47,542 nt of DNA from Ruminococcus sp. UBA4350 (GTDB lineage Bacteria; Bacillota; Clostridia; Oscillospirales; Ruminococcaceae). Both the position numbers and the translations under genes were made by a program. Where the stretch lies: positions 1 through 47,542 of the forward strand of contig DGSY01000021.1 in assembly GCA_002394125.1 (NCBI GenBank). Direction: 5' to 3'. The notes under the pieces were generated by a model that made no database searches, was not told the DNA's origin, and worked only from the letters and a program-made list of their open reading frames with translations. Shown here piece by piece: positions 1 to 47,542 of the stretch; the first letter of the stretch is position 1; the number at the start of each line of letters is the position of its first letter.

Positions 1-146
1 TGGGTTTAGAATGATTGGCGCTTACGAAGAATGCACGAGGCACTGCCGCAGCGCATACACATTCTTCAGTCTATGAAACAATCAGATGAGATGGCAGCGC
101 GCTGAAGCCTTTACGGACATATTAGACTGGATCCTATAGCACGTAC

Positions 147-187
147 AAAAAAGCAGCGTATCGCCAATTCGCGGTACGCTGTTTTTC
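147..187. terminator. Bidirectional intrinsic terminator downstream of the SGNH-hydrolase-like gene
   Basis: 11-bp stem 154-164/171-181 (CAGCGTATCGC / GCGGTACGCTG, one G-U), 6-nt loop. A-run on the left flank and TTTTT on the right flank. Confidence 0.6.
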
Positions 188-197
188 ATGGATTCAA

Positions 198-1205
198 TTA
201 TTCGGCAGGCGGAACATGATTCAGAACATATTCCAGAAGCTTACGGCCGCCGTCTGCATTCAGATGCACACCGTCCTCCTCGGCAAGTGTCGGATCCAGC
301 TTGCCGTCGTTGTTCTTCATTGCCGTGTTGGTATCAATAAAATAGATGTTTTCTTCGTTGCAAAGCTCCAGCAGTCTGGAATTATAATCGTCAATCGTGC
401 TGTTCAGGAGCGGAGTTTCCGAATTCTCAGCGATATAAGTGACCGGCGGGATCGCCATAACATAAACCGGTGCTTCCGGCGCCTGCGCCATGACCGATTT
501 CATCAGGATCTTGAACTGCTCAGCGGTCTGGTCGGTCGGCTGCGTAAAGAGGCTTTCCGTTCCGAACATCAAATAGATCGGGCAGCTGGCGGCGTTGATC
601 GCGCTCAGAATGCGGATCGTCGTGCCGTTCAGCATGATATATTCGCGGGTGTAATTGGTCAGGCGAAGATTCTCGCTCGCGTAAACATTCAGCGGCGCAA
701 GCCAGCCGTTTTTGCCGAGCAGATACACATTCGTTTCGCCGAGGAATGCGCATTTTTTCAGATAGTCTCCGTCATGCACCTCGGATTCCGGAACCGGATT
801 CGTTTTCTTCGGCCCCTCCGGAACGATCGGCTCATTACCGCTTTCCTCGCCCTCGACGGGTTCTGCCGATGATGTGTCAGGCGCGGCGGATTCGTCCGCA
901 GGTGCCTGCGATTCGACCGGCTCACTGACCGAGGATTCGGCCGATGCCTTTGAGGATGACTGGGACTTGGATGAGGATTCCTCAGCGGTCGAAGCTGATT
1001 TCACAAACACATCCTTTTCGGGATGCATATTCCGATCATAAACATATTTGCCGAAGCAGGCGATCAGGCTCAGAATCCAGATCAGGATCAGATGACCGAA
1101 TTTGAACCGCATGACCGGACCGCGGCGCGGCTGTTTTTTCTTTGTCTTCCGGGTTTTGGTTCGCACGGCTGATTTGGTGCCGGACTGGGGCTTGCGGGTT
1201 GCCAT
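198..1205 (-). CDS. Membrane-anchored SGNH/GDSL-family hydrolase-like protein
   Basis: ORF 198-1271 trimmed to ATG 1205 (AAGGAG 8 nt upstream). It has a basic N-terminus, one TM helix (FGHLILIWILSLIACF) and a Ser/Glu/Pro-rich linker. The C-terminal domain ends in EDGVHLNADGGRKLL (SGNH block V D-x-x-H). The block I position reads FLGETN instead of GDS. Confidence 0.6.
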   Translation of the reverse strand: MATRKPQSGTKSAVRTKTRKTKKKQPRRGPVMRFKFGHLILIWILSLIACFGKYVYDRNMHPEKDVFVKSASTAEESSSKSQSSSKASAESSVSEPVESQAPADESAAPDTSSAEPVEGEESGNEPIVPEGPKKTNPVPESEVHDGDYLKKCAFLGETNVYLLGKNGWLAPLNVYASENLRLTNYTREYIMLNGTTIRILSAINAASCPIYLMFGTESLFTQPTDQTAEQFKILMKSVMAQAPEAPVYVMAIPPVTYIAENSETPLLNSTIDDYNSRLLELCNEENIYFIDTNTAMKNNDGKLDPTLAEEDGVHLNADGGRKLLEYVLNHVPPAE

Positions 1206-1242
1206 AGCTTGTGTCTCCTTTCTGCATTTCACGCTATCTTTT

Positions 1243-1271
1243 ATTATACCGGATTTCGCGCGATTTTGCAA
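1243..1271 (-). promoter_or_regulatory. Sigma-A type promoter for the SGNH-hydrolase-like gene
   Basis: Minus strand reads TTGCAA - 17 nt - TATAAT, about 35 nt upstream of the RBS. Confidence 0.6.
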
Positions 1272-1334
1272 GGGGTTTGCGGCGTTTTTTGCAGAAATTA
1301 AGAAAAAATATTGAAATTGCGCGGGCAGACGGAT

Positions 1335-2687
1335 TTATTCAGCCGGATCGGCGATCACGGTTTCTGAAAATCGGGCGGTGACCTCGGAAAATCTGCCGCA
1401 GGAGAGCCGCCCCTCCGGACAGCTTCCGCTGACAAAGCAGCTCGGGCCGAAGCAGCCGTAGACCGCCGGACATTCTGCGCGGAGCGACCGGAGCAGTTCA
1501 ACGGCGCAGGTGCGGATCTCCCACTGTGCGCGGTTGCAGGTACGAAGCTTCATGAAGTGCAGCAGCTCGCGGCCGTTCATGTCGCAGCGGACATCCAGCT
1601 GATTGCCGGCGAGCGCGAAATACTGCACAGCCTCCGCCGGCAGGCCGGCAGCGCACAGCTTCCGCAGCAGAGCGGCGTTTTCGCTGAACGCATTCTGATA
1701 GATCGCAAGCGCATCCGGATTTGCGCGGATCGTTTCCGGCAGGACATAATGCTGCCGGAGCGCGGCAAGCGTGACCTGCGGAACAAGCACTGTCTGGACG
1801 CGGTGCCGGACAAGATGCGTAATCGCGGCAAGGGACAGATCCTCGATTGTGAACTGCACATGGAGCATTTCCAGCTCACGCGGTCGGCCGCCGCGGATGA
1901 TCGCAGGAATGTCGGCATTCTCCGGCAGAACCGCCCAGTTGAACTGCGCCGCGTTCAGCAGCGTCTCTGCGGCATCCGGCGTAGCATATTGCAGCCTTGC
2001 GGCCGCCTTGTGAACAGCGGGCGTGCCGATCTCCGGCGCATCCGGCAGAAGCGGTGCGGCGCTTTTCGGCAGCCGTTTGCCGAGGATATCCGGCAGATTC
2101 GGGAAGCATTCCCGCACCTGCGAAAGCAGCGATTCGCCGAGCTGTTTCAGCTCCGGGAAGGCTGCGCCGCGTCCCTGCGTCATGACATGGATCATATACA
2201 GCAGCTCGCGGGCATTCATCGTGCAGAAGAAATTGCTGCGGAAGCAATAGGGGAGCAGATAGCGCGCATCCTCCTTCGGGATGCCGAGCGCAAGCAATTC
2301 GGAATATGCATCAAAGAGCGACTGCATATGCGCCTTGTATTCCGGCAGCAGCGCCTCCGGCATCGGCGGGATGCAGAAGCCGGCGTTCGCAAAATCCACA
2401 TAGCGGCGCGACTGCACCGTATAGGAGCCAAGGCGGAATTCGATGACAAATTCCTCCGTGCAGACGGAAACATTGTCGAATGCGACCGTGAAGAACTGAT
2501 GCTCCAGCGTTGAGGTGTGGCCGGAGGCGCAGACCTTCTCGATCAGTGTGCCGTTGTTTTCCTTTTCGCAGGAGCGCTGATAGATCTCCAGCGCCGTTCC
2601 CTGCGTTGTGGAGATGCGGCCGGCAGCGGCGCAGACGGTGCTGCCGGCCGTTGAAGATGCGATGATTTTAACAGATGCCTGATTCAT
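1335..2687 (-). CDS. Tandem-domain ThyX (Thy1, FAD-dependent thymidylate synthase)-like protein with Cys-rich tail
   Basis: Two Thy1-like halves. Half 1 has HTSTLEH and S-x3-QSRRY. Half 2 has LVRHR and AQWEIR. C-terminal Cys cluster CFGPSC..GSCPEG..SCG. AAAGGA RBS; the ATG lies 2 nt after the stop of the upstream gene. Confidence 0.65.
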   Translation of the reverse strand: MNQASVKIIASSTAGSTVCAAAGRISTTQGTALEIYQRSCEKENNGTLIEKVCASGHTSTLEHQFFTVAFDNVSVCTEEFVIEFRLGSYTVQSRRYVDFANAGFCIPPMPEALLPEYKAHMQSLFDAYSELLALGIPKEDARYLLPYCFRSNFFCTMNARELLYMIHVMTQGRGAAFPELKQLGESLLSQVRECFPNLPDILGKRLPKSAAPLLPDAPEIGTPAVHKAAARLQYATPDAAETLLNAAQFNWAVLPENADIPAIIRGGRPRELEMLHVQFTIEDLSLAAITHLVRHRVQTVLVPQVTLAALRQHYVLPETIRANPDALAIYQNAFSENAALLRKLCAAGLPAEAVQYFALAGNQLDVRCDMNGRELLHFMKLRTCNRAQWEIRTCAVELLRSLRAECPAVYGCFGPSCFVSGSCPEGRLSCGRFSEVTARFSETVIADPAE

Positions 2688-2689
2688 GG

Positions 2690-5260
2690 TTATCCTTTCA
2701 TGGATGCGGTTTTCGCCGTAAGATAATTGACGAGCGGCTGAATGTCATTTGTGTCGATCGTCCCGTCCTTGTTTATGTCTGCGCGGCTGCGGTCTCCGAT
2801 CTTCTTTCCTGAAATGATCCGCTTGAGATAGGTGAGATCCGCCGCAGTGATCACGCCGTCGCCGTTGATATCACCGGTGAGATCCGGCAGATATGAGGTG
2901 TCGAAAACACTGCTGTCATTGATTGCATAGAGAATATCGCCGGTCGTTGAATACTTGCCGGTCTCACTGTCTTTCAGACAGCCGATGCCGTAATAGGGCA
3001 TCTCCCATTCCGTGCCGTCCGCGGAGATATAGATATCGCGTTCACCGATCTCGGCGTCCGGTTTATTCGGATCCCAGACGGGAATGCGGTACGGGAACGG
3101 TGATTCATCCCACTCGCCCTCGCTGAATCCGCAGCCGACTACGGCATGGCTTCCGGTTTTCAGATGCAGAACGATGATGATGATTTTGCCGTCAGCGCTG
3201 GCTCTGGACGCATAATCGAGCAGATGCAGCGGCTTTGACTGCCGGCTTTTCAGGAACGGTGCGGTGTCCGAATCGGATGCGGAAAGCAGCTGATAGGAAT
3301 TGATGATCGACAGCAGCTTTTCAGAGGGCTCCAGATCATGCAGACAGGTTGCCTGATCGCTGATCATATGCGGATCGAAGATGCCGTCATGCATCATCAT
3401 GACGAGCGCCGACATACCGAAGCAGGAGCCGCCCCATTTTTGTGTGAGATCTGCGCCTGCCTTTTGCAGCATCGCCCTGTGCGTATCACTGACATCATAG
3501 CTGCTTCCGAATACATATCCGGAATTTGCGAAGGAAAATACATTTTCGGGTGTTTTGAGTACGCTTTTGTATCTTGAGACCGTGCCGACGGGCGCGCTGG
3601 TTATGAATGTATAGTCAGCATCACGGGCAAAGTCCGATGCGGCACTGTTCTGAACGCCGAAAATGATGCGCTGCACGCGGTTTTTGCTTTCAGGTGTCTG
3701 CTGAATGCTGTCAGCGGCGATCGTTTTGACCGTTTTGGGGATGAACAGCTCATGCAGTTCATCTGAAATGATCGCGCCGGACTGGATCTCGGTGACAGTG
3801 TCGGGGATTTTCAGCGTATCGAGCGTCGGGCAGTCGAGCTGGCCGGTCTCGATGACCTTGAACTGCGCCGGCCAGCTCAGCGAGGTGATATTGCCCTGAA
3901 GCCAGCGCGGGGCGATATGGGTGACCGTATCGGGGATCTTCGGATTATAGTAGTCACCGGTATAGCGGAGCAGCCAGCCGTCAAGGATCAGCATTTCATC
4001 GGTCTGCGCGTCGAGCCATGCCGTATGGTCGAATGCTGCGCATTCGCATTTTTCCAGCGACTGCGGCAGGGAGAAGGATTTTGCATTCGGCAGATACCGG
4101 AAGGCTGCCGGGCTGACCTGCCGGACACCCTCCGGAACGGTGACCGATTCGACGGCATTGCGCACGTCATTGCGCTTAAAGATATTGCCGGTCGCAATTC
4201 TGCTGTTGTAGCCGATCTGCGAGACCGGAATGCCGTCAATCTCGGCCGGCAGCGTGACATTTTTCATCGGCTTGGTGACCTCATAGATGCAGGCGGTGCC
4301 GTCCTCCAGCATGAACCAGCGGATGCCGTCCTTTGTTTCATTCAGCGCATAGAACGGCATTTTATGCGCTGCTGCAAATGTCTCTGCCGCAGAGCCCTTT
4401 TCACCGAGAAGCGTGAGACCCTTGACATTGCCGAAGGCAGAGGGATCAATCTTTGTGCAGCTCGGCGGAATATAGAGTGCATCTGTCCGAATGCCGCTTA
4501 ATTCAAAGAGCTGGTCGGTGATTTCTTTGAGGTTGTCGGTGAAAATATGCTCCTCAAATTTAGCATTGATTCCTTTGATGGATGCGATATTGGTATATTC
4601 GACGCGGTATGACGCAGTCGATAAGCCGGGATAGCCGGCGTTCAGCCGTTTGGCCTCTTCCGGCAGAGTGACCGTGACGCCGGGCGCATCATTGGGAATG
4701 AATCCGATCAGAAAGTCATGAAAGAGAATGAAATCTCCGGCTTCCCCCTCTATCGTATCAAGAATGGCCGTATCGACGGTATAACCGTCATCGGTTTCTG
4801 TCATATAGTCCTGCATCTCAACGCGTGTGAGCGTTGTCGGGATCTGAACACTTTTCAGGTTTTTTGCATTCTTTGCGTTAATGTTAAAATTTGTGATGCC
4901 TTCGGAGAGAATCAGGTTTTCAACGGTTGTGTTATTGCGGAAATTAGTGTATCCGGTTAAATCGACCCGTTTGACCGGAATATTGCCCTCCCACTCGCCG
5001 TATTCACCGTTCAGTACTCTGTTTCGCAGGGATGCAGTGGTGATCTTTCCCGGATCAATGGAGGAGGGGATCACGAGATCCGGTCCGGCGGCATCCTCTG
5101 CAATATCCTTTACTCTGACATAATCATTCACGATCTGGAATGTGCAGTCGCAGCCCTCAACCGAGAAATAACTGGATTCAGATGCCAGCACCGGGATCGG
5201 GACGGACAGCATGAGCGCGGCCGAAAGACAGGCAGCCAATAAGAGCTTGATCGTTTTCAT
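2690..5260 (-). CDS. Secreted dockerin-containing protein with BspA-type leucine-rich repeats and a papain-like Cys-protease-like region
   Basis: Start moved to ATG 5260 (AGGAG upstream). Signal peptide MKTIKLLLAACLSAALMLSVPIPVLA, followed by LRR_5-like repeats. The central region shows GGSCFGMS ... GSHAVVGCGF ... VWDPN, the papain Cys/His/Asn order. C-terminal type I dockerin duplicated calcium-binding motifs DINGDGVITAADL / DINKDGTIDTNDI. Confidence 0.8.
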   Translation of the reverse strand: MKTIKLLLAACLSAALMLSVPIPVLASESSYFSVEGCDCTFQIVNDYVRVKDIAEDAAGPDLVIPSSIDPGKITTASLRNRVLNGEYGEWEGNIPVKRVDLTGYTNFRNNTTVENLILSEGITNFNINAKNAKNLKSVQIPTTLTRVEMQDYMTETDDGYTVDTAILDTIEGEAGDFILFHDFLIGFIPNDAPGVTVTLPEEAKRLNAGYPGLSTASYRVEYTNIASIKGINAKFEEHIFTDNLKEITDQLFELSGIRTDALYIPPSCTKIDPSAFGNVKGLTLLGEKGSAAETFAAAHKMPFYALNETKDGIRWFMLEDGTACIYEVTKPMKNVTLPAEIDGIPVSQIGYNSRIATGNIFKRNDVRNAVESVTVPEGVRQVSPAAFRYLPNAKSFSLPQSLEKCECAAFDHTAWLDAQTDEMLILDGWLLRYTGDYYNPKIPDTVTHIAPRWLQGNITSLSWPAQFKVIETGQLDCPTLDTLKIPDTVTEIQSGAIISDELHELFIPKTVKTIAADSIQQTPESKNRVQRIIFGVQNSAASDFARDADYTFITSAPVGTVSRYKSVLKTPENVFSFANSGYVFGSSYDVSDTHRAMLQKAGADLTQKWGGSCFGMSALVMMMHDGIFDPHMISDQATCLHDLEPSEKLLSIINSYQLLSASDSDTAPFLKSRQSKPLHLLDYASRASADGKIIIIVLHLKTGSHAVVGCGFSEGEWDESPFPYRIPVWDPNKPDAEIGERDIYISADGTEWEMPYYGIGCLKDSETGKYSTTGDILYAINDSSVFDTSYLPDLTGDINGDGVITAADLTYLKRIISGKKIGDRSRADINKDGTIDTNDIQPLVNYLTAKTASMKG

Positions 5261-5301
5261 ATATGCTCCTTTCGTCACATTGCCGATATTTCACTATTAT
5301 A

Positions 5302-5330
5302 ATTGTATCACAAATGTGCGATGCTGTCAA
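5302..5330 (-). promoter_or_regulatory. Sigma-A type promoter for the dockerin-protein/ThyX-like operon
   Basis: Minus strand reads TTGACA - 17 nt - TACAAT with TG at the extended -10 position. Confidence 0.6.
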
Positions 5331-5360
5331 GCCTGACGCAGCGATGTGCCGCGGGACAGC

Positions 5361-5390
5361 AAAAGCGCCTCCCCTTTTCAGAGAAGGCGC
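5361..5390 (-). terminator. Intrinsic terminator after the small membrane protein gene
   Basis: On the minus strand, GCGCCTTCTC / GGGGAGGCGC forms a 10-bp stem (two G-U) with loop TGAAAA, followed by TTTTG. Confidence 0.6.
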
Positions 5391-5410
5391 AGAATACGTG
5401 GTATCAGCGA

Positions 5411-5857
5411 TCAGCTGATCTGCTTTCTGACGGCGAGCACATTGAAGAAGATCAGGAGATTGAGCACGAGCGAACCGATACTGCCGAGGATGCCTGTGCC
5501 GCTGCGGATCGCACCGACCAGCGCGGTTCCGGCAAGGATCAGGCCGAGCAATGCAAAGATGAATGCGCCGACGCTGTTCTCCGCATTTTTGGAGGCGCGG
5601 AGCATACAAATGCCGTAAAGCAGATACACAATGCCGATCACGACGACCGCAAGGCCGACCGCGATAATGCCGCTCTGATTCATCTGCACCTGAAAATCAA
5701 GCCCCTGATTTTTGACGGCCTCCGCCAGCTTGGAAGTAAATTCCGCATTGTTGCTGAGTGCGGCAGCGACGCCGCCGACCAGCATGAGCAGCAGGGCTCC
5801 GATCGTTGCGATCACCCCGATAAATGCCAGAAATTTCTGATATCCGCTCTTTTTCAT
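5411..5857 (-). CDS. Small integral membrane protein (about 4 TM), unknown function
   Basis: ORF trimmed to ATG 5857 (GGAG upstream). Four hydrophobic helices and no recognisable catalytic motif. Confidence 0.6.
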   Translation of the reverse strand: MKKSGYQKFLAFIGVIATIGALLLMLVGGVAAALSNNAEFTSKLAEAVKNQGLDFQVQMNQSGIIAVGLAVVVIGIVYLLYGICMLRASKNAENSVGAFIFALLGLILAGTALVGAIRSGTGILGSIGSLVLNLLIFFNVLAVRKQIS

Positions 5858-6007
5858 AAAAGCAGCTCCTTTACAATGATATACCCGCTTGGTTACTAGC
5901 TTGATTATATAACCTATTATGCGAGATGTCAAGCAGATTCTGTAAATTCGGAACTATGCACAATATCCCGCCGCAGACAGCGCGTCTGCATGATCAGGAT
6001 TGGCAGG

Positions 6008-6520
6008 TCAGTGTCTGCTGTCAATGAAGATGCCGGTGACAGCGTTATAGATCAGGATGCAGCCGATCACGCGGACAAGCGTTGCCGCTGCCGAAAACGG
6101 ATTGAAAAGCAGCACCGCACCGAGTATGATCGTCACGACCGGCATGACCAGTACGGCAGGCGAAACATTTACATAGGTGCGTCTGCACTCCAGCGCGTTC
6201 GAGAGATTGATCAGGCCGGAGAGCAGAACGATCAGGCCGGCTATGACCGGAAAGATCGAAACGACCGCTGCCGGCTTCAAAAGCAGAAAGATGCCGGCGA
6301 TTCCGCTGACCAGACCGCTGCCGAGCAGAAAGCGCGAAGCGAGTTCCGAGCGGCGGTCACGGTAGGCGCCGATCACTTTGATGATGGCAGTCAGCAGCAG
6401 AAATGCGCCGATGATCTGCACGACGGTCGTAAGCGCAGTCCCCGGCATCAGCAGCAGGATCACGCCGAGTATCAGCGTGACCAGCGATGCGCCGGACTGA
6501 CTGAATTGCAGTTTTCCCAT
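6008..6520 (-). CDS. HdeD/DUF308-family membrane protein
   Basis: Repeated DUF308-like TM hairpins (LVTLILGVILLLMPGTAL..., IAGIFLLLKPAAVV..., IILGAVLLFNPFSAA...). AAAGGAAG RBS. Confidence 0.75.
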   Translation of the reverse strand: MGKLQFSQSGASLVTLILGVILLLMPGTALTTVVQIIGAFLLLTAIIKVIGAYRDRRSELASRFLLGSGLVSGIAGIFLLLKPAAVVSIFPVIAGLIVLLSGLINLSNALECRRTYVNVSPAVLVMPVVTIILGAVLLFNPFSAAATLVRVIGCILIYNAVTGIFIDSRH

Positions 6521-6559
6521 GAATGAGGCTTCCTTTCCTCTGAATTGCGGAGCGAATAA

Positions 6560-7411
6560 TTATTTGCCGAGCTGTTCCTTTGCAGCGGTCAGCGTATTGC
6601 GCATGAGGATCGCACGCGTCATCGGGCCGACACCGCCCGGAACCGGCGTGATCGCGGAGGCCTTCTCAAACGCTTCCTCATAGCAGACATCGCCGACGAG
6701 CTTGCCCTCTGCATTGCGGTTCATGCCGACATCAATGACGACAGCGCCCTCCTTGATCATATCCGCCGTGACAAAGCCGGCCTTGCCGACTGCGGAAACG
6801 AGAATATCTGCCTGACGGGTGATCTCCGCGAGATTCTTCGTGCGGGAATGGCAGACGGTGACCGTGCCGCTGCGGTGGAGCAGGAGCATTGCCATCGGCT
6901 TGCCGACGATATTGCTCCGGCCGATCACGACGCAGTGCTTGCCGCTGATCTCGATCTGCATGGCATCGAGCATTTCGATGACGCCTGCGGGTGTGCAGGG
7001 CAGGAAGCTGAAATCGCCGATCATGATCCGGCCGACATTCTCCGGATGGAATGCGTCAACATCCTTTTTCGGGGAGATCGCGTGCAGAATGGTCTGCTCG
7101 CAGATCTGTTTCGGGAGCGGGAGCTGCACGAGAATGCCGTTGACAGAATCGTCTGCGTTCAGCTTTGCGACCAGTTCCAGCAGCTCTGCTTCGGTGGTTT
7201 CCTCCGGCAGCGCATACTCATAGGATGCGAAGCCGCATTCTGCGCAGTCTTTTTCCTTATTGGTGACATAGACGCGGGACGCGGGATTGCTGCCGACCAG
7301 CACAACAGCGAGACCGGGCTTTGCACCGGCTGCCTTGAGCTTTTCGACCTCTGCGCGAACCTCTGCCTTGACGTTCGCAGCGATCTTCTTGCCGTCAATG
7401 ATTTGAGCCAT
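6560..7411 (-). CDS. folD: Bifunctional methylenetetrahydrofolate dehydrogenase/methenyl-THF cyclohydrolase
   Basis: MAQIIDGKKIAANVKAEV..., PGLAVVLVGSNPAS, VIGRSNIVGKPMAMLL, ITPVPGGVGPMT. Start ATG 7411 with AGGAGG RBS. The 126 upstream codons of the track ORF cover intergenic repeats. Confidence 0.95.
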   Translation of the reverse strand: MAQIIDGKKIAANVKAEVRAEVEKLKAAGAKPGLAVVLVGSNPASRVYVTNKEKDCAECGFASYEYALPEETTEAELLELVAKLNADDSVNGILVQLPLPKQICEQTILHAISPKKDVDAFHPENVGRIMIGDFSFLPCTPAGVIEMLDAMQIEISGKHCVVIGRSNIVGKPMAMLLLHRSGTVTVCHSRTKNLAEITRQADILVSAVGKAGFVTADMIKEGAVVIDVGMNRNAEGKLVGDVCYEEAFEKASAITPVPGGVGPMTRAILMRNTLTAAKEQLGK

Positions 7412-7600
7412 GATAGTTACCTCCTGATTTCGTTGTGTATATTGCGTACCCGCCGTAAACCGGAGTTTGGCGGTGCTGCTTATGATGAATAAGGTATCCG
7501 CTTCGCGGATGTTATTTAGAATGGGTGCCTCTATCGCAGGCACTGGGGCCCGCGGGCTCTTGAACGCTGAGGGAGTTCCGCACTCTGCGGAGTGCGGCTT

Positions 7601-7647
7601 AGGGCTCTCGCCCGCTTCGCTATGAGTTTGCGCTGCAAACTCACCTC
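7601..7647 (-). repeat. Dispersed intergenic repeat, family 1 (copy A; partner at 43111-43156)
   Basis: The reverse complement GAGGTGAGTTTGCAGCGCAAACTCATAGCGAAGCGGGCGAGAGCCCT aligns with 43111-43156 at roughly 41 of 47 positions. It contains the hairpin GAGTTTGC/GCAAACTC. Confidence 0.7.
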
Positions 7648-7728
7648 GACCCGCGAGCTTTTTGAAAAAAGCTCGACCAAAAACTTTGGATGGCGCTCCG
7701 GATAACGAACAAAGTCCCTGCACAGAAG

Positions 7729-7793
7729 CCGCGAACAGCGGCGTGTGTTTGTGAAATTCAGCCTGTGAGCGCGACCGTGCCTTTAGCACAACG
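7729..7793 (+). repeat. Dispersed intergenic repeat, family 2 (copy C; partner at 22214-22278)
   Basis: CCGCGAACAGCGGCGTGT...AAATTCA.CCTGT.AGC..GACCGTG.CTTTAGCACAACG is shared with 22214-22278 in the same orientation, roughly 57 of 65 identical. Both copies lie just 3' of a minus-strand stop codon. Confidence 0.7.
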
Positions 7794-7812
7794 GCGGTTT
7801 ATCACAGGCACG

Positions 7813-8490
7813 CTATATATGCGTAAGGGAAGCGGCGCAGGAGATGATGAAATCATACAGTCCGTGCGCGATGATGACAGAAAGCAGTGAGCAGTATCTG
7901 ATCTTCCGCCGGCAGACAGCCAGCACTGCGCCGATGAATGCCGTCAGAATGATCTGCACGATGCTGCCGCCGAACAGATGAAACAGTCCGAACAGCAGCG
8001 ATGAGAGCGCGATCGCCGGAACATCCGCTTTGCAGATGCGCCGGAGCTTGGTCAGGCAAAAGCCGCGGAATACATATTCCTCCGCCGCGCCGATCGCCAG
8101 CGTCTTATAGCAAAGCTCATAGAGATAGCGCCAGAGATCATGCCCGAAGCGGCAGCCGTTATCCCAGAGCGCGCCGAGACCGAGCGAATAGGGCGGCATC
8201 ACCAGCAGCAGCGCCAGCGCTCCGCCGATCGCAATGCCGATCAGAATTTGCTGCGGCAGCTTGCGGCGGCGAATGCCGTAAGCACGGAAGCTGTCCCGCC
8301 GGCAGCGCATGACGATCAGCGGAACGAGCGCGGTCAGCCAGTAGGTGACGAGCAGCAGGAGCATCCGCAGCACCATCGGCAGCGGCAGGATCAGCGGGAT
8401 CACCGCCGTAATGAGTACCGTCAGGCCGATGAATGCGCCGGCCATGCCGATACAGAGATCGAGCGCTTCTCTTTTGGCCGCGGGCTTCAC
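7813..8490 (-). CDS. CPBP-family (CAAX/Abi) intramembrane glutamic endopeptidase
   Basis: EEYVFRGF, FGLFHL and HGLYDF motifs in a polytopic membrane protein. GTG start overlaps the lgt stop (GTGA). Confidence 0.85.
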   Translation of the reverse strand: MKPAAKREALDLCIGMAGAFIGLTVLITAVIPLILPLPMVLRMLLLLVTYWLTALVPLIVMRCRRDSFRAYGIRRRKLPQQILIGIAIGGALALLLVMPPYSLGLGALWDNGCRFGHDLWRYLYELCYKTLAIGAAEEYVFRGFCLTKLRRICKADVPAIALSSLLFGLFHLFGGSIVQIILTAFIGAVLAVCRRKIRYCSLLSVIIAHGLYDFIISCAASLTHI

Positions 8491-9734
8491 TTTTTGTCAG
8501 TCCCCTGCCCTGCTTCGGATTCCGCCTTTGTCTTGGAGATGATCTCATTCAGCAGCGCTTCAATGCGGGCATCCTTTTCTGCGTTGATCTCCTCCTGTGT
8601 CTTCTCCGGTTTCGGCTCCGCAGATTCCTCTGCATCTGCCTCCGGCGCGGATACGACTGCGGATTCGTCAGCAGATTCGTCAGCGGATTTTTCATTCGGA
8701 ATATCAATGTCGATCAACATGGATTCCCGCTCCGCCGCATCGTCTCCGAGGATCGAGGGCGCGGATTCCTCCTCCGCATCATCCTTCGCGCTGCCCTTGC
8801 TGTTTCGTTCGTCGGCCTCTGCGAGCAGGCGCTTCGATTCCTCGGTGTTGACATAGAGCTGATAATCCGAGCCGAGGCGCTTTGTCCTTGCAAAGCCGAT
8901 GATGAGCAGGATCAGTGCGGCAGAGACCGAAATGACCGCGACAATCTGCGAGGCCTTAAGCGTTCCGGCATAGAGACTGTCCGTGCGGAGCGATTCGATG
9001 AAGAAGCGGCCGGTGCCGTACCAGATCACATACATCAGGAAGATCTGGCCGTCGAATTTCCGCGCCTTCTTCGAGACGATATGCAGAATAATAAAGCCGA
9101 GCAGACACCACATGGATTCATAGAAGAAGCAGGGGTGTACGGGCAGATCCGGATTGACGGAGCCGTCCGGATAATTCGCGCTGATCCATGCAGAGATCTT
9201 TCCGCTCGTCATGCCGAAGATATTGTCGGTATTCGAGCCGAATGCCTCATGGTTCATGAAATTGCCCCATCTGCCGATGCACTGGCCGATCAGAAAGCCG
9301 AGCGAGACCAGATCGAACATCGGGAGCAGGCGAACTTTGCGCAGCTTGCAGATAATCGAGCCGACCAGCAGCGCACCGATGATACCGCCGTAGATCGCGA
9401 GGCCGCCGCTGCGGATATTGAAGATCGCCTTCCAGTCGCCGGCGTAGCTGTCCCAGTGGAAGATGACATAATAGGCGCGGGCGCCGATGATGCCGCCGAT
9501 GATACCGCCGATGACGCCGTCGATCGCACGGTCGGAATCCAGACCGAATTTGCGCATCCGCGAGAATGCGTAGATCATTGCAAGCATCATGCCGACCGTG
9601 ATGAGCACGCCGTACCATGTGACGGAGAAGCCGAAAACGGTGAAGGCGGTGCTGTCAACGGTCAGCTCGATGCCGAGCTTCGGGAAGCTGATGCGGTTCG
9701 GATCGGTCGCCGCAAGCATAGCTGAAAGTGCCAT
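8487..9734 (-). CDS. lgt: Prolipoprotein diacylglyceryl transferase with long acidic C-terminal extension
   Basis: GLAIYGGIIGA, GRWGNFMNHEAFG and YESMW motifs. The last 130 aa or so are Glu/Asp/Ala/Ser-rich (SADESADESAVVSAPEADAEESAEP). Confidence 0.9.
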   Translation of the reverse strand: MALSAMLAATDPNRISFPKLGIELTVDSTAFTVFGFSVTWYGVLITVGMMLAMIYAFSRMRKFGLDSDRAIDGVIGGIIGGIIGARAYYVIFHWDSYAGDWKAIFNIRSGGLAIYGGIIGALLVGSIICKLRKVRLLPMFDLVSLGFLIGQCIGRWGNFMNHEAFGSNTDNIFGMTSGKISAWISANYPDGSVNPDLPVHPCFFYESMWCLLGFIILHIVSKKARKFDGQIFLMYVIWYGTGRFFIESLRTDSLYAGTLKASQIVAVISVSAALILLIIGFARTKRLGSDYQLYVNTEESKRLLAEADERNSKGSAKDDAEEESAPSILGDDAAERESMLIDIDIPNEKSADESADESAVVSAPEADAEESAEPKPEKTQEEINAEKDARIEALLNEIISKTKAESEAGQGTDKK

Positions 9735-9767
9735 ATCAAAAGATCATCCTTTCCTGTGAGATCAGAA

Positions 9768-11051
9768 TTACAGCGGAGCCGGCGCAATGACCGAAAGACA
9801 GGTGCGGTCTCTGCGGAAGCGTTCGCGCAGACAGCGGCAGACATCCTCTGTTGTGAGCGATGCGAGAAGCTGCGTCCGCAGATAGGGCGATTCGCAGTCC
9901 CACATGAATGCATCGGTCAGCGCGGTGCAGACGGATTCGGGATCGTTCATCCCGAGGATGCTGTCGCCGTAGGCCGCCTTTTTCAGTACGGAAAAGAGCG
10001 TTTCATCGATGCCCTCCCGCAGCACGCGCTCTGCCTCGGTGCAGATCGCATCCAGCACGGCCTGCGGATCGTCGGATTCGCCCTCCGCGAGCACCGCGAA
10101 CCAGCCGTCTCCGGCGAAGCATTCCGTATCGAATGTGTCATTGATGAGCCCGTCATGCAGCATTTTCTGGCAGAGCGGCGCAGCGCTGCCGGTCAGCAGA
10201 TCGAGTGTCAGCGAGCAGAGCAGCGATTCGCGGAGACGCGCTGTGCCGCTGAGCGGCCGGCTCTTGAATCCGATCATGAACTGCTGCTTGCCGACGGCCA
10301 TGCGCTGAGAAACGCGATTCTGCACCGGCATATCCGGCTCGGTCAGGAATACCGTTTCTGCATCCGGCAGGGGGACGGGCTTCACGAAGCGGTCAGCGAC
10401 CGCGAGAACCTGTTTCGCACTGACATTGCCTGCACAGCAGAGCACCATATTCTGCGGGTGATAGAAGATCCGGTGACACTGCCGGAGCAGCTCCGGCGTG
10501 ATCTCCATAATACTCTCCGGTGTTCCGAGAACATCCGGATAGAGCGGCAGCGTGTGGTACATCCCGCGGAGCAGCTGATTGAACACCTGACTTGCAGGAT
10601 CGTCGAGCATCTCCATGATCTCCTGCAAAATAATGCTGCGCTCACGCGAAACGGTTCGCTCCGTGAAATAGGGCGTCATGACGAATCGCAGCAGGATTCC
10701 CAGCGCCTTGTCAAAGCCGCGCTGCGTGTGGAAATGATAGACCGTGCGGTCAAAATCGGTGAATGCATTGCAGGCGGCGCCTAGCTCGTCAAAGCGAACT
10801 GCGATATCGCCGTCCTCCTTTTCAAAGAGCTTATGCTCCATGTAATGCGCGGTTCCGGCAGGGAGGAAAACGGTCTTTCCGTTTTCGCGGAAGCAGCGGT
10901 GGATCGAGCCGAAGCGCGTACTGAACTGCGCATAGGCGGTGCTGAATTCCGGCATTTCCGCGACGCGGATCTCCAGACCGGAGCTGTGGCGGATGCGGCA
11001 GCAGACATCGCCGGTGCAGGGATCGGTGAGGTAGTGAATCTCATTCTGCAT
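9768..11051 (-). CDS. M16 (pitrilysin/insulinase) family zinc peptidase, catalytic-type subunit
   Basis: HYMEH inverted zincin motif (H-x-x-E-H). Start at ATG 11051 (MQNEIHY) overlaps the upstream M16 gene by 11 nt. Confidence 0.8.
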   Translation of the reverse strand: MQNEIHYLTDPCTGDVCCRIRHSSGLEIRVAEMPEFSTAYAQFSTRFGSIHRCFRENGKTVFLPAGTAHYMEHKLFEKEDGDIAVRFDELGAACNAFTDFDRTVYHFHTQRGFDKALGILLRFVMTPYFTERTVSRERSIILQEIMEMLDDPASQVFNQLLRGMYHTLPLYPDVLGTPESIMEITPELLRQCHRIFYHPQNMVLCCAGNVSAKQVLAVADRFVKPVPLPDAETVFLTEPDMPVQNRVSQRMAVGKQQFMIGFKSRPLSGTARLRESLLCSLTLDLLTGSAAPLCQKMLHDGLINDTFDTECFAGDGWFAVLAEGESDDPQAVLDAICTEAERVLREGIDETLFSVLKKAAYGDSILGMNDPESVCTALTDAFMWDCESPYLRTQLLASLTTEDVCRCLRERFRRDRTCLSVIAPAPL

Positions 11052-12315
11052 CGAAAGCCGCCTCCTCTCTCTCCGCCCGCAGAACAAATACCGAATCAAG
11101 CCTGAGCTGCTTTGCGGCATCTGCGATCTGCGCGGGGGTGACGGCCTGCATTGCGGCAGTCAGTTCATCTGCGGAGCGGGGATCCTCATGCTGTAAGCGG
11201 TTGATCTCCTCCGCAGCGAGGTCATAGGGCGAATCCGAAGCCGCCGCCGCACGGCAGGCATAGCGCAGGATCGCCTTCTGCATCATCTTCTCTGAAAATC
11301 GGCCGTTCCGGATCGCTTCGATCTGTGTATCAATGCCGATCCGGAGCGCGCCGATATTGGCGGCATTGGTTCCGGTATCAATGGTGATTGCCTGCTTGCC
11401 GGAGCTGCATTCCAGACAGCAGTAATAGCAGAGACCGTATTTTTCGCGCAGCTCGGTAAAGAGCAGCGCATCGGAATTCCAGCCGAGGATGCCGCAAAGC
11501 ATCAGCAGCACCTCGCGGGGGATACTGTCATATTTATATGTCACGGCGAGCTTGGTCTGACCGACCGGGAGCAGCTCCTCCTGATAAGCGCAGCGCTGCT
11601 TTTTCGGGCTGGGAACATGAAAGCAGAATGTCTCCGGTGTGCGCGGAACGGCGGAAAAGCATTCCCGCAGCTTTTCTGCGATCTGCGGCTTCGGCTGGGG
11701 CAGCACACAGACGATCTCGATCTGTGAGGTCCGCAGGATCTCCTGCCAGAGCCGGAATGCCTCCTCCGGCGCGGCGTTCTCCGCATCACGGCGCAGGCCG
11801 GTCGGCGGGATCGCGGCGGGCTCATCGGCATATGCGAGCGCAGCGGCGCGGCGGAGCGTATAAATACGCTTGTCATTGCAGGCGCAGTCGATATCGTCAA
11901 GCAGATTCTGCTTTGCGATGCGGAATTCAGGATCGCAGAATGCACCGTTTTCCGCATTCGGATGCAGGAGCGCGCCGGTCACGAGCGAGAGCATGGCATC
12001 GGTGACGGATTCGCCGCCGAGTGCAAGATCGTCATTCAGCCATGAGGCGGTGAGATCGAGCGCGGCATCATCGCCGCAGAGGGAGAGCTTGCCGCAGAAT
12101 TCGGCAGCATAGAGCGATTCCAGCGCGAGCGTCATGGATGCGGATGAGGGGAATGCCGCCGAGGATGCGGTCAGCAGATCGGGCAGCAGCGCATGAATCG
12201 GTGCTGTTTGCTGACTGCGGTGAACATAGAACAGGATGTTCAGCAGACAGCTGCGGAATTTCGGATCATGAATTTCCGTATACCGGATGCCGTTTCCGAG
12301 CATCATTTCCGGCAT
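11041..12315 (-). CDS. M16-family peptidase-like protein lacking HxxEH (non-catalytic partner)
   Basis: Same length and architecture as the M16 partner but no HxxEH motif. ATG 12315 with AAAGGAG RBS. Translationally coupled to 9768-11051. Confidence 0.7.
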   Translation of the reverse strand: MPEMMLGNGIRYTEIHDPKFRSCLLNILFYVHRSQQTAPIHALLPDLLTASSAAFPSSASMTLALESLYAAEFCGKLSLCGDDAALDLTASWLNDDLALGGESVTDAMLSLVTGALLHPNAENGAFCDPEFRIAKQNLLDDIDCACNDKRIYTLRRAAALAYADEPAAIPPTGLRRDAENAAPEEAFRLWQEILRTSQIEIVCVLPQPKPQIAEKLRECFSAVPRTPETFCFHVPSPKKQRCAYQEELLPVGQTKLAVTYKYDSIPREVLLMLCGILGWNSDALLFTELREKYGLCYYCCLECSSGKQAITIDTGTNAANIGALRIGIDTQIEAIRNGRFSEKMMQKAILRYACRAAAASDSPYDLAAEEINRLQHEDPRSADELTAAMQAVTPAQIADAAKQLRLDSVFVLRAEREEAAFDAE

Positions 12316-12601
12316 GGCATTTGCTCCTTTCTCTCTATATGGTACATACAGATTTATTATAGCACATTCCGGCCGAAAAAGCAAGCGCTGAAAGAAGAAG
12401 CGGAGTGGCCGACCGGGGATTTTTCAGCACGCTTCCGGCGATGTCATCCAAAGTTCAGGTGCGCGGCAGCCCCATAAAAACGGTTTACCTGATTTTTCCT
12501 GAAAAAACGCGCATAATCGCATCCCGCGGTGATATAATACAAAGGCAGACGCGGTGCCGCAAAGCGGTCTGCGCTGCAAATTCCGCGAAATGAGGAAATC
12601 A

Positions 12602-12814
12602 ATGATGTGGGATAAGCTTGCTTTGATTCTGCTGGTGATCGGCGGGATCAACTGGGGGCTTGTCGGTATTTTTGAGCTGGATCTTGTCGCATGGATGTTC
12701 GGCGGTGCCGCATCCGTCGTGAGCAGACTGATCTACATTCTGGTGGCGCTTTCCGCCGTCTGGTGTATTTCGTTCCTGTTCCGCGACCGCTCTCCGGCAC
12801 GGCTGGAGGCCTGA
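12602..12814 (+). CDS. DUF378-family small membrane protein
   Basis: MMWDKLALILLVIGGINWGLVGIF...VSRLIYILVALSAV is the typical DUF378 pattern. GAGGAAA RBS before ATG 12602. Confidence 0.8.
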   Translation: MMWDKLALILLVIGGINWGLVGIFELDLVAWMFGGAASVVSRLIYILVALSAVWCISFLFRDRSPARLEA

Positions 12815-12835
12815 TCCCTCAGCCCCCTCAGATCA

Positions 12836-12875
12836 AACCCCTGTGTGCGGCGCCGCCGGATGCAGGGGTTTTCTC
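12836..12875 (+). terminator. Intrinsic terminator after the DUF378 gene
   Basis: AACCCCTG ... CAGGGGTT stem followed by TTTCT. Confidence 0.65.
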
Positions 12876-12962
12876 TGCGGCAGAATCCGACAGATTTCCC
12901 TTCGCGATATGCCCAAATTTTGAAAAAAGATTCGTACAGATTGACAAAATGTTCTTTGAGAC

Positions 12963-12991
12963 TTGCGTTTTTGCGCAAAATATGATATACT
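12963..12991 (+). promoter_or_regulatory. Putative sigma-A promoter for the aldose-epimerase-family gene
   Basis: TTGCGT - 17 nt - TATACT with TG at the extended -10 position, about 60 nt before ATG 13055. Confidence 0.45.
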
Positions 12992-13054
12992 GAATTGAAT
13001 GGAATATTCTGTGCTGAAACAGACAGTTTATAACAGAAGGAGGATACCTGTATC

Positions 13055-14059
13055 ATGAATACAACTCAGCAAACTACCCTCAACGGTACGCCCTGCATTA
13101 TGCTCTCCTCCGGCGGATATGAGGCATATATCGCCTATGAGCTCGGCTCCAATGTCATCCGTCTGCGTGACACCGTTCACGGGATCGATGTGTTCCGCTT
13201 CTCGCCGGATAACACGCCAGAGATCCTGCGCCAGTCCGCAGAGGTCTGGGGACTGCCCTCGCTCTATCTGCCGAACCGCTTTGCAGACGGCGTCCTGAAA
13301 ACATCTGATGCAGTTTATCATCTTCCTGTCAACGAGGCCGCGCCCTACAATAACCATATCCACGGCTTCCTGCATAAGCGCGTCTATGAGGTCGTTTCGC
13401 ATCACGCAGACGAGAACTGCGCCGTTGTCAAGACCGCTTATAACTATGATGAGAACGATCCGTTCTTTGAGTATCTCCCGCTCCGCTTCCGCGTTGAGCT
13501 GACCTTTACCCTCAGCGAATACGGTCTGGAGCATAAGTTTGCGATCTTCAATCTTTCGGATAAGGCACTGCCGATTTCCTTTGCAACGCATACGACCATT
13601 CAGGCGCCGTTCCTTGACGGCGCAAAGCCGGAGAATATGCGGCTGACCGTTCCGATCGGAAAGCGCTGCGAGCTGAATGAGCGCTGCCTGCCGACCGAGC
13701 GCCTGCTTGATCTCAAGCTCTCCGACCTCGAATACAAGAACGGAACGAAATGCCCGGTGCTCCAGAATCTTGATAATGATATGTATCAGGCGGAATCCGG
13801 CAAGCTCGGCGATCAGGACTTCTACGGCGTGATCGTTGAGGATGAGCCGAGCGGCAGAAAGATCTGCTATGAGGTCTCGCCGGAGTATAAATTCTGGATC
13901 ATCTGGAATGACAAGGGTTTCAACGGCTATTTCTGCCCGGAGCCAATGACCGCAATGATCGACGCACCGAATCTCGATCTGCCGCCCGAAGTGACCGGCT
14001 ATCAGGAATTGAAGCCGCACGGTGTCTTTGAGGCGAACCAGAGATTCTTCACGGTCTGA
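13055..14059 (+). CDS. Aldose 1-epimerase (galactose mutarotase-like) family protein
   Basis: NNHIHGFLH, FATHTTIQAPF and FCPEPMT motifs. AGGAGG RBS. Confidence 0.8.
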   Translation: MNTTQQTTLNGTPCIMLSSGGYEAYIAYELGSNVIRLRDTVHGIDVFRFSPDNTPEILRQSAEVWGLPSLYLPNRFADGVLKTSDAVYHLPVNEAAPYNNHIHGFLHKRVYEVVSHHADENCAVVKTAYNYDENDPFFEYLPLRFRVELTFTLSEYGLEHKFAIFNLSDKALPISFATHTTIQAPFLDGAKPENMRLTVPIGKRCELNERCLPTERLLDLKLSDLEYKNGTKCPVLQNLDNDMYQAESGKLGDQDFYGVIVEDEPSGRKICYEVSPEYKFWIIWNDKGFNGYFCPEPMTAMIDAPNLDLPPEVTGYQELKPHGVFEANQRFFTV

Positions 14060-14072
14060 TCTGTTACATCAA

Positions 14073-14116
14073 CTGCCCGGAAGCTGAAAGCGGCTTTCGG
14101 GCGGTTTGTTTTTTTA
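14073..14116 (+). terminator. Intrinsic terminator after the aldose-epimerase-family gene
   Basis: CTGCCCGGAAGC / GCTTTCGGGCGG stem (wobbles allowed) followed by TTTGTTTTTTT. Confidence 0.7.
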
Positions 14117-14134
14117 CACGCAACAGACAGTTTC

Positions 14135-14163
14135 TTGCAAAGCCGCAGCAGATATGCTATAAT
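14135..14163 (+). promoter_or_regulatory. Sigma-A promoter for the XRE/zinc-ribbon regulator
   Basis: TTGCAA - 17 nt - TATAAT with TGc extended -10. Confidence 0.65.
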
Positions 14164-14183
14164 AACAGTGAGGTGAGGACATT

Positions 14184-14627
14184 ATGCAAACAAAGGATAT
14201 CATTCAGGAGCTGCGGAACAAGCACGGCTATTCGCAGGAAACGCTGGCCGAAAAGGTCTTTGTCACGCGGCAGGCTGTCTCACGCTGGGAGACCGGCGAG
14301 ACCGTCCCGAATACGGAAACACTGAAGCTGCTCTCGAAGCTGTTCGACGTTTCGATCAATACGCTGCTCGGCTCTCCGAGAACGCTGATCTGTCAGTGCT
14401 GCGGAATGCCGCTCGAAGATGCCGCGATCAGCCGTGAGCCGGACGGCAGCATGAACGAGAGCTACTGCAAATGGTGCTATGCAGACGGTAAATTTGTTTA
14501 TACCGATATGGATGCGATGATCGCATTTCTGTCACAGCACATGGCGAGCGAGGAGCATCCGGCAGAGCAGGTGCGGGAATATCTGACAGCATTCCTGCCG
14601 ACGCTGGAGCACTGGAAGCAGTCCTGA
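14184..14627 (+). CDS. XRE-family HTH transcriptional regulator with C-terminal zinc-ribbon domain
   Basis: The N-terminus GYSQETLAEKVFVTRQAVSRWETGETVPN is an HTH_3 pattern. The C-terminus has CQCCGMPL ... YCKWCY. Confidence 0.85.
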   Translation: MQTKDIIQELRNKHGYSQETLAEKVFVTRQAVSRWETGETVPNTETLKLLSKLFDVSINTLLGSPRTLICQCCGMPLEDAAISREPDGSMNESYCKWCYADGKFVYTDMDAMIAFLSQHMASEEHPAEQVREYLTAFLPTLEHWKQS

Positions 14628-14647
14628 CGCATCCTGAAAAAACGCAG

Positions 14648-14674
14648 GCCCCGGAGCAATCAAGGCTCCGGGGC
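14648..14674. terminator. Shared hairpin terminator between convergent regulator and upp genes
   Basis: GCCCCGGAGC - 7 nt - GCTCCGGGGC is a perfect 10-bp stem. TTTG follows on the plus strand and a T-run lies 5 nt away on the minus strand. Confidence 0.6.
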
Positions 14675-14691
14675 TTTGCCTGCATAAGATA

Positions 14692-15321
14692 TCAGTCCGT
14701 ACCGAAAATGCGGTCGCCGGCATCGCCGAGACCGGGCACGATATAAGCGTTTTCATTCAGATGATCGTCGAGGCAGCCGATGTAAATGTCAATATCCGGA
14801 TGCGCCTCCTGCAAAGCCTTGAGTCCCTCCGGCGCAGCAATCACGCACATGAACTTGATCTGTGAGCAGCCCTTCGATTTCAGGAAATCGACCGCCTGAA
14901 TCGCGGAGCCGCCCGTCGCAAGCATCGGATCCGGAACGATGACAAGCCGATCCTCGATGCCGGCCGGCAGCTTGCTGTAATACTCATGCGGCTCGTGTGT
15001 CTCCTCATCGCGGTAAAGTCCGATGTGGCCGACCTTTGCAGCAGGGATCAGGCGGAGAATGCCGTCCGTCATGCCGAGACCTGCGCGCAGGATCGGAACG
15101 ACTGCGGGTTTCTTTCCGGTCAGCACGGGCTCCTCCGCCGTTGCGACCGGTGTTTTGACAGTGATGCGTGTCATCGACAGGTCGCGCAGTGCTTCATAGG
15201 TCATCAGCATTGCGACCTCCTCAACAAGAATGCGGAAATCTCTTGTACCGGTGCGCTCATCGCGCATCAGCGTGATCTTGTGCCGGATCAGCGGATGATC
15301 CAAAATGATAGTCTTGCCCAT
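14692..15321 (-). CDS. upp: Uracil phosphoribosyltransferase
   Basis: [31 protein letters not shown] and [12 protein letters not shown] motifs. Confidence 0.95.
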
Positions 15322-15371
15322 AATCTGACCGTCCTTTCGCTTTTTTTCGGATCGCTCAGCGTTCCGATACT

Positions 15372-15400
15372 ATTATAGCACAGATCGGCACGGATTGCAA
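15372..15400 (-). promoter_or_regulatory. Sigma-A promoter for upp
   Basis: Minus strand reads TTGCAA - 17 nt - TATAAT. The leader is short, about 45 nt. Confidence 0.65.
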
Positions 15401-15488
15401 GTGCTGAATCAGAATTCTGTTTTGTACGGACATCCTTCTGACGAAACACAAAGTTGTCTGCATGAAATACGGAATCACAATCCCCCTG

Positions 15489-15692
15489 AAAAAGAAAAAT
15501 CACTGCCGGAGCAGTGATAAAACTATATTTGCTTTCGCACCAGTTTTACAGAGAAGCAAATGTGTACCGGCATTTGCTTCAGATGCATCGAAATTGCCGT
15601 ACGGAGAGGGTTTTCAGCGAGAGGGGAGGCTGAAAATGACTGCGCTTCCGATGCCGGATGTTTTCTGCAAGGATGAGGTTCATCTCATCTAT
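15489..15692 (-). ncRNA. Candidate ~200-nt small RNA (antisense to a 44-codon ORF), unknown family
   Basis: It is bounded by a consensus promoter (15699-15727) and an intrinsic terminator: ATCACTGC-CGGA/TCCG-GCAGTGAT at 15499-18, then TTTTTCTTTTT. Internal perfect hairpins are GAAGCAAATG/CATTTGCTTC and TTTTCAGC/GCTGAAAA. C-rich segments CCUCCCCUCUC and CCCUCUCC are present. Confidence 0.45.
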
Positions 15693-15770
15693 GGCCTTAT
15701 TATAGCATACTTGACTGTACAATTCAATGATGAATTGTACTGTAACACTGTTATTTTATCTCCATTTTGA
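15636..15770 (+). CDS. Candidate 44-aa small protein (MTALPMPDVFCKDEVHLIYGLIIAYLTVQFNDELYCNTVILSPF)
   Basis: GGAGG sits 6 nt before ATG 15636. One short hydrophobic stretch (HLIYGLIIAYLTV). No convincing plus-strand promoter was found. The RBS and first 19 codons are covered by the minus-strand RNA. Confidence 0.3.
   Translation: MTALPMPDVFCKDEVHLIYGLIIAYLTVQFNDELYCNTVILSPF
15699..15727 (-). promoter_or_regulatory. Sigma-A promoter of the candidate small RNA
   Basis: Minus strand reads TTGAAT - 17 nt - TATAAT with TGc extended -10. The -35 overlaps a perfect 10-bp palindrome (15717-15740). Confidence 0.55.
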
Positions 15771-15854
15771 AATATCCGGCCGAATTATCACAGATTGTAT
15801 AATGTATAATTGCAAATAATACGGGGAATATAACGGCAGATAGGAGATGAGATC

Positions 15855-16331
15855 ATGACAAAAATGATTCATTCACAGGGCGCAAGAGAGCTCGCGCCGC
15901 AGGCCTATGCCGCAATGGTCGCACGCGCCTCCCGCCGCACGGATGTGAGCATGACGGTGCTGAAAGCGTTTCTGATCGGCGGGAGCATCTGCACAGCCGG
16001 TGAGCTGCTGCGGCAGATCCTGCTGCAAAGCGGTCTGGAGCAGGATGCCGCATCCGCATGGACATCGGTGATTCTCGTGTTCATTGCGGCGCTGCTGACC
16101 GGCACGGGGCTTTATCAGAAGCTCGCAAAGCACGGCGGCGCGGGAACGCTCGTTCCGGTCACAGGCTTCGCGAATGCAGTCGCGGCGGCGGCGGTCGAGG
16201 CAAAGACCGAGGGCTATGTTACGGGCATCGGCACGAAGATCTTCACGATCGCGGGGCCGGTCATTCTCTACGGCACAGCGGCATCTGTCGTCTACGGCCT
16301 GCTCTATTACCTTTGGCTGCACATCATCTAA
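15855..16331 (+). CDS. spoVAC: Stage V sporulation protein AC
   Basis: SpoVAC/SpoVAEB pattern: GGAGTLVPVTGFANAVAAAAVEAKTEGYVTGIGTKIFTIAGPVILYG. TAGGAGA RBS. Confidence 0.85.
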   Translation: MTKMIHSQGARELAPQAYAAMVARASRRTDVSMTVLKAFLIGGSICTAGELLRQILLQSGLEQDAASAWTSVILVFIAALLTGTGLYQKLAKHGGAGTLVPVTGFANAVAAAAVEAKTEGYVTGIGTKIFTIAGPVILYGTAASVVYGLLYYLWLHII

Positions 16332-16354
16332 CCTGCCGACACGTTGGTTATGCG

Positions 16355-17374
16355 TTATGAGAGCGGGAAGGTCACCTGCCAGTTTCCTGCGATATATTTC
16401 TGTGAGGTCACAAATTCGCCTGTCAGCGTATAGTCCGGCAGCTTCTCATATTCTACCGATATGATCTGCTCCGCATAAACATCGCGCTGAGCGGCATCCC
16501 GGTAGGTATAACCGAAATCCGCCGGCTCACCGACATTCTCGCCGTTCTCATCCAGCAGCATAAAGTGTCCGTGTGTGTCTGTGTGTTCAACATCCTCATA
16601 TTTTGAGAGGATATGCAGTGCGCCGTCCACATAGCCGATGTTCAGGACGGAAAAGCCGGGAACGGGCGTGCATATCGGCTCTGCCTTCGGAATCAGAAAC
16701 CGCATCGTTTCCGCCTCCGGCAGTGCATCTGCATTATACGCATATCCGCCTATGATCGAGGTGTGCTTTTCGGTTTCCGGCTCATAGGGGATGCTGCGCA
16801 GGTCGATCGCCTCAACCTCGCCCTCTTTGCGAATCTTTCCGAGCAGCATACTCCCGACGGAAAACGTCATTTTACCGTCCGGCAGATCGCTGCCGTTCAT
16901 CGTTTCCAGATGCACGATAAAATATGCGGTATGCGTTTCCGGATCATACTCCGAAAAGCTGCAATGTCCGGCCAAATCGCGCCGCACGCGGATCGAATAG
17001 CTGTCATTGAGATCCCAGCCGCCCTCGGGACAGGTGCCCGTCAGATCGCGCATCGCAAGATAAACATTCGCTTCGCAGCCGCTGCGCTCCGCGGAAATGA
17101 CCGTCATTTCAATGCCCTGATCGGTGCAGGATCTCTGCACGGGCTTGAAGGTCTGCGCGGCGGCGGGCGCAATGCGATAGAGTACATCATAGGCCGGATC
17201 GACACCGGCTGCGGTCAGTGCGGGCAGCGGGCAGACGATCAATGCAGCTGCGACAGACGCGGCCGCGATTCTTTTGAATATTCTGCGGCGGATCGGTCGT
17301 TTCGCCGGTACGCTGATATCCAGATACCGTTCGTCGATCTCACCCATTGCTTTCATAAACTGATCGGTATTCAC
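16355..17374 (-). CDS. Putative anti-sigma factor (single-pass membrane protein with extracytoplasmic domain)
   Basis: GTG start overlaps the sigma gene stop (GTGA). N-terminus FMKAMGEIDERYL, one TM (IAAASVAAALIVCPLPAL), about 270 aa outside. The call rests on its position directly downstream of the ECF sigma gene. Confidence 0.55.
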   Translation of the reverse strand: MNTDQFMKAMGEIDERYLDISVPAKRPIRRRIFKRIAAASVAAALIVCPLPALTAAGVDPAYDVLYRIAPAAAQTFKPVQRSCTDQGIEMTVISAERSGCEANVYLAMRDLTGTCPEGGWDLNDSYSIRVRRDLAGHCSFSEYDPETHTAYFIVHLETMNGSDLPDGKMTFSVGSMLLGKIRKEGEVEAIDLRSIPYEPETEKHTSIIGGYAYNADALPEAETMRFLIPKAEPICTPVPGFSVLNIGYVDGALHILSKYEDVEHTDTHGHFMLLDENGENVGEPADFGYTYRDAAQRDVYAEQIISVEYEKLPDYTLTGEFVTSQKYIAGNWQVTFPLS

Positions 17375-17928
17375 AGATAGCCCTCCTTTTTGAGTCTGGC
17401 GTATAGTTTTTTGCGTGTACGGAACAGCATGGATTTGACCTTGCTTTCGGAAAAGCCGTGTGCTGCGGCGATTTCAGAGACCGGCTGCATATACCAGTAC
17501 CGGCGCACGAATACATTCCGGTCGGTATCGGGAATGCTGCCGAGAAATGAATTGATCGCTTCGGTCAATGCCTGCTCGCTGACCTGCCGCTCGACATCCT
17601 CGCCGGACGCGAGCCATTCCGCGATCTCCTCAAAAACGACCTGTGCTTCTGCGGCACCGCGCTTTTTTGTTTTGGCGGCGCGGAGCTTATTCAGGCTGAT
17701 ATTGCGCGTCAGCCGTCCGAGAAAGGTTTGCAGGCAGGAAGGCTCATGCGGCGGGATGCTGTTCCACGCGGCGAGCCATGTGTCATTGAGCGCTTCCTCG
17801 GCGTCCTCCGGACATTGCAGGATATGCTGCGCAACGGCGCGGCAGTAGACCGTATATTTCTGCACGGTCTGTGCGACTGCTTCTTCATCACGGCTGAGAT
17901 ACAGCGCGATGATCTGCGGATCCTCCAT
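17371..17928 (-). CDS. ECF-type RNA polymerase sigma-70 family factor
   Basis: Region 2 (DAEEALNDTWLAAW) and region 4 HTH (VSEIAAAHGFSESKVKSMLFRTRKKL). GGGAGGGAAAG RBS. Confidence 0.85.
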   Translation of the reverse strand: MEDPQIIALYLSRDEEAVAQTVQKYTVYCRAVAQHILQCPEDAEEALNDTWLAAWNSIPPHEPSCLQTFLGRLTRNISLNKLRAAKTKKRGAAEAQVVFEEIAEWLASGEDVERQVSEQALTEAINSFLGSIPDTDRNVFVRRYWYMQPVSEIAAAHGFSESKVKSMLFRTRKKLYARLKKEGYL

Positions 17929-18003
17929 ACTTTCCCTCCCTTTATTCAGAATCAGGAGCTCCTATCATACTACTAACCGGACAGGGCGCTGCGGTTGCAC
18001 ATT

Positions 18004-18495
18004 CTATAAAATTTTTTCGAGTCTGAGAAGCTGCATCTTTTTATCCAGCCCGCCTGCATAGCCGGTCAGTGCGCCGTTTGCGCCGAGCACTCTGTGGCAG
18101 GGGATGATAAGCGAGACCGGATTATGCCCGACTGCATCGCCGACGGCCTGCGCGGACATCCGGCTCCCCCGCTGCCGTGCGATGCGGTCTGCGATTTCCC
18201 CGTAGGTCATCGTGCAGCCGTATGGGATCGTCAGCAGGATCTCACAGACGGCTCTGCGAAAGGGCGTTGTCCGCAGGACGATCGGCGGGGTGAAGTCCGG
18301 AATCCTGCCGCTGAAATAGAGATCGAGCCAGCGGACGGTCTGTGCAAATACCGGCAGATCACATTCGGTGTATTTTCTGCTGAGCGTTTCACCGAAATGC
18401 GCCTGCCCGTCGAACCATAAGCCGGTCAGCAATTCGCCGCCGCCTGCCAGTGTGATCCCGCCGAGCGGGGAATCATAATGATAAATACAGTCCAT
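18004..18495 (-). CDS. ogt: Methylated-DNA--protein-cysteine methyltransferase
   Basis: IIPCHRVLGANGALTGYAGG active-site PCHR motif. TYGEIA helix. Confidence 0.9.
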   Translation of the reverse strand: MDCIYHYDSPLGGITLAGGGELLTGLWFDGQAHFGETLSRKYTECDLPVFAQTVRWLDLYFSGRIPDFTPPIVLRTTPFRRAVCEILLTIPYGCTMTYGEIADRIARQRGSRMSAQAVGDAVGHNPVSLIIPCHRVLGANGALTGYAGGLDKKMQLLRLEKIL

Positions 18496-18611
18496 ATTGA
18501 TATTCCTTTTCAGACAGCGCTTTGTGCGCGGATACGAACATTATAAAGGATGCGCCGCAAAATGTCAACTCAGCAGCTTCGCCGTGATCGGCGCTGATTC
18601 TGCGCATTTGC

Positions 18612-18640
18612 TTGACATCAGCAGACGTTTGTGATAAAAT
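18612..18640 (+). promoter_or_regulatory. Sigma-A promoter of the TIR-LRR two-gene module
   Basis: TTGACA - 17 nt - TAAAAT with TGa extended -10. The inverted repeat GTGATA-9-TATCAC (18631-18651) overlaps the -10. Confidence 0.65.
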
Positions 18641-18681
18641 AAAAGTATCACTCTGATTCCAAATGAAAGGCGGTATCTGCT

Positions 18682-19362
18682 ATGACTGATCTGTTCTTCT
18701 GTCCCGAACGCTGGGAACCCGACAGCATGATCTCCACCAATGCGGCATCCATGATCCGCGTACACGGTATCTCCGGCAAAGCAGCCGATGCGTGGCAGCT
18801 CGGCGACTGGGGAAGCAGCTGGACGGCGATCACCTCTGAGATCCCGATCGAACCAGGCTGGCTCGAATCCGGCGAGGAATACCGCCTCTGCTTCTGGCTC
18901 AACGGCGGCGAAAACAGCCGCGGCGATGAGATCTGTATGCTGGAGATCTACGGCGATGACTGGGAAGACCGCCTGACCTTCCGCCTCAACCGCGACCATA
19001 CCGCACCGCTGCTCGAAAAGGATCACTGGCTGCTCTTCGGTGTGCCGTTCCGTGCGCCGAAGGCTGCGGACGCGCTGAAATTCCGGTTTGTCGCGGCAGG
19101 CGCCGTCTGCACGATCGCCGGCATTCAGGATATGGATATGAATGCGGCGGAAGCACTCACGCCCGATGAGCGTGAGACCGGTCAGCCGCAGCGCTATAAT
19201 ATCATATTCCCGCACGGCTATCCGGCGCAGAGCCGTCAGCATCTGCTGAATGCTCGCGGCGGACGTTCCGGCGGACGGATTCTCGCTGTCTGCGCAGCAG
19301 CGGCAGCAGTCACCGGCATCACTGCCGCTGTGCTGATCCGCAGAGCGCGCAGACGCAAGTGA
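18682..19362 (+). CDS. Hypothetical tail-anchored protein with beta-sandwich (CBM/jelly-roll-like) N-terminal domain
   Basis: No signal peptide. The first 170 aa or so are Trp/Gly-rich and beta-type (WQLGDWGSSW, YRLCFWLNGG, LKFRFVAAG). Single C-terminal TM ILAVCAAAAAVTGITAAVLI followed by RRARRRK. The stop lies 11 nt before the TIR gene ATG. Confidence 0.6.
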   Translation: MTDLFFCPERWEPDSMISTNAASMIRVHGISGKAADAWQLGDWGSSWTAITSEIPIEPGWLESGEEYRLCFWLNGGENSRGDEICMLEIYGDDWEDRLTFRLNRDHTAPLLEKDHWLLFGVPFRAPKAADALKFRFVAAGAVCTIAGIQDMDMNAAEALTPDERETGQPQRYNIIFPHGYPAQSRQHLLNARGGRSGGRILAVCAAAAAVTGITAAVLIRRARRRK

Positions 19363-19373
19363 CGGAGGAAAGC

Positions 19374-20423
19374 ATGAAAAACGATTTTGATGTGTTCATC
19401 AGCTACCGGCGTGACGGCGGGATTCACCTGGCAAGACTGCTCCATGACAAACTGGAGCAGAGAGGCTTTCGCCTGTTTCTCGATATGGAAAATATGCGTG
19501 CCGGTAAATTCAACGAACAGCTCTTTACATACATTGAAAACTGCCCGTCTTTTCTGCTGGTGCTTCCGCCGGGTGCGCTGGACCGCTGCGTCAATGAAGA
19601 AGACTGGCTGCGCAGAGAGATCCGTCACGCGCTGAACACCCGGAAAAATATCGTCGTTGTCAAGGATTCCGAATTTGAAGACTATCCCGAAAATCTGCCG
19701 AATGATATTGCCGAGATCAGGCATTATCAGTCGGCTCGTGTCTCGGAGGAATATTTCGATGCATTCGTAGACCGTGTCGCGAATTATCTGCGGCAGGGAA
19801 GGGAAAATGCCGGGATTCCGCAGACTGCGCCGAAAGCGATCCCGCTGATCCAGCTGAAAAAGATGCCGCAGACCGTTCCGGCAAAAGCTGCACTGACCGC
19901 ACCGCAGACGCGTCCGGCTGCGTCTGTTCAGCCAATGCAGCCCGCTGCGGAAAAGCGTAAAACCGTTCTGCCGCCCGGTACGGAGACGGTCAATGTCCCT
20001 GCGGGCAAAGAAAAGGTCGGCGGCGGTGCATATGCCTGTGATCCGAAGATCGGAACGGTCGTCCTGCCGGAGGGCATCAAAGAGATCGGCATGGCGGCCT
20101 TCGCGGACTGTACCGGCCTGACCGCCGTGAAGCTCCCGCAGTCGCTGACGTATATCCGGTCAGGCGCATTCGCCGGCTGCCGGAATCTTCAGGAGATCCG
20201 CTTTCCGGACGGACTGAAGGAGATCGGCGCGGCCGCCTTTGCCGGATGCGTTTCCCTCAGCAGCATCACGCTGCCCGCTGCAAAGATCAGAGAGGGCGCG
20301 TTCGCTGACTGCTACAGGCTGGAAAATGCCGTGATCCCGGAAAATGCAGAGATCCTGCCGGATGCGTTTGCAGGATGCTGCAAGCTGAAAGATCCGGTAA
20401 AACAAACAGAAATAAAGGAGTAA
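19374..20423 (+). CDS. TIR-domain protein with C-terminal BspA-type leucine-rich repeats
   Basis: ATG 19374 with GGAGG 5 nt upstream; the track start 19359 is an upstream GTG. N-terminus DFDVFISYRRDGG...FLDMENMRAG...SFLLVLPPGAL...EDWLRREIRHAL is a TIR_2-like pattern. A Pro/Ala-rich linker follows. About 5 LRR_5 repeats (IKEIGMAAFADCTGLTAVKLPQSLTYIRSGAFAGCRNLQEIRFP...). No signal peptide or TM. Confidence 0.8.
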   Translation: MKNDFDVFISYRRDGGIHLARLLHDKLEQRGFRLFLDMENMRAGKFNEQLFTYIENCPSFLLVLPPGALDRCVNEEDWLRREIRHALNTRKNIVVVKDSEFEDYPENLPNDIAEIRHYQSARVSEEYFDAFVDRVANYLRQGRENAGIPQTAPKAIPLIQLKKMPQTVPAKAALTAPQTRPAASVQPMQPAAEKRKTVLPPGTETVNVPAGKEKVGGGAYACDPKIGTVVLPEGIKEIGMAAFADCTGLTAVKLPQSLTYIRSGAFAGCRNLQEIRFPDGLKEIGAAAFAGCVSLSSITLPAAKIREGAFADCYRLENAVIPENAEILPDAFAGCCKLKDPVKQTEIKE

Positions 20424-20431
20424 AGCAATCT

Positions 20432-21529
20432 ATGAAACTTGGTATGGTCGGACTGCCGAATGTCGGCAAAAGCACACTGTTCAATGCACTGACAAATGCA
20501 GGCGCGGAATCCGCAAACTATCCGTTCTGCACGATCGACAAGAATGTCGGCATCGTCTCCGTTCCGGATGCGCGTCTGGAAAAGCTCGCGGAGATCTATC
20601 AGCCGAAGAAATTCACGCCTGCGACCTTGCAGTTCGTCGATATCGCCGGACTCGTCAAGGGCGCATCAAAGGGCGAAGGTCTCGGCAACCGCTTCCTCGC
20701 AGATATCCGCGAGGTCGATGCGATCATTCATGTCGTGCGCTGCTTTGAGGATGACAATATCGTCCATGTGGACGGCTCGATCGACCCGAAGCGGGATATC
20801 GAGGTCATCAATCTGGAGCTGGTCTTCTCGGATATCGAGCTGATCGAGCGCCGCATTGACAAGACTGCGAAGCTCGCAAAGGGCGACAAGAAATATCAGG
20901 CGGATGTGGATCTGCTGAAGCGTCTGCTGGAGCATCTGACCGAGGGCAGACCAGCCCGCAGCTTTGACTGCACCGAGGACGAGCTTGCCGTGATCCTCGA
21001 AACGCCGCTGCTGACCGCAAAGCCCGTGATCTATGCGGCGAATCTTTCCGAGGCGGATTTCTCCGGTGATCTCGAAAGCAATGCGCATTTTCAGGCGGTC
21101 AGGGAGATCGCGGAATCCGAGAATGCTGCGGTCTTCCCGATCTGCGCGCAGATCGAAGCGGAGATCTCCGATATGGATCCGGAGGAGCAGGCGGTATTCC
21201 TCGCCGATCTCGGACTGGAGGAATCCGGCCTGACGCGCATCATCCACGCGGGCTATGCACTGCTCGGCCTGATTTCCTATCTGACCGGCGGCTCCGATGA
21301 ATGCCGCGCATGGACGATCAAAAAGGGCACCAAAGCACCGCAGGCTGCCGGCAAGATCCATTCGGATTTCGAGAAGGGATTCATCCGCGCAGAGGTCATT
21401 TCGTTCGAGGATTTCATGGCAAATGACGGCAATATGGTCGCTGCGAAGGAAAAGGGTGTTGTCCGCATGGAGGGCAAGACCTACGAAGTGCAGGACGGTG
21501 ATATCATCACATTCCACTTTACCTCCTGA
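20432..21529 (+). CDS. ychF: Ribosome-binding ATPase YchF
   Basis: [22 protein letters not shown]-loop, [13 protein letters not shown]-terminal TGS-like tail. AAAGGAG RBS inside the end of the TIR gene. The ATG is 8 nt after its stop. Confidence 0.95.
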
Positions 21530-21632
21530 AAGTTATTATCTGTGAATAATATTGCTATATTGGCAGCTTTGTAGATTTTTTCTCTTTCGTTTCCGATTGC
21601 TAAAGTCTGGAAAAAGACTGGAGATGATAAAT

Positions 21633-22064
21633 ATGTCAACATACGAAGATAAATTAGATGAAGTTTGTGAACGCTGGTATTGTGGTTTCTATGACAGATT
21701 TGAAGATCTGTGCGTGATAAATAATTATAGCATTCAAACTGTGTCAAAGATGACAAGAATATCGCCTGCAACTATATCACAATGGCAAGCTTATCGAGAT
21801 AGCAGTACGGGATTAGATGCATTACTATTTGGTTCTAGAGGATCAAATCCAGGCATTGATTCAATCATCAAACTATCAGTGTGTTTTAATTGTTCGAGTG
21901 ATTACCTTATTGGACTGAGAGTTAATTGGAAAGCTGAACAACTCAATCGTGTGTTTGATCAGTTATCCGACGATAATCAAATAAAGGTTCAAGAATTTGC
22001 GGCCAAATTGTTGAGAGAGCAGCAAGAAATCAAAACACATCTGGAAATCGACGAATCTAAATAA
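21633..22064 (+). CDS. Orphan XRE/Cro-C1-type HTH protein in a low-GC islet
   Basis: HTH pattern SIQTVSKMTRISPATISQWQ ... IIKLSVCFNCSSDYLIGL. An alternative in-frame ATG lies at 21624. The sequence is visibly AT-rich compared with its neighbours. Confidence 0.65.
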   Translation: MSTYEDKLDEVCERWYCGFYDRFEDLCVINNYSIQTVSKMTRISPATISQWQAYRDSSTGLDALLFGSRGSNPGIDSIIKLSVCFNCSSDYLIGLRVNWKAEQLNRVFDQLSDDNQIKVQEFAAKLLREQQEIKTHLEIDESK

Positions 22065-22096
22065 TAGAACATTATTCTGTAACTGTTCATTTGAAC

Positions 22097-22155
22097 CCCC
22101 AATAACAAACAGCACGCCCGATGCGGAACCGGACGTGCTGTTTTGTTTATTGGGG
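22097..22155. terminator. Long hairpin, bidirectional terminator; member of repeat family 3 (partner 42851-42888)
   Basis: CCCCAATAACAAACAGCACG - 17 nt loop - CGTGCTGTTTTGTTTATTGGGG. The inner stem plus loop (CAGCACGCCCGATGCGGAACCGGACGTGCTGTTTTGTTTAT) recurs, reverse-complemented, at 42841-42885 with 2-3 differences. Confidence 0.65.
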
Positions 22156-22213
22156 CTGATCATGCTTTGGGTGGATTCCCTGATAAAATGGGAGAATAAT
22201 TGAAATAAAGTAT

Positions 22214-22278
22214 CCGCGAACAGCGGCGTGTATCTGTAAAATTCATCCTGTCAGCATGACCGTGTCTTTAGCACAACG
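22214..22278 (+). repeat. Dispersed intergenic repeat, family 2 (copy D; partner 7729-7793)
   Basis: See 7729-7793. It lies immediately 3' of the HD-hydrolase stop codon. The 11-nt string TGTCAGCATGA occurs at 22249-22259 and again at 22289-22299 across that stop codon. Confidence 0.7.
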
Positions 22279-22290
22279 ACTGTCGGCTTG

Positions 22291-22740
22291 TCAGCATGAG
22301 TCTTCGGTCAGGAGCCTGACGGCTCTGCGGTATTTTTCCAGCCGCGCCGCCGTCCTTTCGGATGCCGCCGCTTCGGGCGGGAGCCGCCGGATATCCATAT
22401 TATGCCGCAGATCTGCGAGCTTGACCGCCCGCGCCCGCGGATCGCTGCGGATCCGGCGCACATAGTCAAAATAATCCTCCGCCGGATCATGCGTCAGCAG
22501 CCGGAGCGTTTCCGTCACCTCCGGCGGGAACTCCGCTTCGAGCATTTCGATCGTCACCGCCGTGTCCTCGGCCACATCATGCAGCAGCGCGGCGGCGGTC
22601 GTGATCTCGTCCTGCATCTCTGCCGCAACGGTCAGCGGATGCAGGATATAGGGCATTCCGCCCTTGTCGAATTGTCCGTGGTGCGCCTGCTCCGCGATCC
22701 GTGCGGCGCGCACTGTCATTTCCGTATAGATCATATTCAT
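22291..22740 (-). CDS. HD-domain (p)ppGpp hydrolase-like protein (small alarmone hydrolase type)
   Basis: AHHGQFDKGGMPYILHPLTVA ... LLHDVAEDT ... KLADLRHN is the RelA/SpoT-type HD pattern. ATGA overlap with the upstream gene. ATG 22734 is an alternative start with better SD spacing. Confidence 0.8.
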   Translation of the reverse strand: MNMIYTEMTVRAARIAEQAHHGQFDKGGMPYILHPLTVAAEMQDEITTAAALLHDVAEDTAVTIEMLEAEFPPEVTETLRLLTHDPAEDYFDYVRRIRSDPRARAVKLADLRHNMDIRRLPPEAAASERTAARLEKYRRAVRLLTEDSC

Positions 22741-23462
22741 TCTCCGTATGCAAGCTGTGTCCAGCCGAACTGTGAATACTCCACCGCACCCGTCCGGCTG
22801 TTGACGATGACGACGGAGCCGCCGGGATGATTCCAGTCCCCGCGGGCATCAAGACACAGAACCATTGTGCCGTCGGCGGGCTTCCCCTCCGGATACCAGA
22901 ACTTTTCGTCGCAGTAAAACATGGCAGCGCCGCTCCATTCTTCTCCGGATGCGGCGTAACTGTTTCCTGCGGATTCCGGTATGGTTTGACAGGAAAGCAT
23001 TCCTTCCGCCAGCGGCATCGTATACAGCGCCTGTGCCGAAAACTGTGCTTCGATCTCCGCGGCGCGTTCCGGCGCAGTCACAAAGCGCACGCTGTAATGT
23101 CCGGTTCCCTGCATGATAGACGGGATCGCATCAAAGACATAATCCGACCGCACATCGCCGGAGAATTCCGGAAACCACTTCGGCGTGCTGTTGTAGATGC
23201 CGTGAAATGCCCGCTGAAACGGATAGCGCCAGAGCTGCCGCGATTGTTTGTAAATCGGTGCAAAGAGCATCATGAATCCGCAGATGCAGAGCGGCGGCAG
23301 CAGGGCCAGCGCATTCGGCTTCTCCTTCGGCTTTTTGCGCCTGCCGGCGAGATATGCGGCGAGAAATCCGGCACAGACCGCCGCGCCGATCAGAAAGCGC
23401 AGGCTGCCGGTCAGGATCAGTCCCGCCGCATTCGCGAGCAGCAGGATCACCAGAATTATCAT
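22737..23462 (-). CDS. Hypothetical membrane protein (2-3 N-terminal TM helices plus soluble domain)
   Basis: Hydrophobic N-terminus MIILVILLLANAAGLILTG..., GAGGGA RBS. Tightly packed between queA and the HD gene. Confidence 0.55.
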   Translation of the reverse strand: MIILVILLLANAAGLILTGSLRFLIGAAVCAGFLAAYLAGRRKKPKEKPNALALLPPLCICGFMMLFAPIYKQSRQLWRYPFQRAFHGIYNSTPKWFPEFSGDVRSDYVFDAIPSIMQGTGHYSVRFVTAPERAAEIEAQFSAQALYTMPLAEGMLSCQTIPESAGNSYAASGEEWSGAAMFYCDEKFWYPEGKPADGTMVLCLDARGDWNHPGGSVVIVNSRTGAVEYSQFGWTQLAYGE

Positions 23463-23473
23463 GTGTCTGTCCC

Positions 23474-24511
23474 TCAGAGAATGGCCATTGCGTCGCCGAA
23501 TGAGAAGAACCGGTAGCGTTCCTCTACGGCGGCTTTGTAGGCGTTCATGATATTGTCATAGCCCGCGAATGCCGAAACGAGCATGATGAGCGTCGATTCC
23601 GGCAGGTGGAAATTCGTGATGAGCCCGTCGATGACCTTGAAATCATAGGGCGGATAGATGAAGATGCCGGTATCGCCCTCGCAGGCGCGGATCTCTCCGA
23701 ATTCCGCCGCAGCACCCTCCAGCGTCCGGCAGGATGTCGTGCCGACGGCGATCACTCTGCCGCCCGCCGCCTTCGTCTGCCGGATCTTTTCGGCAGTCTC
23801 CTGCGGGATCGTGTAATGCTCGATGTGCATATGATGCTTGCGGATATCGTCCTCCTTGACCGGCCGGAAGGTTCCGAGCCCGACATGGAGCGTCACGAAT
23901 GCCTCGTCAATGCCCTGCGCTTTCAGCTCGCTGAGCAGCTCCGGCGTGAAATGCAGACCGGCCGTCGGCGCGGCGGAGGAGCCGACCTCCCGCGCATAGA
24001 CCGTCTGATAGCGCTCCTTGTCCGTCAGCTTTTCGGTGATGTAGGGCGGCAGGGGCATCTGTCCGATCTCGTCCAGAACCGCATAGAGACTGCCCTCACA
24101 TTCAAACCGCACAATGCGGCCGCCGTCCTCTGCATGGTCGAGGATCTCCGCCGAGAGCTTTTCCCCGAAGCGGAATCTTCTGCCGGGCTTTGCCTTTTTG
24201 CCGGGCTTGCAGATGATCTCCCAGACCTTCTCGCCGACGGGCTTCAGCAGCAGAAATTCGATCGGCGAGCCGGTATCCTCGCGCACGCCGTAAAGCCGCG
24301 CCGGAAGGACGCGGGAATCGTTCATGACCAGCAGATCGCCCTTGCGGAGAAACTGCCCCAGCTCATAGAAATGATGATGCGCGAGCGCACCGCTGCTACG
24401 GTCCACGCAGAGCAGTCTGGATGCGCTGCGCGGCTCGACCGGCGTCTGCGCGATCAGCTCCTGCGGCAGATCATAATAATAAGTACTGCGCTTTGTAAAA
24501 TCGGTTTCCAT
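23474..24511 (-). CDS. queA: S-adenosylmethionine:tRNA ribosyltransferase-isomerase
   Basis: YYYDLPQELIAQTPVEPRSASRLL, TAGLHFT, VGTTSCRTLE and GDAMAI motifs. Confidence 0.95.
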   Translation of the reverse strand: METDFTKRSTYYYDLPQELIAQTPVEPRSASRLLCVDRSSGALAHHHFYELGQFLRKGDLLVMNDSRVLPARLYGVREDTGSPIEFLLLKPVGEKVWEIICKPGKKAKPGRRFRFGEKLSAEILDHAEDGGRIVRFECEGSLYAVLDEIGQMPLPPYITEKLTDKERYQTVYAREVGSSAAPTAGLHFTPELLSELKAQGIDEAFVTLHVGLGTFRPVKEDDIRKHHMHIEHYTIPQETAEKIRQTKAAGGRVIAVGTTSCRTLEGAAAEFGEIRACEGDTGIFIYPPYDFKVIDGLITNFHLPESTLIMLVSAFAGYDNIMNAYKAAVEERYRFFSFGDAMAIL

Positions 24512-24529
24512 ATTGATCCTTTCCGTCTG

Positions 24530-24952
24530 TCAGATGAAATAGCCGCCGCTTTCCGGCAGCTCCTCCGGCGTGATCCATGTCACGAACGGATCCGGCGTAC
24601 CGGTCTCGGCAAAATAACGGATCGCATCAAGCGCCTCCGCCTGCGGCAGGAACAGTCCGGCAGAGACAGGCTTCTCTGCCCGCACCTCGACGGTTTCCTC
24701 CAGTGCATCACGGCTGCCGCAGGTGAGCCGGATCTCCTCGCCGTCCTCTATGCAGAGAGAAACACCCCGCTCCGGATGCGCGGCGAAGACCAGCCGTGTG
24801 CCTGTCGCCGCATCGGTCTCCAGCGTACCGGTGCCGGAGCGCAGTGCGCCGGAGGATTCCAGCAGCACGCAGAGTGCGCCCGCGAGGTCGGTGCCGCCGG
24901 TCAGCAGCTCGCCGTCTTCGCGGTCAAGGTCGATCTGAAATCGGATCTTCAT
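24530..24952 (-). CDS. Small acidic hypothetical protein (possible immunity-type protein)
   Basis: 140 aa, no TM. ATGA overlap with the upstream Imm7-like gene and AAGGAG RBS. The C-terminal segment LPQAEALDAIRYFAETGTPDPFVTW is reminiscent of Imm1-type immunity proteins, from memory only. Confidence 0.4.
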   Translation of the reverse strand: MKIRFQIDLDREDGELLTGGTDLAGALCVLLESSGALRSGTGTLETDAATGTRLVFAAHPERGVSLCIEDGEEIRLTCGSRDALEETVEVRAEKPVSAGLFLPQAEALDAIRYFAETGTPDPFVTWITPEELPESGGYFI

Positions 24953-25374
24953 AGCTCTGTCTCCTTTTCATGCGGCGCGGTGCAGCCGTCCTCGATCTCC
25001 GGAATGCAGGGGGAGAAAAAGGGATCGGCGGTCTGCATGAGCCGGCCGCGTTTGATGATAAATGCCTGCATAGCATTCTGATACTGCGGATCCTCGTCAT
25101 CGCGCAGCCAGATCATGCCGTAGCTGCCGTCCGCGGTCTCCGCGATCTGCCGGTATATGCGGATGATCTCACCGAACTCCGGCGTCCGGTGATTTGCGCA
25201 GCAAAGCGTTTGCAGAAACATCTGTCCGTTCCGGTATTCCGGCACGATGCCGCAGGTATTCTGCGCGATGATGCTGCGGACGCGCTCCGTGCGCTGCCGG
25301 AGAATTTCCGGCGGGATCGTATCCTCGTCTGCGGCGGTCTCAATGACCGTCATCCATGCGTGCAGCTCGGTCAT
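24949..25374 (-). CDS. Imm7-like immunity-family protein
   Basis: The pattern HAW..., NG..., NH..., DGSYGMIWLRDDED..., RGRLMQTADPFFSPCIPEIED matches my recollection of Imm7 (PF15585) proteins. The start is 3 nt after the mutL stop. Confidence 0.5.
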   Translation of the reverse strand: MTELHAWMTVIETAADEDTIPPEILRQRTERVRSIIAQNTCGIVPEYRNGQMFLQTLCCANHRTPEFGEIIRIYRQIAETADGSYGMIWLRDDEDPQYQNAMQAFIIKRGRLMQTADPFFSPCIPEIEDGCTAPHEKETEL

Positions 25375-25377
25375 GGC

Positions 25378-27432
25378 TCAGTCCTGAATGCGCTTGAACT
25401 GCTTCTCGATCTGATATTTCGAGAGCAGGAACATCACCGGACGGCCGTGCGGGCAATGCCGGATCTGTTCATTTTCCCAGACCTGCACCGCCAGCGACTG
25501 CAATTCCTCGGTGGTATTGTGCGTACCGGCGCGGATCGCGGCTTTGCAGGCGAGATCGTGGAACATATCGTCGAGCAGATGCAGATCGGGCTGTGCCTGC
25601 TGTTTGACGCAGTTCGCCGCGAGATCGGCGGCGATCTGATCGAGATCCAGCTCCGCACAGGAGAGCGGCACGCCGGTCAGCTGCACCACCGGCGCTTCGC
25701 TGAAATCGAATGTGAATCCGCATCCGGCGAGATTCTCCTCGGCTTCCCGGAGCGCGGAGGTCTCATCCGCCGTCAGCAGAACGCGCACCGGCGTGAGCAA
25801 GGTCTGGCGGTCGCGGCATTCGCGCGTGCGGAAGCGCTCAAAGAGAATGCGCTCATGCGCGGCGTGCTTGTCGATCATGACAAACTGCTCCCCCGCCTCG
25901 GCCAGCACATAATTGTCAAACAGCTCACCGATCACGCGGATCGGCTCCCGCGAGATCGCGGAAAGTGCGGCATTCCGTGCTTCCGGCTCATCCGGCAGCT
26001 CGGATGCAGCGGAGGACGGCGCAGGTGCCGGTGACGGTGCGGGCTGCGCGGTCAGATCCGGAAATGCGCGCAGTGCCGCCGGAATGACAGGCGGCGCAGG
26101 CTGCACCGGAGCCGGCTGCGGCGCTGCATGAACCGGCGCTGGAGCACTGATTTCTGCGGCAGCAGGCGTTTCCTGCGGCATCGTTGCGGGCTGCGGGATA
26201 TCCGTGACGCCGGCCGGCTGCGGGACGGGAGTCTGCTGCATCTGCAGCGCGGGCTGCTCCTTCGGAATCAGCGGCGCGGGGGTGTTGTCATCCGTTCCGG
26301 CGACCGGCGCAAACCAGTCGCGCTGCGGACGCTGCGGCTGCACGATCTGCGGTCGGATCTGCGGGGGCTGCGGCGGCTGCGGCGGCTGACCGGCGGGCTG
26401 CTCCGGCTGCGGGATGCGAAATTCATAGATCAGATGATTCTGCTCCAATGCGCCCAGCACCGCAAAGTACACCGCGTTGTAGATGCGCTTTTCATCGGAG
26501 AACCGCACCTCCGCCTTGGTCGGGTGCATATTGACATCGACGATACGCGGCGAGACCGTGACCGTCAGCACACAGGCCGGATATTTGCCTGTCATGATGA
26601 GTGTTTTATAGGCGTCCTCGATCGCATTGATGAGCGTGAACGAGCGCACCGATCTGCCGTTGACGAAGAAAAGCTGATGCGCACGGTTCGGCCTTGCGTA
26701 AAGCGGCTTCATGATATAGCCCTCGACGCGGATGCCGCCCTGCGACTCCTCGGCATACTGCACCGGCAGAAGATCGCGCGCGAAATCTCTGCCGAAGATC
26801 GCGTAGATCGCCGAGTAGAGCTGCCCGTCTCCGGGCGTGACGAATTCAGTCTTGTTCTCGCGGATCAGCCGGAACGAGATCTCCGGATGTGAGATCGCGA
26901 GCTTCTGGAAGATATTCGCGGCGGCATTGCCTTCGGCGGTATCCTTCTTGAGAAATCCGGCGCGGACGGGGACATTATAGAACAGGTCGCGGACAACGAC
27001 CGTCGTTCCCTCCGGACAGCCGCTCTGCTCAAAGGCGGTCTCCTCGCCGCCCTCCATTGCAAAATGCGTGCCGTATTCCGCCCCCTGCTGCCGCGTCAGG
27101 ATCTCCATGCGCGAAACGGCACAGATCGACGCGAGCGCCTCGCCGCGGAAGCCGAGCGTGAAGATCGTTTCGAGATCCTCCGCCTGCTGTATCTTGCTGG
27201 TCGCATGGCGCAGAAAAGCCGTCCGCACCTGCTCCGGCGCGATGCCGCAGCCGTCATCGGTGACGCGCAGATACAGCACGCCGCCGCGCTTGATCTCCGC
27301 CGTGATGCGCTTTGCCCCGGCGTCCACGGCATTTTCGGTCAGCTCCTTCAGCACCGATGCGGGGCGTTCGATGACCTCGCCCGCCGCGATCAGCTCGGAG
27401 ATATCCTTCGGTAAAACATGAATTTCGGGCAC
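25378..27432 (-). CDS. mutL: DNA mismatch repair protein MutL
   Basis: LIAAGEVIERPASVLKELTENAVDAGA, DDGCGI and GFRGEAL motifs. Pro/Gln-rich linker and C-terminal dimerisation domain. Apparent GTG start with AAAGGA RBS. Confidence 0.95.
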   Translation of the reverse strand: MPEIHVLPKDISELIAAGEVIERPASVLKELTENAVDAGAKRITAEIKRGGVLYLRVTDDGCGIAPEQVRTAFLRHATSKIQQAEDLETIFTLGFRGEALASICAVSRMEILTRQQGAEYGTHFAMEGGEETAFEQSGCPEGTTVVVRDLFYNVPVRAGFLKKDTAEGNAAANIFQKLAISHPEISFRLIRENKTEFVTPGDGQLYSAIYAIFGRDFARDLLPVQYAEESQGGIRVEGYIMKPLYARPNRAHQLFFVNGRSVRSFTLINAIEDAYKTLIMTGKYPACVLTVTVSPRIVDVNMHPTKAEVRFSDEKRIYNAVYFAVLGALEQNHLIYEFRIPQPEQPAGQPPQPPQPPQIRPQIVQPQRPQRDWFAPVAGTDDNTPAPLIPKEQPALQMQQTPVPQPAGVTDIPQPATMPQETPAAAEISAPAPVHAAPQPAPVQPAPPVIPAALRAFPDLTAQPAPSPAPAPSSAASELPDEPEARNAALSAISREPIRVIGELFDNYVLAEAGEQFVMIDKHAAHERILFERFRTRECRDRQTLLTPVRVLLTADETSALREAEENLAGCGFTFDFSEAPVVQLTGVPLSCAELDLDQIAADLAANCVKQQAQPDLHLLDDMFHDLACKAAIRAGTHNTTEELQSLAVQVWENEQIRHCPHGRPVMFLLSKYQIEKQFKRIQD

Positions 27433-27503
27433 TTGTTTTTCCTTTCTAAGTGAACCTTCCGTTCACCGGTTTCCTGCTGTCTGCCGGCAGGAATTCTTTG
27501 CGT

Positions 27504-28169
27504 TCAGAGATAATCCTTTGTCCGCTCCATATCCGTTTCCAGATCGGGGTAATCCTTTTTCAGATTCTCCAGCAGGACAGGGATCAGGGAGCGGTCGTCC
27601 ATGACTGCCTTCAGCTCATTCGTCGTGATGCCGACAAGCTGCAAAAAGGCAAGCTCGCCGTAGATCGTCTGTCTGGTCGGGATCTCCGTATCATTGACAA
27701 TGAGCAGCGAGGTGATTTTGCTTTCGGGCTTGCCGAGATTGAGCGACTGCGGATTATTCGCCGAGCCGACATACTGCCCCGGCTCAAACCAGCGTTCGCT
27801 CTGAAATGTATATCGTGCGAGATTGCCGAGCATATTCATCGCCCAGATGCAGTCCTGCGGCGCTTCGTTCCGGAGCTTGACTGTCATTTCATAGCCCCAT
27901 TTGCTGTACTCCTTGCCAAGCCGCTCCTCGTCTGCATAGAGCTCGCTCATGCCGAAGGTCACGATATGGCTGTAGCCCTTGCCGGACTGATAGGCGCTGT
28001 AGCCGTCGAGATATTCCTGACCGCCGAACATCGCACGGCTCGTGATGACAGTGCCGAAATGCTCCGGCTGCTGATCGCCGTAGACCGCTTTGAACGCGTC
28101 CTCGATCTCGTCCCAGCCTGGCGCCCATTCCTTATCCTGTGCCTTTTCCCTGAATTCCTCCGGTGTCAT
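27504..28169 (-). CDS. Suppressor-of-fused (SUFU)-like domain protein
   Basis: EWAPGWDEIEDAFKAVYGDQQPEHFGT..., LDGYSAY..., SHIVTFGMSELY..., WGYEMTVKL..., LGNLARYTF is the bacterial SUFU-family pattern. AAAGGGGGA RBS. Confidence 0.75.
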   Translation of the reverse strand: MTPEEFREKAQDKEWAPGWDEIEDAFKAVYGDQQPEHFGTVITSRAMFGGQEYLDGYSAYQSGKGYSHIVTFGMSELYADEERLGKEYSKWGYEMTVKLRNEAPQDCIWAMNMLGNLARYTFQSERWFEPGQYVGSANNPQSLNLGKPESKITSLLIVNDTEIPTRQTIYGELAFLQLVGITTNELKAVMDDRSLIPVLLENLKKDYPDLETDMERTKDYL

Positions 28170-28192
28170 TGCTGAATCCCCCTTTCACACGG

Positions 28193-30820
28193 TCAGTGCA
28201 GCATTGCCGTCAGGTCGAGCAGCAGCTCACGGCATTCTGCATCGGTCAGTTCATTGACATTTGTTTTGGCAAGCTGCGAGATCACCTGCGCATCCGCATC
28301 CGCAGAAAAGCTCATCTGTCCGGCAGATTCCGCTGCGATCCTTGCCGCATAGGATTCCTTTTCCGCCTTCGACTGCGCTTCCATTTCGGAGAGCAGCGCC
28401 CGCGCACGGTTCGTCACCTGCGAGGGCAGTCCCGCGAGCTTCGCGACCTCGATCCCGTAGCTGTCATCGGCGGCGCCGTCCACGATCTTGCGCAGGAAGC
28501 GGATCGTATCGCCGTGCTTCTTCACGGCAATGCTGAGATTTCGCACGCCGTCGCACTGGCCTTCGAGCATCGTCAGCTCATGGTAATGCGTTGCAAAGAG
28601 CGTTTTGCAGCCGATCTTTTTGCCGGAGATGAACTCCGCGACTGCCCGCGCAATGCTGATGCCGTCGAAGGTCGAGGTGCCTCTGCCGACCTCGTCGAGA
28701 ATGACAAGGCTGTTCGCAGTTGCGCGCTTGAGGATCGTCGAAACCTCGTGCATTTCGACCATGAATGTCGATTCGCCCGCCGTCAGGTCATCCGATGCGC
28801 CGACACGCGTGAAGATCTGATCGACGACAGAGATCTTCGCATAGGAGGCCGGTACAAAGCTGCCCATCTGCGCCATCAGCACGATCAGTGCCGTCTGCCG
28901 CATATAGGTCGATTTACCGCTCATATTCGGGCCGGTGATGATCGCGAGCCGGTTCGATTTCTGGTCGAGCAGCACATCATTCGGCACAAAGACCGTGTCG
29001 GTCAGCATCTGCTCCACGACCGGATGCCGTCCGTCATGGATCTCAATGCGGCCGTCAACGGCGATCTCCGGCTTGCAGTATTCATTTTCAAGCGCCGTCA
29101 GCGCGAGCGAGCAGAGCACATCCACCTGTGCCACGGCGGCGGCCGTTTCCTGCACCGCCTTGAGCTGCTGTGCGAGAAATTCGCGCAGCTCCGAGAAGAT
29201 CACGCCCTCCAGCGCGATCGCCTTATCCTTTGCGCCGACGATCATATTCTCCGCATCGCGCAGCTCCTGCGTGATAAAGCGCTCGTTGTTTGCAAGCGTC
29301 TGCTTGCGGATCCACTCCGGCGGCACCTGCTCGTAGTAGGAGCGGGAGACCTCCAGATAATAGCCGAACACGCGGTTATAGCCGGTTTTCAGATTCTTGA
29401 TGCCGGTGCGCTCGCGTTCCTTTTCGACGATCTCATTGATCAGCTCCGTGCCGCTGTTCATTGCATGGCGCAGCGTGTCCAGCTCCTGATGAAAGCCCTC
29501 GCGGATCACGCCGCCGTCCTTGATGACCAGCGGCGGCTCGTCGATGATCGCGCGTTCGATCAGATCGGAGATCTCGTTCAGCGGGGAAATCTCGGATTCG
29601 AGCCGGCTGAGCAGCTTGGACTGCGGCAGGGCGCGGAGCTGCTCCTTGATCGCGGGCAGCTGCAAAGCCGTCTGCGAGAGCGCCTTCATATCGCGCGGCG
29701 TCGCCTTCTGGAACATGACGCGGGACATCAGACGCTCCAAATCAAAGACCTGATCGAGCAGCGAGCGCAGCTCCGTCATTGCAACGCTGTTTTTCATCAG
29801 CAGCTCAACGGCATTCAGCCTGTCCATGATGCGGACAGGCGCCGTCAGCGGCTGCTCCATCCATGTGCGCAGCATACGCCGCCCCATTGCGGTCTCGGTC
29901 TGATCGAGCACGCCGAGCAGCGAGCCCTTTTTCTCATGACTGCGCAGCGTTTCGGTCAGCTCCAGATTGCGCCGCGCATTGGAATCCAGTCCCATGACGC
30001 CGTCCTTGCCGTGAATCGTGATCTCGGTAAAGCGGCCGACCAGTGCGCGCTGTGTTTCGGCGATATACTGGAACAGGCCGCAGCAGACACAGGCATCCGC
30101 GCCGTTTTCGGAGAGTCCGAGCGTTTGCAGCGAATCCGCCGCGCACTGCTTCAATACAAGCTCGCGCTGCTTTTCCACGGAGAAGCAGGCATCGTCGCGC
30201 AGCGTGACCATGCAGTTCGTCCGCGTTTTCAGGAAATCCGCAACGGGCTTGTAATCGAGAAAATCCTTCACGATCAGCAGCTCCGAGGGGTGATAGCGGT
30301 CGATCAGACCGATCAGCTCATCGGTGCGCGTTTTGCCCTCCAGCCTGTGCAGATTGACAGCGCCGGTCGAGATATCGGCGGCGCAGAATGCGATCTCCTC
30401 ATCCTTGCTCCAGACCGCTGCGAGATAGTTGCAGTTCGATTCATCGAGCATACTGGATTCGATCAGCGTACCCGGCGTGACGACGCGGATAACACCGCGC
30501 TCGACCAAACCCTTTGCGAGCGCCGGATCCTCCATCTGCTCGCAGATCGCAACACGGTAGCCGAGACCTACGAGCCGTTTCAGATACTGCTCCACGGAAT
30601 GATAGGGGACGCCGCACATCGGCGCCCGCGTCGGCAGACCGCAGTCTCTGCCTGTCAGCGTCAGCTCCAGCAGCTTTGAGACAAGGATCGCATCGTCGAA
30701 GAACATCTCATAGAAGTCGCCCAGACGGAAAAATACGATCGCATCTCCGGATGCATCCTTCACAGCAAGATACTGCTGCATCATCGGCGAAAGCTTGGAG
30801 CGGTCGATCTCCATGCCCAT
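28193..30820 (-). CDS. mutS: DNA mismatch repair protein MutS
   Basis: LSPMMQQYL, ITGPNMSGKSTYMRQ Walker A, DEVGRGTSTFDG. The start ATG at 30820 overlaps the TGA of the YlbF-family gene (TGATG). Confidence 0.95.
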   Translation of the reverse strand: MGMEIDRSKLSPMMQQYLAVKDASGDAIVFFRLGDFYEMFFDDAILVSKLLELTLTGRDCGLPTRAPMCGVPYHSVEQYLKRLVGLGYRVAICEQMEDPALAKGLVERGVIRVVTPGTLIESSMLDESNCNYLAAVWSKDEEIAFCAADISTGAVNLHRLEGKTRTDELIGLIDRYHPSELLIVKDFLDYKPVADFLKTRTNCMVTLRDDACFSVEKQRELVLKQCAADSLQTLGLSENGADACVCCGLFQYIAETQRALVGRFTEITIHGKDGVMGLDSNARRNLELTETLRSHEKKGSLLGVLDQTETAMGRRMLRTWMEQPLTAPVRIMDRLNAVELLMKNSVAMTELRSLLDQVFDLERLMSRVMFQKATPRDMKALSQTALQLPAIKEQLRALPQSKLLSRLESEISPLNEISDLIERAIIDEPPLVIKDGGVIREGFHQELDTLRHAMNSGTELINEIVEKERERTGIKNLKTGYNRVFGYYLEVSRSYYEQVPPEWIRKQTLANNERFITQELRDAENMIVGAKDKAIALEGVIFSELREFLAQQLKAVQETAAAVAQVDVLCSLALTALENEYCKPEIAVDGRIEIHDGRHPVVEQMLTDTVFVPNDVLLDQKSNRLAIITGPNMSGKSTYMRQTALIVLMAQMGSFVPASYAKISVVDQIFTRVGASDDLTAGESTFMVEMHEVSTILKRATANSLVILDEVGRGTSTFDGISIARAVAEFISGKKIGCKTLFATHYHELTMLEGQCDGVRNLSIAVKKHGDTIRFLRKIVDGAADDSYGIEVAKLAGLPSQVTNRARALLSEMEAQSKAEKESYAARIAAESAGQMSFSADADAQVISQLAKTNVNELTDAECRELLLDLTAMLH

Positions 30821-31233
30821 CAGTGACAGCCCGCGCAGCCTGCGCAGTTTCCGCTGCATGAAGCGGCAGCGGCGGGATCGAAGTCATCCGGATCCTGTCC
30901 GGCGGCGCTGTATGCGATCACGCGGTTGATGCCGTCGAGCAGCTGCTCAAATTCGGCGCGTGCCGCCTGATATTTCTGCATGGACTTATGCGCCATGATC
31001 TGCGAATAGATCGTGCGCACCTCCTCGCCGAGTGCCTTGACGCGTGCCTCGTCATGCTCCGCCTTGTCCTCCTCATTGCCGAGGTCGAGGCGCTTGAGGT
31101 TGAATTCGCCGATGAGGTTTTGCAGTTCCTCGTCCTTGTCATTCTCCTCGGATGCCGCACGGAACGCCAGATAGCGCTCGTCCTTTTGCAGCTCTCTGCC
31201 GAGCTGCTTTGCCATTTCCATAAGATCTGCCAT
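30820..31233 (-). CDS. YlbF/YmcA-family regulator-like protein with C-terminal Cys cluster
   Basis: The YlbF pattern (LAFRAASEENDKDEELQNLIGEFNLKR) and the tail CSGNCAGCAGCH. AAAGGAG RBS. Confidence 0.75.
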   Translation of the reverse strand: MADLMEMAKQLGRELQKDERYLAFRAASEENDKDEELQNLIGEFNLKRLDLGNEEDKAEHDEARVKALGEEVRTIYSQIMAHKSMQKYQAARAEFEQLLDGINRVIAYSAAGQDPDDFDPAAAASCSGNCAGCAGCH

Positions 31234-31269
31234 GATAATTCTCCTTTATTTCATTTATAGTTTAACCAT

Positions 31270-31974
31270 TTATGATTCGCCGCGCAGTGCCGCCCTTGCG
31301 GTATGCGTTTCGAGATCTGCAAGGCGCGTCGGCAGCGGGATGCGGCTCTCCTTTTCGGTCAGCTGCATTGCGATCGCCGTCGCCGTTTCCAGTGAAATGC
31401 CGCTGCCCGCCGAAACGAACACCGGCTTCACGCCGTCATGCGTGCGCAGCGCTCTGCCGAAGACCTCGCCGCCGATGACGATATCCGTATAGCTTCCGGC
31501 AGCCTGTTCCGGCTCGGTATAATCGGTATCCAGCACGCGGTAATAGGTTTTCGCGATGCCGAAAGCGGGCGCTTTCAGCAGCAGCGCCGCATGGGACGCA
31601 ATGCCCGTATGCCGCGGATGCAGATAGCCGTTGCCGTCGAAGATGAACAGCTCCGGCTTTGTTTGCAGCTTTGCGGCAGCCTCCGTGACAAGCGGCAGCT
31701 CGCGGAATGCCAGAAAGCCCGGGCAGTAGGGGACGGTGATCTCACCGTCGGCCTGCGCCTTTTCGATGACGGTATGCGTCTGCGTGTCGATTACGACAAT
31801 GCAGCAGACGGCGTGCTCCCTGCCGTCCGGCGTATTCCAGTAAGCGAGATCCACGCCCGCGGCCGTCCGCAGATCCGAAAAATCGCGGCAGTCCGTCAGG
31901 GAGATCTGCGCGGCAAGCGCCGTCTGGATCTCTGCAAATTCGCGCTGCTTTTCAGGACTCAGTTCACTCTGCAT
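31270..31974 (-). CDS. nfi: Endonuclease V (deoxyinosine 3' endonuclease)
   Basis: AAGVDLAY, YCPGFLAFRE and DGNGYLHPRHTGIASHAA motifs. Overlaps the miaB end by 11 nt. Confidence 0.9.
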   Translation of the reverse strand: MQSELSPEKQREFAEIQTALAAQISLTDCRDFSDLRTAAGVDLAYWNTPDGREHAVCCIVVIDTQTHTVIEKAQADGEITVPYCPGFLAFRELPLVTEAAAKLQTKPELFIFDGNGYLHPRHTGIASHAALLLKAPAFGIAKTYYRVLDTDYTEPEQAAGSYTDIVIGGEVFGRALRTHDGVKPVFVSAGSGISLETATAIAMQLTEKESRIPLPTRLADLETHTARAALRGES

Positions 31975-33358
31975 CGTTTGTACCTCTCAGAATCTCGCCG
32001 CCGAGCGCCCAGTTTTTCACGCCGGTGACCTTCACATCGAGCAGCCTGCCGATATCGGATTCCGTACCGGGCGCCTCCAGCACCAGTCCCTCCCGCGTTT
32101 TGCCGAGCAGCAGACCGGTCTCCGGATCGCGCTTTTCCGCGAGGAAGCGCACCTGCTTGCCGAGAAATCTTTTGTTGAATTCCTCGGAGATCTCGCGCTG
32201 CCTTGCGAGCAGGCGGCTCATCCGCGCCGCGATCTGCTCCTGCGTGGAGACAAACTCCATCTGCGCGGCTTTTGTGCCCGTGCGCGGGCTGTAAATGAAG
32301 GTATAAAGATTATCATATTTCACATACTCGATGATGCGCATTGTGCCCTCGAAATCCTCGTCGGTCTCGGTCGGGAAGCCGACGATCAGATCACTGGAGA
32401 AGCCGAAATCCGGCGATTTGCTCCGCGCATAATCAACGGTTTTCAGGTATGTTTCCAGCGTATAATGCCGGTTCATCTCTTTGAGAACGCGGTCGCTGCC
32501 GCACTGCACCGGCAGATGCAGATGATGCTCGATATGCTGTGAGCTGAGCATCGTGTCGATCAGCTCCGGCGTGGCATCCTTCGGGTGCGAGCTCATGAAG
32601 CGGATGAAATAATCGCCCTCGATCGCATCCAGCCGCCGCAGCAGCGCCGGAAAGCTGATCTCCGTTTCCAGCCCTCTGCCGTAGGAATTGACATTCTGTC
32701 CGAGCAGCAGGATCTCCCTGCAGCCCTGCGCGATCAGGCCACGCACCTCCTGCTCAATAGCCTCCGGCGTGCGGCTGCGCTCTCTGCCGCGCACATACGG
32801 CACGATGCAGTATGTGCAGAAATTGTTGCAGCCGTACATGACCGGCACGCTCGCCTGAAATGTGCTTTCGCGGACGGTCGGGAGCGTTTCATCCGGCAGA
32901 CCCGCGAATTGCAGCGTCTCGTGACGCTTTTCTCCGCGGTAGACCGAGAGCAGCGCCTCCGGCAGACGCTCCATTGCGCCGGCGCCCAGCACCAGCCGGA
33001 CAAAGGGATAGGATTTCCGCAGCAGTGCGCGGACCTCCTCCTCCTCGGCCATGCAGCCGCAGAGCCCGACGATCAGGCGCGGATTCTTCTCCCTGATGGA
33101 TTTGAGCGCACCGAGCCGCCCGATCACGCGGGATTCGGCGTGTGCGCGGACGGCGCAGGCGTTATAGAGGATCACATCGGCCTCCTCCGGCGTATCGGTC
33201 AGCTCATAGCCGAGATCCTGCAAAATACCCTTATATTTTTCGCCGTCGCAGAAATTGAGCTGACAGCCGAAGCTCTGGACGTGCGCCTTCGGGGAATGCG
33301 GAAATGTTTCAAGAACGGCACGGATCTCTTCGCGGATCTGTGCGCGGGAATCTGACAT
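31964..33358 (-). CDS. miaB: tRNA-i6A37 methylthiotransferase (radical SAM, MiaB family)
   Basis: VQSFGCQLNFCDGE (UPF0004 domain), CNNFCTYCIVPYVRGRERSR radical-SAM cluster, C-terminal TRAM domain. Confidence 0.9.
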   Translation of the reverse strand: MSDSRAQIREEIRAVLETFPHSPKAHVQSFGCQLNFCDGEKYKGILQDLGYELTDTPEEADVILYNACAVRAHAESRVIGRLGALKSIREKNPRLIVGLCGCMAEEEEVRALLRKSYPFVRLVLGAGAMERLPEALLSVYRGEKRHETLQFAGLPDETLPTVRESTFQASVPVMYGCNNFCTYCIVPYVRGRERSRTPEAIEQEVRGLIAQGCREILLLGQNVNSYGRGLETEISFPALLRRLDAIEGDYFIRFMSSHPKDATPELIDTMLSSQHIEHHLHLPVQCGSDRVLKEMNRHYTLETYLKTVDYARSKSPDFGFSSDLIVGFPTETDEDFEGTMRIIEYVKYDNLYTFIYSPRTGTKAAQMEFVSTQEQIAARMSRLLARQREISEEFNKRFLGKQVRFLAEKRDPETGLLLGKTREGLVLEAPGTESDIGRLLDVKVTGVKNWALGGEILRGTNDAE

Positions 33359-33406
33359 GACGATCTTCCTTTCCGGTTCTGCATTCTTCTGCTACGATTA
33401 TACACG

Positions 33407-33435
33407 AAAACCGCTTATTTGTCAATGATAGCCGC
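33407..33435 (-). promoter_or_regulatory. Sigma-A promoter for miaB and the downstream gene string
   Basis: Minus strand reads TTGACA - 17 nt - TATAAT. Confidence 0.65.
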
Positions 33436-33497
33436 GCCTTCTCCGCCTGCCCTGCGGATGCGTTTTTGATACTTTTATTAAGAGCGCGGAGGAATAC

Positions 33498-33526
33498 TTG
33501 ACTTTCGCGTGAATACATGGTATAAT
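33498..33526 (+). promoter_or_regulatory. Sigma-A promoter for the DJ-1-family gene and downstream plus-strand genes
   Basis: TTGACT - 17 nt - TATAAT, divergent from the miaB promoter. Confidence 0.65.
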
Positions 33527-33576
33527 AACTTGATATATTATGTGTATTGACGGTATTTCTATAAAGGAGGATCGTT

Positions 33577-34122
33577 ATGATTTATGTTTTTCTGGCCGAG
33601 GGCTTTGAGGAGGTCGAAGCACTGACGCCGGTTGATGTTCTGCGCAGAGCAAAGCAGAACGTCCAGACCGTCGGTGTCGGCGGCAGGGTCATCACCGGTG
33701 CGCACGGCATTTCCGTGACGGCGGATATCACCGCGGATGAGCTCCGGCTTGACGGTGCGCTTCAGCTGATCGTGCTGCCCGGCGGAATGCCCGGCACGCT
33801 GAATCTGGAGGCAAGCGATGCCGTACAGCAGGCACTCACCTACTGCACGGAGCATGATATTCTGATCGGTGCGATCTGCGCGGCGCCGTCCGTTCCCGGA
33901 AAGCGCGGAATGCTCAGCGGGAAAAAGGCTGTCTGCTATCCCGGCTTTGAGAAATATCTCACCGGCGCGGAGATTCCCGATGTTCCGGCTGTCCGCGACG
34001 GCAATTTCATCACCGGCAGAGGGCCGGGCGCGGCAATGGACTTTGCGCTCCTGCTGGCTGAGACGCTCTGCGGCGCGGAATGCGCGGCACAGCTCGCTGC
34101 GGGAATGGTATACACGAAATGA
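33577..34122 (+). CDS. DJ-1/PfpI (ThiJ) family protein
   Basis: FLAEGFEEVEALTPVDVLRRA, LPGGMPG and the ICAAP nucleophile-elbow Cys. Confidence 0.85.
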   Translation: MIYVFLAEGFEEVEALTPVDVLRRAKQNVQTVGVGGRVITGAHGISVTADITADELRLDGALQLIVLPGGMPGTLNLEASDAVQQALTYCTEHDILIGAICAAPSVPGKRGMLSGKKAVCYPGFEKYLTGAEIPDVPAVRDGNFITGRGPGAAMDFALLLAETLCGAECAAQLAAGMVYTK

Positions 34123-34697
34123 TGAACGCAGTCAGGGACGAAAAAGCGGCACTCCGCCGCGAGATCTTTGCTGCACGGGCGGCGATGCCGTTTGACCGGC
34201 GGGAGGCTGCCGATGCGGCGATCACGGAAGCGGTTCTGGCGCTGCCGGAATACAAGGCGGCAAAGCAGATCCTCTGCTATGTCTCCATGCCGCATGAGAT
34301 CAGCACGAAAGCGCTGCTCGGCGCGGTACTGCGCAGCGGCAAAACGCTCGGTCTGCCGGTCTGCGATACGGCGCGCCATGAGATGCAGTTTTACCGGCTC
34401 GATGCGGTCAGTGAGCTGCGGGCGGGCGCCTACCGGATCCCCGTTCCGACGGTCTCGGAGGAGCGCATTCTCCTGCCCGATGCGGAAACACTCATGATCG
34501 TTCCGATGCTCGCCTTTGATGCAGAGGGCTTCCGGCTCGGTGCGGGCGGCGGATACTACGACCGCTATCTTGCGAAATACCCTGTGAAAACTGTCGGAAT
34601 ATGCTATGCGGAATGCAGAAGGACGCAGCTGCCGCATGATGCATTTGATATAAAAATGAACTGCTGCGTCACGGAACAAAAAACGGAGGAATTTTGA
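34119..34697 (+). CDS. 5-formyltetrahydrofolate cyclo-ligase
   Basis: KAALRREI..., VLALPEYKAAKQILCYVSM, VPMLAFDAEGFRLGAGGGYYDRYL. ATGA overlap with the DJ-1 gene. Confidence 0.85.
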   Translation: MMNAVRDEKAALRREIFAARAAMPFDRREAADAAITEAVLALPEYKAAKQILCYVSMPHEISTKALLGAVLRSGKTLGLPVCDTARHEMQFYRLDAVSELRAGAYRIPVPTVSEERILLPDAETLMIVPMLAFDAEGFRLGAGGGYYDRYLAKYPVKTVGICYAECRRTQLPHDAFDIKMNCCVTEQKTEEF

Positions 34698-36394
34698 TGG
34701 ATGACGAAATGATGTCCCGGCAGGACAGCGCGGCACCGGAGGATGCTGCGGAGGAGGAGCTGCTGACGGAGCAGGATGCCGCAGCAGAGGATGCGGGTGC
34801 CGGAACGGAGGCTGCCGCAGAAACGGATGCAGAGCCGGAGGATGAAGCGCTGCCGGAAGATGATGCAGAGCCGGAAACCGATGCGGATGCAGACGCGGAG
34901 AGCCCTGCCGACGACGACGACTTTGATCTCGAAGCGGAGCTTGGCCTGAAGGATGATGCAGAGCCGGAGGATGATGCTGAAAGCGCAGAGCTGCCGGAGG
35001 ACGATGCACCTGAATTTCCGGAGGATGACGCTGCGGTTATCCCCGCTGAAAAGGGCATAACGGCCGCTGGAACAGCGGATGCGATCAAAAATAAGGCATC
35101 CGATCTTGCCGGAAAACTGAAAAAGAAGGCCGGTCAGCTTTCCGATGATCTGAAAAAATCCAGCGACAAAAAGAAAAAGGCGAAGGCTGCCAAAGCAAAG
35201 GAGAATGCCCGCACGGTCGAGGAGGAGCTTGCCGATCTCGCAGAGGAGGAGAAGCGCTTCGACGAATGGGGCAGACCGATCCGCAAAAAGCGCCGCCGCC
35301 GCAAGAAGAGCCGCAAGCTCTCCTGCACGCTCGTTCTGCTGACGCTGATCCTCGCAATGTCCTCGGTGCTTGCCGTTGCGATCCTCGCGGTCGCGAAGGA
35401 GATGTACGGCATCGACAAGGATGTGCAGGACCGCATCATCACGATCGAGGAGGGCGCGACGACGCTTGATATCGCAAATCAGCTCTACGATGAGCATATG
35501 ATCTCGATGGTGCCGATGTTCCGCCTTGTCTCGCGCATGAACAACAAGGACGGCAGCTATATCGCAGGCGAACACGTTCTCAGCGCTTCGATGTCCTATG
35601 AAGCGATGATCGAGGAGCTCTGCCAGAACCACAAGGATGAGCGTGAGACGCAGCGTGTCTACTTCCCCGAAGGCTGCACGCTGGTCGATGCCGCAAAGCG
35701 CCTGCAGGAGAACCAGATCTGCGACGCGGAGAAATTCCTGTTCCATTTCAACGGCGGCGGCTTCCACTTTGAATTCGAGAATCATCTGACGGATAAGAAT
35801 GTTCTGAAATGGCAGCGCATGGAGGGCTACTGCTTCCCCGACACCTATGAATTCTACGTCGATGAGCAGCCGGATATCGTTGCGCAGAAGATCTATGCGA
35901 ACTTCGATTCCAAGATCACCGAGGGCGACTATAAGAAAATGGAAGAGCTGAACATGACGCTCGATCAGGTCATCACGCTTGCATCTATGGTGCAGGCCGA
36001 GGCCTCGAAGGTCACCTATATGAAGAAGGTCGCGGCGGTCTTCCACAACCGTCTGAACAGCTCCTCGGAATTCCCGAAGCTCCAGTCCGACCCGACGAGC
36101 AAATATGCAAAGCTGATCGCTGAAAAACTGAAAATCCAGAATGATACGATGGTCACGGCATACGACACCTACCAGAGCGCAGGTCTGCCGCCCGGAGCGA
36201 TCAATAACCCCGGCAGAGAAGCGATCGAAGCGGTGCTGTATCCGGATCCGGATACCACGATCTTCTACTTCAATGCGAATATCGACACCGGCGAGACATT
36301 CTTCTCGCACAACCTCGCAGAGCATGAGGCGAACCTCGAGCTGGTTCAGGCACAGTATGCCGCGGCAAAGGCAGCAGCAAATGGCCAGACTTAA
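34697..36394 (+). CDS. mltG: Endolytic murein transglycosylase MltG (YceG family) with long acidic N-terminal extension
   Basis: The first 180 aa or so are Asp/Glu/Ala-rich, followed by a TM helix. YceG motifs FHNRLNS, LQSDPT and YDTYQSAGLPPGAINNPG. ATG 34697 overlaps the upstream stop; GGAGG RBS. Confidence 0.9.
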   Translation: MDDEMMSRQDSAAPEDAAEEELLTEQDAAAEDAGAGTEAAAETDAEPEDEALPEDDAEPETDADADAESPADDDDFDLEAELGLKDDAEPEDDAESAELPEDDAPEFPEDDAAVIPAEKGITAAGTADAIKNKASDLAGKLKKKAGQLSDDLKKSSDKKKKAKAAKAKENARTVEEELADLAEEEKRFDEWGRPIRKKRRRRKKSRKLSCTLVLLTLILAMSSVLAVAILAVAKEMYGIDKDVQDRIITIEEGATTLDIANQLYDEHMISMVPMFRLVSRMNNKDGSYIAGEHVLSASMSYEAMIEELCQNHKDERETQRVYFPEGCTLVDAAKRLQENQICDAEKFLFHFNGGGFHFEFENHLTDKNVLKWQRMEGYCFPDTYEFYVDEQPDIVAQKIYANFDSKITEGDYKKMEELNMTLDQVITLASMVQAEASKVTYMKKVAAVFHNRLNSSSEFPKLQSDPTSKYAKLIAEKLKIQNDTMVTAYDTYQSAGLPPGAINNPGREAIEAVLYPDPDTTIFYFNANIDTGETFFSHNLAEHEANLELVQAQYAAAKAAANGQT

Positions 36395-37607
36395 GCCGGA
36401 GCTGCTCGCCCCCGCAGGCGATGCCGAATGCTTTGCCGCCGCGCTGCAGTTCGGCGCGGATGCGGTCTATGTCGGCGCGAAGGAATACGGAATGCGCGCC
36501 GCCGCAAAAAACTTTGATTTTCCCGCACTGCGGGAGGCAGTCCGGCTTGCGCACGCGCAGGGTGTCAGGGTGTATCTCACCGCGAACATCCTGCCGCGCA
36601 GCGCCGAGATCGCAGCCTATCCGCAGTTCCTTGAACAAATCCGGTCGTGCGGCATTGACGCTGTCATTGCCGCCGATCTCGGCATGATTACAATGACACG
36701 CGCCCTTGCGCCGGAGCTGGAGATCCATGCTTCGACGCAAACGGGCGTGGTCAATTATCAGACGGCTTCTGCGCTGTATGAGATGGGCGTAAAGCGCGTC
36801 GTACTTGCGCGGGAGCTTTCTCTGTCTGAGATCGCGGAGATCCGTGCAAAATCGCCGGAGAATCTGGAGATCGAGGCCTTTGTTCACGGCGCGATGTGCA
36901 TGAGCGTCTCCGGCCGCTGTCTGCTCTCGGAGTATCTCACCGGACGCGACGCGAACCGCGGCGCCTGTGCGCAGTCCTGCCGCTGGAAATATGCGCTCAT
37001 GGAGGAAAAGCGGCCGGGACAGTATTTTCCGGTCGATGAGGATTCCGACGGCAGCTATATCCTCAATGCAAAGGATCTCTGCCTGCTGCCCTATCTGAAG
37101 GAGCTGCATGAAGCCGGTGTCGATTCCGTCAAGATCGAGGGCAGGGCAAAGGCGGCATATTATGTCGCCGGCGTGACGAACGCCTACCGCATGGCGCTCG
37201 ACAGTCTGTTCGATACCCCGCCGCGCCCCGTGCCGGACTGGGTGATGCAGGAGCTGAACAATGTCAGCCACCGCCCCTATACGGTCGGCTTTGCATTCGG
37301 GCAGCGCAAGGATCTCATCTGGCAGGAGGAGAACGGCTATATCCGCGACTATGAGGTCGTCGGCATCGTGCAGAAGCAAGAAAACGGCCGGCTCTATGTC
37401 AGCCAGCGAAACCGCTTTTTCGCGGGGGATGCTGTGGAAATTCTGATGCCGCAGCAGAAGCCGCTTGCCCTCACGGTCACCGATCTGCAAAACGGTGACG
37501 GCGAACCGATCGCATCGGCGAATCATGCCGTCATGGACTGCTCGTTCCTCTGTGAAGCGGAGGTTCCGGCGGGCGCGTTCGTGCGGAAGCGGATCGCGGA
37601 ACAGTGA
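36381..37607 (+). CDS. Peptidase U32 family protein
   Basis: MARLKPELLAPAGD..., EIEAFVHGAMCMSVSGRCLLS, CAQSCRW. The start overlaps the mltG end by 14 nt. Confidence 0.85.
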   Translation: MARLKPELLAPAGDAECFAAALQFGADAVYVGAKEYGMRAAAKNFDFPALREAVRLAHAQGVRVYLTANILPRSAEIAAYPQFLEQIRSCGIDAVIAADLGMITMTRALAPELEIHASTQTGVVNYQTASALYEMGVKRVVLARELSLSEIAEIRAKSPENLEIEAFVHGAMCMSVSGRCLLSEYLTGRDANRGACAQSCRWKYALMEEKRPGQYFPVDEDSDGSYILNAKDLCLLPYLKELHEAGVDSVKIEGRAKAAYYVAGVTNAYRMALDSLFDTPPRPVPDWVMQELNNVSHRPYTVGFAFGQRKDLIWQEENGYIRDYEVVGIVQKQENGRLYVSQRNRFFAGDAVEILMPQQKPLALTVTDLQNGDGEPIASANHAVMDCSFLCEAEVPAGAFVRKRIAEQ

Positions 37608-37677
37608 GCAGTTAATAACAGCGTCCCACTGTCAATCCATTTGAGATACATTTATAATCCCCCGGAGGCACATCTGT

Positions 37678-39531
37678 ATGAACCTCTTTGAAAAGATCGA
37701 ACCGCTGCTGCTCAGAGTGCAGAAGCCTGCCCGCTATATCGGCGGGGAAATGGGCAGCGTGATGAAAGATAAGGCCGATGTCAAAGCGCGGTTTGCATTC
37801 TGCTTTCCCGACCGCTACGATGTCGGCATGAGCAATCTCGGCATGAAGATCCTCTATTCCTGCATCAATGCCCGTCCGGAATACTGGTGCGAGCGCGTCT
37901 TTGCGCCGGATACCGATTTTGAGGCGCTGATGCGGGAAAACGGTCTGCCGCTCTACGGACTGGAAAGCCTTGAGCCGATCCGTGATTTCGATTTCATCGG
38001 ATTCACGATCGGCTATGAGCTTTGCTATACGAATATCCTGAATATGCTGGATCTGGCGGACGTTCCGGTCTGGCAGCGCGACCGCGGCGAGTCGATCGCA
38101 CCGATCGTCTGCGCAGGCGGCTCCTGCTGCTGCAATCCGGAGCCGATCGCTGATTTCGTCGATCTCTTTTTCCTCGGCGAAGGCGAGGAGCTCGATCTTG
38201 AGGTCATGGATCTCTATGTGAAGATGCGCGATGCGGGCGCGACGCGCTCCGAATTCCTGCGGGCGGCTTCGCAGATTCAGGGCGTCTATGTGCCGTCACT
38301 CTATGATGTGACCTACAATCCGGACGGCACCGTGCAGGCGGTCACGCCGAAGGACGGCGCCCCCGCGACGGTCAAAAAACGCATCATCGAGAATTTCGAT
38401 CAGTGTCCGGTGCCGGAGGAATTTGTCGTGCCGTTCTCGGAGATCGTGCATGACCGCGCCGTGACGGAGGTGCTGCGCGGATGTCTGCGCGGATGCCGTT
38501 TCTGTCAGGCGGGCTTCCTCTACCGGCCGTTCCGCGAGAAATCGCCGGAGACCGTGTGCAGACAGTCCCGCGTGCTGATCGAAAATACCGGCTACGATGA
38601 GCTGTCGCTCTGCTCGCTCTCGACCTCCGATCATTCGCAGATCGAGGAAATGATGGACGGTCTGCTGACCTTTACGGAGACCGAGCATATCAATCTCAGT
38701 CTGCCGTCGCTGCGTGTCGATAATTTCAGCGCCGGTCTGATGAACCGCCTGCGCAGAGTGCGCAGCAGCGGCCTGACCTTTGCGCCGGAGGCCGGAACGC
38801 AGCGTCTCCGCGATGTCATCAACAAAAATGTCACCGAGGAGGAGCTGATGCGCACCTGCCGGATCGCGTTCTCTGCCGGACAGACCTCCGTGAAGCTCTA
38901 TTTCATGATGGGACTGCCGACCGAGACCGATGACGATATCCGCGGCATCATCGAGCTGGCGCAGCGCGTCGTCGATCTGTTCTATGAGGGTGAGCGCCGT
39001 CCGAAGGGCAAGCCCGTGCAGATCTCCTGCTCCGTTGCGACGTTCGTTCCGAAGCCGTTCACGCCGTTCGAGTTTCATCCGCAGGATACGCGGGAGATGA
39101 TCGCGCATAAGCAGAAGATCCTCGAGGAAGCCGTCGCCGGACACAAGCGCATCCGCGCAAGCTGGCACTTCCCCGATACGAGCATTCTCGAAGCGGTGCT
39201 GGCACGCGGCGACCGCCGTCTCAGCAGCGTGATCTTCGGTGCATGGCAGCGCGGCTGCATCATGGACGCATGGTCGGAGCATTTTTACTATGACCGCTGG
39301 CTCGCGGCCTTTGCGGATGCAGGACTGACACCGGAATTCTATGCGAACCGCGACCGCTCCTATGAGGAGGTATTCCCGTGGGATCATATCGACTATTTCG
39401 TTGATAAAAAGTTCCTCATCCGTGAAAACGAAAAGGCAAAGCAGGCTGCCACAACGCCGCACTGCCGTCTGAGCTGTGCGAACTGCGGCGTGATCCGCGA
39501 AACAGGACATCCCTGCTTTACCTACAACTGA
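37678..39531 (+). CDS. TIGR03960-family B12-binding-domain radical SAM protein
   Basis: N-terminus LLRVQKPARYIGGE and the radical-SAM cluster CLRGCRFCQAG. GGAGG RBS. Confidence 0.85.
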   Translation: MNLFEKIEPLLLRVQKPARYIGGEMGSVMKDKADVKARFAFCFPDRYDVGMSNLGMKILYSCINARPEYWCERVFAPDTDFEALMRENGLPLYGLESLEPIRDFDFIGFTIGYELCYTNILNMLDLADVPVWQRDRGESIAPIVCAGGSCCCNPEPIADFVDLFFLGEGEELDLEVMDLYVKMRDAGATRSEFLRAASQIQGVYVPSLYDVTYNPDGTVQAVTPKDGAPATVKKRIIENFDQCPVPEEFVVPFSEIVHDRAVTEVLRGCLRGCRFCQAGFLYRPFREKSPETVCRQSRVLIENTGYDELSLCSLSTSDHSQIEEMMDGLLTFTETEHINLSLPSLRVDNFSAGLMNRLRRVRSSGLTFAPEAGTQRLRDVINKNVTEEELMRTCRIAFSAGQTSVKLYFMMGLPTETDDDIRGIIELAQRVVDLFYEGERRPKGKPVQISCSVATFVPKPFTPFEFHPQDTREMIAHKQKILEEAVAGHKRIRASWHFPDTSILEAVLARGDRRLSSVIFGAWQRGCIMDAWSEHFYYDRWLAAFADAGLTPEFYANRDRSYEEVFPWDHIDYFVDKKFLIRENEKAKQAATTPHCRLSCANCGVIRETGHPCFTYN

Positions 39532-39545
39532 CAGGAGATTGCAGC

Positions 39546-39947
39546 ATGACACCTCTGACAAGAGAAAATCCGTTTACATTTATCGTTCCGTATCTGAAAT
39601 TCATACCGCTTGTGCTGGTCGCGGCGCTGCTGATCTTTTTCGTTGTGCATATGATCCGGCGCAATGCGAAGAACAACCCGAAGGATCATGCCGTCGGTAA
39701 ATCCGTCGGCGCGCGTGTCGCATCCAAGCGGCAGAAGCGCCGCCGCGATCCGAATATCAAGCCCTATGATCCCGACTATCAGAAGATGATCACATATTTT
39801 TATTATATCACCTTCGAGCTTGACAGCTGCGAACGCGTGGAACTTTCCGTTCCGAGCGATGTTTATCAGGCGCTGGCAGAGGATACAAAGGGCACGCTGA
39901 CCTATGAGGGCGCACGGTATATCGACTTTATTCCGTCACAGTGGTAA
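39546..39947 (+). CDS. DUF2500-like small membrane-anchored protein (paralog 1)
   Basis: N-terminal TM helix, basic linker and a C-terminal pattern YYITFELDSCERVELSVPSDVYQALAEDTKGTLTYEGARYIDF. Confidence 0.6.
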   Translation: MTPLTRENPFTFIVPYLKFIPLVLVAALLIFFVVHMIRRNAKNNPKDHAVGKSVGARVASKRQKRRRDPNIKPYDPDYQKMITYFYYITFELDSCERVELSVPSDVYQALAEDTKGTLTYEGARYIDFIPSQW

Positions 39948-39988
39948 TGCAGATCCAACCGCAGCAGATACCGGAAGGAGAAAATCAT

Positions 39989-40339
39989 ATGCGTAAGACA
40001 ATTCTGGAGGGTGTGATCCCGACCGTCATCGTGATCATCTGGGCCATTCTGTTCACCGGCATCATGACGCTCATTGTCATAACGATCGTACGTAATGTGC
40101 GGACGAAGAAGATCAATGACAGTATGCCGGCGGAGTCGCTGCGGGCGCGTGTCGTCGCAAAGCGCACGAATGTCTGGGGAGAGCATACATCCACAAGCTA
40201 CTATGTCACATTTGAAACGGAGAACGGCAGCCGCTTTGAAATGCAGCTGGAGGGCGAACAATACGGTCTGCTTGCCGAGGGCGATGAAGGTACGCTGATG
40301 CATCAGGGTACGCGATATCTTGGATTTCACAGAGAATAA
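39989..40339 (+). CDS. DUF2500-like small membrane-anchored protein (paralog 2)
   Basis: ATG 39989 with AAGGAG RBS. Same architecture as paralog 1: YYVTFETENGSRFEMQLEGEQYGLLAEGDEGTLMHQGTRYLGF. Confidence 0.6.
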   Translation: MRKTILEGVIPTVIVIIWAILFTGIMTLIVITIVRNVRTKKINDSMPAESLRARVVAKRTNVWGEHTSTSYYVTFETENGSRFEMQLEGEQYGLLAEGDEGTLMHQGTRYLGFHRE

Positions 40340-40366
40340 GAATAAACCGGGAAAGGAGGATCTGCG

Positions 40367-41044
40367 ATGATCCCGGTCAGAGCGACATTTGAAAAGCGCC
40401 GCCGCGCAAAATACATCTCGCATCTCGATCTGATGCGCTGTATGCAGCGGGCGTTCAAGCGCGCCGGTGTGCCGATCTGGTATACCGAGGGCTTCAATCC
40501 GCACGCCTATCTGATGTTCCCGCTGGCGCTTTCGCTCGGCTGCGAGAGCGGCTGCGAGTGCATGGATTTCCGCATCGACGGCGAAATGTCCATGCAGGAG
40601 GCAATGGAGCGGCTCAACCGCGTTCTGCCGCCCGATCTGCAAATTCTCAGCGTCGCGGATCCGGTGCATAAGCATACCGATATCACTGCGGCGGACTATG
40701 CTGTCACGATAGACTGCGCGGAAGATACCGCCGCCGAAGCGCTCCGGCAGAGCTGGGATACATTCTTTGCGCAGCCGGAGATCCTTGTCGAAAAGAAAAC
40801 AAAGCGCGGCACGGCGCAGGTCGATCTGAAATCGCAGGCGCAGCTGCTTGGTGCCGATACGCTGGAAAATGCGGTCCGGCTGCATCTGCGAATGCCCGCC
40901 GGTACCTCGGTCAATGTCAATCCCTCGCTGCTGACGGATGCCTTTCTCGCATGGCTGCCGGAAAATGCCGCCGATGTGCATACCGGCATGATCCATGCAG
41001 AGCGGCTCGCGATCCTCTGCGCGGACGGCAGCGATTTTGTGTAA
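40367..41044 (+). CDS. TIGR03936-family radical SAM-associated protein (DUF2344)
   Basis: ATFEKRRRAKYISHLDLMRCMQRAFKRAGVPIWYTEGFNPH is the typical DUF2344 N-terminus. AAGGAGG RBS. Confidence 0.85.
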   Translation: MIPVRATFEKRRRAKYISHLDLMRCMQRAFKRAGVPIWYTEGFNPHAYLMFPLALSLGCESGCECMDFRIDGEMSMQEAMERLNRVLPPDLQILSVADPVHKHTDITAADYAVTIDCAEDTAAEALRQSWDTFFAQPEILVEKKTKRGTAQVDLKSQAQLLGADTLENAVRLHLRMPAGTSVNVNPSLLTDAFLAWLPENAADVHTGMIHAERLAILCADGSDFV

Positions 41045-41050
41045 AGTAAA

Positions 41051-42004
41051 ATGGAGAAGAAAAAGATCAGTTTCAGCGCGGAGGGCTTTGAGATTATCTT
41101 CTTTCTGGCCGCGACCATAGCCATTCATATAATCGCGGCGGAGATCACCGAACAGCATCACGCCGCGACCTATGTCGGCACGGCAGGACTGCTGAATGTC
41201 CGGCGGGAGCTGATCCGCTATCTGCTGCTGCGGCTTCTGCGCATTTTCATGCCGCTGCTGAGTGTGCTGTTCACCGGATTCTGGGTGCATCTGTTCCGGC
41301 ATGAACAGCTGCGTCCCTCAAAGGAACGGGTGCTGCTCGGTTTGGTGCTCTGTCTGCTCTGCTATCCGAGTGCCGTCAAGCACCGTACCGGATTCGAGAT
41401 GCAGTGCGGGATCAACGGCTATCACGGCATCCGCCCGATGCAGGCGATCTCGCTGCTTGCGGATGTGCAGAGGGATCTGTCGGAATCTGCAAAGCCGGAG
41501 GAGCAGACGCTCCGTGTCGAGACTGCCCGCGAGAATTACCCCTACATCCGTCACGGCAGGAGGCACAGCCGCAGTCATCATATTGATGTTTACGAATTTG
41601 CGCTGACCGATGCCCGCTCGGAGGAGCCGCTTGCGCAGATCGCCCCCGGCGACCGTGAAGCGCTGGAAAATATCTGTTCCTACGAAGAACATACTGCCGC
41701 GTTTTTTCCGCATTCCGGATTCATCGCCTCCTTTGACGGCGGCGGCATGGACAAAGTCAATGACCTCGAAACGCTGTTCACGCTGAGCTATGAGAACAAT
41801 TATGTCCGGCGGACGGTACATCCGAATGAGAGCGAAATGAAGAATCTGACCTTGATCGTTGAGCGGGGTGGCGCAACGATCGGCTCAATTCTCATGAAGA
41901 ACACACAGGAGCAATGGTTCAGCAGCGGACAGCATACGCGCTGCTGGCTGGAGATGCAATATGACGGGGAGACTGTTCGCGTCAGCAATATACTGGAATT
42001 TTAA
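41051..42004 (+). CDS. Hypothetical membrane protein
   Basis: About 3 N-terminal TM helices followed by a soluble domain of about 190 aa. No family recognised and a weak RBS, so the start is uncertain. Confidence 0.45.
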   Translation: MEKKKISFSAEGFEIIFFLAATIAIHIIAAEITEQHHAATYVGTAGLLNVRRELIRYLLLRLLRIFMPLLSVLFTGFWVHLFRHEQLRPSKERVLLGLVLCLLCYPSAVKHRTGFEMQCGINGYHGIRPMQAISLLADVQRDLSESAKPEEQTLRVETARENYPYIRHGRRHSRSHHIDVYEFALTDARSEEPLAQIAPGDREALENICSYEEHTAAFFPHSGFIASFDGGGMDKVNDLETLFTLSYENNYVRRTVHPNESEMKNLTLIVERGGATIGSILMKNTQEQWFSSGQHTRCWLEMQYDGETVRVSNILEF

Positions 42005-42015
42005 GGAGTATCGCA

Positions 42016-42846
42016 ATGAATCGACCGTATGCGGGGCTTGCCCTGCTGACCGATCTGGACGGCACCCTGCTGCGTCCGGATAAGACCGTCGCGCCGGAGG
42101 ATGCGGCGGCGATCGCAGATTTCCGCGCAAATGGCGGACTTTTCAGCTTTGCGACCGGCCGCGGTCAGCAGGCATCGCAGGCCTATCTGGAGCTGTTTCA
42201 GCCGGATTTTCCGGTGGTGATGTATAACGGCGCGCTGCTCATGGATCCGAAAACCGGACAGAGCGCGGGCGCGGAATATCTGCCGGCGGAGGCGCGGGCG
42301 CTGCTGGAGGAGCTGGCGGCGGCGTTTCCGGATGTCGGCGCGGAGGTGCTGCATCCGGAGGGCGTATTCGTCTTTCAGGACAGCGAGGTCGAGCGGACGC
42401 ATCTGCGCGTGACGAATGTGCCGTTTGTCATGCGGACACTCGATGAAGCGAATCCTGCGGATTGCTACAAGGCGCTCTTTGCCGGAACACCGGAGCGCAT
42501 CGCTGAAATGCATGAATACATCAAAAAGGCGCGCTTTTCGCAGATCAATTTCACGCGCTCGCACGAATGCTTTCTGGAAATCCTGCCCCCGGATACGAAC
42601 AAGGGCACGGCGCTGGAAAAGATCCGCAGGACGCTGCCGGACGGCATGAAGATCTGTGCGACCGGCGATTTTGACAATGATGCGGCGATGCTGCTGACAG
42701 CGGATTACTGCGGCTGTCCGGCGGATTCGCAGCCGGCGGTGCTGGATGCAGTCCGGCAGAGCGGCGGCTATATCTCACCGAAAACCTGTGCGGACGGCTT
42801 CTTTGCCGCATGGGTGGAGAATGTGCTCGAACATTTTGCACGATAA
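42016..42846 (+). CDS. Cof-type HAD-IIB family hydrolase
   Basis: LLTDLDGTLL motif I, FATGR, KGTALEKI and GDFDNDAAML motif IV. AAGGAG RBS. Confidence 0.85.
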   Translation: MNRPYAGLALLTDLDGTLLRPDKTVAPEDAAAIADFRANGGLFSFATGRGQQASQAYLELFQPDFPVVMYNGALLMDPKTGQSAGAEYLPAEARALLEELAAAFPDVGAEVLHPEGVFVFQDSEVERTHLRVTNVPFVMRTLDEANPADCYKALFAGTPERIAEMHEYIKKARFSQINFTRSHECFLEILPPDTNKGTALEKIRRTLPDGMKICATGDFDNDAAMLLTADYCGCPADSQPAVLDAVRQSGGYISPKTCADGFFAAWVENVLEHFAR

Positions 42847-42850
42847 ACAA

Positions 42851-42888
42851 AACAGCACGTCCGGTTTCGCATCGGGCGCGCTGTTTTC
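42851..42888 (+). terminator. Intrinsic terminator after the HAD gene; repeat family 3 copy
   Basis: AACAGCACG - 17 nt - CGCGCTGTT (one mismatch) followed by TTTC. It is the reverse complement of the 22107-22150 hairpin, including the loop sequence. Confidence 0.6.
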
Positions 42889-42890
42889 TG

Positions 42891-43056
42891 TTAGGGCGTG
42901 TTGACACTAAAATAATATGCGGATTTATGAGATGATTTTGTTCCGTTTAAGGCAAAAATCCGCAGGCGGGCTGTCGCCCGGCAAGGATTTTTAACGACGA
43001 ACGGGGCAAAATCAGCCAGAAAGACGCGTGTTAGGCTTAGTGTCAACACGCCCTAA
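42891..43056. repeat. 166-bp element bounded by perfect 20-bp terminal inverted repeats (MITE-like or structured RNA)
   Basis: TTAGGGCGTGTTGACACTAA (42891-42910) and its exact reverse complement (43037-43056). The interior is also self-complementary: AAAAATCC...GGATTTTT, CGGGC-TGTC-GCCCG, GATTTTGTTCCGTT versus AACGGGGCAAAATC. Confidence 0.7.
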
Positions 43057-43110
43057 TTATCCGGGAATAATTGTATCGCGCAAGTCTGTTCAATGGCTTG
43101 CGATATTCCA

Positions 43111-43156
43111 GAGGTGAGTTTGCAAGCAAACGCACAGCGAAGCTGGCGAAAGCCCT
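43111..43156 (+). repeat. Dispersed intergenic repeat, family 1 (copy B; partner 7601-7647)
   Basis: GAGGTGAGTTTGCAAGCAAACGCACAGCGAAGCTGGCGAAAGCCCT; see 7601-7647. Confidence 0.7.
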
Positions 43157-43179
43157 TTGGTCTCTCTTGGCAGAATACA

Positions 43180-43210
43180 GAAAAAAGCCCTCCGGATAAC
43201 CGGAAGGCTT
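43180..43210 (-). terminator. Intrinsic terminator of tRNA-Val
   Basis: On the minus strand, AAGCCTTCCGG-TTAT-CCGGAGGGCTT is followed by TTTTTT. Confidence 0.7.
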
Positions 43211-43215
43211 CTGGA

Positions 43216-43289
43216 TGAGGATGAGCGGACTTGAACCGATGACCCCCTGCATGTCAAGCAGGTACTCTAACCAACTGAGCTACACCCTC
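43216..43289 (-). tRNA. tRNA-Val (anticodon GAC)
   Basis: Manual cloverleaf: acceptor GAGGGTG/CATCCTC, D arm GCTC-AGTTGGTTA-GAGT, anticodon arm CCTGC-TTGACAT-GCAGG, variable GGGTC, T arm ATCGG-TTCAAGT-CCGCT with one U-C mismatch, discriminator A. CCA is not encoded. Confidence 0.85.
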
Positions 43290-43301
43290 ACAACAAAACC
43301 T

Positions 43302-43330
43302 ATTATACCACATGATTTGCGATTTGTCAA
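43302..43330 (-). promoter_or_regulatory. Sigma-A promoter of tRNA-Val
   Basis: Minus strand reads TTGACA - 17 nt - TATAAT, ending about 12 nt before the tRNA 5' end. Confidence 0.7.
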
Positions 43331-43419
43331 CCCCTATTTTGAAAAAAACGAAAATTTTTCTGAGAAAGATTCCTGCGGGCAAAATCCGCGGCAATTTCCT
43401 GTAAATTCGCTTCTGCCCC

Positions 43420-43448
43420 TTGCGGAGAGCGGAAAATTGTGTTATAAT
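43420..43448 (+). promoter_or_regulatory. Sigma-A promoter for the GNAT gene
   Basis: TTGCGG - 17 nt - TATAAT. Confidence 0.55.
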
Positions 43449-43482
43449 AATGCTGTATGCCAACCGGAAAGGAGATTCGGAT

Positions 43483-43959
43483 ATGGAGTATCAGCTCAGA
43501 GAAGCGGCGGCTTCGGATATCCCGGAGCTTTGCAGACTGCGGCTCGCCTATTTCGATGAGGAATTTGACAGCATCGAACCCGAAACGCTCAGCGCGATCC
43601 GGACATCGCTTCCGGAATATTTCGCGGCGCATCTCGGGAAGGACTGCTTTGTCTTTGCGGCGGCATCGCCGGAGGGCGGACTGCTTTCCAATGTCATTCT
43701 GGTCGTCAGCGAAAAGCCCGCGAATCCCTCGTTCCCGCACGGCCGCAGCGGTTATGTCCTCGGCGTATTTACGGAAGAATCCGCCCGCAGACAGGGCATC
43801 GCGTCCGCGCTGATGGAGATGCTGCTCGAAAAGGCGAAAGCGCTGAGACTCGATACCGTCACCCTCTCGGCCAGCGAAATGGGCAGGGGCATCTATGAAA
43901 AGCTCGGCTTTACCGTGAAGGAATCCCACTTCACCGAAATGGAGTGGTTTCCGTCCTGA
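43483..43959 (+). CDS. GNAT-family N-acetyltransferase
   Basis: ATG 43483 with AAGGAG RBS. Acetyl-CoA motif A RRQGIASALMEMLLEKAK and the tail GRGIYEKLGF. Confidence 0.85.
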   Translation: MEYQLREAAASDIPELCRLRLAYFDEEFDSIEPETLSAIRTSLPEYFAAHLGKDCFVFAAASPEGGLLSNVILVVSEKPANPSFPHGRSGYVLGVFTEESARRQGIASALMEMLLEKAKALRLDTVTLSASEMGRGIYEKLGFTVKESHFTEMEWFPS

Positions 43960-44013
43960 GCATACAGTTTTAATAAAGAGACTGCCATACAGAGAAAAGA
44001 AAGGATACACATT

Positions 44014-45024
44014 ATGGATATCGGAATTGACCTCGGAACCGCGAATATCATTATTACGAGGCGGCGGCGCGGCGTTGTGCTGAATGAGCCGTCGGTCATC
44101 GCATACAACAAGCACACGGAGCGCGTGGTCGCCGTCGGTGAGGAGGCCTACCGCATGGAGGGGCGCTCTCCGTCCTATATCGCGGTCGTGCATCCGGTGC
44201 AGGACGGCGTGATCTCCGATGATATTCTCACGCAGGCGCTGATCCGTGAGCTGATCGACGTTGTCGCCGGCTTCCATATCATCAAGCCGCGCATTATTAT
44301 CTGCGTCCCCTCGCTCATCACGGATGTCGAAAAGCGCGCAATTCTCGATGCTGCCATGAGCACCGGCTCGCGCAAGGTGCATCTGATCCAGGAGCCGCTT
44401 GCCGCACTGCTCGGCGCCGGTATCCCGATCAACCGGCCGGTCGGCCATATGGTCGTCGATATCGGCGGCGGCACGACGGATATCGCGGTCGTCTCGATGA
44501 ACGGCATTGTCACGGCGCGTTCGATCAAGGCCGCCGGAAACAAATTCGACCAGTCGATCATCCGCTATGTGCAGAATAAATATCAGATCCTTCTCGGCGC
44601 AAAATCCGCGGAGCAGGTCAAGATCTCCCTCTGCAATGTCTATAATCCGGCAGAGGATGTAATCGCGCAGGTCAAGGGGCGGAATATCTCCCGCGGCCTG
44701 CCCGATCAGTGCGACCTCAGCGAAGCGGAGCTTTCGGAGGCGCTGGAGGATGATGTCAACCTCATCGGCGAGACGATCCGCCGTGTTCTGGAGGATACCC
44801 CGCCGGAGCTGGTCGGCGATATCTGTCAGAACGGCATTCTGCTGACGGGCGGCGGTGCGCTGCTCGGCGGTCTGGAGCAATATCTGACGCGTATGCTCGG
44901 CGTTCCCTGCCGCACGGCAAAGGATCCGCTGACCTGTGTTGCCCGCGGAACGGAAAAAGCATTTGCACGGCGTGACATCCTGCTGGACGGCTTTGAGCGC
45001 ATTGATGCATATACACAGGAATGA
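44014..45024 (+). CDS. mreB: Rod-shape-determining actin homologue MreB/Mbl
   Basis: IGIDLGTANI, VVDIGGGTTDIAV, GILLTGGGALLGGL. Confidence 0.9.
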   Translation: MDIGIDLGTANIIITRRRRGVVLNEPSVIAYNKHTERVVAVGEEAYRMEGRSPSYIAVVHPVQDGVISDDILTQALIRELIDVVAGFHIIKPRIIICVPSLITDVEKRAILDAAMSTGSRKVHLIQEPLAALLGAGIPINRPVGHMVVDIGGGTTDIAVVSMNGIVTARSIKAAGNKFDQSIIRYVQNKYQILLGAKSAEQVKISLCNVYNPAEDVIAQVKGRNISRGLPDQCDLSEAELSEALEDDVNLIGETIRRVLEDTPPELVGDICQNGILLTGGGALLGGLEQYLTRMLGVPCRTAKDPLTCVARGTEKAFARRDILLDGFERIDAYTQE

Positions 45025-45060
45025 TCCGCCCGATGCTTGTCCGTTCAGGAGGATGCCCAC

Positions 45061-46425
45061 ATGAAAAAAAAACACCGTGAACCGATCGTGCTCTCGCAGA
45101 TGCGGCCGGGTACGCTCTTTCTTGTCTTGAGCGGATGCATCGCATTCGCATTCGCCCTGCATTACATCAGCGATGTTGCGGGCTTTTTCCGGAAGATCCT
45201 TTCCGCACTCGGCCCCGTATTTGTCGGCGCAGTCTTTGCATATCTGCTTGCACCGGCGGAGGCTATGGTCGAAAGGCGCGTCCGGAAATGGTTCGCAAAG
45301 CCGCTTGCGAAGCATCCGAAGCTCGATCATCTCCCGCGCAGCATTTGCTCGTTCCTTGTCGTGCTGCTGCTCGTCGGTTCGTTCTCGGTGCTGGTCATCG
45401 CGACCTTTTCGCAGGTCGTGGACGGCCTCACCCGCGTCATAGATCAGGTTCCGCATTATTTCGATCAGGTTGTGGCGTATTTTGAAAAGCTGCTCCGTGA
45501 GGATAATTCCTTTGCGAAATATCTCTCCGAGCTGCAAAAGCGTTTCTCGCTGACCGATCTCGGCATGGGCAATGCCGATACCGCCGCAATCTCGCAGAAG
45601 ATCCTCTCGGTGGCGGCCTCCGGCGCGACCGGAACGCTCGGCGTTGTCTATAATATCGTTGTCGGCTTTATCATCACGGTCTATCTGCTCATCAGCCGCG
45701 ACCGCTTCATCCGGCAGTGGAAGCAGATCCTCTATGCCGTCTGCAAGCCCAAGACCGCGAACTGGATCGACAGGCAGATGGTTTCCGCGAACCAGACCTT
45801 CGGTACGGCAGCGATCGGAAAATTCATCGACTCCGTGCTGGTCGGCGCTCTCTGCTATATCGGCGTCAAGATCATCGGTACGCCCTATGCCGCGCTGATC
45901 GCGGTCGTGATCGGCGTCACGAATATGATCCCCTATTTCGGCCCGATCCTCGGCGCACTGCCCTGCGCCCTGCTCATTCTGATGGAAGATCCGCCGAAGA
46001 CGGTGTATTTCCTGATCTTCATTTTCGTTTTGCAGCAGTTTGACATGAATATCCTTGATCCGAAGATCGTCGGCAAGTCGATCGGTCTGCCGGCATTCTG
46101 GGAGCTGTTCGCCTGTCTGCTCGGCGGCGGACTGTTCGGAGTGCTCGGACTGGTCATCGGTGTTCCGCTTTTTGCGGTGGTCTATACGCTGATCCGTCAG
46201 TTCGTACATGAGCGGCTGGAGGAACGCGCAAAGGACGGCGAGCTGACCGAGGAATTCCTCACGGAGCAGCTCGGCATCACCGGGCCGGTGCAGGAATCCG
46301 GTTTCTTTGAGGACACCAGCACACCGTATATCCAGCATCTGATTCTGCTGGAGGATATCGCGCAGAAGCCCGCAGAAAAGCCGAATATGCCGGAAATGCC
46401 CGATGCCGGAACAACGCAGTCATAA
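45061..46425 (+). CDS. AI-2E (PerM/YtvI-like) family transporter
   Basis: ATG 45061 with AGGAGG RBS. Polytopic membrane protein with the signature GVTNMIPYFGPILGALP. Confidence 0.8.
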   Translation: MKKKHREPIVLSQMRPGTLFLVLSGCIAFAFALHYISDVAGFFRKILSALGPVFVGAVFAYLLAPAEAMVERRVRKWFAKPLAKHPKLDHLPRSICSFLVVLLLVGSFSVLVIATFSQVVDGLTRVIDQVPHYFDQVVAYFEKLLREDNSFAKYLSELQKRFSLTDLGMGNADTAAISQKILSVAASGATGTLGVVYNIVVGFIITVYLLISRDRFIRQWKQILYAVCKPKTANWIDRQMVSANQTFGTAAIGKFIDSVLVGALCYIGVKIIGTPYAALIAVVIGVTNMIPYFGPILGALPCALLILMEDPPKTVYFLIFIFVLQQFDMNILDPKIVGKSIGLPAFWELFACLLGGGLFGVLGLVIGVPLFAVVYTLIRQFVHERLEERAKDGELTEEFLTEQLGITGPVQESGFFEDTSTPYIQHLILLEDIAQKPAEKPNMPEMPDAGTTQS

Positions 46426-46430
46426 AGAAC

Positions 46431-46463
46431 GCACCGCAGCAAACACGCTGCGGTGCGTTTTTA
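46431..46463 (+). terminator. Intrinsic terminator after the AI-2E transporter gene
   Basis: GCACCGCAGC-AAACAC-GCTGCGGTGC is a perfect 10-bp stem, followed by GTTTTTAT. Confidence 0.8.
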
Positions 46464-46653
46464 TCTGAAAGCGGCAGTCACGCAGCCCCCGAACCGAAAG
46501 CTCCTCTCCGGGCGCGCATGACTGCGGATTCTTTCTGCCGCTTTTCATACTGCCACTTTCCGTTCTCGCGGAGTGCGGGATCACCGCCTGACAGTATTAT
46601 ATGCAGCATTTCCGAAAATGCGACAGGAAATCTTTTCCTGCGGCTGCGAAAGC

Positions 46654-47469
46654 TCAGGGGATATTCAGGAACTCCTTCGCATTGCGCGCAAAGAGCCGCT
46701 GATATTCCTCGAATGTAAAGCCGAGGGAGAGCAGGCGCTCCGCCTCCTGCTTCGGATCCCACATCGGGAAATCCGTGCCGAACATACAACGCTCGACACC
46801 GTAATGCCGGATCAGCCGGATCGCGCGCTCCGGAGACATCAGGCAGACCGCGCTGCTCGTATCGAAGCGGATATTGTCGCTGCCGCGCAGCACCGCCTCG
46901 GCCTCATCCCATGCCGCAAAGCCGCCGAGATGTGAAGCGAGAACCTTCAGCTTCGGGAAATCGCGCATGACCTTGACGAGCATGGTCGGATGCGAATAAT
47001 CGTGGCGGTAGTCGCCCATATGCACCAGCACGGGCAGTCTGCCCTCGATCGCTTCATAGATGCGGTAGGATTTCGGGCTGTCGAGCGCGGTCTTCTGGAA
47101 ATCGGAGTGCAGCTTGACGCCGTGCAGACCGAGGGAGATGATGCGGTCAACCTCGCCGGCGATATCCTCATAATCGCCGTGCAGCGATGCAAAGCCGTAA
47201 AGCTCCGGATGCTTGCCGCATTCCTCCGAGATAAAATCATTGATCGAAACGACCTGCTTCGGGGTAGTCGCGACCGAGCAGACCAGAGAACGCTTTGTGC
47301 CGATCTGCGCTTCCGATTGCAGCAGGCGCTCTGTTTCGCCGACGGAATGCGCCATGCCGATATCGTAAAATTTGCCGATCGAGAGCGTTGCTTTTTCGCT
47401 GATCTTGTGCGGGAAGATATGCGCGTGCATATCAATGATCTCGAAATCCTGCGGGGTGAACTGTTCCAT
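46654..47469 (-). CDS. Amidohydrolase-2 (TIM-barrel metal-dependent hydrolase) family protein
   Basis: IIDMHAHIFP metal-binding start, VKLHSDFQ, VLVHMGD, FGTDFPMWD. The start is either ATG 47469 (GGAAG 10 nt upstream) or ATG 47490. Confidence 0.75.
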   Translation of the reverse strand: MEQFTPQDFEIIDMHAHIFPHKISEKATLSIGKFYDIGMAHSVGETERLLQSEAQIGTKRSLVCSVATTPKQVVSINDFISEECGKHPELYGFASLHGDYEDIAGEVDRIISLGLHGVKLHSDFQKTALDSPKSYRIYEAIEGRLPVLVHMGDYRHDYSHPTMLVKVMRDFPKLKVLASHLGGFAAWDEAEAVLRGSDNIRFDTSSAVCLMSPERAIRLIRHYGVERCMFGTDFPMWDPKQEAERLLSLGFTFEEYQRLFARNAKEFLNIP

Positions 47470-47495
47470 TTTCGGGTTACTTCCTTTCATTATTT

Positions 47496-47542
47496 GGGCG
47501 GGCAGTGCCCGCTGCCATTTCCCTACGGGCGGGCAGTGCCCG
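47496..47542 (+). repeat. Tandem copies of a GGGCGGGCAGTGCCCG hairpin motif (window edge)
   Basis: GGGCGGGCAGTGCCCG occurs at 47496-47511 and 47527-47542, and each contains the CGGGCA-G-TGCCCG palindrome. Related GGCAGTGCC/CAGTGCCT strings occur at about 38-50 and 7531-7548 (reverse strand). Confidence 0.6.

What the first reader, a model, noticed from the sequence alone, without database searches (positions are those of the whole stretch)
18612..20423. Self-promoted two-gene module: tail-anchored beta-sandwich protein + cytoplasmic TIR/BspA-LRR protein, wedged directly upstream of ychF
**Seen in the sequence**
- A near-consensus promoter (TTGACA-17-TAAAAT, TG-extended) is overlapped by a GTGATA-9-TATCAC inverted repeat.
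- It drives two genes separated by 11 nt. The second gene ends 8 nt before ychF, whose RBS lies inside it.
- Gene 2 has a TIR_2-like N-terminus (DVFISYRRDG...) and a W-x-x-x-E type segment (EDWLRREI). That segment sits where NADase-active TIR domains carry their catalytic glutamate.
- A Pro/Ala-rich linker follows, then about 5 BspA-type LRRs. There is no signal peptide, so the LRR is cytoplasmic.
- Gene 1 has no recognisable family. It looks like a jelly-roll/CBM-like domain held at the membrane by a C-terminal TM helix with an RRARRRK tail.

**Background**
- Bacterial TIR domains act as NAD+-consuming or signal-producing effectors in Thoeris, CBASS, Pycsar, SPARTA and other systems.
- TIR plus LRR is the logic of plant TNL receptors and animal TLRs.

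**Inference**
- None of the partner genes of the known bacterial TIR systems (SIR2/SLOG ThsA, cyclase, Argonaute, STING) is present here.
- A TIR-LRR sensor-effector with a membrane-tethered partner would therefore be a distinct, possibly undescribed architecture.
- Base composition looks native, so this is not an obvious recent island.
Basis: partly seen in the sequence, partly recalled or inferred. Interest (0 to 1): 0.8.

Follow-up and report, generated by a model that had tools for sequence, protein, structure and literature searches.

The report
Solitary SARM1-like TIR–LRR cargo gene
The two genes are real but are not a pair: the first is a conserved clade-specific gene that normally sits directly in front of ychF, and the second is an optional, fast-evolving gene inserted between them, encoding a bacterial look-alike of the NAD-destroying SARM1 TIR domain fused to a leucine-rich-repeat sensor.

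Summary
That includes the promoter, both ORFs, the 11-nt and 8-nt gaps, TIR_2 plus LRR_5, the W-x-x-x-E motif, the absence of a signal peptide, a β-sandwich with a C-terminal TM helix, and native base composition.

The "two-gene module" reading fails.
- Gene 1 lies upstream of ychF in all 34 informative related genomes. In 21 of them nothing lies between the two genes.
- The junction is a variable slot. In other genomes it holds lipoproteins, SH3 proteins, a TPR protein, or unrelated TIR proteins.
- Only one other fetched genome (L002) has gene 2. A relative with ~95% nucleotide identity (L001) has deleted it and kept gene 1 and ychF.
- TIR–LRR_5 relatives elsewhere have no gene-1 neighbour and no conserved partner.
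- The promoter belongs to the conserved gene 1–ychF operon. The inverted repeat is not conserved.

Gene 2's TIR is a close SARM1 homologue: E=2e-27, 39% identity, TM 0.84–0.88. It keeps Y568/R569/R570, W638 and the catalytic E642.

It belongs to a large bacterial clade. In 58% of the nearest clusters a TM helix follows the TIR, which predicts TIR inside and sensor domain outside. Gene 2 is a soluble variant.

Most likely it is a single-gene, ligand-gated NADase. A defence role is plausible but untested.

The parts
18612..18640 (+). Extended -10 sigma-70-type promoter of the gene 1-(cargo)-ychF operon
   Evidence: It scores 11/12 plus TG. The pattern cTTGACA-17-TGnTAnAAT is conserved upstream of gene 1 in nearly all orthologous loci.
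18631..18651 (.). GTGATA-N9-TATCAC perfect inverted repeat. The left arm is simply the extended -10 region.
   Evidence: Present in the sequence. Base rate is one per 213 nt. The right arm is not conserved in L001 (TATCCC), L002 (TATTCT) or other loci. Probably not a functional operator.
18682..19362 (+). Gene 1: conserved clade-specific protein with an N-terminal β-sandwich (aa 1-165), a disordered basic linker, and a C-terminal TM helix (aa 198-220) with a basic tail. It is a core partner of ychF, not of gene 2.
   Evidence: No family hit. About 65 protein clusters at 57-98% identity. Relatives in 251 species genomes. ychF lies downstream in 34/34 informative loci. AF2 pLDDT 80. Generic jelly-roll fold matches only. 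ω = 0.21.
19374..20423 (+). Gene 2: solitary SARM1-type TIR - disordered linker - BspA-type LRR_5 protein. It is variable cargo in the gene 1/ychF slot.
19389..19790 (+). TIR domain (aa 6-139), SARM1-like
   Evidence: phmmer against PDB hits the SARM1 TIR at E = 1.8e-27 over the full domain. BLASTP gives 39% identity, E = 4e-36. Foldseek gives TM 0.84-0.88 and rmsd 1.4-2.5 Å.
19617..19619 (+). Codon of E82, the counterpart of the SARM1 catalytic E642. W78 (19605-19607) corresponds to W638.
   Evidence: Alignments. W78 and E82 are invariant in 10 TIR-LRR_5 proteins and at least 90% conserved in 98 clade members.
19809..19970 (+). Pro/Ala/Gln-rich disordered linker (aa 146-199), with no TM helix
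   Evidence: pLDDT below 50. Maximum hydropathy is 1.56. Length-variable and poorly conserved among close homologues. ω = 0.43.
19983..20387 (+). BspA-type LRR_5 domain, about 5-6 repeats of roughly 23 aa
   Evidence: Pfam LRR_5 at 3.9e-28. Six regularly spaced β-strands. Foldseek matches TpLRR 6mlx and Bacteroides and Firmicutes LRR surface proteins.
20432..21529 (+). ychF (ribosome-binding ATPase), the conserved downstream anchor of the slot. Its RBS (20414-20420) lies within the end of gene 2.
   Evidence: Pfam YchF-GTPase_C and MMR_HSR1. 77-98% identity in all related loci. No terminator predicted between gene 2 and ychF.
18004..18495 (-). ogt (O6-methylguanine-DNA methyltransferase). It is divergent from gene 1, with its own 12/12 consensus promoter at 18568-18540. 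It is not part of the conserved context.
   Evidence: Pfam. Promoter. No ogt found upstream of gene 1 in any other locus. In L001 and L002 the sequence upstream of window position 18597 corresponds to window 43170-47491 reversed.

Best explanation
Shown
- Gene 1 and ychF form a conserved operon in a clade of rumen and gut Oscillospiraceae ('Ruminococcus'-like MAGs). A conserved strong extended -10 promoter upstream of gene 1 drives it.
- The short junction between gene 1 and ychF is a variable slot that has repeatedly gained and lost unrelated cargo genes.
- In this genome the cargo is gene 2, a single self-contained gene. Gene 1 is not its partner.

Strongly inferred from sequence and structure
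- Gene 2's N-terminal domain is a SARM1-type TIR NAD+ glycohydrolase with an intact active site (Y11, R12, R13, BB-loop G44, W78, E82).
- A disordered linker of about 55 residues joins it to a short BspA-type LRR with no secretion signal, so both domains are cytoplasmic.

Inferred mechanism (untested)
- Gene 2 is transcribed constitutively with a housekeeping operon, so the enzyme must be held inactive.
- Binding of a ligand to the LRR would bring TIR domains together. The ligand is most plausibly a phage or other invader protein, or a multivalent cellular cue.
- TIR self-association would assemble the composite active site, as it does in SARM1, plant TNLs and bacterial TIR effectors.
- NAD+ would then be depleted (or an ADPR-derived signal made), stopping growth of the affected cell.

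Supporting pattern
- Gene 2 evolves faster than its neighbours, is present or absent among close relatives, and sits in a slot that also holds other shuffled TIR genes. This fits a conflict or immunity gene better than a housekeeping one.

Rough confidence by layer: cargo and not-a-pair about 0.9; NADase-competent SARM1-type TIR about 0.75; LRR-gated activation about 0.5; anti-phage role about 0.35.
For: Synteny and the slot
- ychF is downstream of gene 1 in 34/34 informative loci. The slot is empty in 21, filled with other cargo in 11, holds the gene 2 orthologue in 1 (L002), and holds a remnant in 1 (L001).
- In L001 (about 95% nucleotide identity) the TIR and linker are deleted and one hybrid LRR repeat remains, while gene 1 and ychF are intact.
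- The promoter is conserved across orthologous loci. No terminator is predicted inside the operon.

Gene 2 stands alone
- Other TIR-LRR_5 proteins lie between housekeeping genes (lgt/folD, Rce1-like, PHP/HAD, AraC/GNAT). They have no gene 1 homologue and no shared neighbour.
- No known TIR-system partner lies within about ±15 kb. PADLOC and NCBIfam give only partial TIR-domain hits.

SARM1-type TIR
- Active-site residues are invariant or nearly invariant in the family.

Selection and turnover
- ω is 0.40 for gene 2 (TIR 0.31, LRR 0.50), against 0.21 for gene 1 and 0.035 for ychF. Gene 2 is functional but fast-evolving.
- Independent TIR cargo occupies the same slot elsewhere: L067 has a different TIR plus LRR_5, and L019 has a PASTA lipoprotein plus a multi-TIR protein.

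Literature
- SARM1's TIR nests in a mainly bacterial clade, and bacterial TIR NADases act in phage defence (PMC13142454, PMC8494770).
Against: - No enzymatic or phenotypic data exist. NADase activity and any defence role are inferred only.
- The gene is not in a recognisable defence island. None of the five TIR-LRR_5 contexts examined shows defence-gene neighbours.
- The family is almost absent from viral contigs (1 relative).
- There is no oligomerisation or NTPase module (no SAM, NB-ARC or NACHT), so how a 5-6 repeat LRR would drive TIR assembly is unclear.
- SARM1 H685 is replaced by Glu, and the second BB-loop residue (K597) by Asn.
- Most of the nearest TIR relatives are membrane proteins with an external C-terminal domain. 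The ancestral role of this TIR clade may therefore be envelope or extracellular sensing rather than intracellular invader sensing.
- Other cargo in the slot is mostly envelope lipoproteins, not defence genes.
- The dN/dS estimate rests on a single pair and a simple NG86 calculation.
Confidence: 0.6

Rival explanations
1. First reader's model. Gene 1 (a membrane-tethered β-sandwich) and gene 2 (TIR-LRR) form a dedicated two-gene sensor-effector system with its own regulated promoter, inserted upstream of ychF.
For: The genes are tightly packed (11-nt gap) and co-transcribed from one promoter. Gene 2 lacks the TM helix that most relatives have, while gene 1 supplies a membrane anchor. TIR genes recur next to gene 1 in 3 other loci (L002, L019, L067).
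Against: Gene 1 occurs without any TIR gene in 30 of 34 related loci and directly abuts ychF in 21. L001 lost gene 2 but kept gene 1. TIR-LRR_5 proteins elsewhere have no gene 1 homologue nearby. The promoter is the conserved gene 1-ychF promoter and the inverted repeat is not conserved. Distant gene 1 homologues have no conserved neighbour at all.
Confidence: 0.06
2. Gene 2 is a soluble relic of a membrane-receptor family (TIR inside, TM helix, LRR outside). It has lost its TM helix and is on the way to being lost, so it is functionally inert or nearly so.
For: 58% of the nearest TIR clusters, and four of the roughly 30%-identical TIR-LRR_5 homologues, have a TM helix after the TIR. BspA-type LRRs are typically extracellular (one search matches; my background knowledge). 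Gene 2 is deleted in L001. Constraint is relaxed, ω = 0.40.
Against: The ORF is intact with all catalytic residues in four lineages at 67-100% identity. ω is well below 1 in both the TIR and the LRR. TM-less TIR-LRR_5 proteins also exist at only about 30% identity (P0006, P0033), so the soluble architecture is old and maintained. 36 of 147 clade representatives are soluble N-terminal TIR proteins.
Confidence: 0.12
3. Gene 2 is a physiological regulator rather than an immune gene. It would be an NAD+-consuming growth-arrest, stress or envelope-signal switch co-expressed with the translation- and stress-related ATPase YchF.
For: Gene 2 is embedded in a housekeeping operon and uses its promoter, and ychF's RBS lies inside it. 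There are no defence neighbours here or at other TIR-LRR_5 loci. The family is rare on viral contigs. Other cargo in the slot is envelope proteins (PASTA, SH3, lipoproteins).
Against: Patchy presence and absence among close relatives, and rapid evolution, are unusual for a core regulator. The slot's contents are unrelated to each other, so position in the operon carries little functional information.
Confidence: 0.15
4. Gene 2 is an exported NADase toxin or effector aimed at competitors or the animal host, like TirS, TcpC or BtpA, or like polymorphic toxins.
For: Bacterial TIR NADases can act on host cells (PMC8494770). BspA-type LRRs mediate adhesion in other organisms (my background knowledge).
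Against: There is no signal peptide, TM helix, LXG/WXG-type N-terminus, secretion-system gene or immunity gene nearby. The TIR sits at the extreme N-terminus.
Confidence: 0.04

Closest known systems
SARM1 / C. elegans TIR-1 TIR domain (animal NAD+ hydrolase)
   Same: The whole-domain sequence matches (E = 1.8e-27; 39% identity) and the folds superpose (TM 0.84-0.88). The SYRR motif (Y568/R569/R570), BB-loop Gly, W638 and catalytic E642 are conserved.
   Different: The TIR is N-terminal, not C-terminal. There is no ARM autoinhibitory domain and no SAM octamerisation domain; an LRR_5 takes their place. H685 is replaced by Glu and K597 by Asn. The host is a bacterium.
Bacterial SARM1-like TIR clade ('clade 8' of PMC13142454; Zhang et al. 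2011 as cited there)
   Same: Gene 2's TIR belongs to a very large bacterial family: 535 clusters at E<=1e-30. The TIR is N-terminal and the C-terminal regions vary.
   Different: Most near relatives (85/147) have a TM helix after the TIR, and gene 2 does not. I found no paper describing the LRR_5 fusion or the TM architecture. A 2020 survey reported finding no bacterial SARM1 homologues (PMC7075850).
Thoeris ThsB (types I-III) and other partnered bacterial TIR systems (CBASS or Pycsar TIR effectors, SPARTA TIR-APAZ, TIR-STING, TIR-SAVED, Cat1)
   Same: All share the TIR fold and the catalytic Glu. Gene 2 gives weak partial HMM hits to ThsB1 (1e-8), ThcB4 (2e-12) and SAVED_TIR.
   Different: The hits cover only the TIR core and fall far below family cut-offs (46.6 against 220 bits). 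There is no ThsA (SIR2, SLOG or Macro), cyclase, pAgo, STING, SAVED or CARF domain in the protein or within ±15 kb.
Plant TNL receptors and animal Toll-like receptors (TIR + LRR logic)
   Same: One protein combines a TIR signalling or enzymatic domain with an LRR recognition domain. TM-containing homologues (P0007, P0010, P0048, P0103) even have the TLR-like split of LRR outside and TIR inside.
   Different: There is no NB-ARC or STAND NTPase between TIR and LRR, unlike TNLs. The domain order is reversed compared with TLRs, and gene 2 has no TM helix. The LRR is the BspA/LRR_5 type, not the typical or plant-specific type. The TIR is of the enzymatic SARM1 type, not a TLR scaffold TIR.
BspA / TpLRR-type LRR_5 surface proteins of gut and oral bacteria
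   Same: The C-terminal 140 residues are a standard LRR_5 solenoid (Pfam 98 bits; Foldseek matches 6mlx and 4fs7). The same window encodes a secreted LRR_5-dockerin protein.
   Different: There is no signal peptide, lipobox, dockerin or wall anchor, so the LRR is predicted to be cytoplasmic. It is short (5-6 repeats) and fused to a TIR.

Membership tests
TIR domain superfamily (Pfam TIR_2, PF13676) | HMM score above the gathering threshold over most of the domain | tested here: met
   41.2 bits against a cut-off of 28, over aa 7-121. The AF2 model shows the flavodoxin-like βαβ TIR fold.
SARM1-type catalytic TIR | Full-length domain homology to the SARM1 or TIR-1 TIR | tested here: met
   E = 1.8e-27 over aa 6-139. 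39% identity. TM 0.84-0.88.
SARM1-type catalytic TIR | Catalytic Glu (E642) with W638, plus the Y568/R569/R570 pocket and BB-loop Gly | tested here: met
   E82, W78, Y11, R12, R13 and G44 all align. They are invariant in TIR-LRR_5 homologues. H685 is not conserved (Glu).
SARM1-type catalytic TIR | NAD+ glycohydrolase activity | not testable with these tools
   This needs an enzyme assay.
SARM1 orthologue (whole protein) | ARM-SAM-SAM-TIR architecture with SAM-driven octamer | tested here: not met
   Only TIR_2 and LRR_5 are detected, and the TIR is N-terminal.
Thoeris | ThsB-family TIR protein at family-level score | tested here: not met
   NCBIfam ThcB4 scores 46.6 bits against a cut-off of 220. 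The PADLOC ThsB1 hit covers aa 5-95 only.
Thoeris | Adjacent ThsA effector (SIR2/SLOG, Macro or TM) | tested here: not met
   The neighbours are ogt, gene 1, ychF, an HTH gene and an HD gene. Nothing of that kind lies within ±15 kb.
CBASS / Pycsar / SPARTA / TIR-STING | Cyclase, pAgo, or a fused STING, SAVED or APAZ domain | tested here: not met
   These are absent from the protein and the neighbourhood.
TIR-NLR (plant TNL, bacterial STAND/Avs-like) | NB-ARC or NACHT P-loop NTPase between the TIR and the repeats | tested here: not met
   Between the TIR and the LRR there is a 55-residue disordered linker with no domain.
Toll-like-receptor-type topology | A single TM helix separating the LRR from the TIR | tested here: not met
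   Gene 2's maximum 19-residue hydropathy is 1.56, so it has no TM helix. The feature is met in homologues P0007, P0010, P0048 and P0103 and in 85/147 clade representatives, with positive-inside bias in 78/84.
BspA-type LRR (Pfam LRR_5) | HMM score above the gathering threshold | tested here: met
   98.3 bits against 27.7, over aa 215-338. The structure matches TpLRR.
BspA-like surface proteins | Export signal or surface anchoring | tested here: not met
   The N-terminus is the TIR βA strand (MKNDFDVFISY). There is no hydrophobic segment.
   Gene 2 is present in 1 of 34 gene-1 loci, plus one remnant. No gene 1 is annotated near 4 other TIR-LRR_5 genes.
Tail-anchored membrane protein (gene 1) | A single C-terminal TM helix, no N-terminal signal, soluble N-terminal domain | tested here: met
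   The TM helix spans aa 198-220 (hydropathy 2.33). The N-terminus forms β-strand 1 of a confident β-sandwich. Orientation was not tested, because basic residues flank both sides of the TM helix.

The most novel reading that the evidence does not exclude
Gene 2 may represent a large, essentially undescribed class of bacterial receptor-enzymes. In this class an N-terminal SARM1-type NADase TIR is wired directly, without any NTPase, to a variable ligand-binding domain (LRR_5, DUF285, Sel1, DUF6273, FGE-sulfatase-like and others).

In most members a TM helix places the sensor outside and the TIR inside. That would be a prokaryotic, domain-inverted counterpart of Toll-like receptors whose output is NAD+ destruction. 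Gene 2 and its kin would be soluble versions that survey the cytoplasm.

This clade would also be the bacterial lineage nearest to the animal SARM1 TIR. It would open outside-in TIR signalling in bacteria to experiment.
Probability: 0.3. Interest if true: 0.75.

Novelty: new variant of a known kind. Interest (0 to 1): 0.45.

Why it matters
If gene 2 is an LRR-gated NADase, it would be a minimal one-polypeptide TIR-LRR sensor-effector. It would lack both the NTPase switch of plant TNLs and the SAM/ARM machinery of SARM1. That makes it a simple system for asking how ligand binding to a repeat domain turns on a TIR enzyme.

At 39% identity it is also one of the closer bacterial relatives of the human SARM1 TIR. 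This bears on the debated bacterial origin of SARM1: PMC7075850 reported finding no bacterial homologues, whereas PMC13142454 places SARM1 in a bacterial clade.

The related TM-containing proteins suggest that bacteria may couple extracellular recognition to cytoplasmic NAD+ hydrolysis.

The locus also illustrates accessory genes being swapped in and out inside a housekeeping operon, with core genes on both flanks. Defence-island searches would not flag such a site.

Tried and rejected
- **PADLOC and NCBIfam scans of both proteins.** These gave only partial TIR-core hits and no system assignment. A Loki-CTERM hit to gene 1's tail (E = 0.21) was rejected as noise.
- **Two-gene co-occurrence.** Tested across 79 loci and rejected.
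- **Operator role for the inverted repeat.** Rejected because it is not conserved and occurs at a chance-level base rate.
- **A specific function for gene 1 from its fold.** Foldseek gave only generic jelly-roll, CBM, lectin, Eph-LBD and tailspike matches with TM 0.3-0.6. No assignment was made.
- **A conserved partner for distant gene 1 homologues.** Clustering of neighbours found none. The gene calling was crude and dropped 17 loci.
- **TIR-only word-indexed homology search.** It returned only short proteins and was uninformative about architectures. The exhaustive search replaced it.
- **Phage origin.** Only 1 relative was found among 2.9 million viral contigs.
- **Inverted repeats at the rearrangement breakpoints (18597 and 43170).** None were found.
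- **A regex count of LRR_5 repeats among clade members.** It was unreliable and is not used.
- **Zhang et al. 2011 (PMC3085110).** It could not be read and is cited only through PMC13142454.
- **Heterodimer structure prediction of gene 1 + gene 2.** The tools here do not offer it.


Full report

Yes. The region reads exactly as described.
- TTGACA (18612-18617), a 17-nt spacer and TAAAAT (18635-18640) with TG at 18632-18633 score 11/12 plus TG in the promoter scan.
- The GTGATA-N9-TATCAC inverted repeat is at 18631-18651.
- Gene 1 is 18682-19362 (226 aa). Gene 2 is 19374-20423 (349 aa, with GGAGG 6 nt before its ATG). The gap is 11 nt.
- ychF starts at 20432, 8 nt after gene 2's stop codon. 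Its AAAGGAG RBS lies inside gene 2.
- No terminator is predicted between the three genes.
- GC content (0.55-0.61) matches the flanks.

**2. What the two proteins are**

Gene 2:
- It scores above Pfam's cut-offs for TIR_2 (41 bits, aa 7-121) and LRR_5 (98 bits, aa 215-338).
- Against all PDB sequences, its first 147 residues hit the SARM1 TIR domain at E = 1.8e-27 over the whole domain. The next non-SARM1 TIR (TLR15) scores only 2e-3.
- Pairwise identity to the human SARM1 TIR is 39% (61% positives, E = 4e-36).
- In chain 7knq numbering, gene 2 D6 aligns to 563. Y11/R12/R13 therefore correspond to Y568/R569/R570, W78 to W638, and E82 to the catalytic E642. SARM1 H685 is Glu here.
- The AF2 model (pLDDT 75.5) shows a TIR (aa 6-145), a disordered linker (aa 146-199) and a six-strand LRR solenoid.
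- Foldseek puts the TIR on SARM1 and TIR-1 (TM 0.84-0.88, rmsd 1.4-2.5 Å). It puts the LRR on T. pallidum TpLRR and gut-bacterial LRR surface proteins.
- There is no hydrophobic segment (maximum 1.56).

Gene 1:
- It matches no Pfam, NCBIfam or PADLOC family.
- It folds confidently (pLDDT above 90 for aa 1-165) as a β-sandwich. The nearest structures are generic CBM, lectin, Eph-LBD and tailspike jelly-rolls with TM 0.3-0.6.
- A disordered basic stretch follows, then a C-terminal TM helix (aa 198-220) and RRARRRK.

**3. Are they a module?**

No.
- Gene 1 has about 65 protein clusters at 57-98% identity, and relatives in 251 species genomes.
- Gene 2 has only three close full-length relatives, plus a handful at about 30% identity.
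- I fetched 79 gene-1 loci. In the 35 with at least 53% identity, ychF lies downstream on the same strand in all 34 that extend far enough.
- The space between the two genes is empty (about 10-140 nt) in 21 of those 34 loci.
- It holds the gene 2 orthologue in one locus (L002, a horse-faeces MAG; TIR 65%, LRR 76% identical).
- In L001 it holds a remnant. L001 is about 95% identical at the nucleotide level. Its TIR and linker are gone and a single hybrid LRR repeat is left, while gene 1 and ychF are intact.
- The remaining 11 loci hold unrelated cargo:
  - Pairs of family-less lipoproteins (L004, L005, L009, L013, L020).
  - SH3_3 lipoproteins, one with DUF6273 (L024, L030, L031).
  - A TPR-like protein (L015).
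  - A PASTA lipoprotein plus a multi-TIR protein (L019).
  - A different TIR_2 fused to LRR_5 (L067). Its LRR is 35-39% identical to gene 2's, but its TIR is not alignable to gene 2's.
- Conversely, four other TIR-LRR_5 genes sit between housekeeping genes (lgt/folD; Rce1-like/Zn-ribbon; PHP/HAD; AraC/GNAT). They have no gene-1 homologue and no shared neighbour. One locus has two tandem TIR-LRR_5 paralogues.
- Distant gene 1 homologues (32-40% identity, Lachnospiraceae and others) are not next to ychF and have no conserved neighbour.

**4. The promoter and the repeat**

- The sequence cTTGACA-17-TGnTAnAAT is conserved upstream of gene 1 in nearly all orthologous loci. It is therefore the promoter of the conserved gene 1-ychF operon. 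Gene 2 simply rides on it.
- The left arm of the inverted repeat is that extended -10 region.
- The right arm is not conserved even in L001 (TATCCC) or L002 (TATTCT).
- Perfect 6-nt repeats with 5-13-nt spacers occur once per 213 nt in the window.
- I therefore do not regard the repeat as an operator.

ogt is not part of the conserved context.
- No other locus has it upstream of gene 1.
- In L001 and L002 the DNA upstream of window position 18597 corresponds to window 43170-47491 reversed. This implies an inversion or rearrangement, or possibly an assembly join, with one end 15 nt upstream of the -35 box.

**5. Wider family of gene 2**

- An exhaustive phmmer search with the TIR domain against 1.84 billion representatives found 7,698 hits (535 at E<=1e-30).
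- In the best 147, the TIR is nearly always N-terminal.
- 85 of the 147 (58%) have a TM helix at residues 130-260, directly after the TIR. 36 are soluble like gene 2.
- In 78 of 84 single-TM members there are more Lys and Arg residues before the helix than after it (4.8 against 2.0). This places the TIR in the cytoplasm and the C-terminal domain outside.
- Four of the TIR-LRR_5 homologues (P0007, P0010, P0048, P0103) have this topology.
- In 98 members scanned against Pfam, LRR_5 is the commonest recognisable partner (9). It is followed by Sel1 (4), DUF285 (3), TPR, FGE-sulfatase and DUF6273 (2 each). Most have no recognisable C-terminal domain.
- W78 and E82 and the SYRR motif are invariant or at least 90% conserved.

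Gene 2 is thus a soluble variant of a large, mostly membrane-anchored family of SARM1-type TIR proteins with variable sensor-like C-termini.

**6. Selection**

- Between the window and L002, NG86 ω is 0.40 for gene 2 (TIR 0.31, linker 0.43, LRR 0.50). For comparison, gene 1 is 0.21 and ychF is 0.035.
- Gene 2 is under purifying selection but evolves much faster than its neighbours. This is a single pair and a simple method.

**7. Known systems**

- PADLOC and NCBIfam give only partial TIR-core hits: ThsB1 at 1e-8, ThcB4 at 46.6 bits against a 220-bit cut-off, and SAVED_TIR.
- The ±15 kb around the locus is housekeeping. It contains thyX, folD, an Rce1-like gene, M16 peptidases, aldose epimerase, upp, spoVAC, an ECF σ/anti-σ pair, ogt, ychF, an HD gene, queA, mutL, mutS, ylbF, nfi and miaB.
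- There is no ThsA, cyclase, pAgo, STING, SAVED or NTPase gene.
- The family is almost absent from viral contigs (1 relative).

**8. Literature**

- SARM1's TIR is reported to nest in a mainly bacterial clade, consistent with horizontal acquisition (PMC13142454, citing Zhang et al. 2011).
- A 2020 survey stated that it failed to find bacterial SARM1 homologues (PMC7075850).
- Bacterial TIR NADases act in phage defence (PMC8494770).
- My full-text searches for bacterial TIR + BspA/LRR_5, "TIR-LRR" + NADase, "TIR-TM", and SARM1-like + transmembrane found no description of these architectures. That is absence in the held library, not proof of novelty.

**9. Most likely mechanism**

- Shown: gene 2 is a solitary, optional cargo gene in a variable slot of a conserved operon. 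It encodes an intact SARM1-type TIR fused to a cytoplasmic LRR_5.
- Inferred: because it is constitutively co-transcribed with ychF, the enzyme must be kept off. Ligand binding to the LRR would cluster the TIR domains, assemble the composite active site and trigger NAD+ hydrolysis, causing growth arrest.
- A conflict or defence role is favoured by the presence/absence polymorphism, the rapid evolution and the shuffling of TIR cassettes in the slot.
- It is weakened by the lack of defence-island context, the envelope-protein nature of other cargo, and the absence of any oligomerisation module.

**10. Verdict**

- Gene 2 is a new variant of a known kind. It is a TIR NADase with a fused sensor, but with a SARM1-type TIR, a BspA-type LRR, no NTPase and no partner.
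- Interest is moderate (0.45). The most interesting lead lies outside the original claim: the large TIR-TM-ectodomain family to which gene 2 belongs.

Noticed in passing
window 18597 and 43170-47491; L001 92-4992; L002 1424-5922: In both close relatives, the DNA upstream of gene 1 is the reverse complement of window 43170-47491 (GNAT, mreB-like and other genes), not ogt. This implies an inversion or rearrangement of about 24.6 kb (or an assembly join) with one end 15 nt upstream of the gene 1 -35 box. No inverted repeats were found at the breakpoints.
   Followed up: partly
window 21552-22064 (+): A 170-aa ORF with a weak HTH_3 hit lies immediately downstream of ychF. It has strikingly low GC (0.35; GC3 0.30, against about 0.7 for its neighbours), so it is probably foreign DNA next to the slot.
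   Followed up: no
window 22097-22150 and 42843-42896; also L001 8628-8671: A 54-nt palindromic element (89% complementary copies in inverted orientation, hairpin-forming and terminator-like) is repeated about 20.7 kb apart and is conserved in a relative. It may be a dispersed repeat or terminator family.
   Followed up: no
window 2690-5278 (-): An 862-aa protein carries LRR_5 plus a type I dockerin. The genome therefore also encodes cellulosome-associated secreted BspA-type LRR proteins, which points to a fibrolytic rumen or gut Ruminococcus-like organism.
   Followed up: no
Proteins P0231-P0377, e.g. P0239, P0241, P0242, P0007: There is a large family of N-terminal SARM1-like TIR proteins. 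58% of the nearest clusters have a TM helix right after the TIR and a variable, probably extracellular C-terminal domain, with positive-inside bias in 78/84. I found no description of this receptor-like architecture in the held literature.
   Followed up: partly
L019 5716-7933: The same gene 1/ychF slot holds a 3xPASTA lipoprotein followed by a protein of about 495-532 aa with two to three TIR_2 domains. Its second TIR looks highly similar by eye (not computed) to the TIR of the L067 TIR-LRR_5 cargo, suggesting TIR cassette shuffling between slot occupants.
   Followed up: partly
L082 2906-6446: Two tandem TIR_2-LRR_5 paralogues. One has an FtsK_gamma winged-helix domain between the TIR and the LRR, and one (P0048) has a TM helix and a Cys-rich region.
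   Followed up: no
L088 1-6660: A 219-aa SARM1-like TIR protein (P0210) has an N-terminal TM helix. It lies directly downstream of giant LRR_5, DUF285 and Big_2 surface-protein genes. This TIR clade is thus associated with BspA-like repeats by adjacency as well as by fusion.
   Followed up: no
L087 4998-6296 (IMG/VR UViG_3300045988_176260): This is the only viral-contig relative. It is a 432-aa protein with a SARM1-like TIR (44% identity) and a C-terminal region of about 290 aa that I did not scan against domain libraries, near the end of a 55-kb viral contig.
   Followed up: no
window 18540-18568 (-): A perfect 12/12 consensus promoter (TTGACA-17-TATAAT) drives ogt divergently, 44 nt from the gene 1 -35 box.
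   Followed up: no
window 16355-17928 (-): An ECF sigma factor (185 aa) overlaps by 4 nt a 339-aa family-less protein with one TM segment, which is probably its anti-sigma factor. ECF homologues also lie upstream of gene 1 in L032 and L034.
   Followed up: no
L039 1300-3006; L041 3111-4556; L071 6001-7404: Distant gene 1 homologues occur as tandem duplicates in some Clostridia. Many distant members are longer (about 330-364 aa) and some (P0187) replace the C-terminal TM helix with a long acidic coiled-coil-like tail.
   Followed up: no
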